Both the position numbers and the translations under genes were made by a program. The notes under the pieces were generated by a model. It was not told where the DNA came from. It was given only the letters and a program-made list of their open reading frames with translations, and searched no databases. A stretch of 53,316 nt of DNA, counting the filler, from Dimargaris cristalligena (lineage: Eukaryota): the NCBI GenBank assembly GCA_003614675.1. It is 3 parts of 3 records of this genome, joined end to end, with 100 filler letters (N's around TTAATTAATTAA, not from the genome) between each part and the next. Parts side by side here need not be neighbours in the genome. Positions count along the whole stretch, not along the records: positions 35,662 to 53,316 come from ML002792.1; 2 more parts are not named here. One strand, 5' to 3'. Numbering within the stretch: the stretch's first letter is position 1; every line of letters begins with the position of its first letter. Below, piece by piece: positions 1 through 53,316 of this stretch.

Positions 1-2
1 GG

Positions 3-953
3 ACCTGGTGGCGGGTTTCCGAGTGGTCGGGTACGTCTTCCACGCGGCCCTTCTTATTGAAACTGGTCGCCTGGGCCACCGGCACGTCCATTGGAGACGA
101 CAGCCAACCGGCCCCGCTGCTGCTGGCCCACCGCCAGACCACCCTCTTCCATTTGGTGGACTCCCTGGTCCTGCGTCTGCGTTCCATCGCCACTCCCTAT
201 TATATGTATGTGCTACCCCACACGCTCCGGGTTCTGAAGGCGCACACCGTGCTTAATGATATCCCTGCCCAGCTGTCCAAGGTGGTCAAGACCGATACCG
301 AAGCCCTGCCGGCTATTCGGGTGGCTTCGTCGGTGGCCCAATGGACCCATGCCCTGGAATCCCTGACCCACACCCTCGAGCACGACAAGGATGACTTCTG
401 TCGACCCCAGGTATTTGAGCAGCTGCTCACCCCGATGGTGCAGCAGGTGGTCCAAATTGCCCTAACCACGAAGTCCACCACCGTAGCTGCTTCGAAGAAG
501 CAATCTGACACTAACTCTATGGAGGAAGACGACTCGGCTAGCGAACACGACGATGACGACGACAGTGACGATGACGATGTCGATGCTGACACCCTTAAAC
601 TACCCGCCCACCTTACGCGCTGCTACACGAAGCGAATCCAGGAGGTGGTGGCGCCCGCCCTAGGAGCCCTGGCCAAACGGTATAACAAGGAGGACCAATG
701 GAAGGCCCTCAACCACCAGGTGCTCATGTTCACCCGGAATCCGCATAACTACGTGCGGGTAGCCGCCCTCCTGATTATTCAGCACCTCTACAATACCCTG
801 AAGGAAGAGCTGCTGATTCTTCTCCCGGAAACGATCCCGTTCCTGTTCGAGGTTATTGAGGACGAAGACCCGTGGGTGGAGAAGACGGCCCAACAGACGG
901 TGAATTTGATCGAACAGTACCTGGGCGAGCCCCTGCGCAGATACTTCGAATAG
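3..953 (+). CDS. UTP10: UTP10/HEATR1 (SSU processome HEAT-repeat protein), C-terminal part; 5' end lies outside the window
   Basis: Frame is open from nt 3. Motifs RPFLLKLVAWA, WKALNHQVLM, LLILLPETIPFLFEVIEDEDPWVE and IEQYLGEPLRRYF match the UTP10/BP28 C-terminus. Contains an acidic low-complexity insertion. Confidence 0.93.
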   Translation, partial: TWWRVSEWSGTSSTRPFLLKLVAWATGTSIGDDSQPAPLLLAHRQTTLFHLVDSLVLRLRSIATPYYMYVLPHTLRVLKAHTVLNDIPAQLSKVVKTDTEALPAIRVASSVAQWTHALESLTHTLEHDKDDFCRPQVFEQLLTPMVQQVVQIALTTKSTTVAASKKQSDTNSMEEDDSASEHDDDDDSDDDDVDADTLKLPAHLTRCYTKRIQEVVAPALGALAKRYNKEDQWKALNHQVLMFTRNPHNYVRVAALLIIQHLYNTLKEELLILLPETIPFLFEVIEDEDPWVEKTAQQTVNLIEQYLGEPLRRYFE

Positions 954-1928
954 ACAGGCAAGGGTTTATTTGGATTGGTTGGTGGGGAGATTTTCCTTAA
1001 CCCTAACCCGCTTGGGCCATTCCCCTGTGCGAGTAGTTTAATTGATTTAGATTTTCCCACCCTTCTCTCCACACTCCTCCTTACCCAGGTGGGTTTCTAT
1101 TTAGAGCCCCGCTTAACTATAGACCCAAAGTGAATATTTTTAGGTTTAAATTATTACTATAGAAAGATTTTAATAAATAAATTGCTGGGCTAACTAATGT
1201 TAAGGATTATTGCCGGTGTCGCTTAGGCCGTTGGTTTTAAATTGCCCCATTTTTATCATTAAGACTCTAGAAACGGATGGCCAACACTGTCTTGGTCAAC
1301 CTCAGGGCCCATTGATTATATGTCCATATTAAATTGTCATTATAAATCAAGTAACATCCCTTAATAATATCATGGTCATACCTCTACCATGATGTTACTG
1401 ATTAGTTCGGCTATATAAAGCCGAACCAATTCCTATACGTATCCATCTGTAAACTAGCCGAATTTTGCGGATACCCCTTAACCAGATAATTCGTCAGTTT
1501 TATATTGCCATACTAGTCTATCCCAGATCTTATAAAATCGCCTTCACGACCTTGTTTTGAGTGGCCTAATATGAAGTATTCTACGGCGTAGGCTATTTTA
1601 GCGTCTACGGAGATTGACACCTATAAGAATGGATTTGTTTTAACTGCTTTTTAGGGAGGTATTTACCCTACAGTGTGGCCTACATATATTTATAGGCAGG
1701 TACATATTCCAGAACTTGGCTCTCCACTACGTCTAATCCGCTACACCCCTTTTGGCAAACCTTATTAATTCATTTCTAAGCCTGCCTTGGCTGTGGCCAA
1801 GTATCTAACCACCCAAGTAGCGAAGAGGGACTACCTCTTACTAATGGCTTGGTTTTTGCATCACCATCTATAGATTAATTCATTTATTCCCAATCTGGAC
1901 CCGTTTCTTCCTTCCGTTGTAGTACCCA

Positions 1929-1962
1929 TGCTGACTAACCCATAGCACCACGGGTTAGTTGA
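1929..1962 (+). promoter_or_regulatory. bZIP (Yap/AP-1/ARE-like) element upstream of GST1: TGCTGACTAAC...GTTAGTTGA
   Basis: GCTGACTAA recurs upstream of all four GSTs. TGACTAA is a known Yap1 response element variant. Confidence 0.55.
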
Positions 1963-2400
1963 TCCCTTCCGTCAAACACTAGATTTCTAATCTGCACCCG
2001 GAAGGGCAATCATTTGAACAACTGGAGGAACTCAGGCATGCACACAATACTCCAGCTGACCAGGGAAGTGTGGCGGAGTGTCGTTTTTATGTCGATATTA
2101 ATAAGCATTTAAATAAAAGGTCGTGCATTTATAATATCCCGCAAAGCTTGGCTGATTGGGCGTCGGCAATGGGCCAATCTTGGATCAGCGGTATTCTCAT
2201 TTGAATGCTAGACCGTTGGAGTTTTATTCTGCTAAATTACTGGCCACAAATGCCATGGGACCAGACTGCCTGACCGTATATATAACCGATATTAGTGGCA
2301 GCCCATTTCTAACTCTACATCTCTCACCGCTTTCGCTTGCAACTCCAACTACCATTTCCATTGCTATATCACTACCACCACCATCAGTATCAGCATCACC

Positions 2401-3048
2401 ATGTCCACTTTCGAGGTCTACTACGCCAAGCTCCCCGGCCTGGCCGAAACCATTCGTAGCCTGCTTGACTACGCCGACGCCAAGTGGGAGTCAACCTATT
2501 TCGACGACTGGGCTGAAATCGTCAACTCAACTCCCTACGGCCGAGTGCCTGTTCTGCGGGAAACCACCGCCGACGGCCAACGTATTGAGCTCACCGAAAG
2601 CCGGGCCATCGAACGCTACCTCGCCCGTCGCTTTGGCCTGTACAGCGACGACCTCGTCGAAGCCGCCCGCATGGACGCCGTGGCCTCCCAGTTTGACGAT
2701 GTCATGCGCCCTTTACTCGCCGTTCCGCACGTTCCGGAAGCGGCCCGACCCTCTCTGATCGAACGATTCCGCGCGGAGGCCAATCGTCTGTTTACCCGTC
2801 ATGTTGGCCAGCTGGTCGCTAATGGGGATAATGGGCACTACTTTGGGAACCGGACCTCCTGGGCGGATATTATCGCGTATCTGTGCATTAAGCGCATGAA
2901 ACAGTCGACGGACTTCGATGTGGAGCTCCAGGCCCTCATGATGAAGAGTCACCAGAAACTTATTGATGCGTTGGAGCAGGACCCCAAGTTCAAGCGCTAC
3001 TTGGAACGCGCCGAACCTCGGGTGGCCAGTTACCCTCCCTTCCCCTAA
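2401..3048 (+). CDS. Glutathione S-transferase, Tyr-type/sigma-like, paralog 1 (215 aa, intronless)
   Basis: N-terminal YY..PGLAETIR, TPYGRVPVL (cis-Pro loop), ESRAIERYLA and SWADI N-capping box. TATA-like TATATATAA at 2277-2285. Confidence 0.95.
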   Translation: MSTFEVYYAKLPGLAETIRSLLDYADAKWESTYFDDWAEIVNSTPYGRVPVLRETTADGQRIELTESRAIERYLARRFGLYSDDLVEAARMDAVASQFDDVMRPLLAVPHVPEAARPSLIERFRAEANRLFTRHVGQLVANGDNGHYFGNRTSWADIIAYLCIKRMKQSTDFDVELQALMMKSHQKLIDALEQDPKFKRYLERAEPRVASYPPFP

Positions 3049-3115
3049 TCAAAATCCGTAGGGAAAAACCATGTTATCTCCAGTTTTACTCTTGAATCTA
3101 TGCATTTCATTTTAA

Positions 3116-3257
3116 ATATGGATGAAATTCAAATCAGCTGTATAAGGGTCTACATAATACGTGTATGGGCAAATATATGAGAATGGCTTTTAACCAGTAA
3201 TATTGGCCTTGTCCAATGGATTTTTCATTATACAGCCTGAATGAACTTCTCCCATAT
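3116..3257 (-). mobile_element. MITE family A copy (~143 bp, imperfect ~30-bp TIRs, TA flanks)
   Basis: ATATGGATGAAATTCAAATCAGCTGTATAA ... TTATACAGCCTGAATGAACTTCTCCCATAT; reverse complement of the copies at 30669 and 30811. Confidence 0.85.
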
Positions 3258-3549
3258 TGACCTTGTCTTATTGATGGAAATAAGCACGGCGGTAAATCCA
3301 TAATAAAGTTGGTGAAATTTACGATCATATTAGTTAAATAGTGGCTTGAGTATTGATGGACACTAGGTGGGACATGTTTAGTCTTTGGAAGATGTGCAAA
3401 AGCTGTGAATAATGGGGGAGGGTCGGACTGGCAAAATAGAGAGATATTCGTGTGAAATGATAGAGTTTACAGGTTATACAATACGTACCACCCCAACATC
3501 TTGTTTACATTTCACTTAAAATCGTATGTATCCGTATTGGATTTAGTCT

Positions 3550-3693
3550 ATATAGAAGATGTTCAACCAGGCTGTATAACGAAAAATCCTCTGGATGACG
3601 CTAATACTGCTGGTTGAAACTAAATCTCCCATATATTTTCACACACAATTACTATTTCTAACCTTATATAGTTGGGCGGGATTTCACTTATAT
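3550..3693 (+). mobile_element. MITE family A copy (diverged)
   Basis: gttcaaccaggctgtataacgaaaaatcc ... accttatatagttgggcgggatttcacttatat. Confidence 0.75.
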
Positions 3694-4265
3694 CTTCAAA
3701 TTGCGTGCCTTAGCATGACCTTATTCATATCTCTGTCCTAACACTGCTGATCTAGTTGGAGAAATAAAGTCGATCTAGTTCCTATACTTATCCATCAGTT
3801 AACTAGCCGGATGATAATGATATCCTTTAACTAATTAAATCGCTAATTGTACATCCCCAGATCTTATATAATACTATTCGTGGCCTTATATCGAGCGGTT
3901 TAATAGGTAGTCATCCACAGCATAGGCCAATGTAGCATCTACTAGGGTATTGGCCTGTGGTAACGTATTTGGGTTTCTAGCTGCATTTATGTTGGTCTTT
4001 CGCCCTAAAGTGTGGTCAGTTCAAGCACCTATGGGCTGGGAAAATCACAAAATCACAGTATTTCGCTATACCTGATCCGTCACTCCCCTTTTAATATACC
4101 TTATTCTTTTATTTCTAAGTTTGCCTCGGCTGTGGCCAAGTGTCCGGTTATCCAAGCAGTTAGGAGGTACAGTATACTATCAGCGGCTCGGCTCTTGCAA
4201 TAACACGCACTTTAATTCCTATATTTCGAACCCGGGCCTGCTTCTTCCTGTCATGGCGGTTCACA

Positions 4266-4299
4266 TGCTGACTAACTCTTTGCACTACCGGTTAGTCAA
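4266..4299 (+). promoter_or_regulatory. Inverted pair of bZIP elements upstream of GST2: TGCTGACTAAC...GTTAGTCAA
   Basis: TGACTAAC/GTTAGTCA dyad about 460 nt upstream of the ATG. Confidence 0.55.
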
Positions 4300-4725
4300 C
4301 CCCATCCGTCAAACAGCTGATTTATAATCTATACTAGTAAAAGCGGTCACTTGAACAACTGGGGGGCTCCAAGCACTAACACAATACTCCAACTGACACG
4401 GGAGGTGTGGGGGAGAGAAATGTATTAATTGATTCATTTCGGGATTAATAAGCATTTGCTTACGACGCTGCCGATTTATATAAACACATCATGTTTGTCT
4501 GGTTAGTTGTAGACCCAGGGACCAGTCTTGGTTCAACTCCATTCCCATTTAAATGTTAGACAGTCGGGGTTTAGTTCAGCCAGAACATTATCCCTAATTG
4601 TCTTGGGACCGGACTGCCCAGTAGTATATATACCCAATACCAGCAGTGATTAATTTTAAGTCCAACACCTCTCACTGCCTTGAATATTATCTCCGACTAT
4701 CATTTCCCGTTGCCATATCACCACC

Positions 4726-5373
4726 ATGTCCAAGTTTGAAGTATTCTATGCCAAAATCGCCGGCATGGCCGAAACCAGCCGTTGCATGCTCGACTACGCC
4801 GATGCCCAGTGGGAGTCGACCTATGTTGAGGATTGGGCCGCATTAGCCACCACGACGCCCTATGGCCGAGTGCCTGTTCTGCGGGAAACCACCGCCGACG
4901 GTCAACGTATCGAATTCTCGGAAACCCGGGCCATCGAACGCTATCTTGCCCGTCGTTTTGGTCTGTACAGCGACAACCTGGTTGAAGCCGCCCTCATGGA
5001 CGCCGTGGCTTCCCAGTTTGACGATGCCATGCGTCCTTTAACCACTGCTCCGTACGTACCGGAAGCGGACCGTCCCGCGCTGATTGACCAATTCCGCAAG
5101 GAGGCCACCCGTCTGTTTACCCGCCACACAGGTCAGTTGGTCGCCAACGGGGATAATGGCCACTACGTTGGTAGTCGTACTACCTGGGTGGATATTATTG
5201 CATACGTCAGTATCCAGCGCATGAAACAGTCGAGAGACTTTGATGCAGAACTACGGGCTCTGATGACGAAGAGTCATCAGAAACTCATCGATACCCTGGA
5301 ACAAGACCCCATCTTCAAGCGCTACTTGGAACGCGCCGAGCCCCGACTTGCTAGCTATTTCGCCCCCAATTAA
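4726..5373 (+). CDS. Glutathione S-transferase, paralog 2 (215 aa)
   Basis: Same GST motifs (TPYGRVPVL, ETRAIERYLA, TWVDI). Colinear with paralog 1, including the flanks. Confidence 0.95.
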   Translation: MSKFEVFYAKIAGMAETSRCMLDYADAQWESTYVEDWAALATTTPYGRVPVLRETTADGQRIEFSETRAIERYLARRFGLYSDNLVEAALMDAVASQFDDAMRPLTTAPYVPEADRPALIDQFRKEATRLFTRHTGQLVANGDNGHYVGSRTTWVDIIAYVSIQRMKQSRDFDAELRALMTKSHQKLIDTLEQDPIFKRYLERAEPRLASYFAPN

Positions 5374-5559
5374 AGTCTGTAAAGAAAATAACTATGCCCT
5401 TTGGTTATACCCCTGAAACTATGTATTTAATTTTATCTTCTGACATTTTCTTATTGGCGGAAATAAATATAGCGGCGAAGCCACAAATAGGGTAGCATAA
5501 GCGATGGCCACAGCAGTTGAACAGTACCTCGGGGATCAAATGTAATTATAAGTATTAGA

Positions 5560-6030
5560 TTAGTGAATGGTTATGAGCGGGCTTTTATTATCTGAAGATG
5601 GTGAGCGTGATATATATAAGCGAACTAAGGTGAATAGCGATAGGAGCGCTAGTGAACTAAGGAATTGAAATATGGCAGGTAGAGCACCCTTTACATGTAG
5701 TCAGTACTAGTTCTATCATATGCGGCGGTTCATTCCTGATGGGCCTACGGTACGCTCAGTTTTCGGATGGAGACCTTGAGAAGGACCTAGAAGGATTGCG
5801 AAGAGACTAAGTCCGAGCGTCAAGGATAACAATAGTAGATATCTGGCGCTGCGGCTGTCAATTATAGTGGATCGGGCTTATCTATCGTCCAAGGCCGGGG
5901 GTTCTGGATGGCCAGGGCCCTGATTATCTTGGTTTCCGGGTTCGCACTCCACAACCAAGGGCGGAGATGCATTGGTATCTACGGAGTTGCATCCATCTGC
6001 TGGGGTAGATGTAATAATAAGAACCTTATT
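5560..6030 (-). repeat. Repeat family B copy (LTR-like, ~0.4-0.5 kb; boundaries approximate)
   Basis: Reverse complement shares cagggccctggcca..., ccttagttcactagcgctcctatcgct and AATAAAA blocks with the copy at ~30200. Confidence 0.6.
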
Positions 6031-6064
6031 TAATCTATGGAAGAAGGGACGTAAAAACTATTTA

Positions 6065-6208
6065 ATACGCGTGAGGTTTTGTCTGGCTATATAACGAAAA
6101 ATCCCCTTGGTAAGACAATTCTGTCAGACTTAAAACATGACAACGCTCCATTACTTCTTTTACATTGCACTTAAGGTCTTATAGAATCGTATTGAATTTC
6201 AGAAATAT
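6065..6208 (+). mobile_element. MITE family A copy (highly diverged)
   Basis: ggctatataacgaaaaatcc ... cttatagaatcgtattgaatttcagaaatat; full unit length. Confidence 0.55.
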
Positions 6209-6623
6209 TAATTATTGTACATAATAGTAGTCCGACAGCGTTCTTGTATGAATGTACCCTAGGTTACTTTTTAGGGGTACGTAAGGCACTTACGCAACTC
6301 AACGTGTGACTACGAAAACCCATATGGCCAAATATTAATCAATGGTGATAAAAATAGGCCCTAAGTAGTATTGTGGCTTACGTTTAAACCGACGCCGCCA
6401 CCTACTTATTGTACACCACCGTCTTGCCAATCTGCCGCCCCCCACTGGGCTAGCGCAGTTCTCCAGAAACGTTGGTCGCTATCCAGGAACTTCCCACCTT
6501 GTACTACGTAGGTATGTCTTGGATTTGCAAAATGGCAGTGGGGTCTTCGGTATCATACTATTGATAGACAAGTTACCAAATCGGACTGAACCAGTTTGAT
6601 CATGGAGACACCTTGGTATCCCG

Positions 6624-6634
6624 GCTGACTAAGC
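6624..6634 (+). promoter_or_regulatory. bZIP/ARE-like element GCTGACTAAGC upstream of GST3
   Basis: 452 nt upstream of the ATG, in a promoter I could not otherwise align with GST1/2. Confidence 0.55.
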
Positions 6635-7075
6635 CATCCCGTGGTGTATTAACCCATTTGAGAGGGATTAAAACATATTTGTCAGGAATCCGGTAATATA
6701 CGGGCACTCTATGTAAATATGTCCAATCTAAAAACAAGGTAGGTGTGCCTAATTAACTAATGACATTAATAAGCACCCCAACAATTGCATCGCCCTGATT
6801 ATTTTTCTAGTTTTCGACCGTTTCATAGGAATACGATAAACGCCTGGGCTGGTTGTTTTTTTCAAATACCCTGACTTGGTACTGGCATATTCTGTCATAA
6901 ATGTTTACCACGGAATACCTGATAAGTTGGGCTGAAGAACCCATCGTATATAATCTGGCCACCAGCTATTTTATCCCCTGTTGGACACTCCGCACATTGT
7001 TTTGCCTCCCTATTCGCTCATTAGATACCTACCAACTTAATCAATCGGCCTTCCTTATAATTCTATTATCTCATT

Positions 7076-7726
7076 ATGTCTAAGTTTGAACTTCTCTACG
7101 CCAAATTCCCCGGCATCGCCGAAACCTCCCGTTGCCTACTCGACTATGCCAATGCCCAGTGGGAGCCCACTTACGTCGATGACCTGTCCCTGCTCGGCGA
7201 TACCACTCCCTACGGCAAAGTCCCGGTTCTTCGTGAGATAAACGCCGATGGTCAACATATTGAACTCTGCGAAAGTCGGGCCATCGAACGCTACCTCGCC
7301 CGTCGCTTCGGCCTGTACAGCGACGACCTGGTTGAAGCCGCCCGCATCGACGCCGTCGTATCCCAAGTGGACGATGTCATCCGTCCCTTGGCCTTCTACC
7401 GCCATTCCCCGAAGGAAGTACAGCCGATTTTGGTGGAACAATACCGCAAGGAAGCCCAGCGTTTTTTCGCCCGCCACGGTGCGCTATTGGTCGCCAATGG
7501 CGATAATGGGCATTACTTCGGCGACCGGACCACCTGGGCGGACATTGCCGCCTACCTGGTGATTAGCCGTATGAAACCGTTCAGCCAATTTGATGATGAG
7601 CTCCGTGGCCTCATGGTCCAGAGTCACCAAAAACTAGTGCATACTTTGGAGCAGGACCCTAATTTTCAACGGTATTTGGAACGCTTCGCTCAACGCCGTG
7701 CCTCTTACCAGATGGGACCTATTTAA
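7076..7726 (+). CDS. Glutathione S-transferase, paralog 3 (216 aa)
   Basis: TPYGKVPVL, ESRAIERYLA and TWADI motifs. Confidence 0.95.
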   Translation: MSKFELLYAKFPGIAETSRCLLDYANAQWEPTYVDDLSLLGDTTPYGKVPVLREINADGQHIELCESRAIERYLARRFGLYSDDLVEAARIDAVVSQVDDVIRPLAFYRHSPKEVQPILVEQYRKEAQRFFARHGALLVANGDNGHYFGDRTTWADIAAYLVISRMKPFSQFDDELRGLMVQSHQKLVHTLEQDPNFQRYLERFAQRRASYQMGPI

Positions 7727-8339
7727 CAATACCTGTTGTCTGGAGGGGGGGGCAGTGGATCCTAGACGAACGGATACCGTGTCTATTGTCCACTATGACA
7801 ATGGCATATGCTTAATTTGTTTATTAAATATCCCAATGAACCCAAATAAATCCACCATCCAACCAGAAATTCAAAAGGGTGTGGCCCGATCCTACTGGTT
7901 AACTGACATTGAACTGCCCTGCCCTTCCTTCTATTTACAGGCCCGCTTTCAGTGGTGGGAACGGTTGGTCCTGGCCCGATGCAGACAAATGAGTGGGTGC
8001 CTATAATGGCTTTGCATTACAACCATTCAATCATTTAATGACAACTTGTGATACAGTGGTGGGCTAGCTATTAAACGCACGTCGAAAAGCGGCAACATAA
8101 TTAAGAGTGTGATGGGGTAAACTAAGCCCTGGTTTTATGTAGGGTGGAAGCAACTCCCCGTTTAATATGAGGTCATCAAATAATAATGAAGCGAGCGATT
8201 TCAATTACGCAATCTCTTTACCGGTTAGGCATTGTTCCCTCTCTTCTCACAGATATACTTATTTCGATTTAAGTGTAAGTCTGTCGAGAATAATGCCGTT
8301 GGTCCAACATATCGCTACACGTCTGGAGGAAATGAGAAC

Positions 8340-8483
8340 ATACGGGAGAGGTTCAGCCAGGCTGTGTACGAAAAATCCGTTGTATAGAGCAAGTATTACT
8401 GGTTGGAAATGTGTCTCCCGCCCATGTTCCCATTCACATACCATTAAAAATCCTACACAGCTGTGCTGAAATTCACTCGAATA
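8340..8483 (+). mobile_element. MITE family A copy
   Basis: atacgggagaggttcagccaggctgtgtacgaaaaatcc ... cctacacagctgtgctgaaattcactcgaata. Confidence 0.75.
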
Positions 8484-8657
8484 CCGTCTCTGAAGCATAA
8501 ACGGTCATGGTATTTGAGACTGCAGCCAGACATTCACTAAGCAGCAAATAAGACCCCGCCGATGTAGTGCTATATGATTTGATAAATAAGGCGAAGCTAA
8601 ATGAAGAACTGTGAATATCACAGCTGACACCCCCCCCCACATCACATTGGTAGTTGA

Positions 8658-8669
8658 GCTGACTAAGCA
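8658..8669 (+). promoter_or_regulatory. bZIP/ARE-like element GCTGACTAAGCA upstream of GST4
   Basis: 551 nt upstream of the ATG. Close to the Maf recognition element TGCTGACTCAGCA. Confidence 0.55.
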
Positions 8670-9208
8670 TAGCCAAATGTAAATCTAGGTTTAGCATTGC
8701 GGACAATATCAATAGCCGGCCCGGATCTATTAACAATGGAACACCGGGGCTCAGCAGAACGGGTTTGCTGCAATGGGGCGTACGTGGCCGGCTGGGCCTG
8801 GGTGTGAAATGGAGGCTTATTTCTACACCGAAATTACTTGGCAATTTACATTGAAGTTGGGTGGCTCTTTGAGCATGAGGACTGTCATCAATGTCCCAGG
8901 AGACGAAGAGAAGATGGGGGAGACGATGGGCACTGCGGAGATACATCACACTGCGGTGAGAAATCCCATGACTGAATCGGGGCGGGAAAGTAACTTTGGG
9001 CGATTGCGGTAGGATAACTGGAGCCCAGCCATAGCTGGTAACTAATGGCGAAAAGCCGTGGAAGCAGAAATATAATGATAGTCGAGAGGGCCCAATATAT
9101 ATATGAGCCATTGGCCGCCATAATCCCTTCAAACACCAACTTGCACCGTTGTCTCCGACTACCACTACATCTACCATCCTTTCTTCTTCGCCTTTGCCAC
9201 CTTTCACC

Positions 9209-9865
9209 ATGTCCACCTTCGAGGTATACTACGCCCGCTTCACCGGCCTGGCCGAAACTACCCGCTGTCTGCTCGACTACGCTGATGCCAAATGGACCAA
9301 TACCTACTTGGAGGATTTTTCCGAGCTTGGTACTGCCACCCCGTACGGCAAAATGCCCGTGCTGCGGGAAACCACTGCTGATGGCCAACACATCGAACTC
9401 TGCGAAAGCCGGGCCATCGAACGCTACCTCGCCCGCCGATTCGGTTTGTACAGTGACGACCTGGTGGAAGCCGCTCGCATTGACGCCGTGGTCTCCCAGT
9501 TCGACGATGCCATACGGCCGCTAGCCACCGCCCGGTACGCCCCTGTAGCCTCCCGACCCGCGATGATGGAGTACTACCGCAAAGAGGCCACCCGTCTGTT
9601 CACACGCCATGGTGTCCAGTTGGCCGCCAATGGAAATAACGGCCATTACTTTGGAGACCGCACCACCTGGGCCGATATTGTCGCCTACCTGTGCATTCGG
9701 GCCATGAACAGCTACGAGTCGTTCGATGATGAGCTGCGGGCCCTCATGACAAAGAGTCACCAGAAACTCATCGACACCTTGGATGCGGACCCTAACTTCC
9801 AGCGCTACTTGGAGCGCGCCGGACCCCGGGTGGCCAGTTATCCCCCTCGCCCCTCTGTCGACTAA
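9209..9865 (+). CDS. Glutathione S-transferase, paralog 4 (218 aa; ATG at 9209, not the TTG at 9149)
   Basis: cacc-ATG-TCC start aligns with the other paralogs. TPYGKMPVL, ESRAIERYLA and TWADI motifs. Confidence 0.95.
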   Translation: MSTFEVYYARFTGLAETTRCLLDYADAKWTNTYLEDFSELGTATPYGKMPVLRETTADGQHIELCESRAIERYLARRFGLYSDDLVEAARIDAVVSQFDDAIRPLATARYAPVASRPAMMEYYRKEATRLFTRHGVQLAANGNNGHYFGDRTTWADIVAYLCIRAMNSYESFDDELRALMTKSHQKLIDTLDADPNFQRYLERAGPRVASYPPRPSVD

Positions 9866-10089
9866 TTATCACCATTTGACTGGTCATTTGGAGTGGAGTA
9901 CGGAAACGTACATTTTAATGCCCCGTAAATGACGGTACTGGTTTTTATCATACATTTTTGGTGTTTTAGTCCCACAACCTGCCGAGTGGAATAAATAACA
10001 GTGTCTCTAAAGATCGGCGGAATTGTTCGGTGTTTTTTTGCAATAGGCCGGGCTCATTACACATTCACTTATAATTGGGGTTATGACGA

Positions 10090-10445
10090 ACTTCTTACCA
10101 GTAACCCAAAATAGGCGCATGCTACTGTTGCATCCACAGCCAGAGCAGGGGCCGACCCTGGCCAGGGCATAAATCCAGCATGCCTGGATACTCCCGACGC
10201 TTCCGAGGCCGTTACACCGGAAGTACTAGTGAACAACCATAATGGGATACATGAATCCCAGTAGGTCCGGCGACAATATATGCGGACAGTACAACGCTCT
10301 AATCTGAGGATGGTCATCGGCTATATAAAAGTGTATCGGCCGCACTTCCTGGATCCCTAGTTTACTAGCGTCCATAACGCTCCTACTATTTCATAATTTA
10401 TGTTCCCTTCAATAAAACACGCTCTTTAAAATCGCTATATCAACA
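10090..10445 (+). repeat. Repeat family B copy (LTR-like; boundaries approximate)
   Basis: ctatataaaagtgta...cctagtttactagcgtccataacgctc...aataaaacacgc; ends in ...caaca. Confidence 0.6.
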
Positions 10446-10870
10446 TTATTAATACAAGTGCTCAATTGTATTTACAAGGGTGGTAAAATCTGGCCATCCG
10501 TGGAGTCTATTATTGATTCAACTACAGAGAATAAAGAGTAACGACTTAACGACGTTCGATGTTATAAAGTGGGTATAGCTAAGGATACACTTCGTATGAA
10601 ATAAATTGTTCCAGAATTTACAAAATCGACAGAGGGTATTGGTATCTAAAAATCATTAGACAGTACCACTATAGTATACTATACCAAACCCTCACCATCG
10701 CTATCCCAATCTCTCGTGATTGAGAGAGTGAAGTGCAGAATAGTTGCCCCAAGAATTTTCTTCGTTTATGCTATTACAGGATGACTCAACAGGCCCTATT
10801 GCACTTCAGGTTCCTAATTTTTTAAACTAGACTACTTTGAACTGGCTTCGTTGGGGTCCACGGTAGAACT

Positions 10871-11968
10871 CTAGAAATCGAACGAAAAAGACCTTCCATT
10901 GTTAGCGATAGCCCTGATAAGAGTATCTGGCGACCTGGCAGGCGATTCGCTGGTTATGTCATCCACACCATTAGGACTGCCCTGGCTTTTCTTGAGTTGA
11001 TGTGCACTTGTAGGAGGGAGAAGCGTGAAGCCGGTTTGCTGGGAGTTGCCCAAATTTCCGGTATGGGGTGGATATTGTCCCACCTGGTTCTGCCCCATAT
11101 GAATTGGCTTGTTGGAAGGCCTGTCTTGGGCCAGAGGCATGTAGGGTTCAGCCTTCCAATTGTCGAACTCTCCGATGCGCTGATAGTATCCCCCTGGTAC
11201 TTGAGTATTTGGGGGCCCATTAACCGGATTTGAAGGATTATTTGCCGCATCAGATTGGTGGTTGGTGACCTGGTTATGTGACCAACTAGAGGGCTGTTGG
11301 ACTCCATAATTATTGTCCTTCACAGGCGACGGGGCCTGAGGCCGTTGGGATCCCCATTTAGTATATGATGGATGATCATGAAATGCGGATTGAAGAAATG
11401 GTGCAGTGTGGCTGGAAATCCCATTGTGTGGTGCATTGCTGTCCCACTGCCATCCAGGCTGTTCGTCGACGCGACCGTTATTGGGCTCGGAGGGGCCAGA
11501 AGCTGCATACACTGGCTTTGGACCAATATTAGGTTTGGGCTGTTCGATACCCGCGTTTGCATGGCTGGCGCTCTTTGGGTTCAGTGCTAATGAGGCTAGA
11601 AAATTAAATACTTTCGAACCAGGCGCCCTTAAGTTCATGCTGGAATTTTCTGCGGTACGGGTCCGGCGTTTCTCCTCAAACCGACCATCTGTATAGGACA
11701 GTCTTCTTTGACGCCACAAGCAGTCATCGTAGTTGCAGCCCTGGTTTTTGAGGCTGCGGGTGTAGTTGAACTTGGAGCTACTAAAGTCGCGCAGAAAGTC
11801 GCTATAGTCGCTCTTACGGTCGCTCTTAAAGTCATTCCACCAAGAACTAGGGGACCGGTGGGCAAGGGCATGGGTACTGGCGGGGTGGCTACTTAGTTCT
11901 TGTTGGCCCTGTCCGGTTACGATTGCGGACACAAGAAGGGTCCCGTAAAGAATCGAGTGATAAAGCAT
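10871..11968 (-). CDS. Orphan secreted protein (365 aa): signal peptide, short propeptide ending LAHR, N/Q/P-rich disordered C-terminal half
   Basis: Hydrophobic N-terminus MLYHSILYGTLLVSAIVTG. Paralog at 14436-15452 preserves the codon-level alignment. Confidence 0.75.
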   Translation of the reverse strand: MLYHSILYGTLLVSAIVTGQGQQELSSHPASTHALAHRSPSSWWNDFKSDRKSDYSDFLRDFSSSKFNYTRSLKNQGCNYDDCLWRQRRLSYTDGRFEEKRRTRTAENSSMNLRAPGSKVFNFLASLALNPKSASHANAGIEQPKPNIGPKPVYAASGPSEPNNGRVDEQPGWQWDSNAPHNGISSHTAPFLQSAFHDHPSYTKWGSQRPQAPSPVKDNNYGVQQPSSWSHNQVTNHQSDAANNPSNPVNGPPNTQVPGGYYQRIGEFDNWKAEPYMPLAQDRPSNKPIHMGQNQVGQYPPHTGNLGNSQQTGFTLLPPTSAHQLKKSQGSPNGVDDITSESPARSPDTLIRAIANNGRSFSFDF

Positions 11969-14435
11969 TTGCGAAAAATAGAAGCTGAAAAATGGGAGGG
12001 AGGATGTAGGGCGAACTAGGACTTAGCTTGGATGGGCTGAGATGCTTCAAACAACCATTTAAAATATATCACAAAAGATACCTGCAAGGTAGTTGAGAGA
12101 CAAATATGGCGAGCTACTGCAGCCTTTAGACAATAAAATACAATATGCCCCCCAACCCCCTTTATCACCGTTACTGAGTCTGCTTTGTACCTAAAAATAT
12201 ATAATCAAAAAGCCCTATTGGTATGTGTGGGCGGGTTGGTGGGTGTCATCATCAATTTTCTATTAAAAATAATATGTGTGGTGAGTATTAAATACATGTG
12301 GAAATATTACGGAACAACCAAGGTGGTATAGGTGGTTATCATGGGCTTTCATTCTGTGGAGTTCGACAGAGGGATGGGATGTCCCCTTTGGGAGGCGAAC
12401 TGATTGTAAAACGGTTGAGTCGGGCGAAGCAGCCCACTAGTTATTGGCCATGGGACAGGAGGACCATGCCTTAATTTGATAGTGCGAAATCGCCTAGGGC
12501 ACCTTCCTTTGTTAATATGAGCTCCAAAGTGCAATCCGGAACGATACGATTCAATTGTTCTCGTTGCACGAACAATGATCACTCGCGACATACGGCAGAA
12601 AGGCGTTTGATACAACTGTGTTGGTACGACAATGTCCACCCCTTCTTATCCGTTCCCTCCAATTAAGTGAGTGGATTGGGAGTAGCAGCCAGGCAGGTAC
12701 CAAGCGCTGAGTACGGGCCCGTCTGATTGATAATGGGAAGGGTGACAAAGCCCAACATGAGGGTAAGTTCCAGCTCAACTGTATAAAACGGGGCTCTCTT
12801 TTACTAAAAGCTGAAGAAATTGCTAAATACATTGCACCTGTATGCAGACTACCCAGGTTGCTAATGTATGGTTATTAATAGTCAGCGTCGCACAAGCATC
12901 GGGAAACTAAATGGTACAACTATTGAATGACAATAATATATGTATCCCAACTATCTGGGCTTTTAGCAAGACATTTGTAGTTGTTATTCAAGAGTCTACG
13001 TTCAAGCAGATAAATTCTGATCATATGTGCTTTAGGTCAGGTCTGTTAGGTTATGCTACACCTGATCTCCGTCACACGGTGGCCCGTTTTGAGGACCGAC
13101 TAGAAATGCCACAGGTCAGCCCTTGGGTAAAAGAGCAACTGGCACAGAGGGGCTATGGTACTGGGATACCACCTTTCGGGGAGCCTAAAGCGAGGTACGC
13201 CGGCGGCCTAGGACACAATTGAAAAAAAAAAAGTGGGAAAATGTAAGAGTAGAGAGGTGGAAGTGGAAGTAAATGGACAATATACATATACATATACATA
13301 TACCATCGCCATTATTTTTATAGCAAATTCATGTATACTGGGAATAGGTGTATTAGTAAAGGCGAGAAAACCCACCGGGTATATCCCCTCAAAGTACGCT
13401 GTTCCAACAATGGGCTAGCCATGAATAGGAACCATTCGAACGGCCAAGGTATACCATGGGCAGGTTGCCTTTTATTATAGAGTGAATTAATGAGCGAGTA
13501 CGAGCAACAGTAAGTAGTAGGCGAATTAATATAGAGCATTATTTAAACCACATAATGATAGGGAATGGAAAAGATAGGGCGATTGGTGGTAATAATAAGC
13601 GAGTAGGACTATACTCATCGGAGGATTATTACTGTGCTCGGTCGGTCTTTCCTGTCAGATTGAAGGATTATAAGTCCAAGTAAAGTAGGAGTGCGGGTAA
13701 ACGCCCCCGCTATCTATATCGAAGGTCTTCATCGCAGTCCAACTTGGAAGTGGAGTTCAGCACTTCATTGTGATGGTCTAGGGTGTTAAGTCCTGAATAT
13801 AGGAATTGGTGCAGTCTTGACGGTTTCCCCCGGCAGTATTACCAAGTTCTCCTTCATCAGGGTTCTGTTCGACTGTGGGGAGTTCTACCTCGGTTATAAG
13901 CTCGGTCCCATGGACTGCTTGGTCGATGCTGGGTACTCCTGTTAGTCCAGCATTAAAAGTATCTGATTTAATCCATAGAATAGCTGGATAAGTGACTAAA
14001 GGACAATAAAGCCAACCGGCTGTCCACGAGTCCCTATATACAGGTGCCTCATTTTTTTTAAGAAAGCAGATGGTAGAATCGAACCGCCTGTGGCGTCGTT
14101 TATTGATCAATCTGAAAAGGATAAATGGTAAAAATTCGAATCCGATAGTTGCTAAATAGTGACTATGACAATGGGTACACTTCGCACGAAAAGGAAATAT
14201 CCGGAATTTACAAAATCGCCAATAGACATTGGTATCTAGAAATCATCAGATCAAACTACTAAACTATACTATACTAAACCTCTGCCACTATAGCCTCAAT
14301 GGCTATCGTAAATGAGTACAATACATGATATGGGCCCCCCAGTGGTATCTCCGCTTACGCCTGTACCGGATGTTTCCACAGACCCTGTTGCACTTCACGC
14401 TCCATGTTCGACGCACAAGACTAGTTTGAATTAAC

Positions 14436-15452
14436 CTAGTTGGAGTTCCCGGCAGACGCCTCAGGATTGAACGATAAGGTCCGTCCGTCGTTAATAATAG
14501 GTCTTATAAGGGTAGCTTGCTGATAAGTCCTGGACCCACTATTTTGAGCTATACTCATTATTGGGGTTACCCTGGCTGGCCCCGAGTTAATGCTGACCTG
14601 CAGGAGAGACAACTGTGGCGCTAGTTTGCTGGGAGTTATCAAAATATACGGCTGGTTGGTTAATATCTTGGTTATAAGACCCGTTAGGAGGCTGTGGGTT
14701 CCCATTATTATTGACATAAGTATGGGTCTGGTCCTGGAATTGTCGGCTTCCCCCGTTAGTATTCGGCTGGTAATCCTGGTGCATGGACTGAAGAGCTGGG
14801 CAGGTGGGTAGCCGGTATATTGGGATCGAGGCCCGTTAAGAGGCTGCTGTTGTACGTTATTATTGATATAAGTATGGGCCTGGTTCTGGTCCTAGAATTG
14901 TTGGTTTCCCCCGCTCGTGTTCAGCGGACGGCCCTGGTTTATGGGCTGAGGAGCTGAAGTAGGTTGGTTGGGAGTCGGCTTGCGTGGTTCATTGTCGTCC
15001 CATTGCCAGTTAGATGATATTTTGACACTGACTGGGTTGGGCTTAGGCTTATTAAGCTGTTCGGCTTGTCCATTTCCAGGGTGTGTGCTCTTCGGGGCTG
15101 GGGCTAATTTGGTCAGATAGGAAAAAGTTTTGGAACCTAGTTTGTTAAGAGATTTTCCGGAATTCCTAGTGGTGCCGGACAGGAGGAGCTTATTATACCG
15201 ATCGTCTGTATAGGTCAGTGCTTTTTGACGCCTCGAGCGGTCGTCGTAACCGATATCCTCATTGAGGAACTTTTGGGTGTAGTTGAACTTGGCGTCACGA
15301 AATCCGAGCTTAAAGTCGCTTGGCCAAGAAGTGAGGGAACGACGGGCAAGGGTCTGGGCACTGGTGGGGTGGTCACTTAGCTCTGCGTGGCCCTGGCCAG
15401 CCATGATTGCGGACACAACAAGGGCCCCATACAGAGTCGAGTGATACAACAT
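14436..15452 (-). pseudogene. Decayed or truncated paralog of the 365-aa secreted protein (intact ORF only 15452-14892, 186 aa)
   Basis: Homology continues past TAG (14892-14894), which aligns with CAG in an internal repeat (GGNQQF*DQ vs GGSRQFQDQ). TAA at 14587-14589 aligns with CAA in the paralog. Frameshifts follow, and the C-terminal TLIRPIINDGRTLSF matches TLIRAIANNGRSFSF. Confidence 0.8.
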
Positions 15453-16269
15453 AGTCCGTTAAACGATAGCGAAAAAACAAAAGAGGAAAATAGCGGCAGG
15501 GGAGGAAATTTGGTGGCCTAGGGTTAACCAGGGTAATTCAAGCAATAGTGGAAAATATACCGTAATAGATAATTACAAGACAATTGTAGAGGCTGATGCA
15601 GCGGGCTACTGCAGCCTATAAATATAAAAAATGGAGTGCGCCTCCCCTCCCCCTCACCCTCCTTTATCGCTGTCACTGGGACTGTTTTGTACTAAAAAAA
15701 ATTAAAGCGCCTTATTAGTGTATACGGGTGAGTACGATTGTCTATTTTCTATTGAAAATCATCTACGCGGTGAATATTAAATAGGGGGGGGGGCTTACAG
15801 AACGGCCGTGGGGTAAATGGTTAATAAGGACTATCGCAGTGCGAAGTTCGACAGAGGACGAGAGAGATGTGATGTCCCCTTTAGGAGGCGAACTGTCCGT
15901 GTGCCGTTGAGAGCCAAGGGAAGCAGCCCGCTAGTTATTGGCCATGCGACAGGAGGACCATGGCCTAGTTTGGTAATGGGAAGGAGCTTAGGTTACCTCA
16001 CTTGGCTAATTTGAATTTTTAGATATATTCTATGATGTTACAGTACCCTTGCCTTTTTTTATACGTGAATAATGACCAATAGAGGCTTAAGGCAAATTGG
16101 CGAATCATACAACCATGTTAACATGATTTTGCACTCCCCTTATCCGCCGTTCTCTCCCATTAGACGAATGAGTTGGGAACTCTCCGCTTGCCAAACCAAG
16201 CGGTGGGCACTAGATATATATGCTTATCTGACAGATAATAGGGGGGGGGGCGACGAAGGACCCAACATT

Positions 16270-16414
16270 TAAGTGCGTTCCAGTCCAACGGCATAAAATG
16301 AAGCATTCGTTTAATAAGGCCCGCTGTACTGGTTAAACCTATTTCTTCCACTGGTTTTTGTCATGTAAAGCTTATTCGAAACCCTTATACAGCCGGGAAA
16401 ATAATTATCCATAT
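16270..16414 (+). mobile_element. MITE family A copy (diverged); an internally deleted counterpart lies at ~12757-12843
   Basis: 3' end aacccttatacagccgggaaaataattatccatat. The 5' end is eroded. Confidence 0.55.
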
Positions 16415-17428
16415 GCAAGCCGCCCTAGTTGAAAATGGCCTCCTATTAATAGCCAGTGTTGCACAACAATCGAGAAGCTGAATGGTACTGCCATTGTATC
16501 ACCATAATATGCACCTGCCGACCATCCAGGCACATGAAAAGCTGTCTAAAGTCGTTCAAAAATCAACATTTAAGCGGACTAATTTGGGCCGTAGGGCAGT
16601 TTAGCTTAGGCCTATAATATTATAATATACCCGACCTTTACCACACGTTGGTCTGCTTTGGGGACTAGCTGGAAATACCACAGACCACCCCTCTAGGTAA
16701 AAGAGCTTCTAGCATAGGAGAGCCATGCTACTGGGAAAACACTGTTAGGAGAACCTAAAGCGGGTGACATGGGCATCCAGGAAAATAGGCGAAGGAAGTG
16801 GGGCAATATGGGAATAGCAAGATGAAGGCAGGGGGATATCATCCTTATACCACCACCATTATTTTCATAAAAAATTATATATCAGGAACTAAAGTAACTG
16901 TGCAGGTGGGAGAAACCATTGTATATAAATACCGAGAGTACATCATCCTAATAATAGTCTAATCTAGAATAGGTATCATTAGATTAGTCAAAGTGCACCT
17001 TAGGACAGTTGATTATCCCTACAACTAGACAGCATCAATATAAGACTGACCAACCTGAGGGATAAACAGCTGGTATTTAAGGTAAAGTGAAGGATTAGGA
17101 AGGACAAAGGTAGTAGTATAAGTGGAGCAATGAGACCTGGTAGATTGACTTGGCTGTGCATTACATCATTGTAGGGAAAAGCCGGAAGTCCCGACAGAAG
17201 GTTCAGACCAATTACAGGGACATTGGGGGGTGTTGCCTGGGTTAACCACTCTTAGTCCATTAAGAGTCCTGAGGATAGGCTTCTAATAGTAGGTGGGGCT
17301 TAGGCTTAGTCAAGTGGGCTACTAGCATCAGGTATAGGGTATAACATAAACTAATAAAGGCTTAGTGGTAAGTATATGCAAGGTATGTGTAGTGGGTACA
17401 CTTACTAGTTAGGCCTAAGGGTGTAAGT

Positions 17429-17573
17429 ATATGGGAGTAGTTTAACAAGGCTGTATAATGAAACATCCATTTGATGAGGCAAATCCTGCTGGCTGAAAAT
17501 TAACATCCCACTGATTTTCCCATACAACATATTAGTTAAAACCTTATACAGCTAAGCTGAATTTCACCCATAT
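17429..17573 (+). mobile_element. MITE family A copy
   Basis: atatgggagtagtttaacaaggctgtataatgaaacatcc ... accttatacagctaagctgaatttcacccatat. Confidence 0.85.
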
Positions 17574-17599
17574 AAAGAGTTAATTAGATAAATGGGGGC

Positions 17600-17759
17600 T
17601 GTAAAGAACTGAACTCAAATCCTTGAAAACTGAACTTTATTTAAAAAAATAGATGATAAGAAGGGAAAGGTGGTGATAGACTTACTATTCCAAGAGGTGG
17701 CAGTAAGGGGGAGTATTTATACTCAAAAGGGGAAGCCTAAATAAAAAGATAGATGAATA
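17600..17759 (-). mobile_element. LTR-like repeat family C, 3' half, at contig end
   Basis: On the minus strand: TATAAATA, AATAAA and terminus ...TTTACA. Reverse complement of 17860-18006 with substitutions. Confidence 0.6.
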
Positions 17760-17859
17760 NNNNNNNNNNNNNNNNNNNNNNNNNNNNNNNNNNNNNNNNN
17801 NNNTTAATTAATTAANNNNNNNNNNNNNNNNNNNNNNNNNNNNNNNNNNNNNNNNNNNN
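17760..17859. other. Artificial contig spacer N44-TTAATTAATTAA-N44
   Basis: 100-nt spacer with stops in all six frames; identical to the spacer at 35562. Confidence 0.97.
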
Positions 17860-18006
17860 TTTCATTTAGGCTTACCCTTTTGAGTATAAATACTCCCCCT
17901 TGCTGCCACCTCTTAGAACAGTAAGTCTATTATTACCTTTCCCTTCTTATTATCTATTTTTTTAAATAAAGATTAGTTTTCAAGGATTTGATTTCAGTTC
18001 TTTACA
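17860..18006 (+). mobile_element. LTR-like repeat family C, 3' half, at contig start
   Basis: gagTATAAATActcc ... AATAAAg ... gttctTTACA. Confidence 0.6.
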
Positions 18007-20246
18007 CCAGCTGTTGGGCCAGTGGTTTGAGGCCCCTCCCTTCTGGGACTAAGGCTGGGGTTGGCAGGGTCACTGGATGTCAGGTTTGGAGTGCTCAAGG
18101 TACCTGGGTGAAGCATGGAGAACTCAGGAAACAGTCTTTCAGCTAGTCGGATCAGCTCGGAGCTGTTATCGGAGGTCGAGCTGGGGTATGGTGAAAAATG
18201 CTCCACACAAAATGATCCTAAACTCCTGTAGTCAGAGTTAGGTACTGGGGGAGCCACAGTGGCTGCATGCTGAAAATGAGGTAATAATAAAAGTAAATTA
18301 AAAAAATGACAATCTGACTTCTGGTTGAAGTCATCAGCCACTGCTGGGTAAAATAATGGGTGAAGTTAAAATAGACATTTATTCTGAATAATAAAAACTT
18401 ATCTTGAAGATAACTTGCCAGTTTAAGGGCCGGCTGGGGAAACTATATATATGTAAATTGATACTATGAACTTAGAGCTATATTACTACTTTAGGATATC
18501 ATCCTCGGATAGACTGCCAACCATAAAACCACGAAGGAAAAAACTGGCTGGGTCTTCAAGTTTGAACACTGTGCAAAAGGGAAAGAAAGGATATATGGGA
18601 AAATGGAAGACAAAAAATGCCTCAGATCCACTGGGGCATTCTTGAAAGTAGGATACGGAAGATTTTGACATCACTCGCTCACCCCAGTGTGAGCACTGTT
18701 CATGGCAAAGGCATAACTATGGATCTGGAGTGCGCAGGCATCATGGGGCAAGGAATAATGACTAGTTAGTCTCATGGAAAGGGAAAATCATCCCAACCCC
18801 TGGCAGTACACCAGCCACAATGCCTAGTATTGGCTAAGGACTTCATGATGATAGATATACACCCAGGGTAGAGTCATCCTCAACTAAACAGGGCCCTTGT
18901 GAAGGAGAGCCTAGTATCACAGCTGGGGTTAACCTTGCAATAGCTGTGGCAAACCTGTTGCTCAATTTTTATACCCAGGTCCATAATAATGAGTTATCTA
19001 ACTCCCCTAATAGACTGGACCAGAGCAAAGACCCCAACTAAGATAACTGGTATACCTACCACCACCCCATTTCTGCATACCCTCAACTCCTCCAATATAA
19101 ATGGAAGGACTGCCTCAGAATTATACTGGCCTTAGGATGACAATTCCTCCTACTCACTTTATTTATCTATTCATTTGTATCTATATTTGACAATCCTCAT
19201 ACAGAGTATCATTAATAAAACTGCTTATCAGTTATTATATTTATATACACTTGCCAATTCACTTATTAGCAATAACTAGAAAAAGGTCTATTACCTGAAT
19301 ATTGAAATAACCATGGTGCTACACTTATCAGAAATTACAATTATATAAAATTTGTTACTGGTCATAAGGACCTAATACACCTAAAACTATTGGGGTAAGA
19401 TGTGAGAAGTCCCAGGTATTTACCAACTAAAGTAATCTAGAGACCCAGATTTAACATTTAATAGAATCCAGGGGTTTGTATTGTACTAATCATTTTTGTG
19501 GGTAAATATCACTTAATAGGCCACCTATACTCTAAAAAAAAGGCAAATGGGAACACAAATCTCCAGTGGTTGGTGATTCTGTACCGAGAACCTTAGTCAT
19601 CCCGTGGTTGAATTCTGGGAATGTTATTGATAAAGAATTGATCGAGATAGCGTTATGGGAAGCCATTATATTGAGTCAGTTGTATGGAAATTACGCTGTA
19701 AGAAATTTTGGCATCAGTGTAGTGGATATGTGACAATGTTCTGCGGCTCTAATTAGTTTAGTATAATTTATCACCTTAATAGGATTACAGGGGGGTTTGT
19801 TGCACCCAAGGTGATTAAATCAAGCTTACTAAAAAATAGAGACCACTGGACTATTATTGTTGATCAATTTACACATGACCTGTGAATAACAAACATAGAG
19901 CGGTGCCAATTTGGACAATGATTGATTGATATGCTAATATTAAACATCATACTACTGACTATCACGGCATTGGATTTTATTACCTTGGGCAGTACTATTC
20001 ACCTGGGAATTGATGAAAAAAGAGAGGCGATGGATTTAGATATCAGCGAAACTCCAGATCCTATGGTAGTGATTTCAGTTTTTTTGGTTCCCTATTAAAG
20101 GTATAAATATACCTCTCCAACCACTCGACTATTTCTGATATTTACCCTCTCTAGAAATTGGCTCTTCACAATTTACAACTACTACTCCAGACTTGAATTA
20201 CTACAGCAAACTTGACCCCACCCCCCACCGCTATTAACCTTAAGCA

Positions 20247-20679
20247 ATGCGAGCTTTAACATTTGATGGTGAATGGGAAACCTTGGAAATGCACGGTGAG
20301 TACTGGATCAGATAAACACCCATTAGCCGATTTGCTCATCCCATATTTCACATCCTAGTTTCCCCTCTCTTATTTTCACCTAGCCTTGGGGTTGACTAGA
20401 TAGTGCCATGGCCCTTTGTCGGCGCTCATGGCCCGATGACGAATATTTTTCAGGAACACTTAGAATGTCTATCACTAATCAATACGTACTTCTAGATATT
20501 TCTCTTATTTTTTTTTAGCGAGGATTTATTTCGCCTTTAGATCTTCTCCCAATATGAAATACGAAGGTACTATCACAGACATTAACCAGGACCGTGGTGT
20601 GGTGATTATCGAAGAAGTCCAGCTAGGAGTTATGATTGTGAGGTCCAAGTCTATCTATTTCAGACCCTGTTTCTTCTAA
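20247..20679 (+). CDS. Candidate small spliced gene with an Sm/LSm-like segment (exons 20247-20295, 20404-20466, 20519-20679; a further exon after 20712 is possible)
   Basis: TATAAATA at ~20102, ATG, GTGAGT donor, polyT-AG acceptor at 20518. Spliced frame is MRALTFDGEWETLEMHVPWPFVGAHGPMTNIFQEHLESRIYFAFRSSPNMKYEGTITDINQDRGVVIIEEVQLG. The second donor (GTCTAT) is weak. Confidence 0.4.
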
Positions 20680-23600
20680 TTCAGCTGAATCACATTCTAT
20701 ACTCTAATCCAGTTAACATGCCAGTTGGCAACTTGCCTGGCCTGCCAATCGGAAGGAAGATCAACTCCAGCTTCAATAAAGTGTATATTTTTTTGGTCGA
20801 ATTATAGAAATAATGCCGTAGTAGCCAGTGTTTAGAAATGGCTGTATGGCGAGATTTGGTTACTGCAATGCCCTGGTTATGATCAGTTAAGTGTTAGATA
20901 GTTGATGCTTATGGAAGGTATTAATATTTAAATAACGGTGCACCAATGCCATTATTATCCCTCGTGGAATTGTATTTAGCCAACATAGCCAGCGGTGGGT
21001 TAAGGTGTTGATGAGGTGTTCAGGGGGTTGCGGTTATTGAGGTGAGGTTAAGTATAGTGCAGATGGGCACCGAACCTGAACTCGGGGATAGCATCAGTAT
21101 TGTATAGATGACGACTAAAAGTGAATTAATACAAATCAGATAGTACCAAATTACAGGATCTGTATGGCAGTTAGATAGGTCCAAAGGCCAAAATGGGTTT
21201 ACCCCCAATACCTCCCACAGCCACTTAGGCTAACTACTCTGTGTCCATAAAGAATCCCACAGGTATGTGCCTAATAGGTGTGGTAACCAGGAGGGCACTT
21301 GACTGGTGATAATAGTCCCTGCTAGGAGTGGGCGCATGTAATATATATTAGTTAACAGATGAATAGCGCCGACAGCACACTTATTATCATGAGATGTTGT
21401 ATATATTTGAGGTTATTAGATAAACATGGGGGAATATAAGCTAAGGAACTAATCGGGTTGTAACTTGACCCGATACCTCTACGCGGGGATAATTCTAAGG
21501 GAGTATCCCAAGGGGAATACTAAGTAGTACAAAATAATAGATAAAATAGACCAGTCGGGGGCTATTGTTATATGAAAGACCCTCATGGGAATGGGAAGGG
21601 TCTTTAGATCAGCACCAGTGTGTGCGCCAAAAACAGTTAATAGCAGCTGGGGGGATAACTAATGATGGCCCCATGGTACCAGGTATTATTGTAGGAAAGA
21701 TGGTATGTCACAATATGGCCTAATACGGATCATCACACAGCACCAGTCCGATAAAGGCAGGTTGGTCAGTATGACACTATATTGTTACAGGCATGTTGGC
21801 CATCCTTAGAAAACACTGGTTTACCTGGCGGAAAATCCCGCCCTATATATGATATACTATTAAGACTTTTATAAATGTTACAATGTTAAGGAAACATAAC
21901 CATATTCAGCTACTATATTATATCCATAATTCACTCACAATCCTTACTTTCTTACAATCAGCCTATATCTAATATTTAGTTGGCCATAACATAGGGTGTA
22001 ATTAGAGCAGTAAGTTACACCACTACAGCCCGATATAAATGGGCTCAATTGCATAAAAAAAATATCTGAGGAAGAGTATTTATATGATATTAATATTGGG
22101 GAAAAAATACGAATAGGCATAATCCATAATACCCTTCTTTAAAATAAATGAGAAATGTAGATTCTAACTTAAAGGGTCTGGGTTATGTGGAAAAAGTCCC
22201 CAGTTCATTTAACCAATTTTGTTGAGTTGGTTTGTGATAACAAGCAACTGTACAATTTATACATGTATAGCTATAATTTATCGATTCATTTGAAAAATAT
22301 AATTAAGACTGGTTCTACTATATGTTATAAAAGGGGTATAGTAGAACATATGGGAATTGGAAGTGGTGATGAGGAGAGAACATGCCTGTCTTCATCAGCA
22401 GTTGGCATAAACTTATGCAAACTGAATAATTAGCCAAAGTGTCAAATTTCTTATCTAAATGGTTGGAGTCTGGACCAAGACAGTGGTTGAAATTGTGGTA
22501 AATTATAGACACATAAACCTAATAAAATAGTTGCTGAAGAAACCAGTACGGTAATCCTTTTCCCAAGGATATAATAGTGTATTTAATATCCATGGCTGAC
22601 CCTAAAGTCAGTGTTATATTAGTAGTCAAAATATAATACCCAAACGTATGTGAACAAACAAAGTGGTAAATGTAAGTTATTTAATGACAGGACGATCATT
22701 TTTTCGCAGACATGAGTATCCATGTGAGTTTGTAGAGTTTATAAGGACTAGGTATTTAGCTGAGCCATTATAGAACTTTTGGATTGGTTTAGCCGGGTTA
22801 AAATATAAGAAATATGATCACCATAATATTTGCCATAAAGGGTAGTTGGTCAGGTTTGCTTCGAGAAATGTAAGGCTGAGGGAGGCACGGTAATCATGTA
22901 ACCATTGCGATGACTTAAGTTATGTTTCCAGGGATACTATTTAATAGTGTGGTATTAGTAATGGCACTATCCGTCTCAAGTCTTGAACATCTTGTATTAT
23001 CATGGGGGGGGGGGGGTTGACAATTACTACCATTCTATATTAGCCATCCACGTATGGTTTAATAATGAATCATCTTGACCGCTTTTCCAGCTTTTGTTGA
23101 ATTACGGCTAAGGTCGGGAATAAAATAATATCTGCGTGTTCAGACTGACACGCAAACAATGTTTCCTGACCAAAAGGGCCCTCACGCTGAGTTGATTTAT
23201 AAGTGAAACTAGGATTAGGACCTCGTCGATTAAGACCGGTACAGTGTTGCTATACTACTGGAATAGCACAATATCGTTGCCCAAAATCAGCCTTAATAAT
23301 GTCACTGCTACGGGGGAATCGCTCTCATTTTACGTCAGGTGATCCATGAATTATATCCAACATTACTCTTTACAATGGCACAGGTGTCTTTACAGAGCCA
23401 GTCACTCCGTACAAGGTATACGCCGCCTGGCAGGTGAGCCACCAATAGTAGCTGTGCTCATTAAAATATATCTGATGAATAAACCATGTGGGCAAAAGGT
23501 CGGACTACGAGGTTGTATTTTGTGTATGTATATTGCTGGGAGGCTCCGGCCATCGGTTGCCAGGCTTGGAGATGCGCATGGGCATTGTGGCCACTGGTGT

Positions 23601-25918
23601 AGGGTGTGCTGGCATCAATGGGGACGTCTCCTGGCCGACTAAGAAAGGAATATTGACCCCGGAAGGAACAAAAGAGGGGGGTGGCATAATACCAATCGGG
23701 CCACAGAAATAATTGATATACTAGTAGAGAATAACCGATTCAATGAATAAAATATTTATTAAAGATAATTATTGCAATGGAATCCTAAGGTCGTGAAAGA
23801 AATGGAAAGGAATGAGTAAAAGTATTACTCTCCTGGGAGGAAGAGGGCTCCTTGAATTAAGGCCGTAAATCGATCGTTATAAATAATCCAGAATATCGTC
23901 ATAAAGCTGTCATGGCACATGGCCGTTGTCATGAATATCAAATAATAAATCGGGTGTTGACTTCCCGAAAGGCGTGTAAATATTCTCATGAAACTCGTCA
24001 TATCAATAGAAATCGGGCATAAGGGTTGAAAATATCAATAATCATCAGTTTCATAATAGAATCACCGGGTGAATAAATAGCCAGGTAGTAAAGGCTGATA
24101 GCCGACGTGCTCACCGCACTACACATGTGGGGGGTGTATATTCCTACATTGTATAAAATTTCAACTAGCCATGCGTTGCCTGGTCGCAAATAGCGAATAG
24201 CAATTAGAATGTCATACTCACAGAATATAGTCATGCTGCAAAGCGTAAGCCGACAACTGGTTACAAAAATAGCCGACTAGATTTATTTCAACTACGCCGT
24301 AAACAGTTCCATTTTGAGACTTGGCACACCCTGTGTGTGAGGGGGTTAGTATACTCAAGGGTAAAATGGAGTCGTTTCGTGGCTGGTAAGGGTAAAGAAC
24401 CTATGTATACGGGAAGTTCAGACGTAATTGCTTTTGATTTTTGACACACACACATTGTATGTCCACTTATTACAATGAAATATCCTATCCCACCTTGTCT
24501 TGTTCCGTGGTAACCCTCAACACTCTATCCCTCTCTACCCCAACCCATATTAACTACCATTTTAGTTTTCTTTCAACCCTCAGCCCTGGTCCCTTTTATT
24601 TCGGCAGCTGGCACCATATATATATATATACTCGGACTTTTCAACCTTCCCCCTCCTATTGAGTACCCAACAGTTTGCATTGTATCCCTTGCCGTGCATT
24701 TATCATGATAATGGTTTGACAAAGTCTTCTAATAAAAATGGAGTTTGACTGAAAAGAGGTAGGGGAGAATAGGACATCCAGCTAAGCTCGGCATTAGGGA
24801 AGCCGGTAGAAACAATACATTACGCATTTTGGTAGAGATGCCTATAAATTAAACCCCGAGGGGGTAATTATTCTAAGAACAAGGGGTCTATCGCCACCCT
24901 TTTCTTCCTACACTGTCCATCCTAGGCTGTATCACCGTTGTTAAATCCTACCAATGGCCCAGGCCTACCTGGAGAATGGAAAATGGCGAGTCTCGTTCCT
25001 AAATCTATGTTCATATAGTGGGCCGGCGTTCCTTTTTAATGGGGTCCCCGTCTTTATGGACCAGCAACAATAATTTAATACAAGGCTCGTCGGTCTTGCA
25101 GACAGTCTTTTCCTCCATTTGTTCTTGGGGTTTCCCATCCTCACCTCATACCCCACACCTGCACTCCCCCTATGCTGCGCGTAGGCTCTCTTACCCTTTC
25201 TCATTATTTTTATTCTTTTTTTATCCATATCTTAACCAGTCTACTGACTCCCCCCTCACTATTTATCGACATTAGTTAATCAATTGCCGTGCAAGCAATA
25301 GCACGTTAAAGCAAGGTATACTTTAAGTGACAGTTGGATTGGCCTACAAAGTTGGCCAAACTAGTTAGTAAAAGTGGAACCAAAAAGGAAAGCCCAATTC
25401 CTACTTTAACATGGTCCGCTGGACTAAATTCCCGTTTACCTATTTGTCGATTTCGTTAAACGAGAATAAGCCTTACATTCGTAATTAATAGCCACCCTCC
25501 CCTATACCAAGTTAAATATGGGGCTGTTCCTGGCGGATAAAATAGTTACTAGCCTAAGGGAATAATCTAGGTCCATAATAGTATCGATAATGAGTGCGGA
25601 AAAAACGGGAGACAGCCAACCGATAAATCTATATAACACCCCATTCCCTACCCCCTCCTACCTGTCATCGATAGGTCCTCTCGCCAGTTTTCAATTATCG
25701 CCCTCTTTCATCTCCCCTTATTTATTTAAATTTTCCTGGAAAAAATTGGGCCCAGGCTTATCCCACATGCACCAGTGTTCTTTTATCAATCACAATACTC
25801 CTTACTATCTATAGGTAGTTTTAGGCGATTCACTTCGTATTGTGGTAACCCCGAACCGGTAATTTTTCTCCTGCCTAATCACTTTTCTTTGCCCTCACCC
25901 TCCTCGATCTTTCTCGCC

Positions 25919-27322
25919 ATGGCGTTATTTCCTAATCGTTTGGCCACCCTAGCGTTAGTCTGGCTCTTGGCTGCTGAAAAGGGTCTCGGCCATCCTACAT
26001 ACAACCCAAATACCATCGACTATGATTACATGGACCTGGGGCAACCATCCTATTCTTTCAATGACCCCACCGCCGATGACTATTATCGACCAAATGCACC
26101 GGAGGAATATTCAATGAGTGTACTCCCCCACTCCCAAGAAGGCGGGGTATGGGGTCCACGTGATTATTCCGGCATCACCAGTTTTGATGAAAAATCCGAC
26201 CTCTCGGATAACTCTTTTCTGAAGGGTATCGTGGACGGAATGCACTCAGATACCGAACATAATGGCCACTTCGAAGATTCACGTGTTCTGCCAGAGGCTG
26301 AGTACAGCTTCCCTATGAGGGAGTTCAGCGGTACCTATCGCACTACCAATAATATGTTTACGAACAGTGTGCCGGCAACAACTAGGCTCCCCAATATCGA
26401 CCAACCCAATCAGAACCACTGGGGATTTGAATCAATCACGCCGATCTATTGGCCAAACCCAACCCTAGATGCCAATTTAGGTGCGGGTGCAGAAACTTCC
26501 CATACGGGGCGGCAATCCTGGTATCCTGGCGAGGCCAGTCACTCAGCCACCGGTGCCAACCCACCCAGTGCAAATCCGCGGGGCCCAATGAATCCATCTC
26601 GGCAAGCGGGGAGTTTGTCGGGCCCTTGGCAACCGGGAACCTCCAGGAATAGGGAATTTGGCATTAGGCTTGCAATGCCTTTAAGAAACAATCCGACCGA
26701 CCCAGATGGAACTGCGAGAGCGCAGGCCAAGGCGGTCGAAGCCGCCAGATTGAAGAAGGCTCGTAACACTTGTAAGGAATACTCGAAGAACGCCTTCGGA
26801 GAGGCTGCTGAACGCCAAAGTGCATTGGCCAAGAGGTCCGCCCCTCAGTCCAATATGGACGAGGAGGAGGCCAGCTTACTATGTGCAGAATGGGGGGAAG
26901 CCGTCTGTACTAAAATTGAGAAGATTGTTAGCACTTTATTTGTACGAATGGAACAATACTCAGCCAAGGTAGTAAGCGAACCAGAAGCCTTCACTGACTC
27001 CATCGGACAACAGGTTAATCTTCTACTTTCCAAAAACAAAAGTAGGCTAATCAAACCAGCTCTAATCTTCGGACAGTCCTATGACCATGTTGCCAAAACC
27101 ATGATGGTCAAATTCTTTACTGGGCCCGGTGGTTATGACTGTGAGGGATTGGTTAAATCCAAGTTAACCTTAGGTGACACTACAATGTTCTCTTTCCTTT
27201 TATTACCAAACGGCCTAGACCTTCTCAGTAACCCCGAAACTCTAGGAAAGGTGCTGCAGGTGATTCAAACTAAAGTGACTAAACAGTGGGACCAATTTAA
27301 TGAGACAGCATTCCTTTCCTGA
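25919..27322 (+). CDS. Orphan secreted protein (467 aa; ATG at 25919): disordered N-terminal half, helical C-terminal domain
   Basis: gcc-ATG-GCG start, signal-like MALFPNRLATLALVWLLAAEKGLG|HP, 1.4-kb open frame. Confidence 0.78.
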   Translation: MALFPNRLATLALVWLLAAEKGLGHPTYNPNTIDYDYMDLGQPSYSFNDPTADDYYRPNAPEEYSMSVLPHSQEGGVWGPRDYSGITSFDEKSDLSDNSFLKGIVDGMHSDTEHNGHFEDSRVLPEAEYSFPMREFSGTYRTTNNMFTNSVPATTRLPNIDQPNQNHWGFESITPIYWPNPTLDANLGAGAETSHTGRQSWYPGEASHSATGANPPSANPRGPMNPSRQAGSLSGPWQPGTSRNREFGIRLAMPLRNNPTDPDGTARAQAKAVEAARLKKARNTCKEYSKNAFGEAAERQSALAKRSAPQSNMDEEEASLLCAEWGEAVCTKIEKIVSTLFVRMEQYSAKVVSEPEAFTDSIGQQVNLLLSKNKSRLIKPALIFGQSYDHVAKTMMVKFFTGPGGYDCEGLVKSKLTLGDTTMFSFLLLPNGLDLLSNPETLGKVLQVIQTKVTKQWDQFNETAFLS

Positions 27323-28855
27323 GCAAGCCCTGTTACATTCTATTTTTTTTTATTGTGTAGTTGTCAGATCAATATCGACATTCCTGGGGCTTTGATTATT
27401 CCACAACCTCGCACATGTTAAACTGTATTATTGATAGAAAGGCAGTCCCAGCCTCTATCAAGGCTCCTTATAAAGCTCGCTCATCATATACACACTAACT
27501 GTCCTGCTCTGTTTACAATCAAAAATGCGCTTAATGAAGTACATAACAGAATGGGTCCCGTTTGTAACACTAGGTCAAGGGGGGCATGGATTTACCAATG
27601 AGTTTTATGCTAAAGGGGGAAATTATGGACCCGATTTTTACAAATATTGTTAACTGGCCTATCCTAATTAAATAAGTTAAGGTCTTTCCATGCAACTCAC
27701 CCATATTGGGTCGTATTATGCTATATAATTTTTTCGTGAAAATGCCTAATACTATGGGGGCGACTTAGTCAATCCTCCTGGTCATTATCATCGGACTCTA
27801 TCTTGTACACACATGTGTAGATTCAAAGATTCATCTATTCCCATTGGAACATTCTGGATACCAACCGGACTCTTCCCCATTTATTAGTATTCCCTTTTGG
27901 ATGCCCCTATTTAATTGCCCCCTAAATTACAACTATCCTACCCAGGCTACGATCTGCTAGGCTTAACTTATTTTCCCCTTAGTTGATCTAATAAACCCCT
28001 TATACAGTATGCCCCAGATAGTAAGTGTGCACATACCACTATTTATTATAATCACCCTCTACCTATAGGGTAGTGAGTATCCATTTTGAGTAATCATGGT
28101 AGTATTTCCAATTGATACCTACCCACATGGACTCCTGGCAGGTTAAGAGCGGTTAACCCAGGTAACAATATTATAACCTAGTCAATATATTACTAAAAAT
28201 AATATAATTTCATTATCTAAATATGCCAATTTTTTAATATATATATATATATGCACACCATCACCAACTCCCCCTTCACTAGAACCCTGAATATTATAGA
28301 TAACCAGCTTATTGTATCTTGGTTTAGTGTTGGTCACCAACATGTCCCTTTCCGATGGTGGCCTGTCATCAAACGGTCCTGATGTTTAAATCCCAATAGA
28401 CTTAGCGCCGTCCCAACAAAGTGCACAAATCAGCTGAGCCACTTCAAGTGATATGTTTTGGACATCATGTATTAATGTCCAATTACTAATTGATATATAT
28501 ATATATATATGCGGATCCAGTAAGGATGCACTCGACTCCCAATATACTATGTATCAAAATAGAGTGGATACATTATAATTTTATTTGTTCGGGTTTAATA
28601 TATAGACGGGTTAACAGCGGTATGGTATCACACTCTATTGAATATACAAGGATGGGCTGTTAAATCAAGTTGAAAAAAATGGTTTTGAGCAATTATAAAG
28701 TTATACGGAGTGTTTTTTTAAAAAAATAAAATAAAAAAGTAAAAGTAAATAATATATCATATTGGTCATAACTACTCAAATAAAATATTCGCAAAGTATT
28801 ATAATAATGGCTTTTCGAATGACAGATAACCAAGCCAAGTTATACAGCGGTACAT

Positions 28856-29083
28856 TTACTTTCTGGAATCGGGCTTGGACGAACCGAAGATTTTCTTACC
28901 GACTCTATAAGTGCCATAAGCCGTAGCAGCAGCAAGTGCCGCACCCCCGATGGCCAATTTCGTAACTACGCCACGCTTGGCCAGTTTGGGTGTGGAGGTG
29001 GCGGGGTTGGCAGGGTTGGCGTGGACCATAGAGGCGGTGGCGATGGCGGCCAGGATGAGAGCGACTGCGGATAGGAACTGCAT
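28856..29083 (-). CDS. Small secreted prepropeptide (75 aa): signal peptide, propeptide, KR site, 38-aa cationic peptide
   Basis: MQFLSAVALILAAIATASMVHA | NPANPATSTPKLAKR | GVVTKLAIGGAALAAATAYGTYRVGKKIFGSSKPDSRK. GC-rich coding island in AT-rich flanks. Minus-strand TATAAATA at ~29306-29313 and a pyrimidine-rich 5' leader. Confidence 0.85.
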   Translation of the reverse strand: MQFLSAVALILAAIATASMVHANPANPATSTPKLAKRGVVTKLAIGGAALAAATAYGTYRVGKKIFGSSKPDSRK

Positions 29084-30199
29084 TATGGGTCGAGGTGGTT
29101 TGTTTAAAATAGAGGAGAGGTTGAGGGTGTGTAGCTTGCGGAGGGAAACGGCTGAAAGATACAGACTATGGACTTCTGGACTTAACTGGCCGGGTAGGGT
29201 AAATTGTTGAGAATAATCGGATCCGAGAGAGGAAGAGAGAGAACGACAGAGACTTAATGGTGAATGTGTGTTGGATTTTGAAAAAGATGAAAGCCGCCGG
29301 GTTGGTATTTATACATAACTGACGCTACCCCCAAGGCTCGGCCGGGAGACTCAAACTACGCGGGTAGACTCGCCTCAATTAACGGTCCCATCTAAACCCC
29401 CCTGCTTACCTCTCTGCTGTTCCAAATATACTATCTGCATTTTTAATATCCGACTAGCCCCTTTGATGTTGCTTGGGTTGGGCCACACATCTAAGTGACC
29501 CGAAGTGCAGTCTTGTGCCTTTTCCCCTGGCTATTTTTTTGCAAAGGTCTAATAAGAATAACAGCCCCGTTAATTAGGAGTACCATCTCGCCAACTGTGG
29601 CGTTTTCGTTAATCGAGACCATCCACATGCGGTTTGCGCCAATAGACTACCCACCGACCACCATTTCCCTTACATTGGGAATTCTCACTTGCTCTATAGA
29701 TAAATACATGAGTGGGAAACAAGACAGTGGGTCGCAGTAAAGGGGAGGTGTTCATCTAAAAATAATACGCAGTAGAATAGCCACCGTCTATCCCCACCCG
29801 CCTTGGCAGAGGTCCCAACTGATACCAGAATGTCGCCTCTGGCTAGGGTCCCACGTCGGACGGAATGTAACATAATCCTATAGACGGAGATATCCAGCGT
29901 GCCCAGTTAGTCTGGAGTAGCGGTATGGAGGGCAGCCGCCCAATTGAGGCTCGTTGGCAACTCAAAATTATTGGCCCTTCTCTCTCCATTATTCCTACGT
30001 GGTTTACGTTTCAAATGAAGAGCAAATGGAAGACAAGGAGGATGACCCCAAATGGGCTGCCGACCACCATAACGCAGTGCATACAATGCACCTCTAGATA
30101 TACGTGCGTTAGTATTAGAGCGGCCTGGCAACAGTGTAATATTAAAGAGGCCCGCCCTGTTGACCAACTACTTAGCTCTATTGGCTTAAAAGACTAGGT

Positions 30200-30620
30200 A
30201 GTAGGCTGGAATATAATCAATGGCTGATAGTATTTCTTCAACCCGGTGACTGATGCTAACCCTGCCAACAATGTCATGGCAGTACCCTTGCCAGAAGGAG
30301 ATGTGACCGAGTGGCCTAGGCAGCCAGGGACCTGGCCAGTCAGACACCACGGCCATCGATGAATAACGAACCCATCTACGCGTGGTAGTGAGACTAACAT
30401 ACAAACTTCGCCGTTTAACAAGGCTAGCGGTGATGAACCTCATATAGGCCCGGCATTATTAGCATCCACGTGATAGAATATAATCCGACTATATAAAGGG
30501 TGTACGGCCAGCAAGCTGCTACTCCCTTAGTTTACTAGCGTCCCTATCGCTCTTATCTTTCTCCATCTTCTCAGACTCGCCGTACATTTCTAAATAAAAA
30601 CGCCCATTATATTTGCGTAT
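30200..30620 (+). repeat. Repeat family B copy (LTR-like; boundaries approximate)
   Basis: ctatataaagggtgta...cccttagtttactagcgtccctatcgctc...aataaaaacgc. Confidence 0.6.
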
Positions 30621-30668
30621 TCATCAATAGAAAGGTATAGCCCATATACTCAATTCATCTACAACTCC

Positions 30669-30954
30669 ATATGGGAGAAGTTCATTCAGGCTGTATAATG
30701 AAAAATCCATTGGATGAGGCAAATATTATTGGCTAAAAGCTATTCTCACATATTTGCCCATACACGTATATTGTAAAACCTTATATAGCTGGGCTGAATT
30801 TCACATATATATATGGCAGAAGTTCATTCAGGCTGTATAACGAAAAATCCATTGGATGAGGCCAATATTACTGGCTAAAAGCTATTCTCACATATATTTG
30901 CCCATACACATATCATGTAAAACCTTATACAGCTGGTTTGAATTTCATCCATAT
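30669..30954 (+). mobile_element. Two head-to-tail MITE family A copies (30669-30810 and 30811-30954)
   Basis: Two highly similar ~143-bp units joined through a TA-rich junction. Confidence 0.9.
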
Positions 30955-31387
30955 TGTGAAATCCCCCCCTCTGTTATTCTACAATGAGTATCCGTTTAGA
31001 CGATTTCTGGCACTGCATTCTTAGGGAGTCTACTCGGGTGGACCCTAACATGGCATTAAATGGCTAACCCCTGTTACAATGTATTCCCAGTATTGAACAA
31101 AATTTATTTCTTTTAACAAAACCTTTGAATAACAATAATGGATAATTCAATACATAGGATACTATTTCCATCCCTACTTGTTATAAAGGGGGATGTTGAA
31201 AAATATGACCCATCATGGACTTTACCATCTCATATTTCTGGCCAATTACATAAACAGGTCAGTTTATGTTTTATATAGATATTTTAACCGCCTAACGTCC
31301 ATTCTACCAACAATAGTATTTAAAATAACAAACTAAGGGTGCCTGCGAACGTCCAGCTGTGTTCATTCCTTTCACGCAGGCTTATTG

Positions 31388-31520
31388 ATATGGGGGATGT
31401 TTAACCAAATCACCATTTGGTAGGGAACAGTTATATTTGGCGGAAAGCAAATATCCCATCTGATTTCCCGGACATTTCCCATCTAAAATATTATACGGCT
31501 GTTTGGATTTTCGCCCGTAT
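31388..31520 (+). mobile_element. MITE family A copy (degenerate)
   Basis: Ends atatgggggatgtttaacc ... ttatacggctgtttggattttcgcccgtat. Confidence 0.5.
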
Positions 31521-32767
31521 ACAGCTTAAGTGTTTATATCAGAGAGGGTAGTTCCGACTGGAAGACCATTGGAGCCAGAGTATGCCGGTGTTGTGCAACG
31601 AGAAATGGATGCACCAACTTCGAATCATCTGCTGGTTCGATTGGGTAGAAGTGAACGGGGCGGTTGAATGGGGGAAATGGAGGGAAGAGGCACATAAAAG
31701 AAGGTTCCTTGTTTGGGTTTTCGCGATACTTTCCTTCATCCTTTATGTTCACGGCCAAATGAAAATATCGACTACCACGCTATTATCACTTGAAGTCAGG
31801 ATTTTGTGAGTCTAATCTGTAGCTGAGCGGTGATACGTTAATAATACTCGAGGTAGTAGTGGAGGGGGGGAGGGGAAAGGCTGGTTGGCTATGCATTAGG
31901 AGCTCCCAAATAAAGGGATTGTAAAGATTGTATTGCAAGCGTAATTCCAAATATTGGCGCCAATCTCGGTGGTTAAAGATCGAGTCCACCATATTAATTT
32001 ATTGAGGGTCCGAGTACCGCTAGGACCAGGGTGCTTAACAAAGTAGCCTAGTGGCTACAGCCTCGATTCTCAAGCAAAGCGACTGCCCCTATATCGACCA
32101 CGAGCACAGTCGGGGCTACTAATAATCAATGGTTATCAGCGGGGAGGAAAAGAGGGAAGGGGTGGTGATATAAATAAAGGCCCCGATACACTATTATAGA
32201 TTGGATTATTTGGCCTTCAACAACAAGCAACCACCTCGCCCGATTAGGAAAGGCTCGACCATTGCAGAACTCTTTAATGTTTCACCAACTTTTATTCGAG
32301 ATTGTACTGCAGGGGTAGAGGGAGCGCGAAGACCACTAATTAGCGACGCTACGGTATACGCCCTTTCTTTCCATAAAACACTAGTTCGGCTAGAGGGATA
32401 CAGTGTCGGTTGCAAGTTGAATTTGGCACTGGGTGGGGCACTTTGCATGAATCGGGGACCAGGGAAAGCCCATAAGGACAAACACGACTAGTTTCCCGGC
32501 GATGAAAGAGCGAGATATTGTTGGGGTTATTTGGCCGGCAAAGTATAAAACGCTGGGCATGTCCTGTGCCAAGTAGCCCAACCTCATCGCCTGGTATTTT
32601 TTTCTATGTATTGATGTACAAAGGCCTATATTCTCCCACCACTATTACACTGGTCCCCCACATTCCTTTCGTGCTATTTCGGCAACGACTTGGCCGCTTG
32701 TAGTATCTATTTTTCTCTACTCAGATATACTAATTCAGTTAAACCAATATTTACGCCCTTCCCCACC

Positions 32768-34518
32768 ATGCTCCCTCAACGTATTAACATCCTTGCCTTA
32801 GTCGCACTCGGTCTCTCGCACAATGAGCATGACGGCGTAAGTGCAGTGGAAGACAGCCAGTCTTGGACCGGAGGAAATAATCGATTTCAGGCGAATATAT
32901 CCAATTAGGGCCGAAACGAGGACCCTACCCCGAACGACTATACCCTTGGTTCCAGCCAGCGTAGTAGAAAACCCGGAAACCCCGGGGCCTATGGGTCAAA
33001 TTCTTATACGCAAAGCTACAGCCAGCGCAGCGGAGAGTCCGGCAATGCCGATTATTTGCTCCCGGAAAATCAATATACTCGTCAGTCTGATTACACCCCC
33101 GTTCCCCTCGCTCCAGAGGACATTCGGGTAAGTTTTACCCATATGATATAGGGGCTACCATGGTTGGGTGGTCTCTAATTTTAAATGTTTCCCTGAAAAG
33201 TACATGCTGTTTAACGAAATGGGTGTACATGTCCTTCCCCTAGCTAGTAGACTAGCAGTAACAATGTTGTCATTTTTACTGCTATTTTAGCAATATTATC
33301 CATAGTATGTTAATGCATAATGAATACGAGCGCCTATTCCATACAAGCAGCCCCTAAGCTATAATATGGTTTTATATTTATGAAAACTAGCTGACTTATT
33401 CGCCATTTTTATCGCTGTTTAGCCATATCTAGAATACCTACGAAGACCTCGAAGCCGGCATTATATCCTTCCGGCGCAATTCCGTCATCCGCTCTGAATT
33501 GAAAAATAGACGAGGGGCTCAAGGAACTCCTCAAAGTACCGCCCGACTGGGGGTTCCTTTGCTCGGGGCCCTGGTTACGTTTGGCCCCTGGCAAAATCTG
33601 CTCCGCCATCAATTCACCCTCGGAGTTTGGAAACAGGCCTGTCGTATTATAGGTGATGTCTTTACAGATGAGAATACCGATACGGGTGCGATATCGACCT
33701 ACCGGGAATCCCGTCCAGAAAAAGACTTTCGCGGTGATCTCTTGGAAATTACCGAAGTTTTTAATACTCTAACTGACCCGGTATTTGAATTTCTCCTTAA
33801 GCAGCATTGGAAACCGATTGGGAAATTGTTACCGGACAATGCCAAAGGCCCTCTGTGGAAGATGGTCGAACTGTGGGACCTTCCAGCCTATAAACGTTTG
33901 GTGGGATTTAATTACGAACAACTATCTGACAATCTGGCCGCAATCATTATGGCACGCTTGGCCCTGCCGGGGAAATACCAACTGTTTCGTGGTTTCGTGG
34001 CCGGCATTGGATCGACCAAGGATAAACATGGCATGTACTTTGGTCATTTCCGAAGCGACAAGCTCGGCAAACTAGCCGTGATGTTGAGCGCCATGACTCG
34101 CCAAAAGGACCTGGTCCGTATAGCGCCGAATCCATTTTTAGGGTATAGAACGACTACCCTTTACGGGCCCATGAGTGATAAACAGGACTGCAGTTTAGTC
34201 GATATGATGAGCCATCTGGGTTTGAGCAAACGTGCACAGTTTTTCCTTGAAGAGAACGCGGACGCATGCCGGGACTACCGAGCTAATAGGCTGTCTGAAG
34301 ACGAGAAACGAGGCAAGTTGTTTGAGTTTCAGTACCTCACGCAGCTGCGACTCGTGGAACACGATGTTAGCCCCCGGATGGGCGTTCCGGTTATCATTAC
34401 GGAGTTCGAAGCTGACACTCAAGAAACAATTGAGGACTTGGGACCTTGGAAACACGATTATTTTTGGAAGTATGATCAATTGTTTCCTGAGCAACGGCCC
34501 GACCTGAAACAGAACTAG
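32768..34518 (+). CDS. Orphan putatively secreted protein, spliced (32768-33127 + 33433-34518), with an in-frame TAG at 32906-32908 (pseudogene or extra intron 32837-32908)
   Basis: cacc-ATG and hydrophobic N-terminus. The frame stays open beyond the TAG to a GTAAGT donor at 33128. A phase-0 acceptor at 33432 joins the 339-aa ORF frame. Confidence 0.62.
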
Positions 34519-35561
34519 GTCCATTTTGGTGTGTTTACCAACCTTATTTTACTATAGTGTTCACTACGTTTTATTTTATAAATACATTTGGTTATCCAGT
34601 TATCAACCTAGCTTAGTATGCCGGTATTTCCTTAATAAAGCAAGGGTCCCGAATATGGTGATACTCTCTATACCATAATTGTGCCTCTCTAAGTGCTTCA
34701 AATAAAATGCAGTGTCCTTGGGTTGTTATTTGCCAATATACTACGGGATTATTATAGAAAGAACCGCCGAGTTATGGGCGAAGGGCCATGTAAGTCAAGT
34801 AGAGTATGTGTAGGGTTGGATGTCGTTTAGTACTGAACTGAAATACATGATTTAATTCATATAATAGCGTTCAGTCAATTGGAGACGTTCAACTATACTA
34901 CACCCACCAACTGCAAATAATAGCAACCCTATTCAATAATGGGTGGATAGGCAAGAATGTATTTGACGGTGTGGCCTACAGGAATAGGAGATATTTTTGT
35001 GATAAGTTAAAAAATATATAGTCAAATGATGGGGCAACTTGTTGCGGCTAATAAAGCGGGAAATAGGTTGGTGGAGATAATCCACAAACGATTGATTCGC
35101 GATCAATCAGGACAACCAAGATGTGCGAGAGTTCTCTGGGGACAGGTAATGGTGGGGTTGTATATAATATACATTTATAATAAACCAATTAGAAAAGTTC
35201 GAATAAGTAAAGGTAATTCGGCGATCTAGCTAGGGCTTTGCAGTCATTTTAGTAGGCTTACTTCCTGAGACTGCTCAACCTATCCGTCATATCCCTTAGG
35301 CAGTGAGTAAGTGTATTTACATATTTGCATATAAGGTACTATATATCTGGCCTTCTGTCGCCTTGATTTCTTGCTTAGGAAACTATGCTTTAACCCTCAG
35401 TTGAACATACGTATTTCCGGCAACCCCTTTCCTACCGAGGAAGTCTGCCTTATGTAGTAAAGGGATGAGCACCATCATCAATATTCCCTACAGTAATAAA
35501 TACACCCAAATCCATTTTTTTAAAAAATGCAATGCAACAGACCAATGTCAACCACTATTTT

Positions 35562-35661
35562 NNNNNNNNNNNNNNNNNNNNNNNNNNNNNNNNNNNNNNN
35601 NNNNNTTAATTAATTAANNNNNNNNNNNNNNNNNNNNNNNNNNNNNNNNNNNNNNNNNNNN
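35562..35661. other. Artificial contig spacer N44-TTAATTAATTAA-N44
   Basis: Same structure as 17760-17859. Confidence 0.97.
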
Positions 35662-35931
35662 GGGGGCGGCCATGGTGCCTAGTTCCATGGGGATCAGCAA
35701 ACGACCGTCGGTAGGCTTATCGGGGTGGGGACGGGCGATCTCGTATGACACGCTCGCCATGACCCTCGTGAATCCTTTGGTTACCGTGGCAGTGCCCAAG
35801 TCCTGGTGGTTGACGGTTATGCCGGCGGATCGGTCATTTTCCAAACCCCGGCCGTCTATCCGGAGACCCTTTTCGAGGGCCTGTAGTAGGAACTCCTTGT
35901 TGTTGGTCGACGGCTCCAATTCACGAACCAT
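35662..35931 (-). CDS. RRP45: Exosome RNase PH-like subunit RRP45/EXOSC9, N-terminal part (cut by the contig end)
   Basis: NNKEFLLQALEKGLRIDGR...TRVMASVSYEIARPHPDKPTDG...MELGTMAAP is the typical Rrp45 N-terminus. Confidence 0.9.
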
Positions 35932-36948
35932 TTTGTTTACGCGAGGGGAATATTAAAGCGGGTTAGGGTAAAGTGAGGGAGTAAATGAAGGAATGGCCAG
36001 CGACTAAGTCCAAGGCTTTTAGAGGGTAAAGCGGACGTTCGAGGAATCAAGGTGTAGCGGGTCGAGATTGCCAACTGGTAAATTCAAGATAGAAAAAAAG
36101 CAGAATGTGAAATTAAGAGGCTCGTCAAACTGTGGCGCTTCAATAATATGCTTGGTTTTCACTGGTGGCATTCCGCACCGAAATTTGGTTATAAAAAAAA
36201 TAATGTCAGTTAGTATTGAGACTGGAGAAAATATTGTGGATTCCTCCTAGTAGTCCCACCCGCCGCCTCAGCCCTAAATTGGTGGAATTTGAGGGTTTAA
36301 CCTCAAATTTCCCGCCAGATAACTACAATAATACAAGTGTCTCCATTGGATACCATGTCTAGAATGTATATAAGTCCCGCACCCTATACTCCCCGTAGCC
36401 TGCCAAAAGATCTAAATACTGCCATCAATTTAGGAGACGAAGCCTTCGATTAAAGATTAGATGGCTGGGGGTACATATTATATTTGATGGAACCAGTAGC
36501 CCGTGTAATAGCGATAGAGGCTGGCTTTTATCCCGGATTCTATCGTTTTGTAATAATACGGCTTACTTAATTACTAGCTACTTCATCACTACGATCCTTT
36601 TACACCTACTATATAGTACGCCCATTATGCACCAGTTTAGTATCGTATCAGAGGCCCCTATCTAGGCAAGGGTAATATATTTCCACTCATAGAGTAATAA
36701 ATCCGTCATGAGGCAATTTTATTGGTCAGCTGTACATTCTCTGTCCCGCCAAGTTGGCCTTTTCATTAGGCTAAGCCGCTAGGCCTGTTAATGAGTGTCT
36801 CTCATGCCTCCATTGAACCGATTCATTGCCATAAACAATAGCCCTAACCGGCTATAGACTCATGCTATACCCTATTTACGTCATTCCTATTCCTTTTTAT
36901 CAGCTCCCACCCGTTCTTACGTACCATTTTAGCGACCTCCAGAGAGCC

Positions 36949-38980
36949 ATGTCGGACCGAAAGAATGTGAACAAGTACTACCCGCCGGATTGGGACCCCT
37001 CTAAGGTGAGTAGGCGTCTGTTAGTTAGCTGTTCCTGCCAGTTGCCCCCTCAAGAATAGCCCCAACTTTGCCTTTAACCGGGAACCTGGATAGACCTTTA
37101 TGCCTGGCTGTCCAGCTGAGATAATCATGCCTCACGTTCACCGTGCGACCTGGGCTACCCCCATAGTACTAAACATGTTCTTCCTTGGAAACCTTCTATA
37201 TCATCTACGTTGTCCTGACCATTCCCCAACTACAGGGCTCAATCAACACCTACGTAGGCCAGCACCCCCTTCGTAGTCGGGCACGGAAGCTAGACCAGGG
37301 GGTCCTGGTGGTCCGGTTTGCGATGCCCTTTAACATTTGGTGCGGGGGTTGCCAAAAACATATAGCCAAAGGTAAGTTGTAACAGATATTGAACGACATA
37401 GTATTTAGGAAGCACCCCGTGGCTAACCGTCCTTTTAATAGCCAGGTATCTCTAACTCTATAAACGACTTTCATTGCGATATATGGCGCCCCCCTACTGC
37501 ATTTCTATAACTAGGTGTTCGCTTCAATGCCGATAAAAAGAAGATTGATCATTACTTAGGCATTCCGATATTCAGCTTCCGTATGAAATGTCCCCTTTGT
37601 CCGAACTACATTGAAATCCACACGGACCCCAAGGTATGTTCTATCCCAGCATTGGCATTGCCGTAAGGAATAGAATGGGGACCATCTTCATACAGTTGCC
37701 TAACTGTTACCGTAATATTCACGTTAATAGTCTACGCTATTCCACTAATTACGTACTGGGCTGTGTATAATGCACCTAACTATAGAACGAAGATTACATA
37801 GTGGCCGAAGGTGGCCGCCGTAAAATTGAGACTTGGGACCCTAAAGAGACCGAAATTGTCGATTTTATTTGTAAGTACCGCCCCCCACCTTCGGCAACCT
37901 TGCTCTTGGCATGGTTTCTTGGCTTACTTTAATTGATCTGTAGTATCCCCCACCTTTTACTCATCCCCCCTACAGATTGCGGCCGGTCGTGCTATTAACA
38001 CGATAGTATATATGGGTGAAATTCAAACCAGCTGTATAATGTTATTCATAATACGTGTATGGGTGAATATATGTGAGAATAGATTTTAACCAGTAATATT
38101 GGCCGCATCCAGTGGATTTTTCATTATACAGCCTGAATGAACTTCTCCCATATTTATCTGCTCCGATATTAATGAAATACCCTGACATATATATACTTCC
38201 CCATATACCACACTGCAAATAGCTGCCGATGACAAGGTCAAATTCAATACCGACCCATTCTTTAAACTAGAGGTCCAACAAAAGGATAAGCGGAAGGGCA
38301 AGGAAGCCGAGGCCGAAATCGCGGAACTGCAACGGATAAGTGATAAACACTATAAGAACCCCTATGATGTGGTTCGCGCCGTGCGTAAGAAATTTAGAGT
38401 AAGTCATATGGAATAATGCCTCCATGCTTAGGTATTTCAGCCTATGTTATGACATCAGTATGCCTCCTCTTAATCTCTTTTCAACCCCGAAAACCTTTCA
38501 ATGCAACTGTCCTCAATGGCCCGTCAGAGCCCTACGAAGTCACCCGTATGTTGATGGCTAACTCAATATTCACTTTATTCCGCTTTATATATTACTTGCC
38601 CAACCTTGTAATGGTACGATCCATTATAGGCGGAAAAAGCCGTGCGGACAGAGGAGCAGAGCCGAACAATCCAGTTGGCCGATAAGCATTCCTTATCACT
38701 GGCCCTGCTACCCAATAACCCCGTCGACCAGGTCCAAGCCAAGGCCATCACGTATGGCACCCGAACGTCGTTGCGCCAGACGCTCGATAAGCGCTATTCG
38801 ACACCCTTATTCAAGAAGTCGTCGACATCTTCCTCTAACAAAGGCCGAACGAGCCCGGCTGTGAAATTACTAAGAGCCGCGGTATTGGGAACACCATCGC
38901 CAACGAACTGTATCTCCACCCGATCATTTAGCCAGAAGGACTATTTGGATGTCCGGGTTAAAAAATCGGATTCTAGTTAG
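36949..38980 (+). CDS. YJU2B: YJU2B/CCDC130 (Saf4/Yju2 family splicing factor), 6 exons: 36949-37005, 37236-37371, 37515-37633, 37786-37870, 38223-38398, 38630-38980 (307 aa)
   Basis: NKYYPPDWDP, HPLRSRARKLDQGVLVVRFAMPFNIWCGGC, GVRFNADKKK, FRMKCPLC and TDPKN motifs. All introns are GT-AG and the phases are consistent. Confidence 0.92.
38010..38153 (-). mobile_element. MITE family A copy inside intron 4 of YJU2B
   Basis: atatgggtgaaattcaaaccagctgtataa ... ttatacagcctgaatgaacttctcccatat; close to the copy at 3116. Confidence 0.88.
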
Positions 38981-39398
38981 ACTGGCCCCGCTTTTCACCA
39001 TGCCCCTATACCTCGTTCTAATTACACTACTCTGGGACCTATCCCTTTAATAGTTGTACCTACTGTGTAATATAATTTTTATCCGACCAACATTAGATTG
39101 GCCGCTATCTTATTTTCACTGTCCTCGCAAGGACGCCAATTCAATACATCATAGTATTAAATATAGGTATGCTTAGCTCAGCTCACAAACCATACTCTTG
39201 CTCCATGAGGCGGGGTATTTAAAGCAATTTCCCGGACATTGTCGTTTGGTCCAAACCAGGCTTATATTATTATTGTATGTTGAACAGGAAATGTAATAGT
39301 GTTCAAAAATAAAAAAAGGTAGTGCGTAAATAATCATTTTAGAATAGAAACCCAGAGAGGCGGACCATACACGTCTAAGATAGCGGGGGGGAAGTTAA

Positions 39399-41629
39399 TT
39401 ACCCGAAAATCTTCAGGCCATCGGTACTTGTAATCGCCTCCTCCGTTTCCGGACTGTCCTCCTCCTCGTTGTCGTCGTCGTCGCTGCGCTGGTTGCTGTT
39501 GCTAGCCTGGCCCTGCTCTAACCGGTCCATTTCAGCCTGGGCCAAATCGACATCGGAATCCGCCTGGGCGGGCTGTTCCTCCTGGATCGCCGCGATCTTC
39601 TGACCTAATAAAGTAGCATAAAGCTCATCGACCATATCCGCGTGCCAACCCGAAGTACCCATGGGGGCCATGAAGTTTTGCAATTTTTCGTGAACGTGGT
39701 AACGCAGGCGACGGCCCTTACTGGCCTTGTTATCCACGGTACGGGACCGCCGTTCCCGTTCTTGGGTGGCTTGCTGTTGTTTGAGGGCCACCCACCGTTT
39801 ACCGAGGGCCACCGGATCGTCGGTGGTGGCCATCCGACTCTCAATCAGTTCCCGGAGTAGGGTTTGGTAGAAATCATGGTCGTCGAAGATTTCGGGGTGG
39901 TAGTCCTTGCCGTCGTCGCCCACGGATGTGGTACTAGTAGTGGTAGTGGTGGTGGTGATTGACGGGGAAGCATCGGGCAGAAGGGGGGGATAGTCGGTCC
40001 GCTTCAGTTGGGTACGGCGCAGGAGACGATCCCGATCCTGGAGGGTTTCCTGGGCCTGGTGGACGGCACTCTGGTTGAAGGCCCGCAGTTTCTTGTTCAG
40101 GGCAATACCGGAGGCGGCTTGGACCTTGGCACTCCACTTATCCAGGACGTCGTTCCGGTAGGGTACGAAGCGCTGGTGAAGTTGGTCCAGGGCCGCCCAG
40201 TCCATGGGGCCATCGGCGGAGCGGGCCAGTTTAGTCGGGGGGGAGTCAGTATCATTCTCGTTCTCATTGTCCGAGGATGCCGAGTCGCTGGAGGACCGGG
40301 GTCGCTTGAGGTGGCTCAGTTGATCGGTGGACACCCCGGCGTCCTGGTTCCGCTCCCACAGCCGGATCCGCAAGTCGACCAAGTCCCGTAGCACCGAGCC
40401 CGTCTTCTGTTTAAGTTCGTTCCATAGGGGATTTTGGTGCAGGGACTCAGTCTCCGCTTCGGCCAGCCGGTCCGGGGTGGGAAGGCAGTTGGCCATGACC
40501 AGGGCCTTTTGGAGTCGGATCCGGGAATCCAGGAACCCGTTCCAGCGTTTGATTTGCCGCATAACGGCCCGGCCTTTGGTCATTTCCCCAAGGGAACCTT
40601 GGGCGAGTTGCTGCAGCATGGCCTTTTCCTGTTCCTCAATCTCGGCCAGTTGCTTCTGGAGTTTGGTGCGGGTAGCGGTTGGCTGGGCCTCTTCGGCGTC
40701 ACCCATTGCGCTCGACGACTCCAATTCGTCACCGGATTCGCCCTCGTCGCTGGATTCTTCCTCGCTTCCCATGCTCTCTTCCAGATCACTGTCGTCTGTG
40801 GCTTGGTCGGCTGATGCGCCTTCCTCTGAGTCAGACCAGTTCACTTCCGCATCGGGGGAGGCCCCCATGGCCATTACTTCGTCGGAACTATCTTGGAAAC
40901 CTTCGGACCCGGCATCACTTTGGGTGTCATCATTGCCATTGCTGTCGCTAGTGTCGTTTCCGCCAACCTCGATATCAAGTTCACTTTCAACTTCACTGAC
41001 ACTCTCCAATTCACTATCGGACTGGTTAAGTTGATAGAGCGACTTCCGGCTAACCCGTTGGCCAACATATTTAGGGTCGGAAAGGGTAACGTTCTCGTCT
41101 TTCCGAAGTTTACTTTTGCTATGACCATCGCGAACAGGTAGGGGCGGGAATAGATAATATCAGGGGTATAATATGGAATTAGACTGGGTAGAGATATCAA
41201 ATTAGGAGGATGAATAGGGTTGCTGGCAGGGGACCCGACGGGTTCCGGGTATGGTTCAGTAGAAGTTGAATATTAACATTTCATGGAGGGGGGACTTACC
41301 CGACTTTCACGTAGTGGTCGCGTTTGGCGTCAACACCGGTATCCTCGTCCGAGGCGGAGCCGATATCAGTGGCATCCGAATCAGGCTTATCCAGGCGTTC
41401 GAAATCCTCGGGATCAAAATCTGGAATGACAAAATTGATAATAACAGGGAGGTGTTAGCTCATTGAAATTGGTTTTCTATAATTGCCGTACGGGGTAGGA
41501 AGAGAAGTGGGGCCCGTATACATAAGCCGATATCGGGATAGGCTCTGATGGGTATTAATGGCGGACATGTATACCTTCAGGGGTGGGGTCCAAAAAATTG
41601 GCCAGTTGCTTCTTCAGGGATTTGGACAT
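39399..41629 (-). CDS. BFR2: BFR2/AATF (SSU processome factor), 3 exons: 41629-41575, 41420-41300, 41118-39399 (631 aa)
   Basis: MSKSLKKQLA...DFDPED, HYVKVGKSKLR, PKYVGQRVSR, RIRLQKAL, IFDDHDFYQTLLRELIE and KASKGRRLRYHVHEKLQNFMAP (TRAUB domain). Confidence 0.95.
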
Positions 41630-41992
41630 GGTGGCGCCCGGTATGTACTAAATTAGGTTTTCGACAACCTAATCACGGGCGGGAGTGTAGAAATGGCCTA
41701 GACACGCTAGCTGAGGGCTATGCTATTGTGGGTATCAAACAATGCAAATGGCGTAATGAGTAAAAGGAAAGTTGGCCCGACAATGAGCAAATCGCGCTTA
41801 GGACCAATTTCGAGAAGGTCTATAGGTAGGCAGGGTAGGAGAGTTGCAGTCCTGCCGAATGTCATGGAGGCCAGAAAACTTTGAATTAAAGGAATCGTCC
41901 TCGTTTTTTTCCAGCTAGACTCTACTAAATCTGCCAATTAATTTAAGTGTGTGTTATAAAACCTAAGGTATACGAGTCGAAAAATAGGCCAA

Positions 41993-42009
41993 GGGGCGGG
42001 ATCACGTGA
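41993..42009. promoter_or_regulatory. GGGGCGGGA plus E-box TCACGTGA in the BFR2-NOP10 divergent promoter
   Basis: Adjacent GC-box/E2F-like and palindromic bHLH motifs. A second GGGCGGGA lies at ~41677. Confidence 0.35.
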
Positions 42010-42269
42010 GTGCTTCGATTATTTCCTTCCTCTGATTATCATCGGATGAAGACTGGAAAAAAAATACCAGTAGCGAAAATTTACGTACTGGTTTTAGCCA
42101 GGGAAGAAGAGTCCAGTTTACTTCGTTACCGCTAAGACCAAGACAACGCGACCTGCTGATTCCGCTGCATTGCACTGCCCACCTTTCCTTGTTCCTACCA
42201 TTTGGAAAATCTGCTGCTTTCCTTCCATAGCCCCGTCCCCATACCCGCAACCCCACCGTCTACTTCACC

Positions 42270-42464
42270 ATGCATCTTATGTTCTATACCAACGAAGGTG
42301 GCGACCGCGTCTACACCCTGAAGAAGGTGGCTCCCAACGGCGAACCCACCAAGTCGGCCCACCCCGCCCGGTTCTCCCCCGACGACAAATACTCCCGCCA
42401 GCGCGTGACCCTGAAGAAGCGTCTGGGCATTCTCCTGACCCAGCTGCCCCAGCGCCCACTCTAA
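42270..42464 (+). CDS. NOP10: H/ACA snoRNP protein NOP10 (64 aa)
   Basis: MHLM...RVYTLKK...[25 protein letters not shown]. Confidence 0.97.
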
Positions 42465-42803
42465 ATACATCCAAATATCTCGGGATTTCATTTCCCAACG
42501 AAGGACGACTACCGCCGACCCCGGGGGGGGGGGTATTTCTGGGTAACAACCCACACACCCTTCCCACTGTTCCCGGCTAATATATTTCTTTTGTAGATTT
42601 ACTCAGCAACAATAAAACCACCTTTCTCCAAAAACAACAACAACTAATGATGGTGAAGATTTAGCTTGGAAATTCGTGGATAATTTGGGTGTTCCAAAAG
42701 CCTTTTAAGCGTACAGTATAGATAAATTGACGCTGGTTGCTGGCTTACCAATTACCCCGGCTTACTATTATGGATCAACAGTCCTTTTCACTTTTCCATG
42801 CCT

Positions 42804-42847
42804 ATATCATTTAAATCTTATACAGCTGGGTCGCATTTCACCCATAT
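42804..42847 (+). mobile_element. MITE family A, 3' fragment
   Basis: atatcatttaaatcttatacagctgggtcgcatttcacccatat matches the 3' TIR region. Confidence 0.6.
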
Positions 42848-43903
42848 ATTTAACAAGTCATGTCTACTGGATACCATTCCAATGATGCCATGATTTCACC
42901 TATACACAGCCATGCCCCGATTGCTGAAACGGATTCGGATAGTCAGGGTGGCCGTTTGGTCCATGGAGAGGAGTCCCCGCACTAAGGAAGGAGGAGGAGG
43001 AGATTGCCTGCCTCCTCTTGGGGATCACTTGGAGCTTGGAATGGAAACGCCATAGTGCCAGGAAATAATACCATTCACTTGCTTTCTTTCTCCGGCCCCG
43101 TTGTCCGCGGGTAGTCCAGTGGATATCACACTGTATATGTCCCCTGGCCGACACTCACTAGAATGGGTTCCATCGTTGACTGATTCACTCGCAGTTGCTT
43201 CTTTCTAGTAAATAGTGCATTTCCATCACTCCGTGCTATTCGTCCTATATTGCCTTTTTTTCTATTATAATCACTCACATTAGTCATGGTGGGTGGGGCC
43301 CATTACGGTATTGTTTTGGTGCACGAATGTGACGCGGCTTTGCAAGGTTAGGAATGTAATGCTTTATATTATACTAACCCTTGGTCACTGGGCCTCCCCT
43401 GTAATCATATCTGCATATGTGCGCGACTATTATTATACATACCGAACTAAACTAGTTTAATAAACGCGAAGGTACTCGCCATCAAGGAAGAGGTATTCCG
43501 AAGCGGCCGAGAGTTGGCCAAGTCCTGGGCCTTCCCCCTCCTTCCTTCGCTTTCATCAATCCACTCTGCAGTGGAATTTTCTATGTTCTTTTCTTGGCCC
43601 CTGTCAGTTGGCCAGTGACCGTATTTAAATCCTGCACCGCGCTCCAATTGGCCCCTCCCCCATCAGTTCTATACCCTACCGTTATCTTTTATTTCATCCG
43701 ATTGACTGCTGACGTACTTTTCACCTTCGTATATCCTCGATTGTCAAGTCGAGTCCAAGTCCGTGTTCGCTGGAGTACCAGACGCCGTGAGCCTACCTAT
43801 AACTGCCTTCCTCACCAACTCTTGCCCAGTGCGTTTTATCAATTATCCTGTAGTATTTTTACAATTCACCATCACTTCGTACTAGTATCCCCAGTTAACC
43901 ACC

Positions 43904-46388
43904 ATGACTGTCGCAAGTTTAGTCGACGTAGAGAATCAGTGCCCCGTACCGGTTTGTTCCCCGGCGGCACGCCGTGACGAGGACTGTGTCGAGACTCATC
44001 ACGGGGAAATGGTTGCGGATCCATACCGCTGGCTGGAGGATCCCCGTTCCTCCGAAACCGCCGAATTCATCGATGCCCAGGCGAGGTTCGCCCAGGAGTA
44101 TCTGGACCAGCAGCAAGAGCGCCCACGCTTTAAGGATCTGTAAGTTATACTTAGTGACGTCAAGGTCATCCTGGCAAATCAACCGATACAGTGACCACAC
44201 TTCCAGCCCAAAGAACACAGCGAAATTTACGCTTTCGTATTGATTTCTAATCGTTAAACAGCATTATTATAATCCACCCTCTTGTCCCCCTAACAGACTC
44301 ACGTCCCTAGAAGATTACGAGTATCGATCTGCCCCCAGCCGTCACGGTGACTATTATTATTTTTCCGGCAACTCGGGACTTCAGGCCAAGTCCATTGTCT
44401 ATCAACAATCCTCGTTCGATACCGAGCCCGTGGTTTTTATCGACCCCAACACCTTTTCCGAATCTGGCAATGTCTCACTCGCGGGCTACCCCTTCAGCCC
44501 CGATGGCACGGTGGCGGCGGTCGTTTTAACCGAAAACGGTAGCGATTGGCGCAGTGTTCGACTCATGCGGGCCGACCGACCCGGTGAGTTGGGGCCAGTT
44601 GAGATAACCGGGCTGAAATTCAACTCTCCCTATTGGACCCGTGATAATCAAGGTTTTTTTTATACCCGTTACATGGACCCCGCCAAGGCCAACCTTGATG
44701 GCCAGACGACGGAGTCTTCCACGCATGGTACCATTTACTACCACCGTGTTGGCACCCCGCAAACTCAGGACCAGCTGATCTACGCGGAACCTGATCAGCC
44801 GAACCTTTTACATAGTGTGGTGCTCTCGGACGATGATGACCAGCGGTTCCTGCTATTGTATAGCTGCCAAGGGGCCAGCAACAGCCACCGGGTCATGGTA
44901 TGGGACCGGAGTACCGAGAATGGAACGATTCAATCACCCGTTTTTCGACCTATCATATCTGATTTTAAGTGCGCTTACAAATTCATCTCCGCCCATGGCC
45001 CGTGCTTATACTTCATCACCCAGCTAGACGCCCCTCGTTGGCGGATTGTCAAGTATGACGTGGACCAGCCCGCGGATGGATTTCAAAACGTCATACCTCA
45101 GCATCCGACCGATATCCTCAAAGCGGCCGCTATTGCGTACCACCAGTATTTGGTGGTATTATACCAACGCCATGCCGTGGGTCAACTGTCTTTACACGAC
45201 CGGGAGACGGGCAAGTGTTTAGGTACCATTCGGGTCCCGTCCAGTAGCATTTCCGGTATACTCTGTAAGCGCCGATTCCCCACCTTTTACTTTGCGGCCG
45301 CCTCGTCTTTACGGCCGGTTCAGCTGTTACAATACACATTCCCCGAAGGTGCCTGGGAGGAGGCGAGCCTCACCTCGCGAAACCCTGCCCTGAGTCTTAA
45401 TTTCCAAAGCCAAGTGTCCCCGAAGCCAGCCCCACTGCCCCTGCCCCCCGCTGCTCCAGCCGAACCCCCTGCACTGACACCAGAGGTCTATTTCACCGGT
45501 CTCTCTAAATGCAATTTCGACCCTTCGAAATATGAGACCCGCCAGGTCTTCTACCCCAGCTACGACGGAACCCTAATTCCGCTGTTCGTTACCTGTCGCC
45601 GGGATCTCGTGCTGGACGGCAGTCACCCCGCCATACTCTATGCCTACGGGGGTTTCGGCTCATCTGTATCCCCCGGTTACAACATATCGCGCCTGGCGTT
45701 TATGCTGGCCTTTGACGGTGTGATTGTCGTCGCTGGTATTCGTGGTGGTGGAGAGTACGGCCAGACGTGGCACGACGCCGGCAAAGGCCACAGCAAACAG
45801 ACCTGTTTCGACGATTTCCAGGCCGCGGCCCAGTGGTTAGTCGCCCAGGGCTACACCTGTCCCCGCCTGCTTGCTATCCGTGGGGCATCCAACGGCGGGC
45901 TCCTAGTGGGGGCCTGCATTAACCAGCGACCCGACCTATTCGGAGCCGCGATCCCTGAGGTAGGGGTGCACGATATGTTGCGATTCCACCGCTTTACCAT
46001 TGGCCACGCCTGGACCTCGGAATACGGCGATCCCAACGATGCCACCGATTTTGCCTACATCCGGCGTTACTCCCCCCTGCATAATATCCAGACCAGTCGC
46101 CCGTACCCCGCCATTCTGCTGTTGACCGCCGACCACGATAATCGAGTGTCACCCCTCCACTCATTTAAATTCGCGGCCGCCCTTCAACACGCCGTAGCCA
46201 AATCTTCCCCGGGAAGCACGCGGGCCCAGCCGATTTTACTGAAGGTGGGCCGCAATAGTGGCCACGGAGGGCCAACTACCATTCAGAAATCCATTGACTA
46301 CGAGGTGGATGTCCTGTGTTTCTTGGCCTTGGTGCTACAGCAATCGGTCCAAAAGACTTCGCCCATGGAAGTCATCCCCGATAACTAA
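43904..46388 (+). CDS. Prolyl oligopeptidase (S9A), 2 exons: 43904-44139, 44297-46388 (775 aa)
   Basis: VADPYRWLEDP, YAYGGF, IRGGGEYG, nucleophile GASNGG, Asp in DHDNRV and His in GHGG. GTAAGT...CTAACAG intron. Confidence 0.95.
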
Positions 46389-47455
46389 TAGGTGCTGGGG
46401 TGAGGGACCGGCGAATGAATACCCGGTTGGCATTTTCCAACCAGCAAGCCCATACATTGCTTGTTCATGGTAGACATATCGATTCTTTTTATTCGCATTC
46501 CCTGGTAGTAATACTTTAGTTATAAATTGTCGTTTATATTTTTGTCGCAGGATACAATACTGGTTGGTGTCGGAATGTCTACGTCTAGGATGTATATAGC
46601 CAAATATCACGCTATATAAGGTGAACATGCATAATAATGGGGGCGGAATGGTGAATATAGAGGTATATAATATATGCATGGGGAAGGGGCGATTCCTTCG
46701 GTGATTTAAGGCCCACCCCCTATTGACGAAACTAAGCGATGATGGCACCTGAAACACTAGAATGGGTCAGCTTTAATCTCCGTAACTATTAAGCACAGCA
46801 GTTTTCATACTGGGAGCCATCAATTATCGTGATCCTGATGCCGTTGTTTGGGATAGTTGGTTCAATAGTTGAAAGCAATGCACCTTTGGGCTACACGCCT
46901 ACGGGTAAAATGCTGGTGAATAGATCGCATTTGCGGAGATGTTATCCTGTAAATAAGCTTGGTGGTGGCCGCTGTAGGGAAGTGTTCCGCGAGTCATAAT
47001 TAAATGTGGTGGGCTAAAATGAAGTCGGATTCTATTGCAGCTTCTGGTAAGGCCCATTTGACTTCAACCCGCAATATATCATTTAGAACATGGTGTTTAA
47101 GGAGGCGATGCGCCACGACATCAGTTGCCACTGGTTTATTAATTTAGCTACAGCTAATAATAGCCGGCATTTTCACACCGAGACGGTTCCAAATCATAGA
47201 AGATACGAGGAATACATCCAAGGGGGGTTTTACTCATTAGCAATGGCAGCCTTCCCAGCCGTATAGAGAGCATTTTGTCCCGCCTAGTTCATTCCCAAAT
47301 GAGAGAGGGATTTTCGAATCGTTTCCAAATGTCCATACCATGGCTGTTTTGCTTTCGTCTTGTGTGCTAGCCACTTTCTATCTCACTCCCTTTACTATTG
47401 ACCTTCTTCGCATATACTTCGAAACACCCATGGGTTTCCTTTCCTCGCGTTAACC

Positions 47456-50400
47456 ATGTCCGAATACATTGACTATTTTCTTCAACCCCACCGTCTTGAC
47501 GAAGACGTAAGTACTGCTCGACTACCATTAAAGGATCCCAGTCGTATTGGAGATTCAGGCCATTGTTTTCCAGCCTGAAGGCTTGCCCCTGGCCAGCGGT
47601 CGGCACATGCTCCTCCGCCACGTTTATTGTCCTTTTCCATGTCTAAACTTCCCCGGGGTCCCCACTAACCCCTTTCTCTTTGGATACCTTACCCACATTC
47701 CCTTCCACTCCAGTTTCCGGAACTTGACCCATGGGTGCCTCTTGCTGACCCCAAGGGTCTCCTGCTCCAGTCCAAGGCCCGGCGAATGGTGACCGATTTA
47801 CTGGCGGTGTCCCAATTCCCGGACTTCCATGCCCGCCATCCGCTCAATCCAGGCCCCACCGTGCCAACTACCCCCATGGCGTCCCCACTGTTGTCACCCG
47901 CCGCCCACATGCTCCGCATTCCTACCCATGTCTCCAAAGTATGGCTGTACCGGGACCCGGCCAGTGGCTTGCCCCTGGCAGATAAATCACCCTTTGCCTT
48001 CCGTTCCAATGCGGTTCTGTTAGCTACCCGCAAGGGAAGTGGTAGTAGTCCTCCCCACCCATCAACAGCGGGGGGACAGCCCTCCGAAGACGGGGGCGAC
48101 GCCAATGGCGTGGCTAGCTCACCCATGACTCGCAATCTCTCGGCCGAGACGAAGAATTCGGCCCGGGGATTAGGCGATACCGGCGCCCGGGATACCATGG
48201 AGTTGACGGCGAAACAGAAACGCTACCTCGGACTGGCCGCTGAACTCATCGAGCGCAGCAAACTGCCCCTCGACTTCCTACTCCAGGAAATCTCGCCCCA
48301 GGTTACGGTGACCCTGTTTGCCTTTATTTTAGCCACCCGGGATGGTCAGTTTATGTAAGTGGCCAAATCAGGAAGACTGGAATCCTTCAAGACATACGCT
48401 GAAATACCAGTACATTCCATTTTGGAGAGACCGAAAAAAACAACCAACTAACTCTCTATACCCACCTATGCCTGTACCGCTACTACTCCGCGTACCTCGC
48501 ACAATATTGATATATATCTATATATATATATAAATGTAAAGCAACTCCCGGCTATCCAAAAGGCCTTTCGCCCATGTACTGGTGCTCTACCATCGCTGGG
48601 TGCTCCATTGCTACGGCAACGATCGTTTGCCCCTGGTCGACTGGACTACCCCGACAGATTGCCATTTCGCCTTTGTAACCGATGCGTTAGTTCACCTGGA
48701 CGCGCTCGTCACTACCTCCACCAATGGAGCCCGGCAGCCCGGGCTCGCACGTTTGCGCTTTCAATACCGATTGGAGTGCGCCGAGTACTTAATGGCGGCC
48801 CTTCGGTTCGACCATGCCATTCCCTTTTTCGAGGCCAGCGTAGCTATCCTACCCGAACAGGGGGAGCCGGGCTTCGATCCCCAGTCAATTCGTCAACATA
48901 TTGAGGATTGCCTGGCCGCTTGTCAGGCGGCGGCCGCGGTAATGGGCACGGGGACCAACCGAAGTAAATCATTACCGCATCCCTCCCTAGCCACCTGCCC
49001 TCCCTCCGGCTACATTTCGTTTATGGAACAAACCATTGCTATGGTGAAGGAGGCCCCCCTCGGGGATTCATTGCTACAGCTCCAAATCGGGGCCATGCCG
49101 GCCATGGTTTACGTGCTGCTCAATGATCATGCGCACGAGTACTTGTCGCAGGCCTACCGGTACCATCTGGTGCAGCGGCTTGTTTCCGCTAAACTTGTGG
49201 TCATCGGATGTGTGGTTGATTTAACCAATAGCCTATTGGGGTTTTATGAGTCGTTTGGTAAGTCCCCTCGCTGACTGTTTATTTATTTATTATTAATATT
49301 GCCTAGGTGGGTTTTTTGAAAATTCACTAGACACGTTCGACTAATGTATGCGTCGTCTATTAGATTGTATGTGGCATAGTGCCTGACATTAGCCACTCCA
49401 CTGGCTATGCCTATAATTAACCCATCGGCCTCTATACCTTTTCTAATCTTCTTAAATATCGCTAGGTCTGGACCTTAAGCTACAGCCCTGCACTATTGAG
49501 TCCTTCCGGGATTCGTTTCCCGTCGACAAGCAATTATTACTCAAGACCTACATGTCCATTGTTACCAATTACAGTGCCTGGAATCCCCCTGTTAGAGAGA
49601 CGGTCATCAACCACCCCCGATTTGCCTGGGCGCTCGCCTCCCTGATTGATCGCTGTGAGTCCTTTCTGAACGAAGGGGTAGCTGCTTCCATCATCGAGGT
49701 GCCCGGGGATGCTGTATTGCGGGAACAATTCCAGAAAATCCGGGCCCGGCGGTTCCAACAATCCACCGCTATTCCATTGACCCCGGAAATTGTCGCACCC
49801 TCGTCTTACAAGCCCCTGGAGACGGCCAGCACCACTCTTTTCAATCTGGCTACGGATCTTATGGTTAAGGAATGTTACCCGTTGGCGGGCAGTATTTATT
49901 ACCGCATATCTACTATGTTGAACTCCTCCCCCAACTTGGGGTTGGACCCGGCCAGCGACCCCCGGCGGCCCACCGTTAATGCCGAGTCGGTAGATTTTTT
50001 CCTGAAACTCAACCGGCTGTTGTGGGCCCTGGCGGACCTGGCGGGCAACCGCACCGCGATCCGGGCAGTACCTCCCGGCAAAGAAGCGGACATTTGGACC
50101 ATAAACCTACCCCAGGTGCTGCAATCCCATGCTACCACCCCGTTCCCCATTGTACTCCGACTGGCCCTCTACTGCCTCCACTTTCGCGAATTCTCCCGCT
50201 TTATCCAGGTGATCCAATGGATTTCAGGCAACCGAACTAGCTTCATTCAGGATGGTAAGTTGAAAACGATTCGTACCCCGTTGTTGTGTTATTATCGTTA
50301 CCGGTACCTGGCATTTCCCTATTTGTAGAGTCTACAAGGCCCACAGTCATGTTGAAGGCATACATTATTTAACCAATGTGTTGTTCTACATTCACTGCGA

Positions 50401-52158
50401 ATTCTCACTACTACTATGTCCCGATAGAATCCCAAATGCGAGCGCTCGGTGTGCTCCCGGGTATCGGACTGATTATGGAGAAATTCCGCCAAGCTGCCCC
50501 AGGTTTAGAGGAACAATTATTCAACCCGGACGGGTCAGTATGCTTGGACTTTCAGGGAATGTCGGCCCTCGTGAAGAATATCCCTCCGCCGGTCCTTATT
50601 GAGATTCGCAAATCAGCCTGCCAAACTGTTCAGATAGTCAGGCAACTGGGCCCCCAAACCCGGGCCCTACTATTCCAGAGTCTGTCCCGGTACCTACAGG
50701 ACCCATTCACCCTGTTTTTGCTGATGGGCGTGTACACCGGGCTAACCAAATGGCCGTGTCTAGGCCTGGCCATAGAGCAATTGGGCTGTCTACCCTTAAT
50801 TACGGCGAATCCCCAGGAGGCCCAGCCCGCTTTGAAGGACGACTATTGGGTCCAGTGGGTAGCAGCTCTACACACTCCAGACACCACCATGCCCCAGATT
50901 TTAGACACGGCTGCGGAATTGCTCGAAGTGATTGGAGAGGCCTTGGTGAAAACAACCACCGCTACGGAACTGCTGCCACCACACCGCTTCCCACTACCCA
51001 ATACTCTTCGCTGTCGAATCTTACTTTTATTAGGACATATCCACCACCTCAACCGAAACTATCGGGCCTGCATCGGCCATTTCGTCACGGCCTTCGATAA
51101 CTACCTGGCCTGGCAGGTACCGCCCTCCAACTCCCTGATCGCCGGGGAGCGCCCTAAACCTGCCAATGGTGGTGGTGGTTTAACCCCTCCGCCTCCCCAC
51201 ACCAGCCCTCTCCTGGGTATGGTGGCCTGGCAGGACTACTACCTTATGCCCGCCTACCTTTCGTGCATGGAGTTAGGCGACCCTTTCATGGCCGTTCTCG
51301 TGGGTCAGCTCTCGTTGGTACCCGAGGCCCCGACCATGTTTTCATTTCTCGATCGGTACTTTGCGCTTCCCGGGGGGCCACTGGAACAAAGTCGCTGGGA
51401 ACTTATCTGGGACCTAAGAATCCTAGAATACGTTATATGTAAGTGCCTTTGTCAATAAGGGGGGGGGAGTGTGATCTGCCCTTACTAGTGTCTCACATTG
51501 GTCCAGTCCAATTCACTACCTGGGAATTGTTGACCTATGGCTTCTATGAATAGCCCATTTCTCATTGTTGTCAGTATGGAAAATTCCGTTTATTGAATGC
51601 ATACTACGGATAATGTTTTATTAACCCCCGCTGTTTTTATACACGTATTACATGCCTATCTGGACTGCACTTTGGCCAATCGTCCCCACCTCTTCCCTCT
51701 ATCGGGCATTTTAGACTACGCAAGCCGAAACGGCCACGACGAGTTGGCCCGAAAACTGGTAAGTTCGCCTACTTTGGCTATATTGGAACATACTTTATTT
51801 TATGTTAAATAGTTCCTCCCGAACTTGCTCAGTCTTGGCACCCTACTATAACACTTATCTAATTCGGTCCCTTTCTTCCTCTATGCTTTACTGTCATACT
51901 TAGACAACCCATATTGCCACCCTGTCTGCCAGCCGGTCGATTGAAAAGCCCTGGCTAACTGATAGCTGGTTACGCCAGAAACTCTGGGCTTATTTGAGCA
52001 CTGCTCTTTCTGCTTTAATTAATCGGGACCCCAGCGATAAACCAATGCTGCTTCACAACGGTGGGACACGCCCAAAACCTCGAGCGGATCTAAACAACTC
52101 CCTCACTCCTTTACATGGCAAGCCACCAGTCACTGCCCATGTACAGCAGAAAGATTAG
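47456..52158 (+). CDS. INTS8: Integrator complex subunit 8-like protein, 7 exons: 47456-47506, 47714-48354, 48542-49257, 49466-50254, 50428-51438, 51715-51758, 51904-52158 (1168 aa)
   Basis: All six donors are GTAAGT and the phases are consistent. N-terminal YIDYFL, LYHRWVL, a TPR-like LLGHIHHLNRNYRACIGHF and C-terminal IWDLRILEYVIYYASRNG resemble INTS8 as recalled (WFEFLL; IWDVTILEYLTYLHHKRG). The gene model is more certain than the name. Confidence 0.72.
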
Positions 52159-52914
52159 CGAACCTATTTTTAACCCACCCATTTCAGCCTACTCATGCAC
52201 CATAGACATTGTCAGGCTGATTTGAAGGATTTTTTTAAATGTGTATTGTCTATTCTAAAGTGACTGTATCAGGATCAAGACTGAACATCACCGCTGCTTA
52301 ATAAACGAGAATGTATTTTAATCCAAAAATGAATACAGCTAGCATTGTAATAACAGCGCTCATTCAGGTCGTCTCTATGCTATTTTAAGCACAAAACTAA
52401 ATCATATTCGGAACCTAATTTTGTATGGGCCTAGGCGACCGGTTAATAAAATACCCGCACAGGTATCTTCGTTTCGCGTGAGACAATCTCGTATACTTTT
52501 TGGTGAAACCGGGTTTCCCTTTCTATTAGTCTGGCATCCGCTGGTTGTCAACCTTAGCTCTAGTTCCAGGGTATTATCGCCTTTAGGAATAGGGAAATAT
52601 CCTTTACCTGACACCTCATTCAATCGCCATGCCTGGTTGCTCGGAGAATTACTAAGAGCATAGGAGGCTGACCCTAATGCAAGGAAGTGACGCCTTATTT
52701 AGTATACCATTTGTAATACATAGTTTATAGCCAATCCAAGTTTCCAAACCTGGTTTATTATTTATCATATTCACTATCACCATTCTAGGCTGTTATTACG
52801 CCTGCCCATGTTCGTGTAATACCCACAAATTACTCAACGTGCTTAGCCACCATGTTCTTACGCCTGGGCCATTTTATCAAGTCATGACCCGGATATGTTT
52901 ATCCGTGGGAGTCC

Positions 52915-53316
52915 ATGTCATTCGCCACCCGTTTCTCCCCGGCATCGATCCAACATGAGCGCCGTGACAATCATCCCGCTGATAGTGGCCATTTTACGCT
53001 CGATGAAATCACAGCCTCCGAGATGGTCAATACCGCCATTGCTTCAGTATCTATTGGGGGGAGCGCTCTAATCATAAGTGTCTATTTACTCGGTCTGTTG
53101 ACACGCCCCGAACTCGTTCGACGATCTACTTTAACGCTGTTGACCATCAAAAGCACGGCCAATATTGTGCTCAGCGCCATGTACTTCGTCAATGACTCCG
53201 TAAAAAGCAGGTTAGGCTGCAGTGTTATTTTTACCTTTTGGCTATGGTTCTTACTATTCTCCCTGTTTGTCCAAGTCCTCATGGTCCTTAATCTTTATTA
53301 CGTGTTTGTATTGAGG
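52915..53316 (+). CDS. 7-TM GPCR-like protein (cAMP-receptor-like/Git3 type), N-terminal part; runs off the window
   Basis: Open frame with TM1 (AIASVSIGGSALIISVYLL), TM2, and Cys-led TM3 (GCSVIFTFWLWFLLFSLFVQVLMVLNLYYVFV). Absent from the ORF track because there is no stop codon. Confidence 0.72.
   Translation, partial: MSFATRFSPASIQHERRDNHPADSGHFTLDEITASEMVNTAIASVSIGGSALIISVYLLGLLTRPELVRRSTLTLLTIKSTANIVLSAMYFVNDSVKSRLGCSVIFTFWLWFLLFSLFVQVLMVLNLYYVFVLR

Follow-up and report, generated by a model that had tools for sequence, protein, structure and literature searches.

A candidate kexin-processed prepropeptide of Dimargaris cristalligena from a small family that keeps its leader and varies its mature part

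An open reading frame of 75 codons from ATG to stop (28856..29083, minus strand) of Dimargaris cristalligena encodes a 75-residue protein, P0001, which has the layout of a kexin-type prepropeptide. There is little doubt that the ORF is a genuine gene, restricted in its lineage and belonging either to D. cristalligena or to a very close relative of it. With two further proteins it makes up a family of three whose leader, as sequence comparison supports well, changes little and whose mature peptide is diversifying, and this family appears to be a real orphan group of kexin-type prepropeptides with membership in no known family. The product is probably secreted and cut at a Lys-Arg pair, to judge from its residue pattern, and the best explanation of its role, held tentatively, is a secreted, kexin-released cationic peptide acting on other cells at their membranes or envelopes. 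The window referred to throughout is the whole stretch of DNA that was analysed, 53,316 nucleotides with filler included, in which three parts from three records of the genome (GCA_003614675.1) are joined end to end with filler and are not necessarily neighbours in it.

The prepropeptide coding sequence ends with its stop codon at 28856-28858 and is marked out as coding by codon log-odds, GC3 and the homologues P0002 and P0003. At its N-terminus lies a predicted signal peptide (residues 1-22, MQFLSAVALILAAIATASMVHA; 29018..29083, minus strand), recognised by its h-region score and by identity within the family, with its cleavage position placed by the -3/-1 residue rule for signal-peptide cleavage; the residues at -3 to -1 are V-H-A, matching the usual rule. 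It is followed by a predicted propeptide (residues 23-37, NPANPATSTPKLAKR; 28973..29017, minus strand), which has three Pro among its 15 residues, two Lys and one Arg, no Asp or Glu, and ends in L-A-K-R, with K36-R37 encoded at 28973-28978. Residues 38-75 (GVVTKLAIGGAALAAATAYGTYRVGKKIFGSSKPDSRK; 28859..28972, minus strand) form the predicted mature peptide, described here from its composition, its hydropathy and an AlphaFold2 model. It has 38 residues, seven of them Lys or Arg and one acidic (Asp), with no Cys, a net charge of +6 and a Gly plus Ala content of 34%. The original prediction had described a 22-residue signal, a Pro-rich 15-residue propeptide ending in LAKR and a cationic, Gly/Ala-rich mature part; the layout reads from the ORF as claimed and a recount of the residues agrees with the figures it gave.

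The start codon stands in the context CCCATAATG, with A at -3. Upstream of it is a TATAAA box-like element (29308..29313, minus strand), a consensus match only, which is 225 nt from the ATG. The putative 5′ leader between the two (29084..29307, minus strand) is C/T-rich and G-poor in composition (23 G in 224 nt) and has no upstream ATG, so that the gene does possess, in terms of sequence pattern, the TATA box and leader of its own that had been attributed to it. The lack of an ATG is only mildly unusual and gives weak support, as an ATG is likewise missing from 17.5% of composition-matched shuffles of the 224-nt tract and, among 2124 tiles of that size cut from the window, from 56. On the other side of the gene, an AT-rich flank (28690..28855, minus strand) is presumed from its composition to be the 3′ UTR or terminator region, the GC content being approximately 31% over 28400-28855.

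An exhaustive phmmer search of 1.84 billion representatives with P0001 gave exactly two proteins at E <=0.001, namely P0002 (RKP37489.1, 73 aa, E 1.1e-15) and P0003 (KAJ1986697.1, 70 aa, E 1.7e-5). A further entry, P0004 (RKP38585.1), comes from another assembly and corresponds to P0003 with eight extra N-terminal residues. All of the homologues are from D. cristalligena. When 5.8 billion clusters were searched by word index, P0001 itself and P0002 were returned, these being two proteins among 23 candidates, while a profile built from the three members found no further member among proteins of near length (three of 413 candidates, the known three) and, of the 7998 candidates scored among longer proteins, none at E <=10. 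Another ORF of the window (10871-11968) shares 353 of 365 residues (97%) with KAJ1986175.1 of D. cristalligena; as this gene differs by just 3% between assemblies, P0001 and P0002 would be paralogues or strongly diverged haplotypes and not strain variants. The genome of D. cristalligena RSA 468 has been suggested to be non-haploid (PMC9866270).

Conservation within the family is concentrated in the leader. Over the signal and propeptide, identity is 31/37 between P0001 and P0002, 25/37 between P0001 and P0003 and 21/37 between P0002 and P0003, with 13-19 of the 22 signal peptide residues identical among the three members. The corresponding values for the mature parts, counted over alignment columns, are 19/45, 11/39 and 5/46, and these parts also differ by a 7-residue indel as well as other indels. 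L34, K36 and R37 are invariant in all three members, the site reading L[AT]KR. A family with a conserved leader (21-31 of 37) and a variable mature part (5-19 of 39-46 columns) is what the original prediction had expected a homology search to find.

One feature of the gene bears on its C-terminus. A hexamer resembling a 5′ splice site, GTAAGA, was found by pattern match at codons 62-63 in phase 1 (28894..28899, minus strand), at the position where the annotated C-terminus of P0002 (...YKV/VVVGN) departs from P0001. Either the P0002 model is spliced at the equivalent of this hexamer or the site is irrelevant, and it is possible that the basic tail of P0001 is spliced out. In P0003 and P0004, annotated independently of each other, the basic tail is likewise present, and this speaks for the unspliced reading.

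The preferred Kex2 motif has Leu at P4, Lys at P2 and Arg at P1 (PMC8528282), and L-A-K-R37 of P0001 has the preferred residue at each of these positions. The Lys-Arg pair had been proposed as the kexin site, and it forms part of an optimal motif. In the same source, secreted proteins are classed as K2PP (Kex2-processed pro-domain) proteins when a disordered pro-domain ahead of KR or LxxR lies within their first half (PMC8528282); the propeptide of P0001, residues 23-37 of 75 and ending in KR, agrees with this, as does its secretion signal when judged by heuristics (h-region ranked first of 166, and V-H-A ahead of the cleavage position). P0001 ends in R-K and P0003 in K-K, so trimming by a Kex1-type carboxypeptidase is conceivable. 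A precedent is Ece1p, in which processing by Kex2 and then Kex1 is described as freeing a fungal peptide toxin (PMC5784256).

The maturation pathway that these features suggest would begin with the N-terminal 22 residues, which would take the growing chain into the ER before being removed. In the late Golgi, a Kex2-type kexin would cut after L-A-K-R37 and release the C-terminal 38-residue peptide, from which the terminal R-K may be trimmed by a Kex1-type carboxypeptidase. The released peptide would be cationic (+6, or +4 if trimmed), with a helix of approximately 28 residues and a short flexible basic tail. Once secreted, it may act either on the fungal host or on competing microbes, at the membranes or envelopes of their cells.

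When the mature peptide alone was modelled with AlphaFold2 (single sequence), a helix was predicted over its residues 2-29, with a mean pLDDT of 75.6 and values of 86 and 84 for the first two ten-residue blocks, the tail GSSKPDSRK (mature residues 30-38) being unstructured. The full precursor, modelled with the three-sequence alignment, has helices at 2-22 and 32-66 with a poor pLDDT of 59. A prediction of self-association with four copies of the mature peptide, run without controls, scored 0.02 against a mark of 0.32, which counts in neither direction. On a helical wheel drawn with 100-degree steps, K5, R23, K26 and K27 are gathered in an arc of 100 degrees with a resultant of 0.82; this clustering of a basic face is modest, being reached by 755 of 20000 random placements of the basic residues. 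The basic residues of P0003 are not clustered (resultant 0.17, reached by 14545 of 20000 placements), and for the mature part of P0002, which has two basic residues only, clustering is uninformative. The hydrophobic moment is 0.26 for the whole mature peptide of P0001 and 0.61 for the 11-residue tail segment RVGKKIFGSSK. Net charges of the mature parts are +6 in P0001, +8 in P0003 and +2 in P0002, which is without the basic tail. As modelled, the mature peptide is cationic and helical and is no textbook amphipathic antimicrobial peptide. Of the hydrophobic core followed by a basic tail that had been read from the sequence, the core is Ala/Gly-rich and weakly hydrophobic (best 19-residue Kyte-Doolittle mean 1.33), and is much less hydrophobic than would be expected of a cytolysin core.

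Searches against known families placed neither the precursor nor its parts. P0001 matched no Pfam family at E <=10, Moricin (PF06451) included, and among its paralogues one had a single irrelevant match, to a DUF at E 1.4. NCBIfam gave sub-cutoff noise only, a Tat-signal domain on the Ala/Gly stretch scoring 15 bits where the cutoff is 16.7, and the mature part had no matches among PDB sequences at E <=10. The family profile, when searched against PDB sequences, matched GlpF aquaporins only (E 1.1-1.7), over ...H-x-N-P-A... and the A/G-rich stretch. An origin as the remnant of an aquaporin gene was considered and rejected: nothing MIP-like is seen in the 150-residue stop-to-stop frame or in any of the 51 frames in 27800-30200 that reach 30 residues, and the GlpF similarity can therefore be put down to chance. 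In the ESM Atlas, whole P0001 came nearest to a moricin-like cluster at 0.79, which is below the meaningful level as a third of shuffled sequences reach 0.8, and there was no usable match for the mature part by itself.

Candidalysin has a hydrophobic N-terminal part followed by a basic C-terminal end. The comparison with candidalysin and melittin put forward in the original prediction holds as an analogy of layout and not as membership, since no sequence relation to a known peptide toxin or antimicrobial peptide family was found. Like the predicted peptide of P0001, candidalysin is described as Cys-free and helical, with Kex2 release at KR and possible Kex1 trimming (PMC5784256). Its precursor Ece1p, however, is a polyprotein of 271 residues with several KR-delimited peptides, whereas P0001 has 75 residues and one KR between its signal and C-terminus, and the Ala/Gly-rich core of P0001 is far less hydrophobic than that of candidalysin. 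Protein searches revealed no homology to Ece1p, the only relatives of P0001 being two to three Dimargaris proteins. The K2PP proteins resemble P0001 in having a signal, a short disorder-prone pro-domain with a KR end and Leu at P4, and a mature part directly after it (Outram et al., PLoS Pathog 2021, PMC8528282). The described effectors of this type are from Dikarya plant pathogens and have folded, mostly Cys-containing mature parts, whereas the predicted mature part of P0001 is a Cys-free linear peptide of 38 residues from a zoopagomycete mycoparasite.

A closer likeness in architecture is found outside the fungi. Precursors of the dermaseptin superfamily are outlined as having 66-67 residues, with a 22-residue signal, a propiece ending in Lys-Arg and a single C-terminal peptide, and their conserved preproregion has been used for the cloning of divergent peptides (PMC3742671). 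P0001 is similar to these in size and order, in its conserved prepro and variable mature regions and in its predicted cationic helix. It differs from both dermaseptin and moricin precursors in that it belongs to another kingdom and has no homology to them, no acidic residues in its propiece, no C-terminal Gly amidation signal and weak amphipathicity. Within the fungi, kexin-processed peptides include alpha pheromone and the signalling peptides derived from KEPs, the KEX2-processed repeat proteins (PMC6339444), while Rep1 of Ustilago is reported as being cut into 11 repellents which form amyloid fibrils on aerial hyphae (PMC3133707). Like the product predicted for P0001, those of the KEPs and Rep1 arise from secreted fungal precursors that are cut by kexin into small extracellular peptides (PMC6339444, PMC3133707). 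These precursors have multiple repeated cores flanked by KR, whereas P0001 has one pro-site and one peptide, and no relative of greater length was found for it.

Three other readings of P0001 were weighed, one being that it is not a functional gene at all, but a chance or decaying ORF caught by annotation pipelines, its family then being a short duplicated segment in several copies. ORFs of such length are common, with 166 ATG-ORFs of at least 45 residues and 58 of at least 75 in the window, and its length alone is therefore not beyond chance; an 86-residue antisense ORF (28950-29210, plus strand) overlaps it, every family member is annotated merely as a hypothetical protein and the homologues are confined to one species. 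However, the codon log-odds, calculated with codon frequencies from seven confident ORFs of the window, are +12.3 bits in the frame of the ORF, the sole positive of six, with the other five, antisense frames included, at -3.7 or below. The GC3 of 0.64 lies among the values of the confident genes of the window (0.61-0.74), and the ORF has a GC content of 58% with flanks of 31% and 44%. Its N-terminus has the top signal-like h-region among the 166 window ORFs by a heuristic measure (Kyte-Doolittle 2.98 over 10 residues); 13 of these pass a crude signal filter, including three other plausible secreted proteins. The exact protein is found in NCBI nr. Three diverged copies retain the open frame, the start, the signal and L-x-K-R while the rest varies by substitutions and in-frame indels, and P0003 and P0004 were predicted by two independent annotations that differ only in the choice of start. 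Codon usage, the signal-like N-terminus and the homologues are three independent lines on which P0001 is judged to be a gene, and a non-functional ORF is very improbable.

If the gene is accepted, its product might still be a very small type I membrane protein, which loses its signal, is halted in transfer by the Ala/Gly-rich stretch and has its basic tail in the cytosol, with the KR either uncleaved or its cleavage just trimming a luminal stub. The sequence has elements of such an anchor: an uncharged stretch of 17 residues (LAIGGAALAAATAYGTY) has K on its N side and R and KK on its C side, which fits the positive-inside pattern, and the continuous helix in the AlphaFold2 model is long enough for a bilayer. 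Hydropathy speaks less clearly for it. On simple scales (Kyte-Doolittle, Eisenberg and Hessa), and with a customary threshold for a membrane span of a 19-residue Kyte-Doolittle mean of at least 1.6, the best mean after the signal falls below this in P0001 (1.33; Hessa-scale sum +5.1 kcal/mol), is borderline above it in P0002 (1.67; +2.4 kcal/mol) and is below it in P0003 (0.67; +9.2 kcal/mol). The signal h-regions of the family itself have values of 2.2-2.5 over 15 residues. The stretch of P0002 is longer and reaches 1.80 over 17 residues, making it borderline for a span, and an anchor is possible for P0002; in P0003, K and R lie inside the stretch that matches the uncharged one of P0001, and yet this protein has the same leader and KR site. 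A mere anchor had been named as what would overturn the idea of a free peptide, and that objection is weakened by P0003, a paralogue with no hydrophobic stretch able to span a membrane, although P0002 keeps some of its force. An anchor and tail would also be expected to be conserved at least as well as the signal and the opposite is seen; that the leader and KR are kept, the spanning segment is not and the conservation gradient is inverted argues against an anchor as the function of the family. An invariant optimal kexin site five residues ahead of the stretch would likewise be hard to explain, and a type I membrane protein is an improbable reading.

With a secreted, kexin-released peptide preferred over an anchor, what such a peptide would do is less clear. 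That it is membrane-active, in an antimicrobial, cytolytic or permeabilising sense, is suggested by the charge (+6, with +8 in P0003), the predicted helix and the basic face of P0001, and we regard it as possible but rather doubtful. Counting against it are the Ala/Gly-rich, weakly hydrophobic core, the low moment of the whole peptide, the absence of clustering in P0003, and the mature part of P0002 with its net charge of +2, its lack of a basic tail and its borderline membrane-span hydropathy. The propeptide also lacks acidic residues, whereas the propieces of animal antimicrobial peptide precursors neutralise charge, and a haustorial biotroph has no obvious need for lysis of its host, which counts against a lytic role. 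The same evidence for secretion and processing would serve a kexin-released peptide that is not lytic, such as a self-assembling or surface-active wall peptide, a signalling peptide or a host-directed effector, where in the case of an effector the basic tail would serve in binding or uptake. The Ala/Gly/Tyr-rich cores, above all that of P0002 (...AAAGTAAAAATAYGTY...), are weakly hydrophobic rather than amphipathic, which speaks for such a role. Structural and signalling peptides processed by kexin are documented in fungi (PMC3133707, PMC6339444), and approximately 30% of 120 known fungal effectors are given as having a putative Kex2 pro-domain (PMC8528282). However, P0001 would yield a single peptide, with no repeats and with no longer candidate found by the family profile, and its high charge, that of P0003 and the rapid divergence of the mature part are more typical of peptides of defence or attack. 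A non-lytic role is on these grounds unlikely, and action on other cells through their membranes or envelopes stays the tentatively preferred explanation.

To our knowledge, fungi very rarely make Cys-free peptide toxins that are ribosomal and unmodified, and next to nothing is known of the molecular weaponry of haustorial mycoparasites such as Dimargaris. D. cristalligena is a haustorial mycoparasite of other moulds. The Dimargaritales are described as mycoparasites (PMC9866270), and in those parts of the literature on Dimargaris secreted proteins and effectors and on antimicrobial peptides of the Zoopagomycota that were covered, such peptides were not found described. A more far-reaching and speculative proposal, which would probably not hold in full, is that these proteins are the first family, in an early-diverging (zoopagomycete) fungus, of gene-encoded, membrane-active peptides which are linear, cationic and Cys-free, released by kexin, showing the dermaseptin-like pattern of conserved prepro and hypervariable mature regions, and used for permeabilising the host or fending off competitors. 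If true, this would be a convergent reinvention within the Fungi of the precursor design of animal host-defence peptides. The same family bears on whether the kexin-dependent release of attack peptides predates the Dikarya. With short synthesisable peptides and a findable leader, it offers a cheap test of membrane-active peptides in fungus-on-fungus parasitism; should the peptides be inactive, it would be one more orphan family of small secreted proteins.

The original prediction had also pointed to a neighbouring secreted pair with similar pro-sites. The pair exists, consisting of two ORFs with signal-like N-termini, followed in one by ...ALAHR/S (10871-11968, minus strand) and in the other by ...TLARR/S (14892-15452, minus strand). 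They are located 13-18 kb off and are not adjacent, and their likeness to P0001 is that of a generic LxxR pro-site: in tblastn with P0001 and P0002 no second copy turned up in the window, and the match ranking first after the self-matches (E 0.4) was to the leader of ORF 14892-15452. It may be mentioned that the region of approximately 10-35 kb of the window is lower-GC DNA in which the ORFs are all without a Pfam match. Elsewhere the window has a BP28CT/HEAT protein at its left end, four GST-like ORFs in tandem (2.3-9.9 kb), an AATF/Che-1 homologue (39.4-41.2 kb) and a prolyl oligopeptidase (44.2-46.4 kb).

Conserved housekeeping genes lie on the flanks of the interval from 10 to 35 kb of the window, and every ORF within this interval is without a Pfam match. 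Part of it, 16001-24000, has a low GC content (0.38-0.41 compared with 0.45-0.55 in the rest of the window) and is almost devoid of long ORFs. There is also an array of four GST-like ORFs in tandem (2296-9865), all on the plus strand and with Pfam matches to GST_N and GST_C, these being 2296-3048, 4684-5373, 7061-7726 and 9107-9865.

Two orphan proteins encoded on the minus strand (10871-11968 and 14436-15452) form a paralogous pair with 42% identity over 184 aa (E-value 7e-39), neither having a match in Pfam. Both possess a signal-like N-terminus (MLYHS...) and a short leader, which ends in ALAHR followed by S in the first and in TLARR followed by S in the second. They share a conserved C-terminal motif, TLIRPIINDGRTLSF in the former and TLIRAIANNGRSFSF in the latter. 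In the case of the second copy this motif sits in another frame (ORF 14436-14891), so the copy is broken by an intron or a frameshift. The first protein has a 97% identical counterpart in D. cristalligena, KAJ1986175.1 (P0007). All 12 differences between the two are confined to residues 13-157 of 365 and include two Cys positions which are replaced in P0007, with no difference found in the C-terminal 200 residues.

The nearest large ORF to the gene of the predicted kexin-type peptide precursor (28856-29083, minus strand) is 25919-27322 on the plus strand, separated from the gene's 3′ end by approximately 1.5 kb. It encodes 467 aa with a signal-like N-terminus (MALFPNRLATLALVWLLAAEKGLG...). No Pfam family over cutoff and no relative among PDB sequences were identified for it, nor was its exact sequence found in the protein collection searched. 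A (TA)n microsatellite of approximately nine units (28494-28512) is found in the AT-rich sequence flanking the peptide gene on its 3′ side.

An antisense ORF of 86 aa (28950-29210, plus strand) overlaps the peptide gene; its codon log-odds are negative, and it is a side effect of the Ala and GC richness of the coding strand. A relation of the peptide family (the window protein and two other D. cristalligena proteins) to the GlpF aquaglyceroporins was rejected, as the family profile matches these only at chance level (E-value 1.1-1.7) and no further MIP-like sequence was found near the region concerned (28910-29050, minus strand). This region covers residues 12-59 of the 75-aa protein and has as its GlpF counterpart the first NPA-motif region and the helix after it, the pattern common to both being …H-x-N-P-A … K-R … G-A-x-x-A-A … Y-G-x-Y.

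Follow-up and report, generated by a model that had tools for sequence, protein, structure and literature searches.

Integrator is still presented as metazoan-specific (10.1101/2023.03.05.531184), and yeast is described as being without it (PMC10312363), so that the complex has had no fungal model so far. The question raised by this locus is whether a gene of the fungus Dimargaris cristalligena, considered INTS8-like in the original prediction, indeed encodes Integrator subunit 8, and whether it would work there as in animals. The window, i.e., the whole stretch of DNA analysed (53,316 nucleotides, filler included), consists of three contigs with N spacers between them, and the gene is located on the third (approximately 35662-53316; ML002792.1). 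Its features are the following, in window coordinates.

47456..47506, + strand: exon 1 (aa 1-17), start codon and first helix
47714..48354, + strand: exon 2 (aa 18-231), helix, Pro/Ser-rich stretch, more helices
48542..49257, + strand: exon 3 (aa 231-470), helical repeats; another in-frame acceptor at 48563
49466..50254, + strand: exon 4 (aa 470-733), helical repeats; Dispira and Tieghemiomyces homologues align here
50428..51438, + strand: exon 5 (aa 733-1070), TPR-like repeats; 336 aa identical to database model P0001
51261..51924, + strand: C-terminal INTS8 signature region (aa 1011-1091, exons 5-7), Pfam and profile matches
51715..51758, + strand: exon 6 (aa 1070-1084), which runs on in homologues P0002, P0006, and P0007
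51904..52158, + strand: exon 7 (aa 1085-1168, then stop), final helix and tail

Gene model and splicing

Re-splicing of the predicted gene (47456-52158, + strand) produced an intact frame of 3507 nt over seven exons, coding for 1168 aa plus stop with zero internal stops; the clean seven-exon gene initially described is thus borne out, and both motifs quoted for it are present. SCMELGDPFMAVLVGQL begins at residue 1011 of the 1168-aa protein, and IWDLRILEYVIYYASRNG straddles the exon 5/6 junction. The six introns measure 145 to 276 nt, and all six start with GTAAGT and end with AG. The GC content is 0.51-0.60 in exons 2-7 versus 0.38-0.44 in introns 2-6, with values of 0.43 for exon 1 and 0.53 for intron 1.

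In the database the protein is listed as a "hypothetical protein" of D. cristalligena (public model P0001, 1161 aa), the sole difference being the acceptor of intron 2, at 48563 rather than 48542. Because the three homologues that span this acceptor (P0002, P0009, and P0004) have 7 more residues at this point than P0001, comparison of the predicted proteins favours acceptor 48542 and hence the 1168-aa form over the 1161-aa database model. A stretch rich in Pro and Ser, some 125 aa long (aa ~58-182) and without predicted helices, is partly conserved in Dimargaritales, and the C-terminal tail of approximately 45 aa (exon 7) is absent from the homologues. Two AlphaFold models were almost entirely helical, but their confidence was low (mean pLDDT 49.9 and 47.8), the second run being no improvement on the first.

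Identity of the encoded protein

The gene very probably encodes a very diverged INTS8, which was the top match in every search with credible results. A language-model search of the ESM Atlas returned a TPR_INTS8 cluster at the top (score 0.96, 215 of 256 features), and this nearest cluster has 96 members, 96% of them with PF25756 and mostly oomycete INTS8. Among 24,736 Pfam families, considered up to an E value of 10, TPR_INTS8 (PF25756) was the sole family matched: the protein itself scored 11.8 bits against a cut-off of 27 (family positions 381-458, E 0.095), and homologues P0006, P0009, and P0002 reached 43, 27.0, and 26.9 bits. Four of the six homologues in one Pfam comparison had no INTS8 match, and five exons searched singly matched 0 families each. 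The C-terminal profile A2 gave a single match among 177,635 PDB sequences, namely, residues 839-949 of human INTS8 (E 0.0014). PDB sequence searches with exon 5, with the whole-length profiles A1 and A3, and with the N-terminal homologue P0005 missed INTS8. An O-methyltransferase match (E 0.06) in a PDB sequence search was discarded as chance. With phmmer, no direct similarity to oomycete or other non-animal INTS8 was found, all six non-self matches being Dimargaritales, as were the 1, 1, and 3 homologues that word-indexed searches yielded out of 8000 scored candidates. The homologue alignments are therefore limited to Dimargaritales and hold no INTS8 from another order. Related fungal proteins in databases are already labelled with the INTS8 Pfam domain.

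At the level of the fold, Foldseek placed chains of Integrator structures with the length and numbering of INTS8 at ranks 1 to 5 for the first model, for which fold matches to INTS8 had Z scores of 13.8-14.3 (rmsd ~30, 502-556 aligned residues; next best 9.2). For the second model INTS8 occupied ranks 1 to 3, but one INTS8 chain was at rank 47. A Foldseek-independent search ranked INTS8 first of 48,161 (rmsd 17.9, 524 aligned) with a Z score of 11.8 (next 9.6), which is below the level of about 13 that, as the tool warns, helical repeats can attain by common arrangement. The alignments to INTS8 have TM-scores of 0.14-0.29 and rmsd values of 18-36 Å, both models having a pLDDT below 50; in these low-confidence models the match starts only at model residues 178-230 and is colinear from human residue ~95-118 through the last residue, 995. 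The fungal protein shares with human INTS8 (PDB 7cun_H, 7pks_h, 8rc4_h, and 7ycx_H; PF25756) an all-helical solenoid of similar size and an aromatic-rich motif within the first helix, whereas the structural-alignment identity is merely 10-14%, the Pfam score lies below the cut-off, and the Pro/Ser-rich stretch and the additional C-terminal tail set it apart.

An unrelated TPR protein of the ZIP4/SPO22, CTR9, SKI3, or INTS10 type, similar to INTS8 by chance, would account for a Pfam score under threshold, and such families do follow INTS8 in the rankings, with Atlas scores of 0.92 for INTS10 and 0.84-0.85 for ZIP4, and with CTR9 and SKI3 next in Foldseek. However, sequence profile, language model, and structure alike put INTS8 first, one homologue exceeds the curated Pfam cut-off, and the colinear match extends to human residue 995, all of which makes a chance likeness extremely improbable. 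The profile and Foldseek checks proposed with the original prediction thus place INTS8 ahead of other TPR families.

Other Integrator subunits in the genome

Beside INTS8, the D. cristalligena genome was found to contain INTS2, INTS3, INTS6, INTS7, INTS9, and INTS11. Pfam scores were over the cut-off for INTS2 (250.7 bits), INTS7 (211.6), INTS3 (149.8), and INTS6 (122.6); a second weak INTS7_N match was rejected, as it corresponds to gamma-COP. Four beta-CASP genes on four contigs were sorted by their best matches into INTS11 (547 bits to INTS11 versus 236 to CPSF73), CPSF73 (467 versus 223 bits in the same sorting), INTS9, which matches exclusively INTS9, and CPSF100, which carries CPSF100_C. 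The possibility that no other Integrator subunit exists in this genome, named at the outset, together with a best match to another TPR/HEAT family, as counting against INTS8, is contradicted by this set, including INTS9 and INTS11 separate from CPSF100 and CPSF73. The suggested search for INTS1-11, run over the genome for INTS1-7, INTS9, and INTS11, fell short at INTS1, INTS4, and INTS5, for which the models INTS5_C, INTS5_N, INTS4_8HBD, and INTS1_RP2B-bd yielded no candidates in a loose first look over 2220 contigs, where blanks do not show absence; these blanks weigh little, because INTS8 itself scores 11.8 bits against its own family.

The INTS11 C-terminal domain reached 26.8 bits (cut-off 27). 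The protein retains the residues at human positions 157, 178, 392, and 414, which are active-site positions, and the glutamate at 203. Its first 127 residues, which would presumably include the HxHxDH motif, are missing from the locus, which ends at C1183:7748, apparently the contig end. In human INTS11, a mutant of E203 is catalytic-dead (PMC7980224). INTS2, 3, 6, 7, 8, 9, and 11 are thus common to the fungus and the metazoan Integrator-PP2A complex (INTAC), whereas INTS1, 4, and 5 went undetected in the fungus and its INTS6 has a degenerate DEAD loop. It is very likely that the fungal subunits assemble into one complex.

snRNA genes and their flanking elements

Rfam searches of the window and three 10-kb regions identified three snRNA genes alone, one U1 and two U2. 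TCCCACAAG is located upstream of all three near -80 (WTCCCACAAG, -73 to -86), together with a TATA-like box, and occurs once per 10-kb region; none of 5000 random triples and none of 5000 shuffles shared a 9-mer. SNAPC3 is present in the genome (200.8 bits, over cut-off), and this combination with an element common to all three snRNA genes found is new here. The shared element and the SNAPc subunit mark these as predicted SNAPc-type promoters, SNAPc binding being putative. The element resembles the plant USE, RTCCCACATCG at about -70 (PMC9845283), and the fungus has a SNAPc subunit, as in the plant USE-TATA system; animal Sm-class snRNA promoters are, in contrast, TATA-less (PMC2582628).

The suggested look for 3' boxes turned up none of the animal type: the consensus GTTTN0-3AAARNNAGA, found in animals about 10 nt downstream (PMC2582628), had no exact match within 60 nt after any of the three genes. 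The longest common downstream word was 5 nt, equalled by about 16% of random triples and hence not significant, and neither is a loose pyrimidine-then-A-rich tract 3' of the U1 and both U2 genes. A plant 3' box pattern matches one of the three genes only.

Possible function of the complex and its phosphatase arm

The motif YIDYFL (residues 4-9; 47465..47482, + strand) is a candidate counterpart, at the extreme N-terminus, of the WFEF motif by which INTS8 recruits PP2A (PMC8091971). In five aligned N-termini Y4, Y7, F8, L9, P11, and D17 are invariant, the other four sequences reading YLTYFL (twice), YIQYFL, and YITYFL. No tool (Atlas, fold alignment, or PDB sequence searches) put YIDYFL against human WFEF, and an Atlas search with residues 1-60 gave nothing usable. 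Of the proposed Integrator-PP2A module, the subunits INTS6 and INTS8 are in place, while the docking motif stands as a resemblance that these tools did not confirm. PP2A recruitment through the N-terminal helix has a somewhat better than even chance.

The INTS8 protein might instead be a scaffold without PP2A docking, in a working Integrator nuclease whose phosphatase arm has decayed. The human INTS6 inhibitory loop, DEAD at 629-632 (PMC11062913), aligns to DNVN, so no DEAD is found; at the acidic position of WFEF, one of the five N-termini has D and four have T or Q; the ~125-aa stretch breaks the N-terminal helices, and the fold alignments begin beyond it; and in Drosophila snRNA processing does not require the phosphatase module (10.1101/2023.03.05.531184). 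Yet Y4, Y7, F8, and L9 are invariant among proteins that are just 29-44% identical, and INTS6 keeps its beta-barrel as well as the FGNP(Y/F)..DK just ahead of the loop, so that decay is unlikely. Retention mainly for non-snRNA roles, such as Pol II attenuation at protein-coding genes or SOSS-type DNA repair with INTS3 and INTS6, with snRNA 3' ends formed otherwise, would agree with the lack of an animal 3' box or significant common downstream word and with INTS1, 4, and 5 going undetected. It is very unlikely, however, given that SNAPC3 and the USE-like element are co-retained, that snRNA 3' formation is promoter-coupled in animals (PMC2582628), and that a reduced Integrator makes snRNA ends in plants (PMC10533338). 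The plant DSP complex has INTS3/4/7/9/11-like subunits only (PMC10533338), to which the fungus adds INTS2, 6, and 8. Integrator probably carries out snRNA 3' cleavage here.

The explanation preferred as a whole, with good probability, is an INTS8 orthologue that works within Integrator as in animals. INTS8 would go back to an early eukaryotic ancestor and have diverged strongly; as a long TPR-like solenoid it would form the Integrator shoulder with an INTS5 counterpart, rest on the INTS2/INTS7 core, and, together with INTS6, take the place of a B subunit in holding the PP2A A-C dimer. Integrator would be brought to Pol II on snRNA genes, which SNAPc would drive from the TCCCACAAG-plus-TATA promoter, and INTS11/INTS9 would cleave the nascent RNA to give the snRNA 3' end. 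With slightly less than an even chance, early-diverging fungi may retain the entire ancestral snRNA unit, i.e., a plant-like USE (TCCCACAAG) plus TATA read by SNAPc and a coupled Integrator with an INTS6/INTS8 PP2A arm that cuts without an animal 3' box, a unit lost as a block toward the yeasts, which would use Nrd1-Nab3-Sen1 instead. If so, not only the phosphatase arm but also the USE word would predate the animal/fungus/plant split, and a microbial model for Integrator genetics would be available.

Apparent retention of Integrator in an early-branching fungus

Given INTS8, six more subunits, and plant-like snRNA promoters in one genome, Integrator, absent from yeasts and often termed animal-specific, appears to survive in this early-branching fungus. 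This is ancestral retention, and INTS8 is here a newly recognised member rather than a new kind. The lineage appears to keep Integrator, as originally proposed, but this is not peculiar to it, because oomycetes (the INTS8 cluster), plants (the reduced Integrator), and related fungi (the Pfam-labelled proteins) also have Integrator components. The view that the complex is uncharacterised in fungi agrees with the literature searched, in which no account of a fungal Integrator was found, subscription reviews that possibly tabulate Integrator across eukaryotes lying outside its scope. A fungal Integrator is absent from the keyword passages of PMC2942849, PMC10406608, PMC10700540, PMC10312363, PMC7980224, 10.1101/2023.02.19.529146, and PMC8287931, and from three supplementary files of PMC10406608.

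That one fungus has seven or more subunits, the INTS6/INTS8 arm among them, as well as predicted SNAPc-type promoters suggests that the yeasts are the derived case. Should transformable relatives share this set, it could be tested in a microbe whether Integrator originally served to cleave snRNA 3' ends or to attenuate Pol II and whether PP2A docking is older than NELF-type pausing, and the signal standing in for the 3' box could be sought. On its own, the INTS8 gene gives a "hypothetical protein" a name and corrects a single splice site.

Gene model and relatives

The INTS8-like gene on the third contig is a real gene. As originally predicted, its seven exons splice to 1,168 codons and a stop, with all six introns starting with GTAAGT and ending with AG, and the two motifs quoted for the protein lie where they had been placed. 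The public database protein P0001 (1,161 aa, "hypothetical protein BJ085DRAFT_34710," Dimargaris cristalligena) differs solely by a later intron-2 acceptor. Since P0001 is seven residues shorter here than each of the three homologues that cover this point, the 1,168-aa form is more likely. The contigs of the window are joined by N spacers, and gene order across them is therefore meaningless. The features are as follows.

Features of the window
17760-17859 and 35562-35661: contig joins, N spacers around a TTAATTAATTAA linker
39402-41159 (-): AATF/Bfr2-type protein (Pfam AATF-Che1, TRAUB)
44244-46388 (+): prolyl oligopeptidase (Pfam S9_N and S9), upstream neighbor of the INTS8-like gene, with no connection to Integrator seen
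47456-52158 (+): INTS8-like gene
52888-53316 (+): open frame truncated by the end of the window (at least 143 aa), without a Pfam match, in which hydrophobic stretches look membrane-like

When all 1.84 billion representatives were searched with phmmer, seven proteins came back at E ≤0.001, namely, the query and six others without a name, from the genera Dispira, Tieghemiomyces, and Dimargaris; a separate homologue search added one more from Dispira. These phmmer matches all fall within its own order, and the Dispira homologue aligned over the whole length at 29% identity, which indicates that the gene is conserved and intact, yet too diverged for direct links outside the order.

Assignment to INTS8

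Pfam, PDB profile, ESM Atlas, and fold searches agree in upholding the INTS8-like annotation, and because they agree, although none is decisive singly, the protein is very probably INTS8. Among 24,736 Pfam families, only TPR_INTS8 (PF25756) was matched, weakly (11.8 bits, E 0.095). The Tieghemiomyces homologue exceeded the cutoff of this family (43 bits), two Dispira proteins scored 27.0 and 26.9 bits, and four other homologue fragments gave no TPR_INTS8 score; Dispira proteins carry precomputed PF25756 labels in databases. Out of 177,635 PDB sequences, a profile built from four C-terminal pieces matched human INTS8 alone (E 0.0014), and the match takes in the WD..ILEY block; INTS8 did not come up when the PDB was searched by sequence in four other ways. 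In the ESM Atlas, an oomycete-rich INTS8 cluster ranked top with 0.96, a score that roughly 1 in 100 shuffled proteins attains. With both of two low-confidence AlphaFold models, INTS8 chains were top ranked (ranks 1 to 5 in one fold search, 1 to 3 in another); a further comparison gave Z-scores of 13.8 to 14.3 versus 9.2 for the next match, and a separate search placed INTS8 first of 48,161 (Z 11.8 versus 9.6). The TM-scores of 0.14 to 0.29 and rmsd of 18 to 36 Å of these matches count against the assignment, as do the four PDB sequence searches without INTS8.

Further Integrator subunits

The proposed search for INTS9 and INTS11 apart from CPSF100 and CPSF73 was successful: four beta-CASP genes of the genome sort cleanly, as INTS11 (547 bits versus 236 for CPSF73), INTS9, CPSF73 (467 versus 223 bits), and CPSF100. 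INTS11, whose available locus does not cover the first 127 residues, keeps the glutamate at human position 203, a residue whose mutation leaves the enzyme catalytically dead (PMC7980224). Four of eight further models tried exceeded their Pfam cutoffs, namely, INTS6, INTS2 (its gene split across two contigs), INTS7, and INTS3. The genome holds at least seven Integrator subunits, INTS8 included; a lack of other subunits, which would have been part of a refutation of the original prediction, was not observed. INTS5 (two models), INTS4, and INTS1 (one each) gave no candidate in a loose first look at a 2,220-contig assembly, and these blanks therefore do not show absence. A weak INTS7_N match at L011:127-3129 (+) was rejected as false, the locus encoding a coatomer gamma subunit.

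snRNA genes, promoters, and 3' ends

Rfam searches, which scored 47 of 655 candidates for U2 and 41 of 554 for U1, identified at least two U2 genes and at least one U1 gene. These three genes share the word TCCCACAAG, at -86, -73, and -79; about 34, 23, and 34 nt downstream of it, at around -36 to -43, comes a TATA-like box.

Elements at the snRNA loci
L015:1415-1423 (U2), L016:1428-1436 (U2), L017:1422-1430 (U1): TCCCACAAG upstream element, 73 to 86 nt upstream
L015:1697-1715, L016:1697-1712, L017:1675-1705: C/T-rich plus TAA(A/C)AAA-like tract, just 3' of the genes

The word was spotted first in the two U2 genes and confirmed by the independently found U1; a near-start stretch common to both U2 genes was left out of the test because these are paralogues. 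Sharing of a 9-mer occurred in 0 of 5,000 random triples and 0 of 5,000 shuffles, 88 kb of background sequence contained no copy of TCCCACAAG, and a relaxed pattern occurred once in the 10-kb region of each snRNA gene. A full SNAPC3 (SNAP50) domain is encoded at L018:1492-3420 (-) on contig G000:C158 (197 to 201 bits). The adjoining frame (L018:3-806, -) may encode an ALG6-type glucosyltransferase. The fungal word resembles the plant USE, given in PMC9845283 as RTCCCACATCG at about -70 and, according to PMC8287931, bound by SNAPc.

The suggested 3'-box search came out negative: none of the three genes has an exact animal 3' box (consensus from PMC2582628) within 60 nt downstream. A plant 3' box pattern matched one of three, and the longest word shared downstream is 5 nt, the chance level. 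Just after each gene, a C/T-rich run precedes a TAA(A/C)AAA-like sequence, not significant at n = 3, which is a candidate fungal 3' signal.

Loss of Integrator would be general across all Dikarya, from which the complex is not known. Integrator was termed metazoan specific in 2023 (10.1101/2023.03.05.531184) and is absent from yeast (PMC10312363), plants having a reduced Integrator and yeast Nrd1-Nab3-Sen1 instead (PMC10533338). Full-text searches of the literature, in which subscription papers and supplements were partly covered, turned up neither a described fungal Integrator nor a described fungal USE. This very probable INTS8, in a genome with at least seven Integrator subunits and SNAPc-type snRNA promoters, is an ancestral retention. 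As a single gene this INTS8 is ordinary; it is more useful as evidence of an intact SNAPc-Integrator snRNA system in early-diverging fungi.

A possible phosphatase arm

The most likely scheme builds on the observed gene content and promoter word and, for complex assembly, RNA cleavage, and PP2A docking, on the animal system. SNAPc would read TCCCACAAG and start Pol II on snRNA genes, where Integrator would join the polymerase and INTS11/INTS9 would cleave the nascent transcript shortly beyond the mature end. As a shoulder solenoid, INTS8 would hold PP2A with INTS5 and INTS6, and the phosphatase would dephosphorylate Pol II and aid termination. In animals, positioning of the phosphatase falls to INTS2, 5, 6, and 8 (PMC11062913), and recruitment of PP2A A-C requires the four-residue WFEF motif of INTS8 (PMC8091971); a preprint (10.1101/2023.03.05.531184) warns that mutating WFEF may have effects beyond PP2A binding.

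The leading alternative is an Integrator that keeps only its nuclease, the phosphatase arm having decayed. It draws on INTS6 (L006:2172-3365, +, on contig G000:C13), in which DNVN aligns to the DEAD motif of the PP2A-C inhibitory loop, on the third position of the INTS8 motif YIDYFL (aa 4 to 9), which is D, T, T, Q, and T in five Dimargaritales N-termini, query included, and on about 125 residues predicted without helices, after which the fold alignments to human INTS8 begin, at residue 178 or later. Against decay stand Y4, Y7, F8, and L9 of the motif, invariant in five of five N-termini, and FGNP..DK, which INTS6 keeps before the loop. No tool aligned the N-terminal helix with human WFEF, and residues 1 to 60 returned nothing from the ESM Atlas. 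By analogy with animals, PP2A docking by the fungal INTS8 is slightly favored.

A Pro/Ser-rich stretch without predicted helices spans window positions 47834-48260 (aa ~58 to 182). Its first half (aa 51 to 110) is well conserved in Dimargaritales and contains several SP/TP sites, which could be kinase targets.
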